DNA of 64,000 nucleotides from Antedon mediterranea (GCF_964355755.1 NC_092677.1:26275175-26339174), one strand, 5' to 3'; positions 1-64,000 are shown, numbered from the stretch's first letter. Notes: generated by a model from the letters alone, not told the origin. Numbers and translations: made by a program.

Positions 1-2206
1 TATATTGATATAAGCAGTGAGTTAGGCAGAAAAAAAATTATAACTTAGATACTTTTGTTATGAGGCTGTAGATATCATATATATACAAAAAATGCTACCT
101 TTAAGTAACAAAATTTAATAGCATCAGCTCTTCAGATTAAAATTAACACTGATGGTTTAAAAAAAAGAAAGTAGCAATAAAAGCGAAAGAAATTGTAACA
201 AATGGGTTAAAAAATATACTATAAAAATCATAAGTTAGCTCTCCTTAATTGCCTAAGTCACACAGCTGACTTAGGCAGAAACACAAAAAATATAGTATTT
301 TGATATAAGCAGTGAGTTAGGCAGAAAAACAAAACACAAATTATGACTTAAATACTTAGTATATTAATATAAGACACTTAACAAAACGATCTGAGCCTGT
401 GCAAATGTATATAAAAGCACTCAGATAATGTACAAAGGGCAGTATAATGATATAAGCAGTGAGTTAGGCAGATCATAAGTCAGCTCTCCTTAATTGCCTA
501 AGTCACAAAGCTGACTTAGGCAGAAACACACAAAATATAGTATATTGATATAAGCAGTCGGTTAGGCAGATCATAAGTCAGCTCTCCTTAATTGCCTAAG
601 TCACACAGCTGACTTGGGCCGAAACACAAAAAATGTAGTATATTGATATAAGCAGTGAGTTAGGCAGAAAAAAAATTATAACTTAGACACTTTTGTTATG
701 AGGCTGTCGATATCATATATATACAAAAAATGCTACCTTTAAGTAACAAAATTTAATAGCATCAGCTCTTCAGATTAAAATTAACACTGATGGTTTAAAA
801 AAAAAGAAAGTAGCAATAAAAGCGAAAGAAATTGTAACAAATGGGTTAAAAAATATACTATAAAAATGCATTTCTTATTTTATTTTAAAAATCATCAGTC
901 TCCTCTCCTTAATTGCCTAAGTCACACAGCTAACTTAGGCAGAAACACAAAAAACGATCTGAGCATGTGCAAATGTATATAAAAGCACTCAGATAATGTA
1001 CAGAGTGCAGTATAATGATACAAGCAGTGAGTTAGGCAGATCATAAGTTAGCTCTCCTTAATTGCCTAAGTCACACAGCTGACTTAGGCAGAAACACAAA
1101 AAATATAGTATTTTGATATAAGCAGTGAGTTAGGCAGAAAAACAAACACAAATTATGACTTAAATACTTTTATTATGAGGCTGTCGATATCATCTATTTA
1201 AAAAAAATGCTACCTTTAAGTAACAAAATTTAATAGCATTAGCTCTTCAGATTAAAATTAACACTGATGGTTTTAGAAAAGGAAAGTAGCAATAAAAGAG
1301 AAAGAATTTGTAACAAATGGGTTAAAAAACACACCATAAAAATGTATTTCTTATTTTATTAAACAGCTGACTTAGGCAGAAACACAAAAAATATAGTATA
1401 TTGATATAAGCAGAGAGTTAGGCAGATCATAAGTCATCTCTCCTTAATTGCCTATGTAACACAGGTGACTTGGGCAGAAACACAAAAAATATAGTATATT
1501 GATATAAGCAGTGAGTTAGGCGGATCATAAGTCCGCTCTCCTTAATTGCCTAAGTCAAACAGCTGACATAGGCAGAAACACAAAAAATGTAGTATATTGA
1601 TATAAGCAGTGAGTTAGGCAGATCATAAGTCAGCTCTCCTTAATTTCCTAAGTCCCACAACTGACTTGGGCAGAAACACAAAAAATATAGTATATTGATA
1701 TAAGCAGTGAGTTAGGCAGATCATAAGTCAGCTCTCCTTAATTTCCTAAGTCCCACAACTGACTTGGGCAGAAACACAAAAAATATAGTATATTGATATA
1801 AGCAGTGAGTTAAGCAGAAAAAAAAATTATGTCTTAGACACTTTTGTTATGAGGCTGTCGATATCATCTATATACAAAAAAGTCTACCTTTAAGTTACAA
1901 AAGTTAATAGCATTAGCTCTTCAGATTAAAATTAACACTGATGATTTTAGAAAAGGAATGTAGCAATAAAAGAGAAAGAATTAAAAAAGCATGAGTCTCC
2001 TCTTCTTAATTGCCTAAGTCACACAGCTGACTGAGGCAGAAATACAAAAAACGATCTGAGCATGTGCAAATGTATATACAGGCACTCAGATAATGTAGAG
2101 AGGGCAGTATAATGATATTAGCTGTGAGTTAGGCAGATCATATGTCAGCTCTCCTTAATTGCCTAAGTCCCACAGCTGAATTAGGCTGAAACACAAAAAA
2201 TATAGT
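1..2206. repeat. Composite satellite: 98-bp hairpin-containing unit interspersed with a ~220-bp block and a ~90-bp block
   Basis: Unit gatcataagtcagctctccttaattgcctaagtcacacagctgacttaggcagaaacac...gagttaggca recurs at a 98-bp period (1425, 1523, 1621, 1719). It contains the inverted repeat TGCCTAAGTCA-cacagc-TGACTTAGGCA. The longer block (tgaggctgtcgatatc...aaagaaattgtaac) occurs near 30, 668, 1140 and 1818; the short block (aaacgatctgagcatgtgcaaatg) near 384, 953 and 2049. Confidence 0.9.
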
Positions 2207-4485
2207 CTTAAAAACATTGACGCTGTCATTTGGCGTCCACGTAATGATTATTGTTTAAACGTTTGTATTATAGCATGACAATGATTCGCGCTGTTATATC
2301 CTTGGATTGAATGAATATGGTAGTTTAAAATAAGTAATATGTGCAGTTTTAAATATATATATTTTTTTATTTCTCTGTCTTGCATCTTGTATGACCCCGG
2401 TGTTTAGAACACGCATTGTGATTGTAAGACGACGCTGTTCTCTCTTTGGTTGTAAACTGAAAATATTGACGCGCGCAGTCAATGGCGTCGAAGTAGGGCT
2501 TCCATGTCTCTATACCTGGCTGGTTGTTATTGCATTATTCTATAAAACGACGGTGTTCTGTCTCAGTTTGGTAAACGGAATGCTTGAAAAAATTGACGCG
2601 CGCCCTGTCATTTGGCGTCGAAGTAAATCTTTTTATTTTTCTAAAGAATTATCGAACGAATACTAGATGTTCATTGCCACATGTTGAATGCTTTAACAAT
2701 AAGACACGCACTGTCCTTGGAGGGGGGGGGGGGGGGTGGATGTCTTGAAGATGAGTTTTTCATAAATGTTTAATGTCATTACATACATCGAATGAATTGT
2801 GTTAAATACCCTGTCCACGTTGCGCGCCTTGCTAGCTGTATCGAGGGAGGTCTTGAAGATGAGTTTTTCATAAATATTTAATGTCCCAATGCATTATGTA
2901 CATCGAACGAATACCCATTGAAGTAAACACAATCAAAGGCTTTGACTTCTTCCCGAAGTAAAACAGATTTTAATTCGTTCTCTCAGTATACAACACGCGA
3001 CGAATTCACAGCATGTTACGTCTGCCATTAATTGCGCGCCCTTATCAGTTCGTTGAGCAAAGAGACGGTGTATTGCTTCTTCACGAAGTAAAAAAGATTT
3101 TAATTCGTTCTCTCAGTGTACATCACGCGCCGAATGGCCATCGTTTGCCTCGTATCAAGTCTAAACCAATTTCCACTCACCCTCCTTCGTTACAAGATTA
3201 TCATGAGTCAAAACGGTAGAGGCAATGGATGTAATAAATTACCATTCCCTAACATAATACAGTAACATCTACATGAGCATTCTAGAATGAAAACATTATT
3301 ATAAGAACAATCAGAACCATTCCAAAAAGTATGCTTTTAATAGGAACTGTAATACCAATAGAGTAAGACCTGTGATCTAGATGATATATTCAGGGAGTTG
3401 TCTAATAACAACTCCCTGATATATTGTTTACAAGGGGAAGGGTATGTTCTCTCTCGGTTTAGGTGAACTGAATGCTTAAAAACATTGACGCGCGCTGTCA
3501 TTAGGCGTCGAAGTAATGAATATTGTTTAAACGTTTGTATTATAGCATGCCTAACAATGATTCGCGCTGTTGTATCCTTGGATTGAATGAATATGGTATT
3601 TGAAAATAAATAATATGTGCAGTTTAAATAATGTATTTTTTTTATTTCTCTGTCTTGCATTTTGTATGATCCCGGTATTTTGAACACGCATTGTGATTGT
3701 GTAAGACGACGCTGTTCTCTCTTTGGTTGTAAACTGAAAACATTGACGCACGCTGTCATTAGGCGTCGAAGTAAAAATGTTGGGTTTATTTTCTAAAGAA
3801 TTATCGAACGAATGCTAGATGACCATGTTGAATGATTTTACAATAAGATACGCACTGTCCTTGGTGCGAGGGTCTTGAAGAATGGATTGTCATAAAAAGT
3901 TTACGGTCATTTCATACATCGAACGAATGCAATTGTCTTAAACGGCAAGTTAGGTATTATACCGCACCTATATGCGCGCCTTTGCCAGCTGTATCGGTAT
4001 TGAAGATGTTTGACATCGTCAACGTTTGCCATCGTATGGACCTTGGTATCAAGTCTAAATCAATACGAATGCTATTGTGTTAAACGGCAAGTTAGATATT
4101 ATACCGCGCCTATATGCGCGCCTTTGCCACTCGGTATTGAAGATGTTTGACGACATCGTCATAAATTACCATTTCCTAACATATATACAGTAACATCTAC
4201 ATGAACATTCTAGAATGTGTTTAGATTTTAAGAAACCATGTATAATTATTATAAGAACAATCAGAACCATTCTAAAGTATGCTTAGAAATTGTAATACCA
4301 ATAGAGTAAGAAGTATCATCTAGAAGATTACGAACATATCGTATACAAGAAGAGGGAACGGGTAGTGTTCTCTCTCAGGTGAACTGAATGCTTAAAAACA
4401 TTGACGCGCGCTACCATTAGGCGTCGAAGTAATGATATGGTTTAAACGTTTTGTATTATAGCATGCCTAACAATGATTCGCGCTG
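2207..4485. repeat. Nested direct duplications built around the motif aaaaacattgacgcgcgctgtcattaggcgtcgaagtaa
   Basis: 2207-2720 is repeated at about 3475-3862 and partly at 4391-4485; 3232-3480 is repeated at about 4162-4400. The core motif recurs near 2210, 2460, 2588, 3478, 3737 and 4395. Confidence 0.8.
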
Positions 4486-4823
4486 GATTCAACGATTAGT
4501 ACAGGGATTTTGTCGAAAAATGGCCAATTTTCGACCTTTTTATTTTTCGACATAATTGGGTTCTATGGTACTATAAGATGATCATAAAGCAATAAAAAAA
4601 ACCCGGATAATTGAATTTTAAAAACTTGATATTTTGGACATTTTTAAAAATTTTTTTGTCGATTCACGTTCGAGTTGAATACAGCTACTTCCAGATTTGG
4701 TCTTGAAATTAATAATATTAATATTAAGTCTAGAGGATTTGTAAAAAGATGCTGTCGCATATAAGTCTGGACAAAATCTCATCATTGTTTGTGTTGTGAA
4801 AAACTTGTGGAAGTCAGATATTA

Positions 4824-4960
4824 ATTACGTCACTTTTCAGTGTTCTGATTGGTCAAAATGACAACTTTTGGAACAATTTTTCTGCTGCTCTGATTACGTC
4901 ACTTTTCAGTGCTCTGATTGTTCAACTTTTGGAACGCTTTCCGCTGCTCTGATTGGTCAA
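4824..4960. repeat. Short tandem repeat carrying ATTACGTCA and CTGATTGG (CCAAT) motifs
   Basis: attacgtcacttttcagtg(t/c)tctgattgg occurs twice, and a third tctgattggtcaa follows. Confidence 0.6.
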
Positions 4961-6346
4961 TCAGTTGTTCAATTCATTGTCCAATTCTACAGCACACATT
5001 GGGTTATTTGTAGCGCAATAGTAAGGGAAATTTTGTGTAAGACGATGTTAACAATGTTATCATAACATGTACTGTAGGTTTATACCGTACCATCTAAATA
5101 ATATCCCTCTTAGCTTTGAAAACAGTTCATCATCAGCAGTAACATGTTACAGCATTTTTATATACAAAAAAGCATTGAAATTAAACATGTATTTCAATAG
5201 ATACATTAAAAGTAGACGCTCTTTTGCGCTCCATAGAAACGAAAATATTGAAATTCGAGTATGCGAAGTTCGTGAACAGTATGCGAGAAACACGTCTGTA
5301 AAATCATAAATTTAAAGGACTTTTTATGCGATTCTTCTAATGTGTGGTTACGTAACAAGTTTGTAGTCGCAGGTGCGAAACGGAACTTGCGCCAGGGGAG
5401 CGGAGGTTCTACTGTAATTGAATAATAGAGGGCAGCAGATTCTTACTAGTGCACTTTTATTCTTTTATAATTTCATACACAATCCCCATTAAAATAGTTA
5501 AAATAATACAAGTGTAAATACAAAAGAAATAGATAATATTTACAAAATTAAAAATACATGTATACATTTTCAGATAAGAATTGGCATTTTAAAATTACAT
5601 AAATCTTCATCCGCAAATACATATCAAATACCATTACGTCTATTCAATGCATTGAGCTATTTTTTATGGAATTATGAATGAATTAATAGAGGATCGAATT
5701 ACGTAAACAATAACAATGTTTAATCACATTTAAAAAAAAAAACATACAAGTTGGGTTTTATTTTTTAAATAAAATATTAAAGCAATTTGCACCAATAGAT
5801 GTAATTAAAACTTTAATATTTGTTTTGTTTTGATGCCAAAAAAAACCCCCTGATACTGTACCTAAAAGGAGAGAATAAAAACTAAATATATAGTAACATA
5901 ACATGTTTGACATTTAACGTCAAAATAAAAGGCACTAGATAAGATTAATTCTTAAGTATCTACCATCAGAAAATATATATAACAATATATCATATGCCAA
6001 TAAGTGTTTCAATTCATTAAAAGTTACATACATACAATTAGAAAATACAAAATTCATTCAAACTTTTTACATCATACTCCTATTGCTATGGAAACCATAG
6101 AAGTCTAGGAAATTGTGTGCAATTTTTGCAATCTATTTTATACACAAATTCCATAACTAAAAAAATTAACTATGTATTTGGAACTTTTAATTTATTAGTA
6201 ATAAAGATAATTAATCTAGGCTATTACATTGAGATTTTAAGACCATAGCTGAACCAACAAACTTCTAGATTACTTTTGTACCTGTATATAAATACAGTAA
6301 TAGCATTATAGTACAGTAATAAACTTGGTGTGAAATAATTTAAAAT

Positions 6347-6426
6347 AAATGGTAGGTATGGGGCGCAAATGGTAGGTATGGGGTGCAAATGGTAGGTATA
6401 AGGCGCAAATGGTAGGTATGGGGCTC
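6347..6426. repeat. 20-bp minisatellite x4
   Basis: (aaatggtaggtatggggcgc)x4 with minor variants. Confidence 0.9.
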
Positions 6427-7408
6427 ACAACCACACCGATGACCTGTCATGCTCAGCATATCGGGTTAAATTAAGACTTTAGTACAGCATTGCTATAATT
6501 TATGCAAAATTTAAGAATATCATCTTAATACTACATCTTGCTACATGTGTTATGCGGAATGTATTTACGTGAATCTGTGGTAAAGCAGGTTTTTAAAATA
6601 ATCGAAATAGAACTACTGTAAAGATTAAGAAGTCTTTAAAAAAAATATAAAAAACCAATCATTACTGTAGGGTGAGCACACAAACAGATTGCGCAGTTTA
6701 TAAAAACATTGTAAATGTTCTATTGGTTGGCTGTCCAACTACAGTATAAAGCTTAGTTCGCACTAAGACATATACGCAACAAAAACGAGTTGACCGATGA
6801 CAAGCGACTTTTGTTGCGATACGTCCTAGCATTGCATCTCTATACTAAAACCATATTGCGACTCAGGTATAAGCCCATATTCAGATTGTCCCATGTCAGT
6901 ATGGTAGTAAGTATAATCAAGATAAGTTACAGTACTACAGCAATGTGTCATTACTGTAAGTGTCAAAGGTCAATGACATTTTATTACGGTTTGCTCAAAC
7001 AAGAAGTTGTTGATGTACACAATATTAACAATACATTCTTTTATCAAATATTATTGGTTACAGCAGCTATTTATTTGTTTCCTGTATATTAAGGATTCAT
7101 ATTGTTTACTGTACATAATAGGCAGTATATTATTCTACGAATATTAACAAGTTTTAAATCAAAATATGATTAGGAAAAAACACTTTTAATATGTAGCTGA
7201 CAATGTAACCAATTGAAAGCTATAAATTAAAAATAGACTATCCTTCACTTGTTGTATTATTTTAATAAATTACTTGTACACAATATCCATCCCATAATAT
7301 CAAGTATGTTTATAAGGAGAGGACAGATTTTACAGGTAGTATAAAGGTCAGATGAGGTCAGGCAACTATTAAAATGAGTTTGAGTGTAAACTAAAGGTGA
7401 TGTTTGAT

Positions 7409-7672
7409 TATCCCAGTACTGCAGTAATTGTAATCCTTCCATCTACAGTAGCAGAATATCATATCTCAGTACTGCAGCAGTAGCAGAATATCCCCGAACT
7501 GTACTGCAGAATATCCCAGTACTGCAGTAATAGCAGAATATCCCAATACTGCAGCAGTATCAGAATATCAAAGTACTGCAGCAGTAGCAGAATATCCCAG
7601 TACTGTACTGCAGAATATCCCTGTACTGCAGTAATAGCAGAATATCCCAGTAATTGCAACCCTTCCATCTAC
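7409..7672. repeat. Minisatellite of about 27 bp (atcccagtactgcagcagtagcagaat)
   Basis: About 9 degenerate tandem units; explains the spurious LLQYWDILL ORFs. Confidence 0.85.
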
Positions 7673-9013
7673 ATACAGTGTTATGTTTAACAAACATATT
7701 CCAATAATGGGTTTCTTGGCGAATAGCAATAATATATTTATCATTACAGTGTACAGTAATTTGTAGCTCGTTTACAGTATTACAAATTACAGTTTAAAAG
7801 AATCTTACTGTTGAAATTATAACGAACCAACAACATAATGTGTGCACATCTCAACAACTACAGTATCAATCATGCATCATAAAAACAATAGTGTCTGAGA
7901 TGTTGGAATGGAATATGGACGTTGGAATACAGTAGAGTATACTGAATATAAAATTGAATACTATCTAAGAGTTTTAAAATCTTATTAAAATATACTGTAC
8001 AATGGTGTTTGACGAATGTATTATTATTATTTGTACAAATGAATTTCATTTCAATTAAGCTTGATGTCGCATATTGACACAGTGCAACGACGTAGGCGTA
8101 ACACAAGTTAGTTGACCAATCACAAATGGTTGATGATCTATCGTGTCGCTATTGGCCAAATTGCTTTTGGTGAGTTTACATCCTTGCATTGCGTCAAAAT
8201 TGAAAGCAAACTTTAACAGAACTGTTTAAAAATAATGTACATCTTAAATTTGTTCTTAAAAATATTTTGTCAAGGTACAGTACTTATCTTATTTAAAACT
8301 TATTGCTACAATTAAGAACTTTAAAAAACAATTGAATGCCATTTCATTTTGATTTAAAAAAGTATAATTATTAAAATTATTTTTATTCTATAAGGCTACA
8401 ATATCCCAAAAATGCATAATGAATTTGACAAGGTGATTTCAATTTTAAGAAAGAGATTAATATTTATAGTAAAATCAATGTCTCTCTTCTACTACAGATG
8501 AATGGACATACAGTACAATTCTGTCTAACCCCTTTTATGCCGATTTCTTCCTGTTATTGGTTTCCCAACTAGCAAACAGTGAAAAGTGACAACATTTCCA
8601 TAATTTTGGCGAAATTTCATTTTTTATGGTGAAACTATTAATGTGTATATTGCAAAATGACAGTGTTGCATTTTAGACGAAACTTGGATTAAACATTGTT
8701 AGTTTAGTATAAACACCTCAGGCTGAGCGTTGCAAACACTTTGATGGCCTATTGAAGAAAACATCAAGCTCAAATTGATCTTGCCTTGTTTTCCCTTTTC
8801 AACTGGAATGATTACTTTGTGTACTGGCTACAAACAATTTTGGAGCAGTACAATCGTGATAGCGAATAGGTTTTGGTATTACTGTATAGTTGTACATCCA
8901 ATCTCGTATTTAATAATGAACAATAATCGTACTGTACAGTACAATATAGCTGGTGTTCATGTTTTGGCACAGTATTCAAAAGCTGGTATTAATAGTTTAA
9001 AAATTCTTTAAAA

Positions 9014-12000
9014 TTAAAGAGTTAACGCTGATGTTTCCTTTTCCAGCAAGTTTTCTTGCGAGGAGTGTAAAGCGTTTCCGTTGTGAACGCCATTTCTTAA
9101 GGAAGCACCAGATCCCTTCGGATCCTCGTATGACTTGTCATTTCTTTCTAAATCCATCACCTCATCTTCATCGCTATCAATGTCATTGTGGTGATGTTGA
9201 TGTTGATGTCTCCCTGCATCCACCAACGACGGTAACGAACGATTTAAATGAGTCGACTGCGACGCCAAAAGGGCCGTCGGTTTACGATGCGATCGTGAGA
9301 TTGTGTTGCGTTGATTGACCGGTTTCACCGTGATGATAAGGTTTGAACTATTGGCTACCATCATGTCTGTGACCTGATCTAAAGTCTTTCCAATCACCTC
9401 AATACCGTTAACCTCTAAAACTTCATCATTAACCGCTAATAAACCCGTACTCTCCGCAAGACCTCCAGGCACTAATCGCGAAATAAAAATCCCCGGAACT
9501 TTTTCAAGACCTTTTGGCGTGACACGAACACTCGTTCCATCGCGGATGTAAAACCCGAGAGGCTTGTCCGACCCATGCTTGTGTAGACGTACCCTCCTGT
9601 GCGTGTCTGGTACGATATCAACGTCAATAATCGCTGATACTCTTCGGAAGTCCTGTGGCATTGAGATGGGCATTATTGGTCTTAAAGGTTTCGCAGTATT
9701 TCCTCCTCCAAGAATTTTTCCAATTCCTTTGTTTTTGCGTAATGTTGTACTCATGTACATACTCTCATTGGCTTCTTCTGAAAAAACAAAAAAGAGAACA
9801 CATCTGAGGACGGACCAATCATATCCCCTCTTTCCCAAAACTACAAACGTTATCTTTAAACTTCTAATAGATAGAAGCGACCAATTTTATCATATATTAT
9901 TATTCATTTTTTAAAAATTATTTCCTTTACCGTATATCATCTACAAATGTATATCACATATATATTCAAATTGTTATTGTTAATGTTATTTTCTATAAAA
10001 TGTTACTAAATATATAAATTAGGTATGTTCTTGCACAGAACAGGGCCTGATCAGTTTCAGCCTACTTTTTACTCAAAACACAACTGGCTTTTCATTTGGT
10101 GATCATTCATCCTACTGTACTTGGTTGCGTAATAAAATTATTATAATCCAGTTATTGTTTTTTAGTCAAATGTTTGCAACATTCAAAGATTGGGAACATG
10201 ATTGCGTTTCAACTAAAAATTGCTCTACGGAAACCTGGTTTTGACGATTGAGAATGGAAACAATTTGGGTTATTAAAAGTAAAACTATATGTATTAAGTT
10301 CTTAAATATTATATATGGATACTTAGTTTACTGTGCCATCAATAAGATAAAGTATGTCATTGCATACTAGTAAACATTACAAAGTGTTCACATTTAAAAG
10401 AGTCCTATGGTGCTTCAACATTTTTGCCCCTCAAGCATAAAACCAAAAGAAACTGCAATGGAATTCAACCAGGGACCAAGGATCGCCACAGTTCAACGCA
10501 CACACAGTTGCCAATGTTTATTTGACTGTAAACTCTCTCCAGATAGTTCAGCTACAAAGTTGCATAATTTATTGTCAAGCCTTTATAGTCAAACAATGAT
10601 ATTAAAACAGTACCAACAAAAAGGATTCTTTATCCAAATGCTAAATATCTTTTTTTGCTGAAGAATATTCTTCAAGATCAGTTTTTACTTTTACACACAA
10701 CCGCAGGCCAGCATAATAAAGATCTATAATTAGATTGCACAGATGGGTTAATATTTAACGATTTAACTATGTTTTTAAACTGCCAAAAACCACTTGTTAA
10801 TGTTTAATATTAAGACAACATGTAACACAGTAAATGTGGTGAGAAATCAATGCCACTGCTACAGTACATATTTTATTTGATTTGAGCAAGACTCTCTCTA
10901 CTGCCTCTTAAACAAATATATTGTTATGGATGCGTAATTTGCGACTAAATTAACAATGATTGTAACAGTTAATAACTTAAGCTCTGTCTACACTATCAAA
11001 CTTTACATAATACGTGACAAAACAAATGCGATGTGCCCATGGACATGATGTCATATCACTATACCATTTTTGGGCACATCATACTTTTTTGTCAAACTAG
11101 TTTGATAGTGTCGACAGAGCTTTATATCTCACTATTTGACAAAGTTCCTTAAAACACGCTCTATTTTGCATGAAATATTTTTACCTGTTCCCCAAATTTG
11201 ATCAAATCTAACTGTAATCTACAGTTTTGAAGTTATAATATTCAGATCAGAGAGTTGTCTACACTACCAAACTAGTTTGACAAAAATATGGTAGTGATAT
11301 GCCCAAATATGGTGTAGTGATATGATATCATTATGTCCATATGGACACATCACATTTTTTTGTCACAGAGTTTGAAGTTTAGACAGAGCTTAAGCTAATA
11401 TACTAGACCTACAGTACAGTTACACTTTTCATTTGATGTGGAAATATATGCAGATCAGAATCGAATACAGCTGATTATTGTGAATCTGCTGGTCCACACA
11501 CAAACAGTGCATACATTACAATTAAAATATAACAGTATCTATTACAAGGGCATTGAACTTTACTTTTCTAGAAGTTCAATAACTATTGACAGTTTTAGAA
11601 TCAGTGAGGCCAAACATTGACTCATTAAATCATACACACAGATTGGTACTGTATTCAATAAATGTTGGAACTTGTCTGCTGTGGAAAAACAGTTCCGTTT
11701 GAAAAGTTAAACATTTAATTTCACAGCTTAAAGGCCAATTTACACAGACGAGCAGATACGGTAATACAAATAGAATCTATGTTATTCCTAATGACCATTT
11801 ACACACAACGCGGAGCGGATGATATACAGACTCTATGTGGGAAAAGCTACACGGTTTTCTGCTTACCGTTACTGCTGGTCTGTGTAAATTGGCCTTAACA
11901 GGCCGGCCTTTTTTAAATTTTAGTGAGCAAAAGAACGGTTTTTAAACAAAATTTTGAAATATAAATTATACTCTTCTTGCCAAAAGAAATGGAATTTTAA

Positions 12001-15000
12001 AATTAAATTCATTAAACTGGATTTTTCAATAAAAACAGGCTCTTTAGACTACTGCTACTCTAACCAAGTTACAGTATGTCACTGTGAAATTGAGGAAATT
12101 GGAAAAAGCCACCCCTGTATTAAAGGTCACACATTATGCTATGATGGTTATCTCTATACTAAACGTAAGTCTAACAGAAGTTTGATAATTTGAAAGTGTT
12201 CTTCACGTAGAAAGTTTGCTTGCAAAGGTGTACTACGGACAGACATCGATATGGCCGAAGTGCAGTATGTATCGGAACACAATCATGCAGTGAAATTGAG
12301 TTATAATAACATAAAATGAAAATATAACTTTGTATTTTAACAGAATTGGTATGGCCTGGGTGACTAAACATGCAGACAGGGCAATCATACAACAATAGCC
12401 TGTTCCTTACTATAACTTTTGTTATAATAGTGGTATATACAATAAGCCTTTGTTTACACAGTGGCTTAAAATTCTGAACCTTTAGTCATCTATTGAGAGT
12501 TTTACCAAGAGAGAACAAATCATGGACCAGGGGGAGTTTTATAAAATTAACTTGAAATGTACTCAACTATATTGACTATTGTTCATCACTACAGAATATT
12601 GTATGTAATTATTATGTGTCATGAGGAGGGGCTACAGTGACGGAATTATGTGAGTCTCTATGTTGTCGCCTCGACTAAATGATACTTTGTTGTTTTTTGT
12701 TTATAATATACATACAGTATATGTTGATTTTGGTCGAAATAAATGTTTAGTTAAATTAAAAAATTAAAATTAACAATAGAGCATATTGAATTCATTTATT
12801 TTAACAATAATTAGGCCTACAACATAACAAAAGTTGTGAACTTTTAACACAAGTTTGAATGGTTGGGGGTCAACAAGAATTTGTTTAGAACAAAGACAAA
12901 TTTTATACTCAACACTGTACACTTTGTTTGGGTACATTTCTTAATAGCCCTGAGGGTCAAATCTATCATGCCCCCTAAAACAATTTGTTTGTTAACGCCT
13001 CTGTATGAGCAGGGTAAAGAACAATGACACACTGTTATCAAGTTCAGATAAAATAAAATTCAGTACAATTACTAATAGTGAATCAACGCTAATATGTTTC
13101 TGATAAAATAAATTTGCTAGATAACATTAACAATATATATACACTACAGTGTTCTGTTCTTGAATGCCTTCACATAAACTGAAGAGTGATATGGTTTCCG
13201 AATTTATAGGTCTATGGGGAGGTACTGTAAGTTGATGTTTAAAAGATGAGGAACATTCTTCATGTAAAGAATATGATTTTAACCTTTTCTAAAATGTACA
13301 GTATACATTATCAGAGACGTAGTAAATCATTGAAAACATAGACTTAAAAGACAGGTCTTATTGCAAGTCAAAGATCCGTTCAAATAAATTGAACAAAATT
13401 AGACACAAAAGCATTGTGGTTTTGGTTTAGTAGGGAATTTAAAAACCATCATTTTGAAAGACTTTTATTATTGAACTTTCTTTTCTTAAGAAACATTCCT
13501 TAGATATCATACTGTACGACCACAATGTCTTTGTTGTTTTAAATTCCAAATTCCTTTGTTTATCCAGGTATTGTGTTTATAATAAATTGCTGATACTTCT
13601 TGATATTTTATTTATAATAAAAGACAGATTTCAACACTCAATTGTTACAAATTGTACAGTGTGAAATACAGTTATTCTTGAAATAGAAAAATGTATATGT
13701 GTCGAAAATAAAAATCCAAAGGCAAATTACTGAAAAAATTACAATGCTGTGGGTATCAATGGCTGGATCTCAAAAGGAGATACTAAAAAAAAAAAAGCGA
13801 AAAGCTAAATCAAAACGATAAAGTAAAACAGCCAGAAAAGTTAGCAGAGCTTTCGGGCAACACTAGCCCTTCATCAGTGCATGCAAGTGTGTCGAAAATA
13901 AAAGATAGATTTCAATTCGAAATATCTATTATTGTACGCTGTACTTATACTTAGAAAACTGTGTTGGTATAAAAGTCAAAATGTCAGAATTTTAATTCAT
14001 CACAATACTGTAGTACTGTAATTGTTCAGAGAAACGAAATTTCATTGTACAGTACTGTATCTGTACAGAAATAACCAAATGCCACATCAAAAGTCAAATT
14101 TTAAAATACAATTCCGTTCAATCATGCGTACCCCAATCAAAATAGTACAATCATATTCATTTTTTATCAAGGCAGAATTTTAATTCATCACAATAGTACT
14201 GCAATCGATAAGAAACAAACATGGTATAGTATCTGTACAGTAATATTAACCATAATGCCAGGTCAAAAGTCAAATTTTAAAATACAATTCCGTTCAATCT
14301 TGCATGTACACACCCAATCAAAATAGTACAATCATATCATTTTGTAACATATATTTGACATTGAAGATAAGGAACAATAGAAAATATATCTTTAAAAAAC
14401 TGCTGTTATGGAGTTACAGTAATAATATTTTTTGACAGCTTAAAATATTCCAAGTAGACAATAAGGAAGCCACAGGTACTGTAGTTAATACAGTATACCA
14501 CTTCCTTGTATTATCAGTACTGTATGTGGGATGTCACCAAAATGGGAAGTTGTTAAAAATGTTGATCTGTACAAACAACAATATGATTGAAAAAAATATT
14601 AAAACTAAACCAACTACTGTATATACATATCACTAGAAACTACATTTACTTAAAAATGGGTAATCACTTTTATATCTGTCCAAAATCATTTAATCTGTGT
14701 CTGGTGGTGGAAACATGCGTTATTCGTTCAATGGGGACTTGGCATAGTATCCACAGTCATGAGTTCGTAAACTACACAGACAGTGTACAGTACCTACCAG
14801 AACATTGCATCGAATAATGCAAAGTTTAAAAGTTCAATCTTCAATAAACATTTAGTATTGGTAATTAATACAATGACTCATTAACTAACAATTCATAGAA
14901 AAGATAATAATAACATATGTAAGGATGTTATTGTTAATGTTATTGTTACATTAGTCAAAAGAAAGAATTTAAGTGTGATATTGAATAATTCCACGTTATG

Positions 15001-18000
15001 TACTATTATTTATGTTGAAATGAATGTTGAAAAAATGATCTTTGGTCAACAAGAAAAAACAATTATTCATAACTAAAATTTAAAAAGAAATCTTATTTAT
15101 ACTGTACAATAATAATTGAGAATACTGTATCAAGTTTATTAAACTACAGTACGATATAACTTGTTACTGTACATTTGACGGGACTCCCTGACACAGTGAA
15201 TCTCTCCTCAACTTTAGGGTACAGCTGTACAGTATAGTACAATGCCATTTTAAAATTCAATCTTCTATAAAAAAAAAATCTGCTGTTTCCGGTTCGGGGA
15301 GTTGAGAATGCACGACTCTAAATCAATATTCTTGAGTAACATTTTAGAGATATTTTATTTTATATCTTTGCATCTCCAACATTTTAGGAGTCAGTCATGC
15401 ATATCTAATGAGTTGATCAAGTGCTATTGTAACCAATATTGTACTTGGTATAGATATTGTTCATCCCAGCAGAAACTATTCTAGTAGCACTGTGAAGCAT
15501 TGATTTACTACTGTACCAGGATAAAGCAGTCAGTGAGTGTACAGTATGCATTGATATACATAGTAGCCCTATGGTTTGCAATATTCATGAGCAATTGGTA
15601 ATGTACAGTACCGGACAGAATTATTGCAGATTTTGAACGCATTCAACGCATTGTTAAAGTGTTGACAACGCGTTGAAACTGCGTTGTCCGTTGGCGTTGA
15701 AAGTGTTGAGTTCGTTGAACTGTTTATTCAACCAACACAATGTGTTGCGTTGAGTTTGCGTTGAAATAACGAACAATCGGATTCGTATGGTATTTACAGA
15801 TTGCCAGTGTGTATTAGTAGTAGTAGTAATAGTATAAAATACAGTATTACAAATATTTAAGAAAACAAACATAATGTGTATTTTTCCGCGGAAACCTAGC
15901 TTAATATATTACACTAGGCTAGGCCTACTACTAACGAGTAGGCCCCGTGTGTATGAGCCGCGTCTGCCATCGCAGTTAAAAGTAGTGTAGTGGTCATGTC
16001 CTTAATTACTGTGTGCCTATATTAACTGGAGTATTAAATACCAAAGTTAAGGCGGCGGTGAATCTTGGAGGCTAGGTCACATCGTAATTAATTATTTCCA
16101 AACTAAAAACTTCGCAGTACTGTACTACATTTTTCTCGATTATTTATAAAAACAACGTAGCCTACACCCGCCGCCATGGAAGGCAACAATACACCACCAA
16201 CATAACGATCCAGCATGGTCGTCGTCTTTTTCACGCATGCTTTTCGTGACGTGAGGGACGAACTGATCGAAAGGTGAAGAGTTCATTCATTATGAAATAA
16301 CGCGTAATTAAAAGGGAAAAAATCGTTTAGTTTTATTATTATCCATAAATATATCATTATCATGTATTATATTATAAATTAATTATTGTGATGCCTAACG
16401 TAACCCATGCAGAGAAAAGCGTTAAATATAATAACCAAGAAATAGGAATGACCAATTTGATGACAATAGGCAATTTTAGGCGTTTTCTTTAAAATCAAAA
16501 CCTGTGCCATACCACCATATTATTCACGCCAAGGTGTAACCCACAAATATTTGAATAACCAAACAATTCAGAATAAAGAACCACTTTATTCTGATGCAAG
16601 ACAATATATTATTACAGGCGAGGTTTAGGCGTTTTCTCTGTAACATACTATTGTTTTGTTTCTTAATATAATTATATTGGCCTCCTCCTGAAACTGTATG
16701 AATGGGATGGGAGTTGCGAGAATATGCGAGCGAACAGCCAACATTTAAATCAGTTTACAGTGTGATGCTTTTCAAAACGCGCAACGTTTTCAACGCGTTC
16801 AACGCTATGGGATTCAATTGTTTAACGTCGTCAATGAACGGTCAACGGGTTCAACACATTCAACACGCTCTATTGTTAACGTATTCAAAACGCTTTTTGT
16901 ACTTAAAAATGTAATGTTGTTCGATTTATAAAGATTTAAATTGGTTCATGGGTGTCGGACACGTCAAATTTTTTAGTTCTTTCAAATTACATTACAACAA
17001 ACAATGGGACAATTATAAAATAAAAACCAAAATAGAGAAACAATATTTTAACTTTATCTCTTGAATCTCGAACAGCTAAAAAATGTAGGCCTAAATAAAA
17101 TTAATTACTTCGTCGTCATTAACGATCGTTAAATACGTCATAACACACGTGGTGTTTTTCTTGAGGAAACCAGGGTGGCGGCCTCGTGGACGGGTGTTGA
17201 TGTCAGTAATTTCCACGTTGTTTGATTTTACGACGTGAGATCGTGTTTTCCCCCGGAAGGCCTACAGTACAGTGTTAACTGTTAGACTTGGCATCGACCT
17301 TATTATTCGATGTTTTCCTTCACTAAACACTGGGAAATATCACTGTGTGTTTTACTTGGTAACTGTCCGTTCAATACTTAAAAATATATCTAAGCTTCAT
17401 ATATATTTTTTATTTATATTAAAATATCTGGTAGTGACTGCCGATAGGTATTTTGCCTGTTGTTGTTACTGATCGTTCAGGCGTGCAATCGGCCAGTCTA
17501 GCGCTGCAGCAGCTAGCGTTGAAATAACTAATTGTTTACTTGACATGCTGATAATGACTTTCGTTGAATAAACAACTAAACGTTGAAAGCCGTTCAACGC
17601 AACGCAAACACAACGCAACGACAACGTGTTGAATGCGTTGGGATTTTTGCAATAATTCTGTCCTGTACTGTATACTGCAAAACATACACACTATCTCCTG
17701 CTTTAAAATGCATTTGAACCAAAGAGGTTACATAATTAACTAGAGTCTGAACAAAACTCTACAGTTTGAACAAAACATGTAAGCTTTAAGTTGACCTCTG
17801 ACTATAAAAAAAGTACTGTATAGTTTAGCTATCAACACAACAATTTGACCCCTAACATTTGACCTGATGTTACCATAGCAAAAGTCATACCTGTGCTAAA
17901 AACAAAGAGCAGAGAGATCGACTGACAATCACACACTAGCATCATGTACATGATTACATATAATTGAGTAATTTGATAGATTTAATGAAGATAAATCCGC

Positions 18001-19933
18001 AAGATATGAACATCAAGTGTCCATCATAGAGTGACAACAAGATGATGTCATCACTCCTATCATATCCTTCTTCGTTAGGTTATTGTGGTATTTCTCACCT
18101 GTCTGTCTAATTGCTTGTCTCAGTTCATTGTTACAGTAGTTGTATTATTCTTACTGAGTTAAGCTCTGACCACACTATCAAACTATTTTGACAAAAAACT
18201 GTGATATGCCCAAAGATGGTAGTGATATGCCTAAATATAGTTAGTGATATGACATGTTCATGGGCACATCACATTTTTTTGCCACATAAAGTTTGATAGT
18301 GTAGACAGAGCTTTAGTCAGTATGTGATTTATTATTATAACCTATTTAGTTTGGCTGTAAACAACACGAGCTGCCGACATCACTAAGCTACAGGACCCTG
18401 TCGTGATTCTTAAATATTTGTAATCAATTCAAAATTAAAAGTTATCTCAGGTCAATTAATTGTTATCAACAAAGCATTGAGTACCCCCTTAGCTAGTTAT
18501 CCTGCAGAGTGTATGGAAAGTGCTGGTATCCACTATGTTGTTTAATAAACAGGTTGTACTGCTGTAGATGTATACAAGCAGAACTAGAGCATCTCAAAAT
18601 TAGTACTACCATAGAGATATTATAGTGAACTACTGTATCTGTAGACATGCCAATACAATGTCAACTATTGATCATAACACTAATTAGTGTAAGGTATTTC
18701 TCACATTCTTCACATACAATACACCTATTGAGATGACTCTCTATTTACAGTATTAAGCTCTGTCTACACTATCAAACTAGTTTGACAAATAAAGTGTGAT
18801 GTGTCCAAATATGGTAGTGATATGCCCAAATATGGTAGTGAAATGATATCATCATGGCCATATATGGGCACATCACATGTTTTTGTCACATAAAGTTTGA
18901 TAGTGTAGACAGTCAAGGGTACTGCTTTCTTTTGATAGAACAAAGGGGAGAATAAGGCAAGCACAACAAAATAGAGAGGGGAGGGGGAGGGGGTACAGTC
19001 TTTGTAAAGATGCTAAAGGACAGTAGTGTATAGTGATGGTTTGATGTGTAAGAAATTGACAGTATACAGTACTAGGTTTTTGTGGACAACACTGTACATA
19101 CTGTAGTTTATACTATGGATACGGTACTGCTGTAGGGGTAAACGATTACTCGGGCCGCCATTCATTTTTTGCCACCATATCGCGATATTAATGCATTCAG
19201 TCGCTATTTAATACTACGTATGGTAGGTAGTTACATTTCAAATCATTGTACTGTGTCCAAGTGCACCAAGAAAACAATATTTAATAGTTAGTTTGTGATC
19301 GATAATATAAGTAAATGCTTACCTCTTCTTTGTACCACTAAACGTAATGGCGGTTTGAAGTTGGTCAACGCTTTGTGATAGTTATCATCATTGTTTATTG
19401 GCAGCAGATCATCCTGAGGATCCGTGTAACTCACTAAGAATTCTATATTCTCCAACTTGTGCATTTTTTCCAAGTGTGCATAAAAATTATCGAATGTTGA
19501 CATTGTATTGGTGTCTACAGAGAAACGTCTGAATTCAGCATCAAACTAGAAAATAAATTAATAATACAGAGAAAAATGTCAGTTTAGTATAAAAAAAAAA
19601 CCAACCCAAAAAGAAATCATTAACTTACAGACAGTATTGTTTGACATTAATATAAATTACTATAGTATTACTATTATTAGTAGGAGTACAGTAATTAAAT
19701 TTATTTTGTCAATTAATTGAATTTGATTAATGAATAAGCATTATGATTACTGTATATTAATTATACATGTACTGTAGGCCTGACTATATCATATGTCATG
19801 TTGAATTCCTTTCAATGTTATTCATTCAATATTATTATTATTATAGAAAGATTTGTTTTATAAATTTTACCTTGCTTTTGACTTCTTTCAGTCCAACCAT
19901 CCCATTCACGTGTCTCTGCTTTCGTGTTGACAT
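9014..19933 (-). CDS. PARD6: Partitioning defective 6 homolog (PB1, semi-CRIB, PDZ), 349 aa
   Basis: Coding exons 19933-19871 ([21 protein letters not shown]), 19545-19323 (FDAEFRRFS...[12 protein letters not shown]...LRLVVQRR) and 9777-9014 ([20 protein letters not shown] semi-CRIB; [21 protein letters not shown]...[33 protein letters not shown]). All introns are GT-AG with compatible phases; total 1050 nt. Probable 5'UTR exon with donor GTGAGT at 20160. Confidence 0.97.
10980..11121. mobile_element. PIF/Harbinger-type MITE, family A, copy 1
   Basis: TIRs AGCTCTGTCTACACTATCAAACT / AGTTTGATAGTGTCGACAGAGCT, flanked by TTA on both sides. Confidence 0.85.
11257..11390. mobile_element. MITE family A, copy 2 (opposite orientation, left end damaged)
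   Basis: tgtctacactaccaaactagtttgac...agacagagct with the same internal aaatatggtagtgatatg repeats. Confidence 0.75.
11732..11895. mobile_element. PIF/Harbinger-type MITE, family B
   Basis: TIRs AGGCCAATTTACACAGAC / GTCTGTGTAAATTGGCCT with TAA target-site duplication. Confidence 0.85.
12077..12680 (+). pseudogene. Degraded FLYWCH zinc-finger / Mutator-like (MULE) transposase remnant
   Basis: Frame reads [54 protein letters not shown], a FLYWCH pattern with the Trp codon mutated to TGA. The downstream sequence is fragmented and the right boundary is approximate. Confidence 0.7.
13844..13880 (-). ncRNA. Minimal hammerhead ribozyme motif of Penelope-like retroelement type
   Basis: Minus strand reads GCA-CTGATGA-A-GGGC-tagtgtt-GCCC-GAAAGCTC-TGC: conserved core CUGANGA/GAAA, 4-bp stem II, palindromic AGCT in place of stem III, 3-bp stem I. 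Confidence 0.7.
13984..14345. repeat. Tandem duplication of about 185 bp
   Basis: cagaattttaattcatcacaata...caaaagtcaaattttaaaatacaattccgttcaatc...ccaatcaaaatagtacaatcatat is present twice (from 13984 and from 14173). Confidence 0.8.
15606..17670. mobile_element. Non-autonomous Tc1/mariner-superfamily-like DNA transposon (2065 bp)
   Basis: TA|CAGTACCGGACAGAATTATTGCA...TGCAATAATTCTGTCCTGTACTG|TA terminal inverted repeats. Subterminal and central clusters of TTCAACGC/GCGTTGAA motifs. No transposase ORF seen. Confidence 0.85.
18162..18312. mobile_element. MITE family A, copy 3
   Basis: AGCTCTGACCACACTATCAAACT...AGTTTGATAGTGTAGACAGAGCT with TTA/TTA target-site duplication. Confidence 0.85.
18756..18912. 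mobile_element. MITE family A, copy 4
   Basis: Same TIRs; the last bases of the right TIR are missing. Confidence 0.8.
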
Positions 19934-20160
19934 TTTAATTGCTGTATTTATATTAATTTACTTTCAATTTATCATCAATTAATAAGTTCCTTTTGATAGT
20001 TAATAGGATAAAGGTAGTCCTAGGCCTCAAAGTTTCTTGTAAGTTCTGTCAACCACCGATTACCAGTCGTCAGATCGTAGGCCGGAAACGATATGCTTAC
20101 TTCCCTACACAGATGACGGTTTGTCGCCTGTTTTCTTCCGCCTTCCAAGGCCTTACTCAC

Positions 20161-20440
20161 GATGACGACACATTGCTGGTCCAGCACCCACACACGAAAA
20201 TTTAATTAAAATATAACACCAAAAAACACCAAAATAACTTAAAATATTGACGAAACAACTACAATATAATATAATCAAGTGAAATTTAAAAAACGCCTAA
20301 GAAAATCAGTTAAAGTGAGCCACTTTCTTCCGCCGTCAATTTGTCGGCCTAGACTGTGTGTCGAAGGTAGTTTGGTTTAGTTCCTGCGGGGGAAAATCAG
20401 ACCTTTGGCCAAGCCCTGTGACGTCATGTAAATTATAGAG
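20161..20440 (-). promoter_or_regulatory. Putative PAR6 first (non-coding) exon and promoter with a CRE palindrome
   Basis: Donor GTGAGT at 20160, CpG-richer segment, TGACGTCA at 20419-20426, CGGAAG ETS-like motif near 20330. Confidence 0.45.
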
Positions 20441-22345
20441 GGGGTAGTCATCATTACAATTTTTATCACAACATGAATAAGGCCATTTATTGTGATAAAA
20501 AAAACTTGCTCGCATACTAATAATAATAATAATACAGTAATAATAATAATAATATATTTTGAGATGTATATCAGTGTATCTAACTATCGATGATGACTCA
20601 CCCATTAGTTATGGAGATTTACGCTAATTTTAGTTTCATTGTAAAGTATAATTAATGGCAAATCCAGAAATTTTAATTGTGGCTAAACATGTTTATGTTA
20701 TTAAAATCAAAAGCACAGTTTAATACACAGAGGCTGTTGACTCACACAATCAATTTATTCAATAATTAATAATTCACATTTAATCATCATGTTAGGCCCA
20801 AATAAACAACTATCAATCCCTATTATAATAGAGCGCGGTAAATCATGATTGTTCCCCGACTTTCATGCATCTTCAAGACAATACGAGCTTACTTGTTTAC
20901 ACTAAATCATCGTATCATGACGGACACAAAGAAGACGTGCGCGTACAAAAATTGTGCCATTTCTATCATCAACGTTTAGTTGTTTTTTTCATATTCTTCT
21001 TATGCGCAGCATTTAATTCAGTACAATGAATACATGAGTCATTTAGAGCATACGCGCGCATGCGCTCCGATCATTATGTGTCCATATTATTACGTAACCT
21101 TTACATACATGCATGCTTCTAACCCGCCCCCGGTAAAGGCCTATTGACCATTTTGTAATAAAACAAATAAATACAGCATATTCCCATTATTGAAATGTCA
21201 GATCATAGAGATTTTAATGTATATAATATATATATAATATCTCTATGGTCAGAAAGATTTTATAACTATACTAAAAATAAATAAATTGTACATTGTTAAA
21301 ATAGGCTTATATTATAATTATTACAAACGAAGTTATTTTTAGATACATTGTTAAAGAAATACAAATTTACTTTAAAATAGATAAAATTACAATAAATACA
21401 ATTACCATAGCAACGCGTACAAACTTTAAAAAAAAACTGTATTGTCTCGATATACCATGATGATTTGTACCATTTTTGTTGTGACGTCACTGTACCCGAT
21501 AATTGCCGGTTTTACGATTCCGATGTGCGCATTTTTCTTGGGGTAATTTTATATTGTGTAATTTTCTAAAAACAAATTCTAGAGATTAAAAATCTAAAAT
21601 TCTTCAATTTCATTCTAAAATATCGCGACAAAAAATGGGTATAAATATTACAAACATTTTATAATTCTTTCGAGGCTCACTTCTGGTAGAGTCTTCGGAT
21701 AAATATGAACTATAAACCTTATAGGTCCAGTGTACATAAAATGCTCGTGTGCACTTCCGCGATGACGAGTAGGGGCCATCCCTGTAGGCCTACTAGATAA
21801 AAAACCACAGCCATTGTCACCTACCACCACACCCGGTCGCGAGACTACAGTAGTAGGGCTAGGCCTACATGTTTCTTTTTTCAAATCGATCAATTCCTTT
21901 AACAGTAGGATATTTCTACTTCTATTATACAGAGATTATATAAATTCCATGTAGGCCTATGCCTTTATATAAAATGTTCTTTTAGAACCGGCTTACTTCA
22001 ATCATTGAGATTATAGTTCTCTATAATATCTCTATGCTTAAATTCACGGCGTCACACATCTGAAATACGACTGGCATTGCTTGAAGTTCAATATATGGGA
22101 CGGATGCAATACCCACGCTGAATTATTTCTCAGCAGACACTTCTAACTGTTAGGAAGCGTTTTCGAGACTAGGAAGATAATACGTCTACACATTCAAAAC
22201 ACAGATGTGTATTAGGTACAAGAAGGCATTATATATAAGATCTCAAATATTTGTTTTTATTATTCTTATACAACCTATCATTATTGCAATATCCACCGCG
22301 TCTCTCGGCTAACGCAACACACCAGAAATCTATACACTTTTCATA

Positions 22346-25300
22346 TTATAGTTTGGTTGTATCATCTGGGATGCTGTTTTCCTTGTCATGAGCTGAAGGT
22401 TCATTTTCTTCAGCTTTGTTTTCTGGTTTTGCAGAAGATTCATCGGATATGTCTACGGCGGCCGGGTTATCATGACCCGATATGTTTTCTATACTTCCAT
22501 AGGCTTTACTGTGGTTCTTCTTGATGTTAGTTTGTTGCTCTTCGTACAACATTGCGTTATTGACTGGAGGTCCTGTAAGTACAAATAGATGTATGAAGAA
22601 CAAAATAAAGAAAAACATTGGAAAACTACACCTTCACAATACTATTGTTGATGATTTATAAACGTAATTCGTGCTACATACGCGACAAAATGTATACGAA
22701 ACATAATGAGCAGAAGGTATAGGCCTAAATAATATTGTTTCCATTCCTAAGCCTGTTTTCACACTAGGTCAATTTATTCGCGCGAATCGAAAGCCAATGA
22801 GCATACATATTTTCATCTACATTTCGTGACGCGAAAAAATGCCCAACCAATCAGAACTCAGAAATGTTTGAGTCGACCGATGTATTAGTGGAAACGGCCT
22901 TCATGATTTCAGATATATATTTCAGATAATATTTATTTAGATAATAATGAATGAATATATACAAAATAGAAAAAAGATATTAAAGTGAACATAGATAAAG
23001 CAGTAATTGGTAGTCATTATTATCATGGATCCCTTCTAGAAGTTGAAAACTTGTCTCGTAGGGACCCACAACATTACTTTTACATAATATTGATTTACTT
23101 ACCAATAAAACTAAGTAAAACAGGAAGAAACACGAGTCCATGAAATGTTCCTACAATCGTTATTGTAAAGAACATCCGGAAGTAGAATATATTAAAAAGT
23201 TGCGATTTTGCAAAAGCTAAAACTACAATTCCTGGTAAATTGGTCATAGCAACACCACTAAGTACCTAAAAAGAAAAACGAAAATAGTTTTTGGAAAGGA
23301 GAAACATATTTTAACGAAACTGAAAGTACTATATTTATTGTAATCAGGAAAAAACAAAAAAGATTGCGGCATACACAGGATTTTTTTATTAGCGTTTGTA
23401 CGCGCGCGTTGTTGAAAAATACTTACTGAACTCCCCGTCGTTGCTAATGCCTTCTGAGCTCTTTGCTTCCTTGTCGGCAAAGTACAAGTTCTGAATTTTC
23501 TAACAATGTGCGAAATAAACTCTACTGAAATACCAATAGCCTTGTGAAAAAAAATAAAAATAAACAATTTAGCAAGAGATGTAACGATGATTACTGACGA
23601 CAAAATCGAAAAAAGAAATACCTCGAAACTATCAAACCATAGAGGGCGATATATTTTAAATCAATAATATATCCAGATATAAAGGGCGCTATTAAAAAAA
23701 AATTTGACAATATTTAACAGGGTATACCAAGCCCTTTCTAAGTATGGGAATTTATTCACTATATTCAATCTCTTCGAAAAATTAAGCACAATGAAAAATA
23801 TATCGCCCTATATCTTGTGTCTTCGAGACTAAGCATATTGAAAAATATATCGCCCTCTATATTGTGTCATCAAACTTACCATGGTTAAATTAACTAAGGA
23901 AATAGCATTGAAGTCGATGTTCCAAAAGTACATGATACCAAGCGTGTCGAATAGAATCATCAGAATGTTCAGGACGATAATGAGAGCGGATATGACGTCA
24001 AATCCTAACATCAGGAAGCTAACAAGAAATATCGGTATCAAGGAGATTCCAAGATTGAAAACAGCGACCTCAACCATATCCAGATACTGTTCATAATACA
24101 CGTAAAAAAGACTGCAAAAGAAGACGTTATTCAGTTTAGAAAAATTAGAAATATGCAACCGTCAATTGGGCTGTCAGTCATTATTTCTTATTTGACTAAT
24201 GTTAGTATCACTGCGCGTGTAAGAGGCGTTCCATTATTATCAATAAGTTTTTCAACGTACCTAAGAAATACGCATTTCAATTTGTTTACAAAGGGCATAC
24301 GCATTGCATGTTGGGATATTCGGTTACGGTTGAAGTAGTGGGGACCGAAAAGTCCCTACTATGCGCGTAGTATTATTATAAGCACGAATTGTGTCAATCC
24401 ATGGAATTAGAAAAATGTAGTAGGCCTATAATTTTCGAAATACCTGTATGGAAATACTTTGAAATCTGGCGGAAGATCAAGTTCCTCTCGCATTGCATTT
24501 TCAATGTTCTTAGAGAGCGCCCTCGCTTGTCGTAAACCATTCGTAAACTCTTCGGAAGTTTTCAGTATAGTGTGATAAGTCATGAAATATGTTGCTGAAA
24601 AAAATTGTCAATAGATATTTCATTTCGATGATATCAAGCTGTCTGCTGTACGGTAGATTTCACGTAACCATAATATTTGGCGTTATTGCGAAAGCTATTA
24701 CAACGATTGGTTTCCAACGACGTTCCTTTATAGTGTTGTAACAATTTGTTGTTGATATCACACTTAGATAATTTTAACTTTATCATTTTATAACAAAATC
24801 TGTTATTTAAATAAATAGGCCGGCACTACCACTTAAGTGAAACACTTAATACGTACTTCCTGCTTAATTAGCACAAGTGACTTACCTCCCACCTCAGTTT
24901 TACCAGTGACATTCAAAATTTCAACTGCATCTCCATACGCAGCACGTCCTCTGAAAACAACAAGCATGAACGAAAATAGATATCACGTTTTTTTAAAATT
25001 GTTTTCTTCTTGACTTTTATGGCCTACCTATGAACCTATGTTACAAATATGTGTTTTTAAACTTACCCTTTGCTACAAATGTCAGTGGGTGTATCATTTA
25101 AGAAGAACGGAATATAATCATTAAAATCATCGTCAACAGGTCGTTGACCTCGTGACGTCAGAGGCATACAACTGCGACAAACTGGAAATGTTTCTTCAAC
25201 TAAGAAATAAGTGAATACACGACACCAATTAATTAAATTAATTAACTTATTTCTGCATTGGTATCATTATATTGTAATAATTATAGGCTTCCAATACAAC

Positions 25301-28300
25301 AATATTTTATGAGCCATATCAAAAATAAAAGACCATAAATATTTGTTTTAAACTTTAATGTGAACAGTGAATGTACCTGAAGCTGAGCAGAATTGGCCGG
25401 CTTTATCCCGATAAGGGTTCAGCAAATTATCTGTATAAGTTCGACAGCATGCACTTTGACCTATGTTAGGCGTTATCCAGTCCAGGTAGTCGTCGATCCA
25501 AGAGGCTGCTGGGTAGGCTATTGTTGTCCTATAGATTAAAATATATTGATCACTATTTAAATTGTAGGCCTACGTGAGGGAAAAAACGATGATGTGAAGA
25601 CAACAACATGATTTCCCATATTTTACAGTTTGAAATAACGAGACGCCAAACGAATTCAATGCTTAGCGTTACCATGTTACGACAACGCTCCCGCTGGCGT
25701 AGTTGGGTGTGATGAGAAGCTATCACAGCTTCGATTGCTTTGTAGACATGCGCAGTAGTATGATTCAGTAAGTCATAGCGCAAGTTCAAAAGTCACAATC
25801 AATCAGTAATATTACAATTTGGTGCTTAAAATAAAGATCGAGAACTCTGGGTAAATCAAAGTTCACCTGGTTATGTAATTGTTTTACCTCAATGTAACGT
25901 ACGAGTAGACTTATTTGAGTAGCTTATCGCAGGTAAACAATCATTCCCGATAGTATTATGTTGTCCTAAGGTAGTTACACAACACAGGAATAGTTTAACT
26001 CTATTATATAAACGTAAGACTAATTCATCTGAATTCAGTGTTTAAATAGGTAGGAAGGATTCTTTACAAGTTTCGTTATTTAATTTTTATTCTACAATTT
26101 TACTCAATAAAACTTCTGTACTACGACATTTTAAGTCGCCATTCAATGTTATTCATAAATTCATAACAACTAATCATAATTCCTTTTCCACTCCATTTAC
26201 TTATCAAAAGAAACAAACCCATGTTACCAAAAATTGTCGACAATTTGAGGTGTGTCGCCGTACGCAACAATTCTTATAGTATTGGTGCGTTAAAACACAA
26301 AAAGAGAATTATCGATCGAGCATGCGCACTAGGTACAAAGATTGATAGTTTACAGCGATTTCCGAATATCGTTGGAATATCAAATACTGAATTGATAAAA
26401 AACACTTACTGTTCCTTGATTATGGAAGCAAAGTATATCTGTTGAGTGAGGGAGTCTTCTGCACAACCAAAGCCTCCGCAGACTTGATTTTGACCATCGA
26501 TGGATGTGAAGTTGTAGCCAGAGGTGGTGACAAAGTAAACTGGAGGACCAACGCTTAAATACTTAGCAAGACCGTCAAAGTAATCTAAGACATACGAATC
26601 CTATAAAAAAAAGAAATATCATAGATTGTTTGTTTGTTTTCTTTTTTTTAATTTCCAGTATCATTCTGTATTCATTAGTAAAAAGGTTCATCTGGATCAC
26701 TGTATAGTATTTTAAGTAAATTTTCTTTTGGATGATCCAAATTAATTGGATCATCCAAAAGAAAATTTACTTAAAAATTCTGTATTCACTTATGGAGGAC
26801 CATTGTCTATGATAGGCGTCACATGTCATATACATGTGAGACCATATCACAGAATTGATATGACAATTGCAGAACATTGCTATGATATTGTATACGCACT
26901 AGGGGGCCTATATATACAGTTAGATAAAATGAGTTGAGACTGTCAGTCGCATGAAGTGACTTACCTTAGGCATTGCTATATCTTGCTCTAGCCCTACTGG
27001 AAGTTTTGCCATAAACACCAAACAGACGCATGTGAACGTTAGAAAGAACAGGATCTGTCAAAATAAAATCATTTTTTAAAAATTACTTATTATTATTATT
27101 GCAACATGTTAACTACTTGTAACGTTAAAATCGGTATCTCTACCTTATGATAACATTGGGAAATACTTCTGTTCTTTTTTTGGGGGGGGGGGGGGAACCC
27201 CCGTAAATTAATGTACTTACAATAAATGGTCGAACCCATTTTTTAACAATGAACGGAGCGTAATGAGATGCCATGAACTGCTGTACGAAGCCAAGATCAG
27301 TTTTGGGTTTTTCGTTGTTTTTATCTCGCACAAAACAGCAAATATCATACCGATTACTCTATAAAATAAAACAAAAATTAACAATTTGATATATATGATT
27401 ATTACAAGTGTATATGTGATAATTTATTCATGTTTTGTAAACATTAATGTTGTAATCTTACTTCTTGTCGTTTGCAATCTAATGTGAGTAGAGCAACAAA
27501 CGCCGTAACCTGTAGAACGAAGTCTATGAGAACAGCTAGGCCAGCATACAAAGCGAATGTCCTTACTGCTGGCATTTCAGTCAATGCTCCTATTGAAAAG
27601 AAAAACAAAGATTGTTAAAACAATCTGTTGTACCAGTTCACTGAAAATAAAAAGTTTTCTTCGCATGTAGCACAATACATGCTACACGTAGCACAGTTAT
27701 CAAAGCAAGCCATACTAAATAGCACATTATTACCTTTAGTTGGTCCATCCTTCCTATACGTCTGCAACCGATAGAAGTACAAGTAAAAGCACCATTCACT
27801 TACCAAGAAAGAATGCGATCGATTCAGATAGACCACACATTAGCATACTGGGTCCAACCTCTCCAAGAATTCTTCCGATGTGTTCTTCTAGAGTTTCTTT
27901 CTCGCCTCGCTTACTCCTCTGTAAAATAAAGTTCATATATTGACAGTCAATCTAGTCTATAGTATGGCATAGAACAGAACACACGCTTTGTCAAGACGTA
28001 GAGTATTAAAAAGTAGATGCGTTTGCCTCCGACCATTTTTGGTTGCTATCGACGAAGGTTTAGCCAAACCAAATATTACAAACGTTTAAACATATCAATG
28101 CAATTAAGTCGAAAAAATTTTGCTAATTACCTGGAAATCTAGAACCAAAATGAACATGTTGTCAGCTCCAATGGCGAGAATTAAAAATGGTATCACTTCA
28201 ATTATAATCAAGGTTGTCGGCACTCCAAAATAGCCATACACACCAGTAGACGCAAACACGCACATTAGGACCATCAGCACCCCACCTAATCCGAGCGTAA

Positions 28301-30081
28301 TCTTGGAATCAATCTGTAAGACAAGTAAGAAAATAAGTATACTTATATAATTAAGTCCTAGCTAAAAGTACAGTGGTATAAATAAGTATTGTTATAAGTA
28401 CCAACGTATAATGGATCTTTGGTAAGTAATGTAATAGCATAGGCCTACTGTATCAAGGCAATCTAACAAAAGGCATTAGGCTCGCCTTTCCAAGATAGGA
28501 ACTCGAAACAGTCATTTGATCTTTTGTCTGGCCGGCTGCGACAAATACCAACGTATTCTCACATGCCGCGTGGTGTCTGTTATAAGGGGCATGGAACTGA
28601 TCTGTCGCAGCCACAGATAAACCCTTTGATCTTCGGAGCCCCCTGTTGTTAGATTTCCTTGCTGTAATTAACTATAAGTAAAATAATAAGACTTAAGTAT
28701 GTAACTAAGTCAATACTTACAAGAATACGATCGCATCGACTAAATTCACCAAGTGCCAAAGCAATATAGGCGAAAATAACAATATAACTAACGGCTATCG
28801 TGATGACATCTGATTGGCTGGATCGAACAATTTCATCTTCAATCGAACGCTATCAAAAAATGATATAGTAATATAGGTTAATTTAAGAAGCAAAATTAAA
28901 GATTTATATACTGTATATTATTAGAAAAGGTCTAAGGCTCTGTCTACACTATCAAACTTTGACAAAAAAATGTGATATGCCCATATATGGACACGATGAC
29001 ATCATATCACTACCATATTTACGCATATCACTACCGTATTTGGGCACATAATAATTATTTAGTCAAACTAGTTTGATAGTGTAGACAGAGATTAAGACAA
29101 GATAACGAACATAGTAAAGTCTGTTTTGAAAGCATTTATTATGAAATGTATAGCGTGTATTTTTTCTAGAAATTAGCCTAATGTTTTAGCTAAAGTTTTA
29201 CTTACCTCAGCATAGTACGCAATTGTCAGGTTATCATTGTGATAGCTTTGTATATATTCTAAATAAGCCTTTTCCCAAGCCAGCGACATTTGGTAGATTT
29301 CATCGTTATCCTTTTTGTTCAATACAACAAAAGTTATACTGTGCGCCTGCGCAGTGTTGTATTCTTCTGTCCCATTGGTAACTATGTAAAATAAAAATGG
29401 CATTGTTGATATGAGAAGAAGAATTAAGACATTATGTTAATGTTTAGAAAATATCAAGTTTAGCAACAGTTTTAATTATTCCATTCCAGTTAGTATAGGA
29501 AAATTCAATGATTTTTGCGATTTCTGTTACTGCACAAAGAAGTATGAACCTTCACCATTCTGGAAATACTCATACTTTACTCGACAAAATATCGATTAAT
29601 ACTTGAGACACGGATACAGGACATTTTTTCTGAACGTATTTCTAATTTACGCAGTCATCACTGATAAAAAAAGGTCAAGTTAAAGGTCAAATGAACGCCT
29701 CATATTCAATACTTCAAATATGAATCTGGACAAAGTTTCTGCACGTATTTCTGGTTCTAAAATATTTGTATATTGCGGAAACTGTATCAAAAGGGACAAA
29801 GTTCGTTATTTAGTTTCACAATGATATCAAACTCACTATTGAATCCCCCAACAATGACGTAGGGTAGCGACGGTCCTCCAAAGTCACTTATACATGGTAA
29901 CGAAAGTGGCGTAGTGTCCACTGTTGAAAGTGGTGCTCTAAAAAAACGTAACAATATATATCAGAAAAGTATTGTCATAATAATGACAAAAGAGGAAGAA
30001 CATTCAATATTATAATTAATGGGTTTTGAAGAATGAATACAGATGATAATAATACTGATGATAATAATAATAATGATGATA

Positions 30082-30131
<50 letters not shown>

Positions 30132-32633
30132 AATTGAATAGATTTACATATTTTGTATTGTGTTCATATTGATTTTGAAGTCTCTATTTTGAAAACTTTC
30201 TGAAGAAAAGATGAATGTGTATAGGTACCTCATGCAGTACAAAAAGTGATCGCGATAGTCCGCCAATCTTCCGTTTGTTCCAATGTCCTCATAGTTTAAT
30301 GTCTCCAGGTCGTTTTGGTAATATTGTAAGGCGCTGGTTACTGTACATTTATCATTGACAGGTTTGAAGCATACGTCACTTAGGCTGATATTCTTCTTAA
30401 CGCCTTTGTATTCAAATGGTACTTGCATGTTAGTAACGTGCAGTTGCAGTTCCAAAATCTAAAAAGGCAAAATTATAACTTTATAACTTGAAAGATATAT
30501 TTTCCACCTGAAAAAACATTTTATTTTTACATTGTTTGTTGAATATTGTCACGTAATAGATATATATTCGCTTTGACCATAAATTGTATCGAAAAAAAAA
30601 AATTATTTACCTGAAAAAAACTGTAATTTAAAGCAAAAAATAGACAATACATCTTTGAGACTTAACGTCCCATCCAAAGAAGAATATGGTACACAAGTAA
30701 TTGGCACCCACTGAGAGAAAATAGTACGTAAGATTATCTTACCTGTTCTAAAATATCTTTATCCATTACAGGTCCAAATTCGACAGGGCCTTCACTCCAA
30801 CTTTCATAAATCGTAGAGGTTCTGTTTGGCGCAGTGATAATCAACTGCGCAGTCCTATAAAATGGCATAAACGCGTCATCATAGTAGTCCTTCTCCCAAC
30901 GCGATTCACTATCAGGCGCAGACCATAGTTCTACTGGATCCGTTGTAATCACCAATTGTAAATTACCGCAAGAACAAGCTACAATGAAGACAATTGATAG
31001 GAGAATTACAATGTACGGGTGTTTTGCACACCATACACCGAGAGATGTAAACATCTTCTGCAAATAGTCATCAAATATTTTACCACCTTTCTCAAATGTT
31101 CCAATGTCTTCTTGTGTTAATAGCGGTGTTATTTTTTCTGGTGGTGGTACTTTGTACTCAATTTCAGCATCAATTTTAGAGTTTTTTTCCTTAAGTTTGC
31201 TGCGCTCGTGCACAATAAAAAACGCGATAAACATGGATGAAAGACATACGAATACCATTATTATTGTAAAAGTGAATCCAGATATTTCACCCACCTCCCA
31301 TGGTTCTGGAGTCGGTGCTATTGTAGGGTTTCCACTGGAACAAACGAGTGGACAGTCCTGGCAACTGCAGGCTGTTGACGAATTACCAACTGATTCTGTA
31401 CAGGCATAAGTGTACTCGTTTAATGGTTCAATACCTTTGTTAATTTCATCCTCGCTAGCGTCCCCTATTACGTACGTGATTTGGAATGGGGCATATCCAT
31501 TGTCAATAGTACCAAGAAAGCCCAACCAGATTTCAGGCGTACATTGATCAGCTGGCACACCGTCGCACATCAAATCAATCACTTTGATATTGGCGCTCGG
31601 AAACTGAACGTTCTTGCACGAATCAAAAACACCGTCTGCGTAGTCACGTGTCATGAAGTAGTTCATTTCAGCAACTGTACGCGTAGGATGTCCAGCTACG
31701 TCATACGAACGAGTTACGTTCATATAAACAGCCTGGTTCGGGTTACACGTCATTTCACAGTACATATTGACAAAGTTTTCTACACATGCGGGACATCTTT
31801 GCATCGCTTGCTGGATAAATCGAAGACTGACCAGCAACGTCTGAAGCTGATCTGTGGAACAGCACGTCTTTATTGGTCTGGCGGACGCGTATTGTGGACA
31901 TAACTCTTGTAATAGTACTATACCAGTTGGGTCTCGTAACTCTTGTGATGGTCCGTTGTAATCGCAATTTGACCTTAATCCTGTTTCAGGATTAATGCCA
32001 CATTCACCGTACATTATACATGTGTCTGGTTCATGTACTTCACTTGAATATACCTGAAGAAAAAAATGACATAAAGTACCCCTATGTCTATTTTAAGATT
32101 TAGTCGAGCTTTTAAGCCCTGTCTACACTATCAAACCTCAAGTGACAACAAATGTGATAGCCCATATATGGACATGATGATGTCATATCACTACCATCTC
32201 AATCCACACACATAACAATATTTTCTTGATTATATAACTACTTCTTCAGAACAATCGTATGAACAAACCAAATCATGTATAGGAAATATTCAATACAGAC
32301 TTAGAGAAAATAAACCAAGTAATCAAAGGGCGCTTAGTGTCTTCACGTGATATGCTATAACACATAATGTATATAATTTCAAAAGATTATTATTATTATT
32401 ATTATTTATTCAGGCAAAAGATACATTTTACAAAATATAATACAAATCAACAAATTAAACAAACACAACGCAAAAGAAAATATAAAATCAAAGTCACTAG
32501 CTGCCAGGAGGAACGCACAAAAGCAGCCTAAGCCACTGTCACCAATTAGGTGTGTACCTCCAAAAGATCTTACCTTATTCGGACAAAGTAGGAGTATAGA
32601 AAACCACAACGCTAGTTGAATTCTATTACCCAT
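22346..32633 (-). CDS. NPC1L1: Niemann-Pick C1-like 1 type cholesterol transporter (NTD, sterol-sensing domain, Patched/RND fold), 1362 aa, 20 coding exons
   Basis: Exons: 32633-32574, 32053-30743, 30458-30229, 29937-29837, 29381-29206, 28849-28721, 28313-28131, 27918-27804, 27589-27462, 27358-27221, 27054-26965, 26600-26410, 25528-25377, 25199-25067, 24950-24886, 24594-24444, 24111-23880, 23540-23427, 23265-23103, 22572-22346. All GT-AG, frame continuous, 4089 nt. Signal peptide, Cys-rich NTD ([23 protein letters not shown]), [14 protein letters not shown] ([26 protein letters not shown]), [12 protein letters not shown] and [10 protein letters not shown]. Confidence 0.93.
22750..22900. mobile_element. 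Harbinger-type MITE, family C, copy 1
   Basis: Imperfect TIRs agcctgttttcacactagg / ttagtggaaacggcct. Shares ttcgcg(c/g)gaatcgaaagc and aaccaatcaga(a/g)ctcagaaatg with 40553-40912. Confidence 0.6.
28936..29092. mobile_element. MITE family A, copy 5
   Basis: GGCTCTGTCTACACTATCAAACT...AGTTTGATAGTGTAGACAGAGAT with TAA/TAA flanks. Confidence 0.85.
30044..30133. repeat. (GAT)n/(AAT)n microsatellite in an NPC1L1 intron
   Basis: Long run of gatgatgat with interspersed aat. Confidence 0.95.
32115..32197. mobile_element. MITE family A, truncated copy 6
   Basis: agccctgtctacactatcaaac...ggacatgatgatgtcatatcactacc; right half absent. Confidence 0.7.
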
Positions 32634-34739
32634 TGCCACCACTCTTCCTCTAACTATTATTCTCCAAAGTAAAAGGTTACTATTACAACTATACCATATA
32701 CTATTGATTTTAAAGTGCAATATTGAGGTATATCAAATATGACTGTACTCGTTCTGACTGTTCTGTATGATAATATGAATATATTTATATAATGATATAA
32801 TGTGCGCAATCATTAGTGTAATCTAGCTGAAGCCTTAATGATGACACGATGGTATAGTATGACGAAAGAGTGACCAATCCGACGCTACCATTAGTAAATT
32901 ATTAACTAAACTTGGGTGGATCATTTCTTACAAAACAAATAAACTTGATATTATAATTATTAGGCGTTCCATAGAACGTTATTATCGAAAGCTAATAACT
33001 CGGTAATAGGTCTATATTAATTAAAATGATAATGTTGATTTATATCACACACAAATCAAATTACCGTACAGTAACAATTACAGAATTCGAATTAAGACAA
33101 TCGTGGATGGTGGTCAAAATAAAAATATTGGGCAGAAGTTAAAAATGAAGAAGAGGTAGTTTGGTTAAGATCAATAACCTCAAATTACACATACAAATTA
33201 TATATACTATACGGAGTACTAAAGTCTTATTGTCTAATGTACTGAATAGTACTGATAAAACAAATCAGAACAGATCTGAACCCGAAAATCATAACCGAGA
33301 GAGCCAAACTAACTAATATTAGTAACCATGAAATTGAAGGGTGTTTGGTTTAAGTGCTCGGAGAATATGTCGTATCTTCTGCAAGTTTGAGAGTTTTCTT
33401 GCTGAATCATAATCATTTTTTATATTTATATCTATTGATACTAATTCTATAAATCTATATACTTATTCTGTTTAACTTATATTTTTGTTTTCTTTGCAAT
33501 GACTATGGATGTGAATTTTCGAATTAAAAGATGAAGTCAATGTGTTTTTGTATTACTATTTTGGCTAATAACGCAGGTTGCAAAATTATATATTTGAATT
33601 AGAAAATGTTGTCATTGTTCTATATAGTACATTTTCCTCTCTTATATTTCAACAATGTGAGCCGATGAAACGTCATCATCAACCTACCCCGTCCAAAGCA
33701 CCTGGGTCCTATCTCTCCTTTCCATAATTTACATAACGTGTAGCCTACAGTACATCGTTAAAACTTCGACACATTTTATAGCAATAAATGAAGCCATATC
33801 AATCAATTATTGATAACACGACAAAGGGAATTCATTGCTAATAACCTTAAATATGTTTACATTGAAGGCTGAAAAAGTTTCAGATAACGAAGTGGTATTT
33901 CTCTTTACATACGACTAAACTTAACAGCAGTTGACATTATGCAAGCTTTTAATGATTTAGATAAAATATATCTACATGTAATTACTTTGATATGGATTTT
34001 AATTGTTTTTAATTAAACTGACCAGCGACGAACAAGTGATTTCATTGGACAAGATAAATCGAACCACAACAGCGCGATCAAAACTCCGTAACTTTGGCTT
34101 ACATCTGCGCATGCGTACAAATAATTTTGAACATAGCAAATAGTTAAATCACAACGCTGATTGGTCCGAAGCATGCATTTTGTTTTCTTTTTTATTACGG
34201 AAATTAGACTACAAGCCATTATTTCTTATGTACAATCTAAAAAATAACTTATGTTTTGTATAATTATATTTCTATTAACATAATTTTTGCATACAGATTC
34301 TTCTTTTTTTTTGGGTCAATTATTGTACTTTTTGTGAAAACGTAAATCCTAGCCTGATTTGAAAACCATCTCCCTGATCCAGGACGCATGGTATTGAACG
34401 CTGCATTGTATTGAACGCTGCCTTGAAAGGCATCCCATAGTTCTGACTGTAAACTGCCCTCAACAATAATTTGTCAGTCAGACCAAAATTCAACTATACA
34501 CCATTATAGCACATAACAACGATGTTAGTCATTTGTATTTGTATAAGGCATGATAAGATATTTTTAGTGCTGAAGTGTTTCAATCACCAGGCAACAATTC
34601 TATAGAGGACGCTATGAACAAAAACTATAACCGTAGAGAAACGAAACAGTTTTCTAGGCCCATGTTTCATTGTTGCATGTTGGGTGCATTTACTATTATC
34701 TATAACCTCTAATACTCGTACCATAAATATGCATTCTCT

Positions 34740-35482
34740 TTATGCGGTAGTTATATCTTTAGTAATACACATTCCACGTGGTTTATCAATATTATCACAG
34801 GTCTCAATAGCACATTTCTCACCCTTCAGATTATTAGATATCTCACCATATTTCTTCCCATTTGCATAATACATCATTATAGCATGTTTAAAGTCGTCCT
34901 TCAATCTTGGTTTATCATCCACGACACTTATGAATATATTGTCTGCAGAATCAACAACCACACCTCTTACAAGATATTGAACTGGCACTGATCTTAGAAA
35001 GGTACCGGAACCATCAAATATTTGTAACCGACCAGTGAGATAAACAACGTGACAGTTACTCCACTTCTATCATCTACTTCTTGACCGTTACGATCTTTCA
35101 GTTTCAACGTAACGATTGCACGTCTGTTGTATTTCTGGAAATTGATGTCTTTAATCTTTGATTTGGTGGCAATTCCAGAAGAGTCCACATACCTGCTAGA
35201 CGAATTTTGAACTCTTCCCGGTGATTCCACACTTCTTCTTCCAGATAAATCCACGGCTTCTAACAACGCCATTCTTGTGTAATCATTTGGAAGCTGATCG
35301 ACATTAATCCTACCGTATTCACGTCTGCATTCCGGACAGGTAAGAACACCATCACGCGTTCGTTGCCACTGGTTTAGGCAGTCCTCGCAGAATGTGTGTT
35401 GGCATGGAAGAACTTTCGGTCTTACAAATGGCCCGTTGTGAACTGAACATTCGGTTAGAGGTTGAATGCTACTCAAATCCAT
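34740..35482 (-). pseudogene. Internally deleted RING-filamin-NHL paralog (intact RING ORF of 162 aa; terminal NHL blades out of frame)
   Basis: 35482-34994 encodes CSVH...CQHTFCEDC...CPEC plus half of the filamin repeat. At about 35033-35055 it joins directly to RLQIFDGSGTFLRSVPVQYLVRGVVVDSADNIF...PRGMCITK in another frame. Roughly 680 bp are missing relative to the 44373 copy. Confidence 0.85.
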
Positions 35483-38378
35483 GTTAGCCTAAGTGGACAA
35501 AATAACAGAACAGGAGCTTTATATTTTTAAACTAAGATTGATGTTGCCAGTACCATAAGATAAAAAAAAAATCTAAAAAGCGAAAATGATTGTGTATAAA
35601 ATTAATCAAATTGATCCGCATATTTATATCATGTCACACACATTACGTAAGCACGATACGTACTAACAGTAAGCTTTCGCATCAGAATGACGAAAGGAGG
35701 GGGTTTTACAATGACGGTTGTCTTCCGTCCTGCTGATAAATGCGTTTCAATTTCGAAACACAAGTGACGGCGGTCAGCAGTAAATGCACGGTAATAAACA
35801 TACGATAACATCTATAGGCCTAAAACAAGTTTTAGTTAATTTTTACTAACAACTAAAAATTCAAAACTAGACCTACAACGTATCAATCGTTTCATAATGA
35901 TCGGCCATTTTATTTTGGACAAGTTCAAAATTACTTGTATTTGTAATTATTCAAAATATAGTAACAATAGTATTTTAATCAACTAATCTAATGATAGTGA
36001 AAACATTTAACACATTTTTATACAGGTTTACAATAAATGGACTACATATTAATACAATCTAATGAAATATAAATACCTACCTTTTATGTTGCTCTTAAAA
36101 CGTTCGTAGCAACTCAGCTGAAGCGAAATTGTTTCTGATTATAAATGATTTATCTGATTGTTGATCTTATGTATAATTTTGATGCAAAGTCCAAATAATA
36201 AAAAATTGTAAATACACTGGAGTTTAGTTTTACACATGAATAATAATTATCAAATTATTATCAAAGAATTATATCAAGATTAGACGGAATAATCCATTAA
36301 AGAGTTTGGCAAACTCACGAGAGCGCACGTGACCCGTGTCACAACAGGTATACGGATACGTTTGCATTTATAGTTTTATTTTATCGGGTCAAAATGATTT
36401 GTTAAAGGGCTAAAGGTAGGAGGTAGGCCTAAGCCTAGCCCTAGCCAACACTTTTTACTTATTTGTCGTTTTCTTTCGAATATTTTGTATACTAAAACCT
36501 CTGAATTTTCTTGAATAATTTATGTTTAAGTTTTGTTTTAAAATGCAATCTGTGCCACGTTTATTATCAACTGAATTTTCAACGAATAAATCTTAAAAGT
36601 GTGAAATACATCCGCACGTCGAAACTCATTGGAAATCGGTATTACGTACGGTATTGATGTCAAGCTACACAGAATGTGTGACGTAGTACATTAATTTTAC
36701 TCATACGTATACGGAGGTTGTCCAAACTATCATTGCTTATCATTTTTACGTTATTTATTGCTTACATGGAATAGTTAATTATTGTTTACTTCATACTAAT
36801 TACATGAAACATAGTTTATTGGGATGCCAGAACATCACTATGCAAATTGAAATTGACGAAATATACTATTGTGTGTAGTTGTATGTAAATAGTCTATTTA
36901 CAACTACACACAACAGTACATTACGTGAATAACATAGTGATTACATGAAATACGTTAATAATAATAACCTGAAAATGTTCATTATTGGTACTTTTAGTTA
37001 TTACATACCAGATATTTACAGTAAAGTATTTGATAGTACAGATGTTACAGGTTATCTCCAATCTTCTTCTTGTATCATGTCTGGTTACATAAGTTATTGA
37101 CCATTGTTCTCCAGAGTTCTTGGCATCAACTGGCAAAACCACATGAATTTCAGACTTCTACCAACCCCACCAACAGAAAATTATTTGTAACCTTGCTCAC
37201 ATCAATTTTACCGTACTTATTTTTTGCCCTAAAAATGAATAAACATGATAAAAAATATTTACAAATTAAATTAATTATTTAATTAACTACACAAAATATT
37301 GAAAAGGTATTGACTGAGCAATTGGTTTTACGAATAAGGCTACTATCTGCATTGCGGAATGCGGACACTGTACCTATAGATACACGGTTTGAAAGACAGA
37401 CCACCATTCAACGCCCTCATTTGCACATCCCGAAACAATATTGTTTGTATAAATAATGATAATACGAGATATTGTGTATGTGAAGTGTTCTAACAGACGA
37501 CAATCTTATAATTTCACATTTTATTTACCGTAGAGAACGCTCATTTTAATCTACAGCCTATCTTTACCCCTAGACATACATACATAGATTCTCGCAATGC
37601 TATAGAATTGGGAGGGTAGTCTTATAAGTTTTAAGAAAATAATAGGGCATTGGCCTTTTTAGTTGTGACATATAATTTTGACGACAGAAACAGGGTGAAG
37701 GCTTTTGCAGAACAACTAAAATAGACATACCTGTCGAGCCAAACAGTGGACCCAAAATGGATTCATCATCGTCATTTGTCGTAGATCTATATATTCGGTA
37801 AATACACACCACAGCCAAGTCGTCATCAAGGAATACATTGTTTAGAAACAAATTGCACAATTTAATAGAGATTATTCCGTAATTCTTAAGCTTGATTTAA
37901 TGATTTTAAATACTTTACAAAGTCCAATATCCAATATTGTAGAATAATAAAATCAATATAATTAACTAATTAATTAATATTTTTTCAAACGATGTCATTT
38001 TTTTTTGTAATTCTAAGCATAATAGTAAATAACGAACAGCCATCAAGCTGTTTTTCTTAAGCTAGAAAAAATATTTATACACTGCAAATATGCTAAATTA
38101 GTATTAATAATAATATTGCTATTAGCCAACCAAGTATAGAATAATTTACCATTAAACAAATGGTTACAATTAAAGTTATGCATTATTTACTATCTAATTA
38201 TTTTTCTTTGGTTATTTTTACTATTCACCAGTTCTATTACTATTAAGTGACATTTATTAATTTCATTTTATTGTATGTGTTTAAATTATTATTATGTTAT
38301 ATTCATTAAATAACTATCTAGCGTCTGTTAAATAATTACTTTGTATTACATTACGAGGCCAACTCCAGACTAGCGAAA

Positions 38379-38790
38379 GCCTTTTATTTTGTCTTTCTGT
38401 CAAATAAACTGAGCAATGTAATTACTATTATTATTTTACATTTTTTTTAAATAAAGAGATGTGTAAAATTATCGTTTCCATAAATTTAAGCAACATGGTA
38501 AATAATGAACAGCCAGCAAATATCTTTTAATGAAGCTAGAAAACCTCCTGAACAAAGTTGTTATTTTTTAAATTAACTAAAGCTTTTTATTTGGTCTTTT
38601 TGTCAAATAAATTGAGCAATGTATTTACTATTATTATTTTACATTTTTTGAAAATAAAGAGATATGTAAAATTATTGTTTTTTTAAATCATTTTTTCCAT
38701 AAATTTAAGCAACATGGTAAATAATGAACAGCCAGCATGTATGTTTTAATGAAATTAGAAAAACTCCTAAACAATGTTATTTTTTAAAAA
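38379..38790. repeat. Tandem duplication of about 200 bp
   Basis: gcttttatt...tgtcaaataaa(c/t)tgagcaatgta...tttccataaatttaagcaacatggtaaataatgaacagccagca is present twice. Confidence 0.8.
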
Positions 38791-38885
38791 CATTATTATC
38801 TGAAAAGATAGGCCTAATATGCCAAATTATTATTAACTAGAAATAGCTTTATTTTGTCTTTCAATTTTGTTTCACTTTCTTTCTT

Positions 38886-41800
38886 TTATTGAGTAATGCT
38901 AGGAGTTAGTTTGTATTTACGTAGGCCAATTCCTATTTCGCTGTCATTTGTAACAATAAGAATGTCTTCTCCGCTACTATATTTAGTAATACACATTCCG
39001 CGTGGTCTTAGAAGATCAAAATCACAATTTTTCTCGAGGTTATTAGATATCTCACCATAAAGTTTTTCATTCGCGTCGTACATCACTACACCATGTTTAA
39101 AGTCGTCCTTCTCTCTTGGACTATCATCAATAACACTTAGGAATATATTGTCTGCCGAATCAACAACCACACCTCTTACAAGATGTTGAACTGGCACTGA
39201 TCTAAGAAAGGTACCGGAACCATCAAATATTTGTAAACGACGGTTGCCACTATCTCCAACAATCCATTCATCTTTGCTATTAATGGCTACAAAATAAGGG
39301 CGCCTAAACTGTCCATCGCCTCTTCCTTCAGAACCAACTTTACGCTTAAATTCACCGTCAATTCCGAAAATGCAAATGCAGCATTGCTCGTAATCTACAA
39401 CTACTATTTCGTCATTTCTTGTTAACGCAATGCCAGTTGGTTTCTTCAAGACTTCTTCACCAAAACGATGACGTACTCGACCATCTGTATCGCATACAAA
39501 CACTTCGGTTTTTCTTCGGTTACCCGCACTTGGCGGATCTTCTGATTTGTCATCCTTATCGATTTTGATTTTGTGGTTATTATCGGTAATGTACAGCAAG
39601 CCTTTGTTCGATATCGCTATCCCGAATGCGTGGAAATCTCCAAATTCAGTTTCTTTGATTTCGAACGACCGAAAATGTTCACCAGATCTGTCGATTACGT
39701 TAACGCAACCCGTACGTTTGTTTGTGACGAAGATTTCGTCACCAAAAGCTGCGACATCATGTGCATGGTCGTGTTTCGGTTCTCCAAATACGCTACTGGG
39801 CTGACGTAACGGTGGAAATTGAATGCTATTTGATGCCACCTTGGCCTAAGTAGAAAAATCAACACCTAAGATAATCAAGTGGCTAGAAAAGTGCAAATTA
39901 TCATTTAAAATGTATAAGGTGGAAGTAGGCCTACGTTTACCTAAATTCAACACGGCACGCCTTTGGGAAAAAATCAAACGAAACGAATAGAAAGAAATCG
40001 TCCATGCATTATTTAAAATAAAGTCATTGTTACTAAGATACCGTACAGTTTTCCAAAAACATAAACCAACCTATGGTGCCAGTAGTAGGCCTACCTTGAA
40101 ATATAAATACTGTATATCATATGCATAATGCGTGTCTTTATACTTTGCCCTGAACGTCCGCTAACAACTAAAGAGAACACTTGCACTTATTTATTGATTG
40201 TATCTCATATTCGAATGCGAAGTCAAAAAGTATAAATAAATTACACCATTGTAGTCTGTTTTTATACGAAGTAATTAATTAAAATCATAGGCTTAAAACC
40301 CTTCAAAATATTTCAAAGGCATAAACCGCCTTCCGTATTATTTTAAAATAAATGTATATTATATCGAGTGTATCGACAGACCGACATAGTGAACTATAGA
40401 GTCGTTGTGATCGATAATGTGATTCAACACTTTGTACTCGAGGAAACCGAAACATTATATGACATTAAAATAGTTAGGCATATGCGTGCGCATTATGCGT
40501 GTTAGTATGACAATATATCGTTCCAGAGAACTAATCATCGCAGATCTTCTTTTCCTGTTTTCCACACAAGGCGAATTTGTTCGCGGGAATCGAAAGCGTC
40601 AGTTTATACGTATGTGTATTCAGGTTTTCTTCTTCCAAAACCTCCTCTCTGCTACCTCTTTGAGTTTTTCGCTTCAGCGAAATTGTAGTTCGAATTGTTT
40701 CAACTTTTTGCGAAGCAAAACATTGCGCAACCAATCAGAGCTCAGAAATGAGTTATGACGCGTTCATGAGCACTCATGCGAATCGAAAAGCTCAGCAGAC
40801 ACGCGATGAAAATCACAGATCCCCACTCTTCTTGTAGTGGTGCAAAGGGTATAGGCCTATACAATTTTTATCTGCGAAACGTTGGATTCATTTGCCTAGT
40901 GGAAAACGGGCTTAAAACTAGTATCTATTATCTTTCTGATAAAATCAATTTTTGAGGACTAAAGTTACTAACCTTTTTTTCGCTCGTTTGTTGTTTTTCA
41001 ACTTCATCCTTGGGTTGTTCTTCTTGTTTCTATAGTAACAAACATGTTATCATTCATGTTAGAAACATATACATTTAATGTCATGAGGAAACAGTAAGAA
41101 ATTAGAATAGTAAGGATCTGAACAAAAGAAAAATCATTGATAAACACGGTTAAAAAATTAATAATCATCATTTAATTTTCTATTTTTCAAATAATTATTA
41201 TAAAAATAAATGTATTGGTCTCATTGGTGAATCCCTAGATGCGTAGGATTAGGGATCATGTTAAGACATTAATATTAATGGGGTTTCTAAGGTAGAACTA
41301 CCGCCCCCACCCCACCCCGGCTCTGATGAATAAATACTCATTTAAAACCCTTGTTTTTTTAAATACCATTCTTGGTTTGTATTGCCGTTAAGTTATGTAA
41401 TCCATAATTATACAAATGCATTAATGGAGTCTAATTAAATATATATGGCATAGAATATATATTTAACCTTCCTTCAAATAATGATCTAAATAGTATGAAC
41501 AAATTCGCCTAGTGGCTTTAAATTAGTTTCCTAGATATCTCGAAAACTAAGTAATCTTAGGTCTTTTTTTTATAGACACTCCTGACATAACATGTAGCTA
41601 ATTATGCTTTGTATTGGTTAAAAATACTGGATTTATTGCATTATATTGATTAAAAATAGCAAGTGGCATTTAACTGATAAAATTTATTTTTGAGGACTAA
41701 AGTTACCAACCATTTTTTTACTATGTAATTGTAGTGTTCCACGTTTGGCTTCGGCGGCTTGTTCTTTCAAGTTTTCCTCTTTCTACAATAAAAAGCATGT

Positions 41801-42505
41801 TATCATTCGTGTGAGAAACATATACATTTAATGTCATGAGAAAACAGTAAGAAATTAGAATAGCAGGGATCTGTAAAAAAAGAAAAATCATTGATAAACA
41901 CAAAATAAGAGTCCTAAAAAACCATATTAGCTAAATACTAAATAATGAGTATGAAATATTATAATCAATAGTGCACTGTGAATCCGTATTTAGTGAAAGT
42001 CTAACCAATGTTAAGGCATTTAATGGGTTCTTTTTCCTAGAAAAGGGGAGGTCAAATTCGTCAGGCTTGCTTGCTTCAAAATAGACAAAATACAATGTGT
42101 ATTTACGTAAACCGAAAAATGAAATTAGATCAATTTACCATAGATCCATCTTTAGAAGATTGTTCAACATTTTTAACTGCAGACCGAATGTTCACAATTT
42201 GGCCAGCCTTCAGTTTGCAGTTCTTCAACAGCTCATCAGAGGCATTTTTTATCTTAGCAAGAGTAACCAGCTGAAAAACAATCAACCAACATACTATATT
42301 CATTTTCGAAAGGAGGATTGTGTAAAAACATTTTAAAAGCACTCAACAAAATGTAATAAATATAGTTTTAAATTAAATGTAAGCAAATGAAAAGGTTAGT
42401 CATTATGATTGTTAATTCACCAACCTCTTCGTCTATTAGGACGTCTATAGTTTCTTCCGTGACGCCTTCGTCTATCATATGTTCATACAGGATTTTGTTT
42501 TCCAT
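38886..42505 (-). CDS. Chimeric SAM-like domain + charged linker + NHL beta-propeller protein, 433 aa, 5 coding exons
   Basis: Exons 42505-42425 (MENKILYEHMIDEGVTEETIDVLIDEE), 42270-42139 (LVTLAKIKNASDELLKNCKLKAGQIVNIRSAVKNVEQSSKDGSM), 41782-41711 (KEENLKEQAAEAKRGTLQLHSKKM), 41029-40973 (KQEEQPKDEVEKQQTSEKK) and 39845-38886 (AKVASNSIQFPPLRQ...NHL repeats). All junctions are phase 0 GT-AG. The ORF-track start at 39839 is GTG, not ATG. The NHL exon is certain; the upstream splicing is inferred. Confidence 0.8.
40553..40912. mobile_element. Harbinger-type MITE, family C, copy 2 (in an intron of the SAM-NHL gene)
   Basis: cctgttttccacacaaggcgaat / attcatttgcctagtggaaaacgggct termini; homologous to 22750-22900. 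Confidence 0.65.
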
Positions 42506-43669
42506 TTTCTATAAGGTTATAGAGCAGCGTTTAATGACTATTTTATCTACTATTTTTGAAAATGTACTTTTGTAATGTAAAATTGACCAGTCTCTGACGT
42601 CACCGGATTACACCTACATTATCTACATTGCGCAGAGTGGTGCTCAAGCGGAGACGATCGATCGCTCACAAATTCTGAAATTCTTTAATTACAGCAGGTT
42701 AACGATATATGATAGGATAGCTTGTTTGACTTTACCAACAATTTCAAGCTAGACCACGAACTTGATTGTTAGACAATACCTAAAAATTGGCAGGACCTTA
42801 ATATGACCATGGCCATTTTCAATTTCACCAGAAATAGGCATAATATAATAAGATTTTGTTACTTACCTTTTGTGTTGCTCTGAATATCCGCCAGCACCAA
42901 CTGAGGCGAAGTTAATTATGCACATTATTGTCATCATTTGCATTGTTAGTATTGACGTACCATAGTTTCTATGTACTAACCAAAGTATATTTCTGAGAAG
43001 AGCATTGTATTATTGCAATCTGTAAAGCTTTTGTAAACTAGTGGCAAACGTAAACATTGATAAAACATCAAATGATCACCTGATATTTGCATAACATATC
43101 GATGTAAGATAAAACGGAAAGCATATTTACAATGCGTGCAAATGAGTTAATTAATAAATAGGCTTACCTAAAATGTCATTTATGTCCAAATAGCCACGGC
43201 AGATGATTAATTTGCGCCGAATACAAAAAGAGCGGAACGTAATGGTCGAATAGAAAAGTGCCGAATGCTAAAAGAGCCGAATAGAACTAATATTTGCTGT
43301 CGAAGGCAGCGGTGGCGTTCCATAGTCGATTGTTTTTTTTTAATTCGACTTATTAAGTCGACATTTCGACTTACTATAAAAAAATATGTCGAATTGTCGA
43401 CATACCGTAGTATATCGAAATTTTGTTATAGTAATAGGATAGTACGTTTACTCATGTGGCATGATTAGGCTTTCGTAGATCACATACGGATAAGATCTGT
43501 AATGCCATTCTCGAGTCAGCCGAAACATCGAAAGTTTAAAAGAAAGAACAGACCACATTACAATCTTGGCTTGCTCAGCCAACAGCCAGTACTCGACTAT
43601 TTAAGAAAGAATCAGAGGAAATCCTTCCAAGAAATTGAATAGAACGTAGCTGATGCTGATTTACAATTA

Positions 43670-43800
43670 TGTTGAATATATTGTCTGCAGAACTGACAAC
43701 ACCTCTTGCGAAATATCGAACTGATCTAAGAAATCGAAATGTACCTGAACCATCAAAGTAAACGATGGTTGTGGCAATCTCACACAATCCAGTCACACCG
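43670..43800 (-). pseudogene. NHL-repeat gene fragment
   Basis: YFDGSGTFRFLRSVRYFARGVVSSADNIF matches the neighbouring paralogs, with indels. Confidence 0.8.
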
Positions 43801-44372
43801 TGGCTAGTTACTGGAACAATACATTATAAATAAAAGAACTTGTAATTTGTTGAGGACGCATTTTTTATTTATTTTTTAATCTTATATATTAATGATTTAA
43901 GAAGCAAATAATTTCATTCTAAGATTTTTGTTCATGCTTTCTTCTATGTTTTTTGTTACTTTAAAACTCAAAATTAAACAAAGACTTATAATTTAGGAAA
44001 ATACGTCTATTTTGCTTTTGAAAGAAGAAATAATTATCTTAAGTTGCCAACTGTGTTTTGCATTAGGCACATACTTATATATATAAATACATTTCCTGAA
44101 TGGGGAAAGAATACATGCAATCTCAACCACAGAAATGAGAAAAAAATACAATATTACAAATAAAAGTTGGATATTATTTGTAGTCGACTATTTTAAGTCT
44201 ACAAGTTACTCTCATGTGACGTGTATAACGATGTAATTTAAATGAATGTCTATCAGTTTGTGTAGAAGATAGTGTATTCGTACCTAGTTCAATCCATTAA
44301 ATTAAAAATTAATTTTTTGCCACTAACACAAGTCGAACACGTTTTAGTCCTCCATGTTTTTTAAACAATTTA

Positions 44373-45743
44373 CTATTTGATCAATTTATATTTATGCAAT
44401 TCCTCTCTGTCACCTGTAACAATAAGAATGTCTTCTCCGCTACCATCTTTAGTGATACACATTCCACGTGGTTGGAAAAGGTCACCTCTGAGATGATCAG
44501 ATACCTCACCATAAAAGTTTCCATTCGAGTCGTACATCATAACAGCATGTTTATAGTTCCTTTTTAACCATGCTCGATCAATAACAACACTGACGAATAT
44601 ATTGTCTGCCGAATCAACAACCACACCTCTTACAAGATGACCAACTGGAACTGGTTTCATAAATCGGACGGTACCAGAATTATCAAATATTTGCAAACGA
44701 CGGTTGTCGCAATCTGAAACAATCCAGTCACCCTTGCTATTAATGGCTACAAACCATGGATGGTTAAACTGTCCATAGTCTTTTCCTTGAGTACAAAATG
44801 TACGTTTAAGTTTACCGTCATTTTCGAACATAAAAAGGCAGCATTGATCGTAATCTACAACTAGTATTTCGTTATTTTTGGTCAATGCAACGCCGTTTGG
44901 TTTCTTCAAGACATCTTTGCCAATACGCTGACGTACTTTGCCACGTGTATCGCATACAAACACTTCGTGGTTGTACATATCGGTTATGTACAACAAGCCT
45001 GTTTTCGATATAGCTATCCCGAATGGTTCGAAAGCGAACATGTTGGTCTCTTTGATTTCGAACGACCGTAGATGTTTACCAGACCGATTGGTTACTACAA
45101 CACAATGACCCCCCTTATCTGTGACAAAGAGTTCCTCCTCAAAAGCTGCAACATCATGTGAATGTTCGTATTTTACTTCTCCAAATACGCTACTGGTTTG
45201 ACGTAACGGTGGAAATATTGTCAACTCTCTTGGCGAGTTCGAGAGGTACGTTCCATTTACAGATGCGTATATCTTGTAAGTACCACTTGAGGTCAGACGG
45301 AACGTATACTCCCGACACGTGTCTTCATTACCATATTCTACAATACCACCACCTGGATAAACCACCTTTATAATAAGGCCTACTCCACTTCTGTCTTCTA
45401 CTGCTTGACCGTTCATGTTCTTCAGTTTAAGCGTAACGGTTGCTCTTGCTTTGTGTTTCTCACATCTTACGTCTTTGATCTTCGATTTGGTGGCGTCAAC
45501 TGGTGAATCTATGGCTTGTAACAAAGCCAACGTTGTACGATCATTTGGAAGATCATGGACGTCGATCCTGCCATACTCATACCTGCATGTTGGGCAAAGT
45601 AGTGATCCTCCAGATGTCTCTTGACATCTTTTTAAACAGTCTTCACAGAATGTATGTTGGCATTCCGGTAGCAGCTTTGGTCTTTCAAATGGTCCCATGT
45701 GAATTGGACATTCGGTTAGAGGTTGAAGGCTATGCAGTGCCAT
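44373..45743 (-). CDS. RING-filamin-NHL protein (TRIM2/3/71-like, without B-box and coiled-coil), putative E3 ubiquitin ligase, 456 aa
   Basis: Single coding exon with a splice acceptor 7 nt before the ATG. RING CPIH...CQHTFCEDC...CPTC; filamin repeat ...SGTYKIYASVNGTYLSNSP; NHL repeats (PFGIAI, KPNGVAL, GQFNHPWFVAINSKGDWIVSDCDNRRLQIFD, PRGMCIT). Confidence 0.93.
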   Translation of the reverse strand: MALHSLQPLTECPIHMGPFERPKLLPECQHTFCEDCLKRCQETSGGSLLCPTCRYEYGRIDVHDLPNDRTTLALLQAIDSPVDATKSKIKDVRCEKHKARATVTLKLKNMNGQAVEDRSGVGLIIKVVYPGGGIVEYGNEDTCREYTFRLTSSGTYKIYASVNGTYLSNSPRELTIFPPLRQTSSVFGEVKYEHSHDVAAFEEELFVTDKGGHCVVVTNRSGKHLRSFEIKETNMFAFEPFGIAISKTGLLYITDMYNHEVFVCDTRGKVRQRIGKDVLKKPNGVALTKNNEILVVDYDQCCLFMFENDGKLKRTFCTQGKDYGQFNHPWFVAINSKGDWIVSDCDNRRLQIFDNSGTVRFMKPVPVGHLVRGVVVDSADNIFVSVVIDRAWLKRNYKHAVMMYDSNGNFYGEVSDHLRGDLFQPRGMCITKDGSGEDILIVTGDREELHKYKLIK

Positions 45744-46872
45744 CTTGTACCTTTAGTTAAGAAAAAAAACATACGAATCAAATGATTTGTCTTAGAAATT
45801 AGGTAGGCCTATACTGGTGATCCAAATGTTGATATACTTAGCTATACGAGATAACCTGTACCCAATATGTTGAAGAGGTGATACTAGGTCAGAGTTTATT
45901 GCCTATGCCTATCACGTGAATAAAATAAATGAAAATAATATGGCTCTAAACGGACTGACCATATAGATATGCATCTACGAACCTAAGTGCGAAAACCAAT
46001 TTTAATCCATACGCTATATGTAGTCCAAAACAGTTTTAATGAAAACACTTTTAACGCACACCTACAATAACAGTCCATCCCGCACGTACAATGGATCGAA
46101 AGTATTGACCACCATTTTATTTCTGATTTCTACCATAACACCAAAGCACAGTACAGTAGATGGAACAGACTGCTCTATTTTTAAGTTTAGTAAAAATGAA
46201 TACGGCTATTTAGTATTTTAAATTTATATGTATAAACATGGTAGTCTACCGGTGGTACATTACCTTTATCCTGAACGTACACATCCGACGAGCTGGCTGC
46301 AGGCTAAGGGTAGGCCTAACGATTGACGGTCTTATCTTGATGTTTGATGTAAGAGCAAAGTTCAGAAATAACAACTATCACAATGGGTACGTATTATCTT
46401 TTTTGGGTATATTACGTCACTATGTACAAATACATTGTACTGTAATAAAACGAATATTTACAGTAGTAGCCTACGTAAAATCATAAACGCGTATATTGCT
46501 TTCTTTAAATTATAAATCAAATATTTCTAAAGAATGATTTGTAATACCACTATGGAAAGATACAGTATTATACAGTAATAATACTTTCGAATACGTATTG
46601 CTTTTTCAGAAGATAAACTAAAAAGTTTGTTAGTTCAAGAAAAACAATACAAAGGTTTCGGAAGACTAAGCGTGGTTCCCATTTTGGAAAACAATTTGCC
46701 GAAACGCAACGACAGAATTTCTTCCAATAGGTCATTTTTTCTTCCGCCTCTGTATGTTTGCGTCACGTACGTACATACGTGCGTCTATACTCACGTACAT
46801 ACGTACGTCTATAAATACGTATGCCACGTGCGTCCATAACTTTATATTGATGTATTTGTTTTTAAATCACTA

Positions 46873-48246
46873 TTAAATCATTTTATATTTGTGCAACGCA
46901 TTACTGTCATCTGTAACTATTAAGATGTGTTCTCCACTATCATCCTCAGTAATACACATTCCACGTGGCCTCAAAAGTTCATCTCTTAGAGATATTTCTC
47001 CATAAAACTTTCCGTTCGCGTGGTACACCATCACCACGTGTTTATAGTTCATTTTTGTCCATCCACTATCAATAACAGAACTGATATAAATCTTGTCTTC
47101 GTGATCAACAACCACACCTCTTACAAGATAGCCAACAGGAATTGATCTAAGAAATCGAAAAGTACCGGAACCATCAAATACTTGTAAACGACGGTTGTTG
47201 CAATCTGAAACAATCCAGTCACCGTTCCCAGTGATAGCTACAAACCATGGATGGTTAAACTGTCCATAATCTTTTCCTCGAGAACCAAATTTTCGTTTAA
47301 ATCTCCCATCATTCTCGAACATGTACAGACAGTAGTCATCATAATCTACAACGAGTATTTCATTATTTTTTGTTAATGAAACGCCATTTGGTTTCTTCAA
47401 GATATCTTTACCAAAACGCTGACGTACTCTGCCACGCGTATCACAAACAAACACTTCGTGGTTGTACATATCGGTTATGTACAGCAAACCTGTGATCGAT
47501 ATGGTTATTCCAAATGGGTCAAAATGTCCCATGTTGGATTCTTTAATTTCGAATGACCGGATTTGTTCACCAGATCTATTCATTACTACAATACAACGAT
47601 TGTATCTGTCTGTGACAAAGATTTCACCATTAAAAGCTGCAATATCATGTGCACCTTTATATTTTGCTTCTCCAAATACGCTACTAGATTGACGTAACGG
47701 TGGAAATATTGTCAATTCTTTTGGAGAGTTCGAGAGGTACATTCCATTTACAGATGCGTATATTTTGTAAGTACCACTCATTGATGGAAGAAACTTATAC
47801 TCATGGCTTGCATTTGTCACCTGACATTGAACTAAATCTCCACTTGGGTTGATTACCTTAACATTTACTCCTCTTCTATCCAAGACTTCTTTACCATCAC
47901 TATCTCTGAGTTTCAGCACGACGGTTGCCCGGGGCTCTTGTTTTTCATACCTTACGTCTTTAATCTTTGATTGAGCTGCATCTGCGGGCGAATCCATTGA
48001 ATCTACAGACGAATCAACAGCCTCTAACAACGCCAACCTTGTATAATCATTTGGAAGTTTACTGACGTCAATTGCAGAATACTCGCGCCTGCATGTTGGA
48101 CAAAGAAGTCCCCCAGAGCTATCTTGACATCGTTTCAAGCAGTCCTCGCAAAATGTATGTTGGCAAGGTAGAACTTTGGGTCTTTCAAATGATTCCATAT
48201 GTATTGGACATTCTGTAAGAGGTTGAATAATATGGAATGACGCCAT
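46873..48246 (-). CDS. RING-filamin-NHL protein paralog, 457 aa
   Basis: Same architecture as 44373-45743; intact ORF; acceptor cttag 8 nt before the ATG. Confidence 0.93.
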   Translation of the reverse strand: MASFHIIQPLTECPIHMESFERPKVLPCQHTFCEDCLKRCQDSSGGLLCPTCRREYSAIDVSKLPNDYTRLALLEAVDSSVDSMDSPADAAQSKIKDVRYEKQEPRATVVLKLRDSDGKEVLDRRGVNVKVINPSGDLVQCQVTNASHEYKFLPSMSGTYKIYASVNGMYLSNSPKELTIFPPLRQSSSVFGEAKYKGAHDIAAFNGEIFVTDRYNRCIVVMNRSGEQIRSFEIKESNMGHFDPFGITISITGLLYITDMYNHEVFVCDTRGRVRQRFGKDILKKPNGVSLTKNNEILVVDYDDYCLYMFENDGRFKRKFGSRGKDYGQFNHPWFVAITGNGDWIVSDCNNRRLQVFDGSGTFRFLRSIPVGYLVRGVVVDHEDKIYISSVIDSGWTKMNYKHVVMVYHANGKFYGEISLRDELLRPRGMCITEDDSGEHILIVTDDSNALHKYKMI

Positions 48247-48996
48247 CTTGTAGCCTAAGTAGAAAAGGCAACATGTAAAACGGTGGTGGTCGAATGTACG
48301 CGGCCGGGATGCAGTTAACTTGCGTTGTGTTTATATTTTAACATCATACGAATATAATAGAGGTATTTGCCTCATCCATGATAATTCAAATAGTTTAGTA
48401 TTGTCGGAGCAAAATTCAATCAATTTAATTCAATTTTGTTTTTAATATATACAATACAATACAAATGAAATCTTTAATAATCAACTAATAATAATATGAG
48501 AAAAAGATTCCCCACTGAATGAATGTTTTGGTTTGATAAAAATATTGTTTCATTTATTATACACAATTTTTAATTGTTTAAAAAAATATATTTCATCAGA
48601 TATACGATCTTTTAAGAATTATATTTTTTTTTAACAATTAAAATTATTAAATCACTGTTTTGTATAATTATAATTCATGACATCCCACATTAACTTCACA
48701 CGCCACCCAGCATAGCGCATTCTCTTCCTGTGCGCTGAGAGAACGATGATTGAATTATACGTATATGCCCAGGGAGGTATAAAAATAATTATTATTTTAT
48801 TTATTTGTATACCTTCATGATATGCCTATCAGTTATAGCCTGCTGTTTTGTATTTTACGATCATTCGGGAAATTACCTCACACGTCTTAATATAATCATT
48901 TCCGATTATGAAAATCAGCATTTCAGGCCCAGCATTTGTGTTGTATCCGACCAATAATAATGATCAGTATAGGCTTACTAACCTGAGTGATCGGCA

Positions 48997-49095
48997 GGCT
49001 TCTAGCGCTGGCCTGTAGCTTGCTTCTAGGCTGCTGGCCTGTAGCTTGCTCCTAGCGCTGGTCTGTAGCTTGCTTTAAGTGCTGGCGTGTAGCTT
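48997..49095. repeat. 24-25 bp minisatellite x4
   Basis: gcttctagcgctggcctgtagctt repeated four times. Confidence 0.85.
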
Positions 49096-49692
49096 ACAAT
49101 TACGGCTGGTTTCTAACGCATTGGTTCATCTCAAAGTCTTCTATTTATAAAAGATGTCGATGTATAACGAAAGCGAACAGGCACAGTATTACACATCGAA
49201 ACCAAAATGTTATGCTTCATTTATTTAACAACAAAATAACAATAGGTTTGCACAATAATAGTCACATACAGTAGCAGACGTGTGCATTCTTACTCTGCAT
49301 ACATTAGTGACGTACCAGGTTCAATCATGCATTAAACATCGGAATCATAACAACTCAGGAAACTAAGCCTATCATTAACATTATTCTACGGCAGTTTGTT
49401 TATATACTAATTTAGTTAGCGGCTTTTTAGGTTAATACATACTGTGTATTGCAGTGACTTATAAATGTCTACGTTAAACAATCTAAAATAATACAATTTA
49501 TTACAGTAGAAAAGTTAATGTAGTAAAATCATTTTAACATGATCACAATGTTACAAACAAGTTTGATTGATCGCCGTGTATTTATGCATTTTTTTAATGG
49601 AAATAATTTCTCTTGTTGCGCAAATAAAATCTATCTTTATTATGAGTGTCCTCATGGAACAAATAAATCATGAGAAAGATTATTTATCATAT

Positions 49693-50811
49693 TTAAATCA
49701 TTTTATATCTATGCAATGCATTACTGTCATCTGTAACTATTAGGATTTGTTGTCCACTATCATCTTCAGTAATACACATTCCACGTGGCCTCAAAAGCTC
49801 ATCTCTTAGAGATATTTCTCCATAAAACTTTCCGTTCGCGTGGTACACCATCACCGCGTGTTTATAACTCATCTTTGACCATCCACTATCAATAACAACA
49901 CTGACGAATATCTTGTCTTCGTGATCAACAATCACACCTCTTACAAGATAGCCAACAGGAATTGATCTAAGAAATCGAAAAGTACCGGAACCATCAAATA
50001 CTTGTAAACGACGGTTGTCGCAATCTGACACAATCCAGTCACCCTTGCTAGTGATTGCTACAAACCATGGATGTTTAAACTGTCCATAGTCTTTTCCCTG
50101 AAAGCCAAATTTTCGTTTAAATCTCCCATCATTCTCGAACATGTACATGCAGCAGTGATCATAATCTACAACGAGTATTTCGTTATTTTTTGTCATTGCA
50201 ATACCATTTGGTTTCTTCAAGACGTCTTTACCAAAACGCTGATGTACGGTACCATCTGAATCGCATACAAACACTTCGTGGTTGTTCATATCTGTTATGT
50301 ACAGCACGCCTGTGTTTGCTATACAGATACCGAATGGGTTGAAAGGTCCCATGTTGGTTTCCTTAATTTCGAACGATCGCAGATGTTCCCCAGACTTATT
50401 GATAACCACAATACGTTGCTTTTCTGTAATGAAGATCTCACCATTAAAAGCTGCGATATCATGCGCACCTTTATAGCTTCCTTGTCCAAATCGTAAACTA
50501 GGCTGATTTAACGGTGGTAAAATTGCTAAATCTTTTGGCGAGTTCCAAAGTTGTACTTCATTCACCAACGCATGGATCTTAAAAGTACCACTCAATGTCG
50601 GACGGAACTCATACTCGTGACTTGTCTCTTTCTTCTGACATTGGACTACACCTCCACCAGGCTTATCTACTCGTATGGTTACTTCTAGGTCTGTAGTTTC
50701 TTCCCCGGCAGAACTTTTGCATTGAACACCAAAGAGTGCACGCCCAAGGCGTTTATCATACCGTGCGTCTGTGATCTTTGATTTTGTAGTATCAACGGAC
50801 GAAACTGACAT
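49693..50811 (-). CDS. Filamin-NHL protein paralog with decayed RING upstream, 372 aa (RING-less gene or recent pseudogene)
   Basis: Intact filamin plus NHL ORF from an ATG at 50811. Upstream 50812-51025 reads IASNQSIEYLTQCSIHMGN*KQTFSKDGLKR...(frameshift)YQLPKDYTK, a RING relic with a stop at 50949-50951 and lost cysteines. Confidence 0.8.
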   Translation of the reverse strand: MSVSSVDTTKSKITDARYDKRLGRALFGVQCKSSAGEETTDLEVTIRVDKPGGGVVQCQKKETSHEYEFRPTLSGTFKIHALVNEVQLWNSPKDLAILPPLNQPSLRFGQGSYKGAHDIAAFNGEIFITEKQRIVVINKSGEHLRSFEIKETNMGPFNPFGICIANTGVLYITDMNNHEVFVCDSDGTVHQRFGKDVLKKPNGIAMTKNNEILVVDYDHCCMYMFENDGRFKRKFGFQGKDYGQFKHPWFVAITSKGDWIVSDCDNRRLQVFDGSGTFRFLRSIPVGYLVRGVIVDHEDKIFVSVVIDSGWSKMSYKHAVMVYHANGKFYGEISLRDELLRPRGMCITEDDSGQQILIVTDDSNALHRYKMI

Positions 50812-51248
50812 TTTGGTATAGTCTTTCGGAAGCTGATATATAGCGTACCTAGTTGTGTCTCAATGTATTTGACAACTTTTTCAGAACTTTTCTTTTTTTC
50901 TGAACGCGTTTCAGAGCGTTTCAAACCGTCTTTGCTAAACGTCTGTTTCTAATTTCCCATGTGAATTGAACATTGTGTAAGATATTCAATACTTTGGTTG
51001 CTTGCAATTTCTTGCTGTTTCAAGCCTAAAAATGTAAAGATATTTTATTTTATATCTCAAATCAACAGTATTTAAGGAACAATGAGTGACCAATAATTCT
51101 AAAATATTCAGCCGATTCTGCAGCTGCCACTAGATACAGCTATCAGACAGACTATTGCAAGTCATCTAGAAACCAATCTAAACGGGTATGACAATTATAT
51201 TACAGAACACAACTTCATTGTTTCGTTCGATAATGAATGAATCAACAG

Positions 51249-51470
51249 TAGCGGAGCTGTAACTTGGTGTTTAACGTGCTTGCCTTCCAATCCCAGGGTT
51301 CAGAGTTTAATCCTTACCTAGTGCATGCCAGGGTTGTAACTCTCACAATCTTTCAACTCCACTCTCTAAGCTTCAAATGAGATTTGGTTTATGCACGATC
51401 AATTATAAAATAGTTTATCCATCTTGTAATTGGCGAGATTGTGCTCGCCGTTGGATGCGTATGAAATTAA
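51249..51470 (+). mobile_element. Degenerate tRNA-derived SINE
   Basis: GGAGCTGTAACTTGGTGTTTAACGTGCTTGCCTTCCAATCCCAGGGTTCAGAGTTTAATCC has tRNA-like A-box and B-box spacing but no intact cloverleaf; right boundary approximate. Confidence 0.5.
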
Positions 51471-51898
51471 AAAACACATTTCTAAAATTCCACTAACGTA
51501 GATTCTAACTCATCTAATGATTAACGACAAACGACCCGGTTTAATCGAAATAGAAAATTGGGATTGTAGATGTTTAGCTTTATTTTCCAACTAATTGAAT
51601 GAATCGGAAATTTTATATAACTAAAACGTTTAATTGGTAATAAAAGCAATTGAATACCAACCTTTGGATAGAAGAAACTAAACCTATTCTGTAAATTTAG
51701 CTTGAAATTCACATAATAAAATAAAATGCACAGCTCTTATGTTATCTTCTGGTGTAAGAGCAAGGTCCACAGTTGAACTAATACTCAGCTTATAAGGTGG
51801 AAGATTATCTGATACGGATATAGGCCTTTAAATAGTACCAGCGGATGCTTTAAATTCAACTATGGAAATGTACTGTCTAATAAACAAATGATCAAAAA

Positions 51899-52006
51899 CT
51901 ACACCTCTTACAAGATACAACAGGAAATTAGAAATCGAAATGTACCGGAACCATCAAATACGTACGTGTAAACAACGGTTGTCGCAATCTGAAACAATCC
52001 AGTCAC
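51899..52006 (-). pseudogene. NHL-repeat gene fragment
   Basis: acacctcttacaagata...gtaccggaaccatcaaata...cggttgtcgcaatctgaaacaatccagtcac is nearly identical to the DWIVSDCDNRRLQVFDGSGTF...LVRGV segment of the paralogs, with indels. Confidence 0.85.
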
Positions 52007-52677
52007 AAAACGTTATTAGAATCAAAGATGCATTTATAATCGTATAAACGTTAGAAACAAAATAAAACATAAAATAAACCGATTCACTGACTGTTTTTAT
52101 TTGCATTTATAACAATTGAATACACGAATACAATAAACGATGCAGGCCTATTGACATATGGGATAAATTGAAAATACAGTGCCTTACTATGATGAGACAA
52201 TGACCGTAAAATGTGCAAGAAATGGTGGATGTTACATTGCCTTATTTTAACAAGGTCATATAAAATGCGTGCTCAATTTAGTGTTTACCGACCAACCGAC
52301 CGACCGACCAACCCACCGACATAGTGAGCTTTAAATTCATCCATTTATCTATACACCTATACATTTTAGTAATAATGCCTACAAGATAATCGTAATACAA
52401 TTGTTATCGTTAAAAACCGTACAATATTCTTATAATTATGAATTTTATAACATATAGGCCTAAAAGTAACATTTTCATAATATTTAAACTTCAAAAGCTC
52501 AAGAGCATATACAAATGCTAAAAACACGAAACTATTTTTGTTGTTTTTTTACACAGCGGACTAAAATAGACAAAATAACAGATAGAAAGGCTATAGCCTA
52601 TACTTATAATAATTCAACAATATAGGCGCTAATTAGGCCTAATGCTGCAGGTCTTTTAGAGAAATGTTGCAGTATTT

Positions 52678-54264
52678 TCAAGAGATTATGCACCTACGGG
52701 AGGCTTCCCTTTCATGTATGTGGAATTCTCCCTTCGAATCAACATAACCTGTAACTTCTTTTTGCTGATCTGTTTCTCCAGATGAAATATGAAATGAAGA
52801 ATTACCCTGACCATAAAGAGATAGTTTTACGTTCTTGTAACTGGTTACTTTGTCAGCCTCCAACTTGGTCATGAACGCTTGTAGTAGTCTTCGTAGTCCA
52901 GCCTGTTCCGTTGTTTGTTCAGCGCCCTCATTTCCACAAAGTTTGAGTATGATGTTTGCAAGTGTACGTTTGTTTATCTCATCGACGCAAAACTGAAAGA
53001 TTAAAACAAAATTTGATTTATTCAACAATCATCAACATTGTTATATCATAGAACAAAAGATTACCGATATTATTTATGCAATAGCTTATGTTTTCTTTCA
53101 AATCATATTTGTTTCTGTTTTCTTTCTCTGAATTATTGTTTTTTTATGTAAATGTTTTGAAATGAAATAAATAAATCTGGAAAAAAAAGAAAGGTTTAAA
53201 GCAACATTAATAAATTATTTTAATGACTGTGAAAATGATTGCTAACATCAGCCGTAGGTATAATAATCTCGGGTTGAAATAAATTGAAACCGTTTTAAAA
53301 CCACAGATTTTAAATCCAGTTAATTCATTTCAATGAACAATAGAAATTATCTTTCATTTGCTTAATAATCACATAAAATACATCGGGTGTCTATGATTAA
53401 TTGCAACAAGTAATCATACTTTTTCGAACAGTCCTAATGTTGTAATGTAAACAAGTTTAAACGTACAAATCAGGTTCGATTGATTATTCTTATTTCTAGT
53501 ACATTTTGTTCACCATGGGTGAAAAAATGGAGAAAACACTGAACAATACCTTTAATTATTACAAATTGAATATATTATGAATAATATTTATTAAAGACCT
53601 ACCATGACTTCTTCGCGGTGTTTATCATTCTGGTGAACCATTACAGTATACTTGACATTCTTGCTGTTAAATGTAACTTGTTCTCCATTCAAGCCACAAA
53701 ATATTAGCTTTAAGTTAGAAAACCCCTTTTCTCGAAACGAACTTGTGAAATATTTCCAATGAGATAGAAGCTTTGTCCAATATTGAACGTCTGGTTCAGA
53801 AGAACTGACACGTGCATCAACAGAAGTGAAGTCTTCAAAAACACGAGACATCCTTCCGTGACTTTCATCGTCTGCAAGACACGAACAATCTTGAAAGTCT
53901 ACGATCAACTATAAAATACAATGTATTTTAAAAAAAAAGTAGTAAATATCTCGTAGTAAAATGACTTAGTTATGCAAGTTTGTACGTCATCATGAGTAAA
54001 AGTGTATTACTTTTATATAAAATAAAAAAAGAGCATTACATTGGTATTTACTCTCCCTTTGTTTATCGTCACTTTCATCGTGTATTCGCCAACAGTCGCT
54101 TCACAGAATGCTGTTTCCGATTTAATAGTACCGCGCGTCTCTCCTGTTTTTGTTTGAAGAAACTCGGCACACTTGCTGGCAAACTGACGTCGTGCATCGG
54201 TTGTTTTGTTTTTAAATAAATTGTTTAAAGCTGATTCAAGTTTGTTCTTACTAAACTCACTCAT
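52678..54264 (-). CDS. Uncharacterised 277-aa protein with C-terminal CaaX box (CIIS)
   Basis: Exons 54264-54052, 53908-53603 and 52992-52678; GT-AG, all phase 0, 834 nt open. Ends REASRRCIIS*. Acceptor 9 nt before the ATG and a likely 5' leader exon with donor GTAAGA at 55194. Confidence 0.8.
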
Positions 54265-54407
54265 ATCAATTTCCTGCAAAAATTAGACCTGTATTAGAAA
54301 TTGGCGTCAATTGCAGGTGAAAGCATAAATGAATGTTGTTAGGAATGCTGTAGTAGTAGATTGGCTTTCAGTTCCATAGCCGTTCCATGGAACGTCTGTA
54401 CATTTAA

Positions 54408-55005
54408 AGCCCCATTCCCAACGTTTTTTATATCTATTTTAAGGTTACAAACTACATTTCATGTAAAAATAAATACTACATGGCCCTATTGAGATAACTT
54501 TTTTCGTCTTTAAATGGTTAAAAATGTGAAAAATAAGGAGATTCTCATAATTATAACGGCCCGCTATAAATCTTTTGGTAACATGTATTGGGCGCGGATT
54601 GATATTTTTGTTTTTCTTCTGTAATTCACCCACTTTTCGATCGATCGTGACGCCATAAACAATTAGAAGATTCCTAATCCTAACTTTTCAGCGAAAATAC
54701 TGGAAAATACTCCCCCAATTGTTATCAACAGAGTCTGGCAAAACAGAAAGATAATCAATGCAGCAACTATACAACGTCAGGCTAGGCCTATAGCTAGCGT
54801 ACGATGTTCGTACGTTACCGATGTTTACCAGCTTGGCCTACAAAACTAAGCCTAGCTAGGTTAGGCCTAAAGACAGCCAGCGAGAGGACAATCACCACGA
54901 GCTACTTAGATAGTGTATTGTTTCTCTATGGCCTGGTTTAATGTTTTTAAAGTAATATATATGCATTACTTTTACAAAACGTCACAAATTGTAGGGAATG
55001 GGACT
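54408..55005. mobile_element. Non-autonomous TIR element with TTAA-type target (Kolobok-like)
   Basis: TTAA|AGCCCCATTCCCAAC...GTAGGGAATGGGACT|TCAA inverted termini, in the first intron of the CaaX gene. Confidence 0.65.
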
Positions 55006-55359
55006 TCAAATTTATAAATCCAAATATCATTTGACGTCGTATCCCCAATTAACAATTTAAGGATATCATAGATGAATATTATAATGTAAAAAATAAAATA
55101 ATCTTCCGCTACAACATTAGAGCCAGTAGGCTAATATTACTACAATTAAAAATAGAATACCTATCCGTGTGAATATAAATAAAATAAATCTTACCGTTTC
55201 CTTAATTGATTCTGTCTTTCCAATCAGCAAAACAAACCACTCACAAAATTGTGAAAAAATTACTCCCATCAACATAGATTGCCTGACCACAATTAAGAAC
55301 AGACTCTCAGCGAAGACTGGTGTGTACTAACAACATTTTTTTAGTTTCTATAGAGATAT

Positions 55360-55402
55360 CCATTGACGTCACTTCTTACAAAATATCCAATGGAAATTCC
55401 AA
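55360..55402 (-). promoter_or_regulatory. Putative promoter of the CaaX gene: CRE palindrome plus kB-like site
   Basis: TGACGTCA at 55364-55371, CCAAT at 55387 and TGGAAATTCC at 55391-55400, just upstream of the inferred leader exon. Confidence 0.4.
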
Positions 55403-58379
55403 TTTTATAGTTTTTGTTTGATGATGTATATTGTTATCGTTACCAAGTGAACATATAATAGTGAATATATAATAATGAATGTCCATTTGTATTGCGCCAT
55501 TCCAACAATCATTAATTCATGACGCTCTCGACTTAGATGTTACACGCCTATATTCTTCTCTCCTAAATTGATTGAATGTTTTGAGTTCGGAAATTGAGAT
55601 TGTCTACGTTTGAAACCGTATGGTTGGTTGATGTTCTGAATTTAATGTAACGTAACTCAACATGACAGAGGTAAACTTAATATCAGAATTTTTTTATCTA
55701 ACATTGTCAAGCCAAATTATAGGCCTAGTGGCTGAAAAGGCGCCATTAAATTTAATTTCTTTCAACTGAGTGTCTTGATTTGTTTTTTAGCAGGTAACAT
55801 TAACTAAACAAATTCAGTCGTCCATTAGCTGTAAAGTTATTTACTTTTAGATCCTCTTCATTCCATCCCACCAAAATTCGTTAGAAATATTTTAACAACA
55901 CTCGTTACAGTAGAATTAAATATTATAATTATAAAGAATATTAGTAGTATAAGTACTTATTGTTTTCTTACTTTGTACCGTAATAAAATATTTGAAATTT
56001 GTCTCATAGGCCTAATTATGGAGCGGTTCCACTTTTTGTGATTTACGTTTAATTATTAGATAGAATTAATAGCATAACATTGTTGTTTCACCCAGCATCG
56101 GTATACCAATTAATATTAAAACTTTAAATTACCGGTACAGCCAATTAAATTATTACAGGCCTTACTTCTTTCTATATTTAAATCAATTAATTTAAAATTC
56201 AACAGTCAGTATAATAATAATAACAGTGGCTTTCGAAAAATATCATTAAATTAATTTAATTAAATTAAATATTATATTAATATCATTAATATATTATTTG
56301 ATGTTAATAATACAATTAAATAATTAAAAAACATATTGTATAAAGCCTATTTATTGACTTATATCCAAAGCCTTCGATATAATTAACCATACCATTTTAA
56401 TAAATAAACGTAACGCTTATAGAATAAAAGGCACTCATTTGAATGGGGTTTGTAGCCCATTTTGAAGGCAAAAAAACCAGTTTATAATTCTAGGCTCATC
56501 AACGAGAGATATTACTTGCGGCGTCCCTCGAGGCAATATCAAAATTAACTACTGGTCATTTTCAATCGATTTTGGTGTCATTTTCTGTAGAATACATTTA
56601 TATTTGTAGTAAATGTTTGAAACATTTTAACATGAAATGAACTGGAGATACAATTTATGACCTTTGACATTTATACGATTTTTAATTATGTGAACATACT
56701 GTATATATAAATGCATCGATTTTTTTTAACAGAATAAATGACATGTCCAGAAATTATTATTCTGAATTTGTTTCTCTTGATCTGATTTAAATAATAACAA
56801 TAACAATTTGGTAAAATATGATAGATGACTGAGAAACATTCCGACAATCTCAGTTCTTACAATCCGCATTACATCCACATTGGACCTAATGATGTACAAT
56901 CTCCCACTTTTGCAGCTCTCCACATGCTTTCGACACTTCTGGAAGATCAGATCAGTGGGAAACAAATCCACTGCCATCAACTTTCCTTTCGATAATTAGT
57001 TATTGACAATTAAAACGAATTTAGGTTCAACGATTTGCCCCAAATAGGGGTGTTTTTCGATCGTGGTATACACTGTCTAATGGATGCCCATCTTGAAAAA
57101 TACCCACAGACAATAATACGAGAATGCTTCGCATTTTCCTATATCCTCCTACGATAATTGTTTTTATTGGCTGAAAACCGGTTGAACAGCTCGAGTACAG
57201 CATCATAATGTTGAAGACAGGCCGATTTTCTTTAAAAAATACTATTTTGATAGATTTAATATACGTTTATACAAATGTATTGATTTGCGATGAATGGAAC
57301 ATTCCAATCTTTGTTCCACAAGTGTCTATTCCCTCAGGCGTCGTAAAGGCAAGTACAGTATACTCATAACAGAAATTCGATCCATTTTTTTTTCAATTTG
57401 TGCTGCAAGAGGTTGGATATAGATTTTTTTAAACGGATAATGAGCTAGCGTTTTCCATCGCCGTATATTTATGTACAAATCTTTATTATTGAAGTTAAAT
57501 CACCCACATCATCACCCTTCCCTCACTGGCATGAGTAGCGTTGTAAAGCCAGTAGAGGATAGGCCTACAGTGCATCACATGCCCTAAACGTAGAACAACT
57601 TTGGTGGGTAGGGTAGGAACCAATTTAAGTATGAATTAGCTTTAAGAAACAATTGAAAACCATTAGTCCTACTAATTAGTTGAGTTAGATAATTTAATAT
57701 GTATTGACGATTAAATCGAATTTATGATTTGCTCCGAATAGAGGTGGTTTTCACAAATTGTTTTACATTATATAAACATATACACGTCGTAGTGATGTAT
57801 CGTTACACGTACTGTACTTTTCAATCGACTAGGACGGTGATAGTTTCAACAAAGTATTACATCGCAATGTTTTACTGTGTTTACTGGTGTATTATTTGTA
57901 AAACATGAAAACAATTAATATTTCGTTACTAAATGGATAAAGAATATATTTAAAAATTGTTCCTCTTTGCACCCATCCTCTTCCCCATCCCTCAACCCTA
58001 ATGTTACATATAAAACACAAATTAAGTTTGTTATTGGTCTCATTTTGTGACAAGTTTCTCTTTCGGAAGTAATTCCCAGGGTGCTAATTTTAGTTGAGTA
58101 CATAAATCACAGTGTCTATTTATTCGTTCCTGTAAACGACATGTATTATTATTATTATTTGAAATCGCAGTTTTTTAACGCTGAAATTATTACGTATTCG
58201 AGAACCATCTGTGGGCACGACCTAGATGGTACGCGAGCGAAGCGAGCGTACACAGCAAAATTTGAAATTCTAAGCAAGAAAAAAAAATCTTGTTTTAAGA
58301 AAAAATTCTTAAAATAAGTATTTTTTTTCTTGTCAAGATTTAAAATTACTTAAAACAAGAAATAATTTTCTAGAAAAGA

Positions 58380-59905
58380 CACATTTTCTTAAATTAAGTT
58401 TTGCAATATTCTTGAAAATGCTTATTACAAGAAATATTTTACTTAAAATAAGAAGTCAATATCATTCTCTTCTTATTAAGAATAGTTTTGCTTAAAACAA
58501 GATTTGAAAATACTTAATTTGAAAAGTATTTTACTTAAAATAAGAAATCTATATTTTATTTATCCCTATCAAGAATAATTTTTCTTAAATCAAGATTGAT
58601 GAATTATAAAAATTACTTAAAACAATCAATATTTTTCTAGGTAAGACAAAGTTTCTTAAATTAGGTTTCGCAATAGTCTTGAAAATACTTGTTTTGAGAA
58701 ATATTTTACTTAAAATAAGAAGTCAATTTCACACTACCCTTATCAAGATTATTTTTACTTGAATCAAGATTCGCAATATTCTTGAAAATGCTTATTACAA
58801 GAAATATTTTACTTAAAATAAGAAGTCAATATCATTCTCTTCTTATTAAGAATAGTTTTGCTTAAAACAAGATTTGAAAATACTTAATTTGAAAAGTATT
58901 TTACTTAAAATAAGAAATCAATATTATATTTATTCCTATCAAGAATAATTTTTCTTAAATCAAGATTGATGAATTCTAAAAATTACTTAAAACAATAAAT
59001 ATTTTTCTAGGTAAGACAAAGTTTCTTAAATTAGGTTTCGCAATATTCTTAAAAATACTTATTTTGAGAAATGTTTTACTTAAAATAAGAAGTCAATATC
59101 ATAATATCTTATCAAGACTATTTTTGCTTAAATTGAGATTCGCAATATTTTTAAAAATACTTATTTTGAGAAATGTTTTACTTAAAATAAGAAATCAATA
59201 TCATAATATCTTATCAAGACTATTTTTGCTTAAATTGAGATTCGCAATATTTTTAAAAATACTTATTTTGAGAAATGTTTTACTTAAAATAAGAAGTCAA
59301 TATCATACTATCTTATCAAGACTATTTTTACTTGAATCAAGATTCGCAATATTCTTAAAAATACTTATTTCGAGAAATGTTTTACTTAAAATAAGAAGTC
59401 AATATCATACTATCTTATCAAGACTATTTTTGCTTAAATTGAGATTCGCAATATTTTAAAAAATACTTATTTTGAAAAATGTTTTACTTAAAATAAGAAG
59501 TCAATATCATACTATCCTATCAAGACTATTTTTGCTTGAATTCAGATTCGCAATATTCTGATTTTGAGAAATGTTTTACTTAAAATAAGAAGTCAATATC
59601 ATACTATCTTATCAAGACTATTTTTACTTGAATCAAGATTCGCAATATTCTTTAAAATACTTATTTTGAGAAATGTTTTACTTAAAATAAGAAGTCAATA
59701 TCATACTATCTTATCAAGACTATTTTTGCTTAAATTGAGATTCGCAATATTTTTAAAAATACTTATTTTGAGAAATGGTTTACTTAAGATAAGAAGTCAA
59801 TATCATACTATATCCTATCAAGACTATTTTTGCTTGAATTGAAGTCAATTCTATTTTAATATTCTTAAAAATACTTATTTTGAGAAATGTTTTACTTAAA
59901 ATAGA
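58380..59905. repeat. Tandem array: two ~370-bp units, then about 8 copies of a 102-bp unit
   Basis: attttgagaaatgttttacttaaaataagaagtcaatatc... at 59061, 59163, 59265 and onward; larger duplication starting at 58403 and 58773. Confidence 0.92.
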
Positions 59906-62900
59906 TTGTCAATATCCTTATATTCACACAACGGTAGAGCAGTTAGCACTTCAGTTTCAACTGATGAAAGAATCTGGGTAATCAAACTGTTTGTGCTTTG
60001 AATAATCGATTGCACTGCAACCTAGAGAAAATAATATTGATTTAATATTTTTTATATTCAAGTTTTAATATGTTTAAAAACTAAGTTGTACTTTAGTTGG
60101 GGAGCTATGCAGCCTAACAAAAAAATGTTATTTGTAACAATGAAATTGGTCACAAAAAAATGCAACATAAACTTAGAGTGTATAATGCCTAGGCCTAGTA
60201 CCCAAGTCCTATAGTTACTATAGCTAATAGTCCTGTATAATAACAGTACCAGCAAGGCATAGGAAATAGACGTATTTCTCTAATAAAAAATAGTTTAAAA
60301 TGCATAATTGTTGTAATTTTAAAGCAAAATGGCTTACCTGTGGAATCTTGTTTCTCTCCTTTAATTTTAGTAGAAAGAAATCAGCATTTTTTATACTATT
60401 ATCTGCTTGTTCATCCTCTAGTTAGTAGGCCTTCTTGCTGAGCATCAACAAGATAATTAATATTAAACAATCATTAACAGTATAACAATACTAGAATTAT
60501 CACTACTACTATCGTCAGTTGATAAATCATCCCCGTTATAATAGTTTTTTTCTTCATTAACTTCGTCAGTCTCCTAGTCTAGGCCTAGTTCTACTTCATC
60601 CTCAATTGGCATCCTCGTTTTCTCCAGGCATACTTATATACTGATATTTCCATCGTCAACTGCAGGAGGTTGCCGATTGTTATACTCGTCCTTAAAATGG
60701 CGTCTTATGACATGCTTGTAAAACGAATTGTAAATTCCAAAGCTTGCCGGGCAGCGAACCACCAATTCCACATGTTACTCGAAAATTCGGAGTATTTCCA
60801 TGAATTGAATTATAATGCCTTAGCAAATAGGGTAGCAAATACTGTACCTACTTCAGTTTACTGGCACCAACTTATCGCTTTTTTCTGACTGCAACAAACA
60901 TGTGTCATTATTATTGTCTGTCGTATTACTGTTGGTCCAGACGTTTTATAGATTTGCTTTAACCACCATGGAGGTTTATACCTCCATGCTTTAACGTTGA
61001 GCAGTATAATGACCTTATACATTCTGGGTAAAAGGCCAGCGATAAATTTTTGGTTATAGTTGAAAAACAACACTGTGTGTGGTCGATGACCTAGCTCCCG
61101 GCGGGATCATGGCCAACGGTTTTTTAAAGTAATCATTCAAAAATCTAGAGTTTGTAAGTAAAAGACACCTTTCATCGCAATTTATATATTAAATGCTTCA
61201 ATAGGCCTAGTAAGATTAGTCTAATATAATGTCGAAGGAAGACGCTTTGTTGAAGATCCGAGAAATAGATGAAGAAGTGGCCAACATTTTAACAGGTTCG
61301 TAGGCCTAATAATTATATTTTAATCTGCCAGCAGTCTAGGGCTAGGCTCCTTCCTAGTTAGTAATACTGTAGGCCTGGAACTAGTAGGTCTAGGCTAGCC
61401 TACTATGCCTTTTCTGACGGACAGGTGTATAGGTTTAGCTTAGCATTTTAGTTCAGACATTGACAGAGGGGACAAATATTAACACCAGTCCTCCATCTGG
61501 TAAGTACAGTGTATGTTTTTGTACTTTTATCTATTCATAAATAGTTTTATAATGGACCAATGGTAGTGAGGAAAATACGTGTAAATATTGTGTACGTATT
61601 TTTAACAGCTTGGTTCGACTCAAGCTAGTGTCATGCACTCCTCCCTTTGACAACTAAAATTAAATAAATGACTTATGAATATTAATTTTTGACATATTAA
61701 TGCTCTCCTGGCCAGCCCACCCTTTCTCCTTCCTTTTACATTGACCACCTACAAAACTGTAGGCTACATTATTAAAAATTTGAGCTACAGTATATCAAGT
61801 TTATGTCCATACATTATTCCACTCATTTAAATAAATTTATATAATATAATGTTTTCAATTTGTTATTTTTGGTTAGGTTCAAAGATAACCCATATGTTGT
61901 CAAATCTGTCAAACATATTTGTTGGGAAAAACTCATCAAAAAAAGTCTGCCGACCTTGAAGGTATTTTTAGTGTTTTTTTAAATTTAAAATACAAGTAAC
62001 ATTATGTACATTAAAAAAAAATATCTTAAAGTGTTTTTTTTAAATCAAATTTATCTTAGCTTAAAATTCGAGGTATATACTATGTTTACAATAATTTATT
62101 AAAATCAAACAATTAAACAAAATTTACATTTAATTGTATGATTGTTATTATAAACATTGATACGGAATAAAAACATCAATCAGGATTGAACACCGTTTTG
62201 CGTATTGTCTTCCTAAATAGTAATATTAAAAATAAATTTAGACCCTAATAATTTAACTAAAAATAATAGATACAGCCAGGCCTGTCTTTGGGATCGGTAT
62301 AAACAGGGCAAAGTTTGTGATTAAAAAGTTCAAATGCATATTCCACCCACCCTTATGTCTTATAATGTAAAATTATTCTTACCACCGTTCTAATATTGCG
62401 TCATGTTTTTGTGTTTACCGCCCCAGATATAGGACTCTAAAACCACACCGTACCCAATTAGTTGATGATGTTACACATATTTAAAATACAGTAATAACTA
62501 AAACTATATTAATCTCTTTTCATTTTTAGGAACATGAATAAAGATCCAGAATCCTGGTCTTCACGCCGATCAGGTAATATGCCGGTATTGCTTTTGGACA
62601 CAGAAATGGCCTACATTAAAGTTTAGCAAACAATTCTAACTACAAAGAAAGCAAAATTAGATGAGGCTCTAGTTACTCTCCTCTCCACTTTTTACCTTCT
62701 GGATTTCGATTATCCAAAATGAAAAGAAGTACTGTAGGCCTTACTATCCTTTAACAGTTAGTGATTTGTGATGAAAACACACCTGTACACTTGACAAAGG
62801 CTGTTGAATCATCATTAGTATACATTAATAAATTTAAAGACACCTAATAGTTTAAAGCCCAGGTGCGGGAGAAGAATTTTACGAAATTTGTATTTTACCA

Positions 62901-63059
62901 TTTTAATGTTTTTAAGTTTTCTTTTGATGGCATTTTATTATTAATAAAAACAAGTTTGTTTTAAAGAAGTTGTATATATTATTGTACCTAATGTCATGTA
63001 AATTGTAGTTCTTAATGAAAATAACAGTATTGTTAATATTATGTTTTATAACATTCTTG

Positions 63060-64000
63060 AATTTATTTGTTTAAGTAAAATATTACTTAAAATGAGTATT
63101 CATTTATCGTTCTTAAAATAAATTTTTAATGATTTATATTTTATAGAATTCTTGTTTCAAGCAATTTTTTTCCCAATATAAGTAAGAATTTACGAATTTT
63201 AATTTGATAGAATTCTTGTTTCAAGCAATACTTTTCTTAAAATAAGTAAACATTTACTGGTTTTTATTTGATAGACTTCTTGTTTACTTATTTTAAAAAA
63301 AGTTTTGCTTGAAACAAGAATTCTACAAATAAAAATCGGAATAATATTACTTATTTTAAGAAATATATTGCTTGAAACAAGAAAACTAAAAATATAAATC
63401 GGAATATTCTTACTTATTTTAAGAAAAATATTGCTTAAAACAAGAATTCTAAAAAATACAAACCGGAATATTCTTACTTATTTTAAGAAAAATATTGCTT
63501 GAAACAAGAATTCTACAAATAAAAATCGGAATATTCTTACTTATTTTAAGAAATATATTGCTTGAAACAAGAATTCAAAAAATACAAATCGGAATATTCT
63601 TACTTATTTTAAGAAAAATATTGCTTGAAACAAGAATTCAAAAAATACAAATCGGAATATTCTTACTTATTTTAAGAAAAATATTGCTTGAAACAAGAAT
63701 TCAAAAAATACAAATCGGAATATTCTTACTTATTTTAAGAAATATATTGCTTGAAACAAGAATATTAAAATTAAAAATCGGAATATTCTTACTTATTTTA
63801 AGAAAAATATTGCTTAAAACAAGAATTCTAAAAAATACAAATCGGAATATTCTTACTTATTTTAAGAAAAATATTGCTTGAAACAAGAATTCTACAAATA
63901 AAAATCGGAATATTCTTACTTATTTTAAGAAATATTTTGCTTGAAACAAGAATTCAAAAAATACAAATCGGAATATTCTTACTTATTTTAAGAAAAAAAT
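63060..64000. repeat. 63-bp tandem satellite with an orientation switch near 63285
   Basis: attgcttgaaacaagaattcaaaaaatacaaatcggaatattcttacttattttaagaaaaat about 11 times from 63304; reverse-complement units (gaattcttgtttcaagcaat) at 63147 and 63210. Confidence 0.92.

What the first reader, a model, noticed from the sequence alone, without database searches (positions are those of the whole stretch)
34740..52006. Birth-and-death cluster of B-box/coiled-coil-less TRIM-NHL genes with combinatorial domain loss
Seen: seven co-oriented copies in about 17 kb: two intact RING-filamin-NHL, one filamin-NHL, one SAM-NHL, one RING plus half filamin, and two fragments. In intact copies only about 25-35 residues separate RING from filamin, and the whole ORF is one exon. 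Known: TRIM2/3/71-class proteins have RING-Bbox-CC-filamin-NHL and dimerise through the coiled-coil; malin has RING-NHL without filamin. Inference: a compact E3 family under rapid turnover, as expected for innate-immune or antiviral sensors, with ligase-dead copies acting as decoys or adaptors.
Basis: partly seen in the sequence, partly recalled or inferred. Interest (0 to 1): 0.8.

Follow-up and report, generated by a model that had tools for sequence, protein, structure and literature searches.

The report
Feather-star TRIM ligases missing coiled coil

Summary
Seven minus-strand copies lie in 34740-52025: two intact RING-filamin-NHL genes (A, B), a filamin-NHL ORF behind a decayed RING (C), a spliced helical-domain-NHL gene (D; 'SAM' is only a lead), one internally deleted copy (E) and two fragments. 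D's exons give a named Antedon mediterranea protein letter for letter. One run shows spliced RNA of A, B and D. The short form also exists in another crinoid, Anneissia. It nests (100/99) inside an echinoderm clade of full RING-B-box-coiled-coil-filamin-NHL genes that share a Cys-to-His change in the RING, so about 190 residues were deleted, as happened separately in malin. Copies group by species, are mosaics (p=0.0005) and diverge between species about three times further than a one-to-one full-length relative. But dN/dS is 0.13-0.61 in every pair and domain, target-face loops are not clearly faster (p=0.08), only six short members were found, and nothing here tests immunity, ligase activity or decoy function. 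Verdict: a real, apparently undescribed architectural variant of class VII TRIM-NHL proteins in a small, fast-turning crinoid cluster; the immune-sensor reading is plausible but unproven.

The parts
51889..52006 (-). F1: broken fragment of NHL blades 4-5
   Evidence: tblastn/blastn to A and C, 84% nt, frameshifted
50812..51026 (-). Decayed RING remnant of copy C (no ATG, in-frame stop, deletion, frameshift, Cys codons changed)
   Evidence: alignment to A scores 114 against a shuffled maximum of 66.5; three-frame translation
49693..50811 (-). C: intact 372-codon filamin-NHL ORF, no RING
   Evidence: dN/dS 0.33-0.50 to A and B; not listed in the protein searches
48983..49040 (-). 5'UTR exon of A (3' end exact, 5' end approximate); intron 48255-48982
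   Evidence: joint 48260/49000 with 35 letters between in run X1, resolved to GT-AG
46873..48246 (-). A: RING(C-H-C-H-C4)-filamin-NHL x6, 457 aa, single coding exon (= P0023)
   Evidence: covered by two X1 contigs
44373..45743 (-). B: RING-filamin-NHL x6, 456 aa, single coding exon (= P0002); 5'UTR intron 45751-46263
   Evidence: joint 45756/46263 at depth 3.6 in X1 (table 5c)
43674..43819 (-). F2: broken fragment of NHL blades 4-5, same stretch as F1
42867..43324 (-). D: non-coding first exon
   Evidence: X1 contig 3 and joint 42508/42867
42139..42505 (-). D coding exons 1-2 (42505-42425, 42270-42139): small helical domain, SAM/HhH-like lead
   Evidence: exons reproduce P0005; helices in the model; Atlas leads
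40973..41782 (-). D coding exons 3-4 (41782-41711, 41029-40973): charged linker, from a duplicated ~220-nt segment
38886..39845 (-). D coding exon 5: NHL propeller with a 22-residue loop insertion; no RING, no filamin
   Evidence: joint 39844/40972
34994..35482 (-). E: intact RING plus half filamin, 162-codon ORF ending after the deletion junction
34740..35032 (-). E tail: last NHL blades, out of frame with the E RING ORF
   Evidence: 73% aa to D

Best explanation
[quoted passage not shown] Shown: the architecture, descent from the His-RING clade, species-specific grouping, mosaic sequence, overall purifying selection, splicing of A, B and D. Inferred: the NHL top face binds the substrate; the filamin repeat is a spacer; the RING keeps the E2-contact Ile and Pro and the linchpin Arg, so it can likely bind E2~Ub. 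With no coiled coil, only 11-12 residues before the first Cys (with a Pro, poorly modelled) and a weakened four-helix interface (TRIM2 F82 to Thr, V89 to Ala; F81 to Tyr in A and E but Arg in B), the RING is predicted to dimerise weakly, like TRIM3, and to be active mainly when several copies cluster on a multivalent target. Tandem duplication, deletion and gene conversion reshuffle the propellers. The biological target is not identified; a defence or stress role is the single most likely, at about one in three.
For: A aligns to Anneissia P0118 (RING-B-box-CC-filamin-NHL) in two blocks, 12-78/14-83 and 84-325/277-520. Tree on filamin+NHL columns only, 26 rows: short forms nest inside full-length echinoderm genes, 100/99, 99/93, 100/100; all 9 RING-bearing rows of that 12-row clade have His as second zinc ligand, seen in 7 of 59 RINGs, all crinoid. 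Model and fold: six-blade propeller, best match TRIM2 NHL, E 4.5e-20; Lin41 filamin-NHL aligned over 380 columns. dN/dS 0.13 in the A-B RING, 0.24-0.50 filamin, 0.32-0.53 whole NHL. Mosaic break near residue 292 of A, p=0.0005; A-C dS 1.13 in filamin, 0.17 in the last half of NHL. GT-AG joints in run X1. TRIM2 residue roles and the need for RING dimers from PMC9732051 (abstract, sections 8 and 13 read), mapped through the fish TRIM2 row.
Against: No activity, substrate or localisation data. A His in place of the second zinc-binding Cys and the F81-to-Arg change in B could impair catalysis. The RING is modelled at pLDDT 50-80 from a 4-sequence alignment. C has two short upstream ATG frames after its acceptor and is absent from the protein searches. 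Spliced evidence comes from one run, as contigs; no listed contig spans D from its first exons to the NHL exon, and one D joint has only 21 letters on its short side. Malin and TRIM32 were not in the tree.
Confidence: 0.5

Rival explanations
1. Innate-immune or antiviral sensors in an arms race, with C and D as decoys or adaptors.
For: Cross-species distance about 0.8-0.9 against 0.25 for the one-to-one full-length pair P0024/P0057 (51-57% versus 82% identity). Repeated domain loss in both species (P0004 lacks filamin, P0147 is NHL only). In run X1 the D contig differs at 13 residues plus a 15-nt in-frame insertion within residues 350-403, covering two top-face loops, against 4 differences in the other 704 nt. 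PMC3503706 (passages read) links tandem TRIM expansions to external aggression as a hypothesis.
Against: All pairwise dN/dS below 1; top-face loops not significantly more variable than bottom loops, p=0.08, interval 0.30-0.82. Only 3 annotated Antedon and 3 Anneissia short members found. The X1 patch shares many bases with B and E, so conversion alone can explain it. No challenge data.
Confidence: 0.3
2. Neutral churn: only A and B (perhaps D) are functional; C, E and the fragments are by-products of unequal crossing-over, and open frames persist through gene conversion.
For: E, F1, F2 are plainly broken; conversion is shown for A-C; C is unannotated; the simulated chance that C's unconverted first 200 codons stay stop-free is 11% at 10% neutral change and 31% at 5%.
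Against: C's 372-codon frame is open while the 215 nt before it carry a lost ATG, a stop and a frameshift; whole-ORF survival 1.6% at 10% change, substitutions only. D is spliced at five canonical introns and keeps dN/dS 0.39-0.53.
Confidence: 0.25
3. RNA-binding post-transcriptional regulators like Brat or LIN-41/TRIM71, with the RING secondary or inactive.
For: NHL folds match Lin41, Brat and Mei-P26; top loops carry 13-15 Lys/Arg and 9-11 aromatics in A-C against 7-9 and 0-1 on the bottom.
Against: Top loops also carry 11-18 acidic residues; best sequence and fold matches are TRIM2/3; the per-blade Arg pattern of the TRIM71 row is not kept; the RING is the most constrained part (dN/dS 0.13).
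Confidence: 0.15

Closest known systems
Class VII / subfamily C TRIM-NHL proteins (TRIM2, TRIM3, TRIM71/LIN-41)
   Same: RING with flanking C-terminal helix and linchpin Arg, filamin repeat, six-blade NHL propeller in the same order; best PDB matches are TRIM2 and TRIM3 NHL.
   Different: No B-box, no coiled coil; His as second zinc ligand; very short N-terminus; single coding exon; not TRIM2/3 orthologues (26% NHL identity; grouping with TRIM2 rejected).
NHLRC1/malin
   Same: TRIM-derived, B-box and coiled coil deleted, RING plus six NHL, single-exon gene (PMC3160408 and PMC3503706, passages read).
   Different: Filamin kept in A, B and P0003; descent from a crinoid/echinoderm clade; tandem and variable, whereas malin is single-copy and reported only in vertebrates and amphioxus. 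Malin itself was not in my tree. Anneissia P0004 has reached the malin layout (RING-NHL) by a further deletion.
Echinoderm His-RING RBCC-filamin-NHL genes (Anneissia XP_033112045 and XP_033127236, Antedon XP_071957291, Diadema XP_071483379)
   Same: C-x2-H RING start; one clade on filamin+NHL columns (100/99); P0118 is 40% identical over 245 residues.
   Different: They keep B-box and coiled coil; the 688-aa pair is one-to-one and 82% identical between the two crinoids.
Anneissia japonica XP_033110588, XP_033110534, XP_033110453 (automatic names 'TRIM2/3-like')
   Same: Same short family; all three on a 1,624,706-nt scaffold by length.
   Different: Group apart from the Antedon copies; different domain losses (filamin-less, NHL-only); no helical-domain fusion seen.

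Membership tests
TRIM (RBCC) family | N-terminal RING domain | tested here: met
   Pfam zf-RING_UBOX/zf-C3HC4 above cut-off in A, B, E; absent in C, D
TRIM (RBCC) family | B-box (the defining domain per PMC2533329, passages read) | tested here: not met
   No B-box hit; RING runs into filamin in one exon within 32-39 residues
TRIM (RBCC) family | Coiled coil | tested here: not met
   About 190 residues of P0118 have no counterpart; no long helix in the model of A
TRIM (RBCC) family | Descent from an RBCC ancestor (TRIM-like in the sense of PMC3503706) | tested here: met
   Nested among full RBCC genes, starred branches; pulling the full-length rows into their own clade rejected (quick tree)
Class VII TRIM-NHL | Six-bladed NHL propeller at the C-terminus | tested here: met
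Class VII TRIM-NHL | Filamin repeat before NHL | tested here: met
   Pfam E 3.4e-5, under cut-off; continuous alignment to the filamin region of P0118 and to Lin41 filamin-NHL
Active RING E3 ligase | E2-contact residues and linchpin Arg | tested here: met
   I15, P50, R53 in A; Arg also in B and E, Lys in Anneissia; TRIM2 Y50 position is Cys in A and B
Active RING E3 ligase | RING dimerisation through flanking helices | tested here: inconclusive
   C-terminal helix 69-77 modelled, N-terminal 1-10 disordered; L86 kept, F82 and V89 positions weakened
Active RING E3 ligase | Ubiquitin transfer | not testable with these tools
   needs an in vitro assay
Malin/NHLRC1 | Only RING plus six NHL | tested here: not met
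   filamin present in A and B
Malin/NHLRC1 | Orthology by tree | not tested
   no malin or TRIM32 sequence was returned for the trees
SAM domain (N-terminus of D) | Profile or fold match to SAM | tested here: inconclusive
   No Pfam SAM hit; AF1548-like_C E 0.0019 under cut-off; Atlas SAM clusters 0.82-0.83 and HhH/NusA/Rad51-N structures TM 0.57-0.73; domain not folded alone
Fast-evolving immune TRIM clusters (e.g. finTRIM, TRIM5) | Positive selection on the target-binding face | tested here: inconclusive
   Partitioned dN/dS 0.52 (0.30-0.82) on top loops, four sequences only, no site model
Fast-evolving immune TRIM clusters (e.g. finTRIM, TRIM5) | Induction by infection | not testable with these tools
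   one contig-level run only

The most novel reading that the evidence does not exclude
Crinoids have turned a TRIM-NHL gene into a variable intracellular sensor set: coiled-coil-free ligases that switch on only when clustered on a repetitive foreign target, whose propeller loops are reshuffled between copies and between individuals by gene conversion, with a RING-less competitor (C) and a copy that replaced the RING by a polymerising SAM-like domain (D) as signalling adaptor.
Probability: 0.15. Interest if true: 0.75.

Novelty: new variant of a known kind. Interest (0 to 1): 0.42.

Why it matters
It is a natural deletion experiment on TRIM ligases. [quoted passage not shown] That makes directly testable whether a TRIM-type RING can work without the dimer scaffold, and whether a C-H-C-H-C4 zinc pattern is catalytic. 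If an immune role were shown, it would add a small conversion-diversified intracellular receptor family in the earliest-branching living echinoderm class (recalled phylogeny). Without that it is a lineage-specific domain rearrangement of modest reach.

Full report
Observation. ORF listing and tblastn of the window find seven NHL-family pieces on the minus strand between 34740 and 52025 and none elsewhere in the 64 kb. From the 5' end of the strand: fragment F1, copy C, copy A, copy B, fragment F2, copy D, copy E. A (457 aa) and B (456 aa) are uninterrupted ORFs with RING, a weak filamin match and NHL repeats, and no B-box or coiled-coil match. The model of A shows a RING with one flanking helix, a disordered linker (69-106 under pLDDT 50), a beta-sandwich at pLDDT about 70 and a 24-strand propeller mostly at 80-95; the best fold matches are TRIM2 NHL and Lin41 filamin-NHL. 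C keeps a decayed RING remnant; E is a single copy with an internal deletion; D is a six-exon gene.

Organism and transcription. D's five coding exons translate letter for letter to P0005, named by its source as Antedon mediterranea XP_071958233, so the window is from a feather star. No listed run is on record as RNA, but run X1 has joints that skip GT-AG introns at all five D introns, and joints at the 5'UTR introns of A and B (resolved). This is one run, contigs only: it shows spliced RNA of A, B and D, not levels. The B joint has depth 3.6, one D joint has a 21-letter side, and no listed contig spans all of D.

Origin. Two searches of 5.8 billion proteins found five close members: three Antedon (A, B, D) and two Anneissia japonica, P0003 (RING-filamin-NHL) and P0004 (RING-NHL). 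The profile search of 1.84 billion representatives added Anneissia P0147 (NHL only, scaffold of the same length), Anneissia P0118 (full RBCC-filamin, NHL cut short) and sea-urchin P0197. A aligns to P0118 in two blocks, leaving its residues 84-276 (B-box and coiled coil) unmatched. In a tree of filamin+NHL columns (26 rows) the short forms nest within P0118, Diadema and the 688-aa crinoid pair, with support 100/100, 99/93 and 100/99. All nine RING-bearing rows of that clade begin the RING with C-x2-H, a trait not used in the tree and found in only 7 of 59 RINGs, all crinoid. So the short form is a deletion derivative of an echinoderm TRIM-NHL clade, older than the Antedon-Anneissia split. PMC3503706 describes the same route for malin (passages); PMC3160408 calls malin the only vertebrate protein with just RING and NHL (passages). 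Malin and TRIM32 were not available for my trees.

Evolution. Antedon copies group together (92/92) and Anneissia copies together (100/100). The full-length 688-aa relative is one-to-one and 82% identical between the species, path 0.25, against 0.8-0.9 for the short family. Among Antedon copies dS is about 1.0-1.1 in RING and filamin but 0.17-0.74 in the propeller, and A is B-like before residue 292 and C-like after (max-chi p=0.0005): gene conversion or unequal crossing-over. On RING columns alone the cross-species pairing B+P0004 is not rejected, so part of the species grouping may be homogenisation. dN/dS is below 1 everywhere: 0.13 for the A-B RING, 0.24-0.50 filamin, 0.32-0.53 whole NHL with upper bootstrap limits 0.46-0.77. 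Top-face loops 0.52, bottom 0.39, strands 0.30; top versus bottom p=0.08. One pointer to variability: X1's contig over the end of D differs at 13 residues plus a 15-nt in-frame insertion in residues 350-403, against 4 differences in the other 704 nt; many of its bases match B or E. C's frame is open for 372 codons behind a remnant with lost ATG, stop and frameshift; simulated survival is 1.6% at 10% neutral change, 11% for the unconverted part: suggestive, not decisive.

Mechanism. From PMC9732051 (abstract and two sections): TRIM RINGs need to dimerise through N- and C-flanking helices; TRIM2 R64, F81 and L86 are essential; TRIM3's RING is monomeric and inactive because its N-terminal segment is unfolded; some TRIMs are switched on by clustering. 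Mapped through fish TRIM2, A keeps R53, Y68 and L73 but has Thr and Ala for F82 and V89 and only 12 residues before the first Cys; B has Arg at the F81 position. I infer weak RING self-association and activity that depends on clustering on a target bound by the propeller. C would compete for the target. D replaces RING and filamin with a small helical domain and a charged linker; SAM is a lead only. None of this is tested, and the target is unknown.

Comparison and verdict. [quoted passage not shown] It is not malin by architecture. The proteins are in databases under automatic 'TRIM2/3-like' names; nine literature searches listed no description of the family (see Tried and rejected for limits). 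The immune inference stays unproven and the selection tests lean against a strong arms race. New variant of a known kind; interest 0.42.

Noticed in passing
window 52678-54263 (-): Three-exon gene just upstream of the cluster (about 54263-54052, 53906-53605, 52992-52678); exons 2 and 3 look alike in pattern, it ends in CIIS (CaaX-like, recalled motif); no Pfam match for the two exons tested.
   Followed up: partly
window 37227-37730 (-): Canonical splice joint in run X1 between D and E with no long ORF; may be a non-coding transcript or a far 5'UTR exon of E.
   Followed up: no
window 39507-39570 (-): D has a 22-residue insertion in a top-face loop. DNA-run depth in bin 39148-39811 is about ten times background while listed point depths nearby are background; the insertion may come from a repeat. 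No match elsewhere in the window.
   Followed up: partly
window 43674-43819 and 51889-52006: F1 and F2 cover the same blade 4-5 stretch, align to each other into their flanks, and each lies upstream of a RING-less copy; E's deletion ends in the same region. Possibly a recombination-prone spot.
   Followed up: partly
window 40936-41147 and 41674-41901: D's linker exons 3 and 4 lie in an 80% identical duplicated segment.
   Followed up: partly
window 30737-32092 (-) and 9017-9886 (-): Neighbours: an NPC1 exon (Pfam NPC1_N) and a PDZ exon that reads like PAR6 (name recalled); useful for synteny.
   Followed up: partly
P0024 and P0057: The conserved full-length 688-aa crinoid relatives have C-A-A/S-C-Q/A at the last RING ligands, lacking the usual Pro and linchpin Arg that the short forms keep.
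   Followed up: no
window 58300-60000 and 63150-64000; 1-2200: AT-rich tandem repeat arrays.
   Followed up: no
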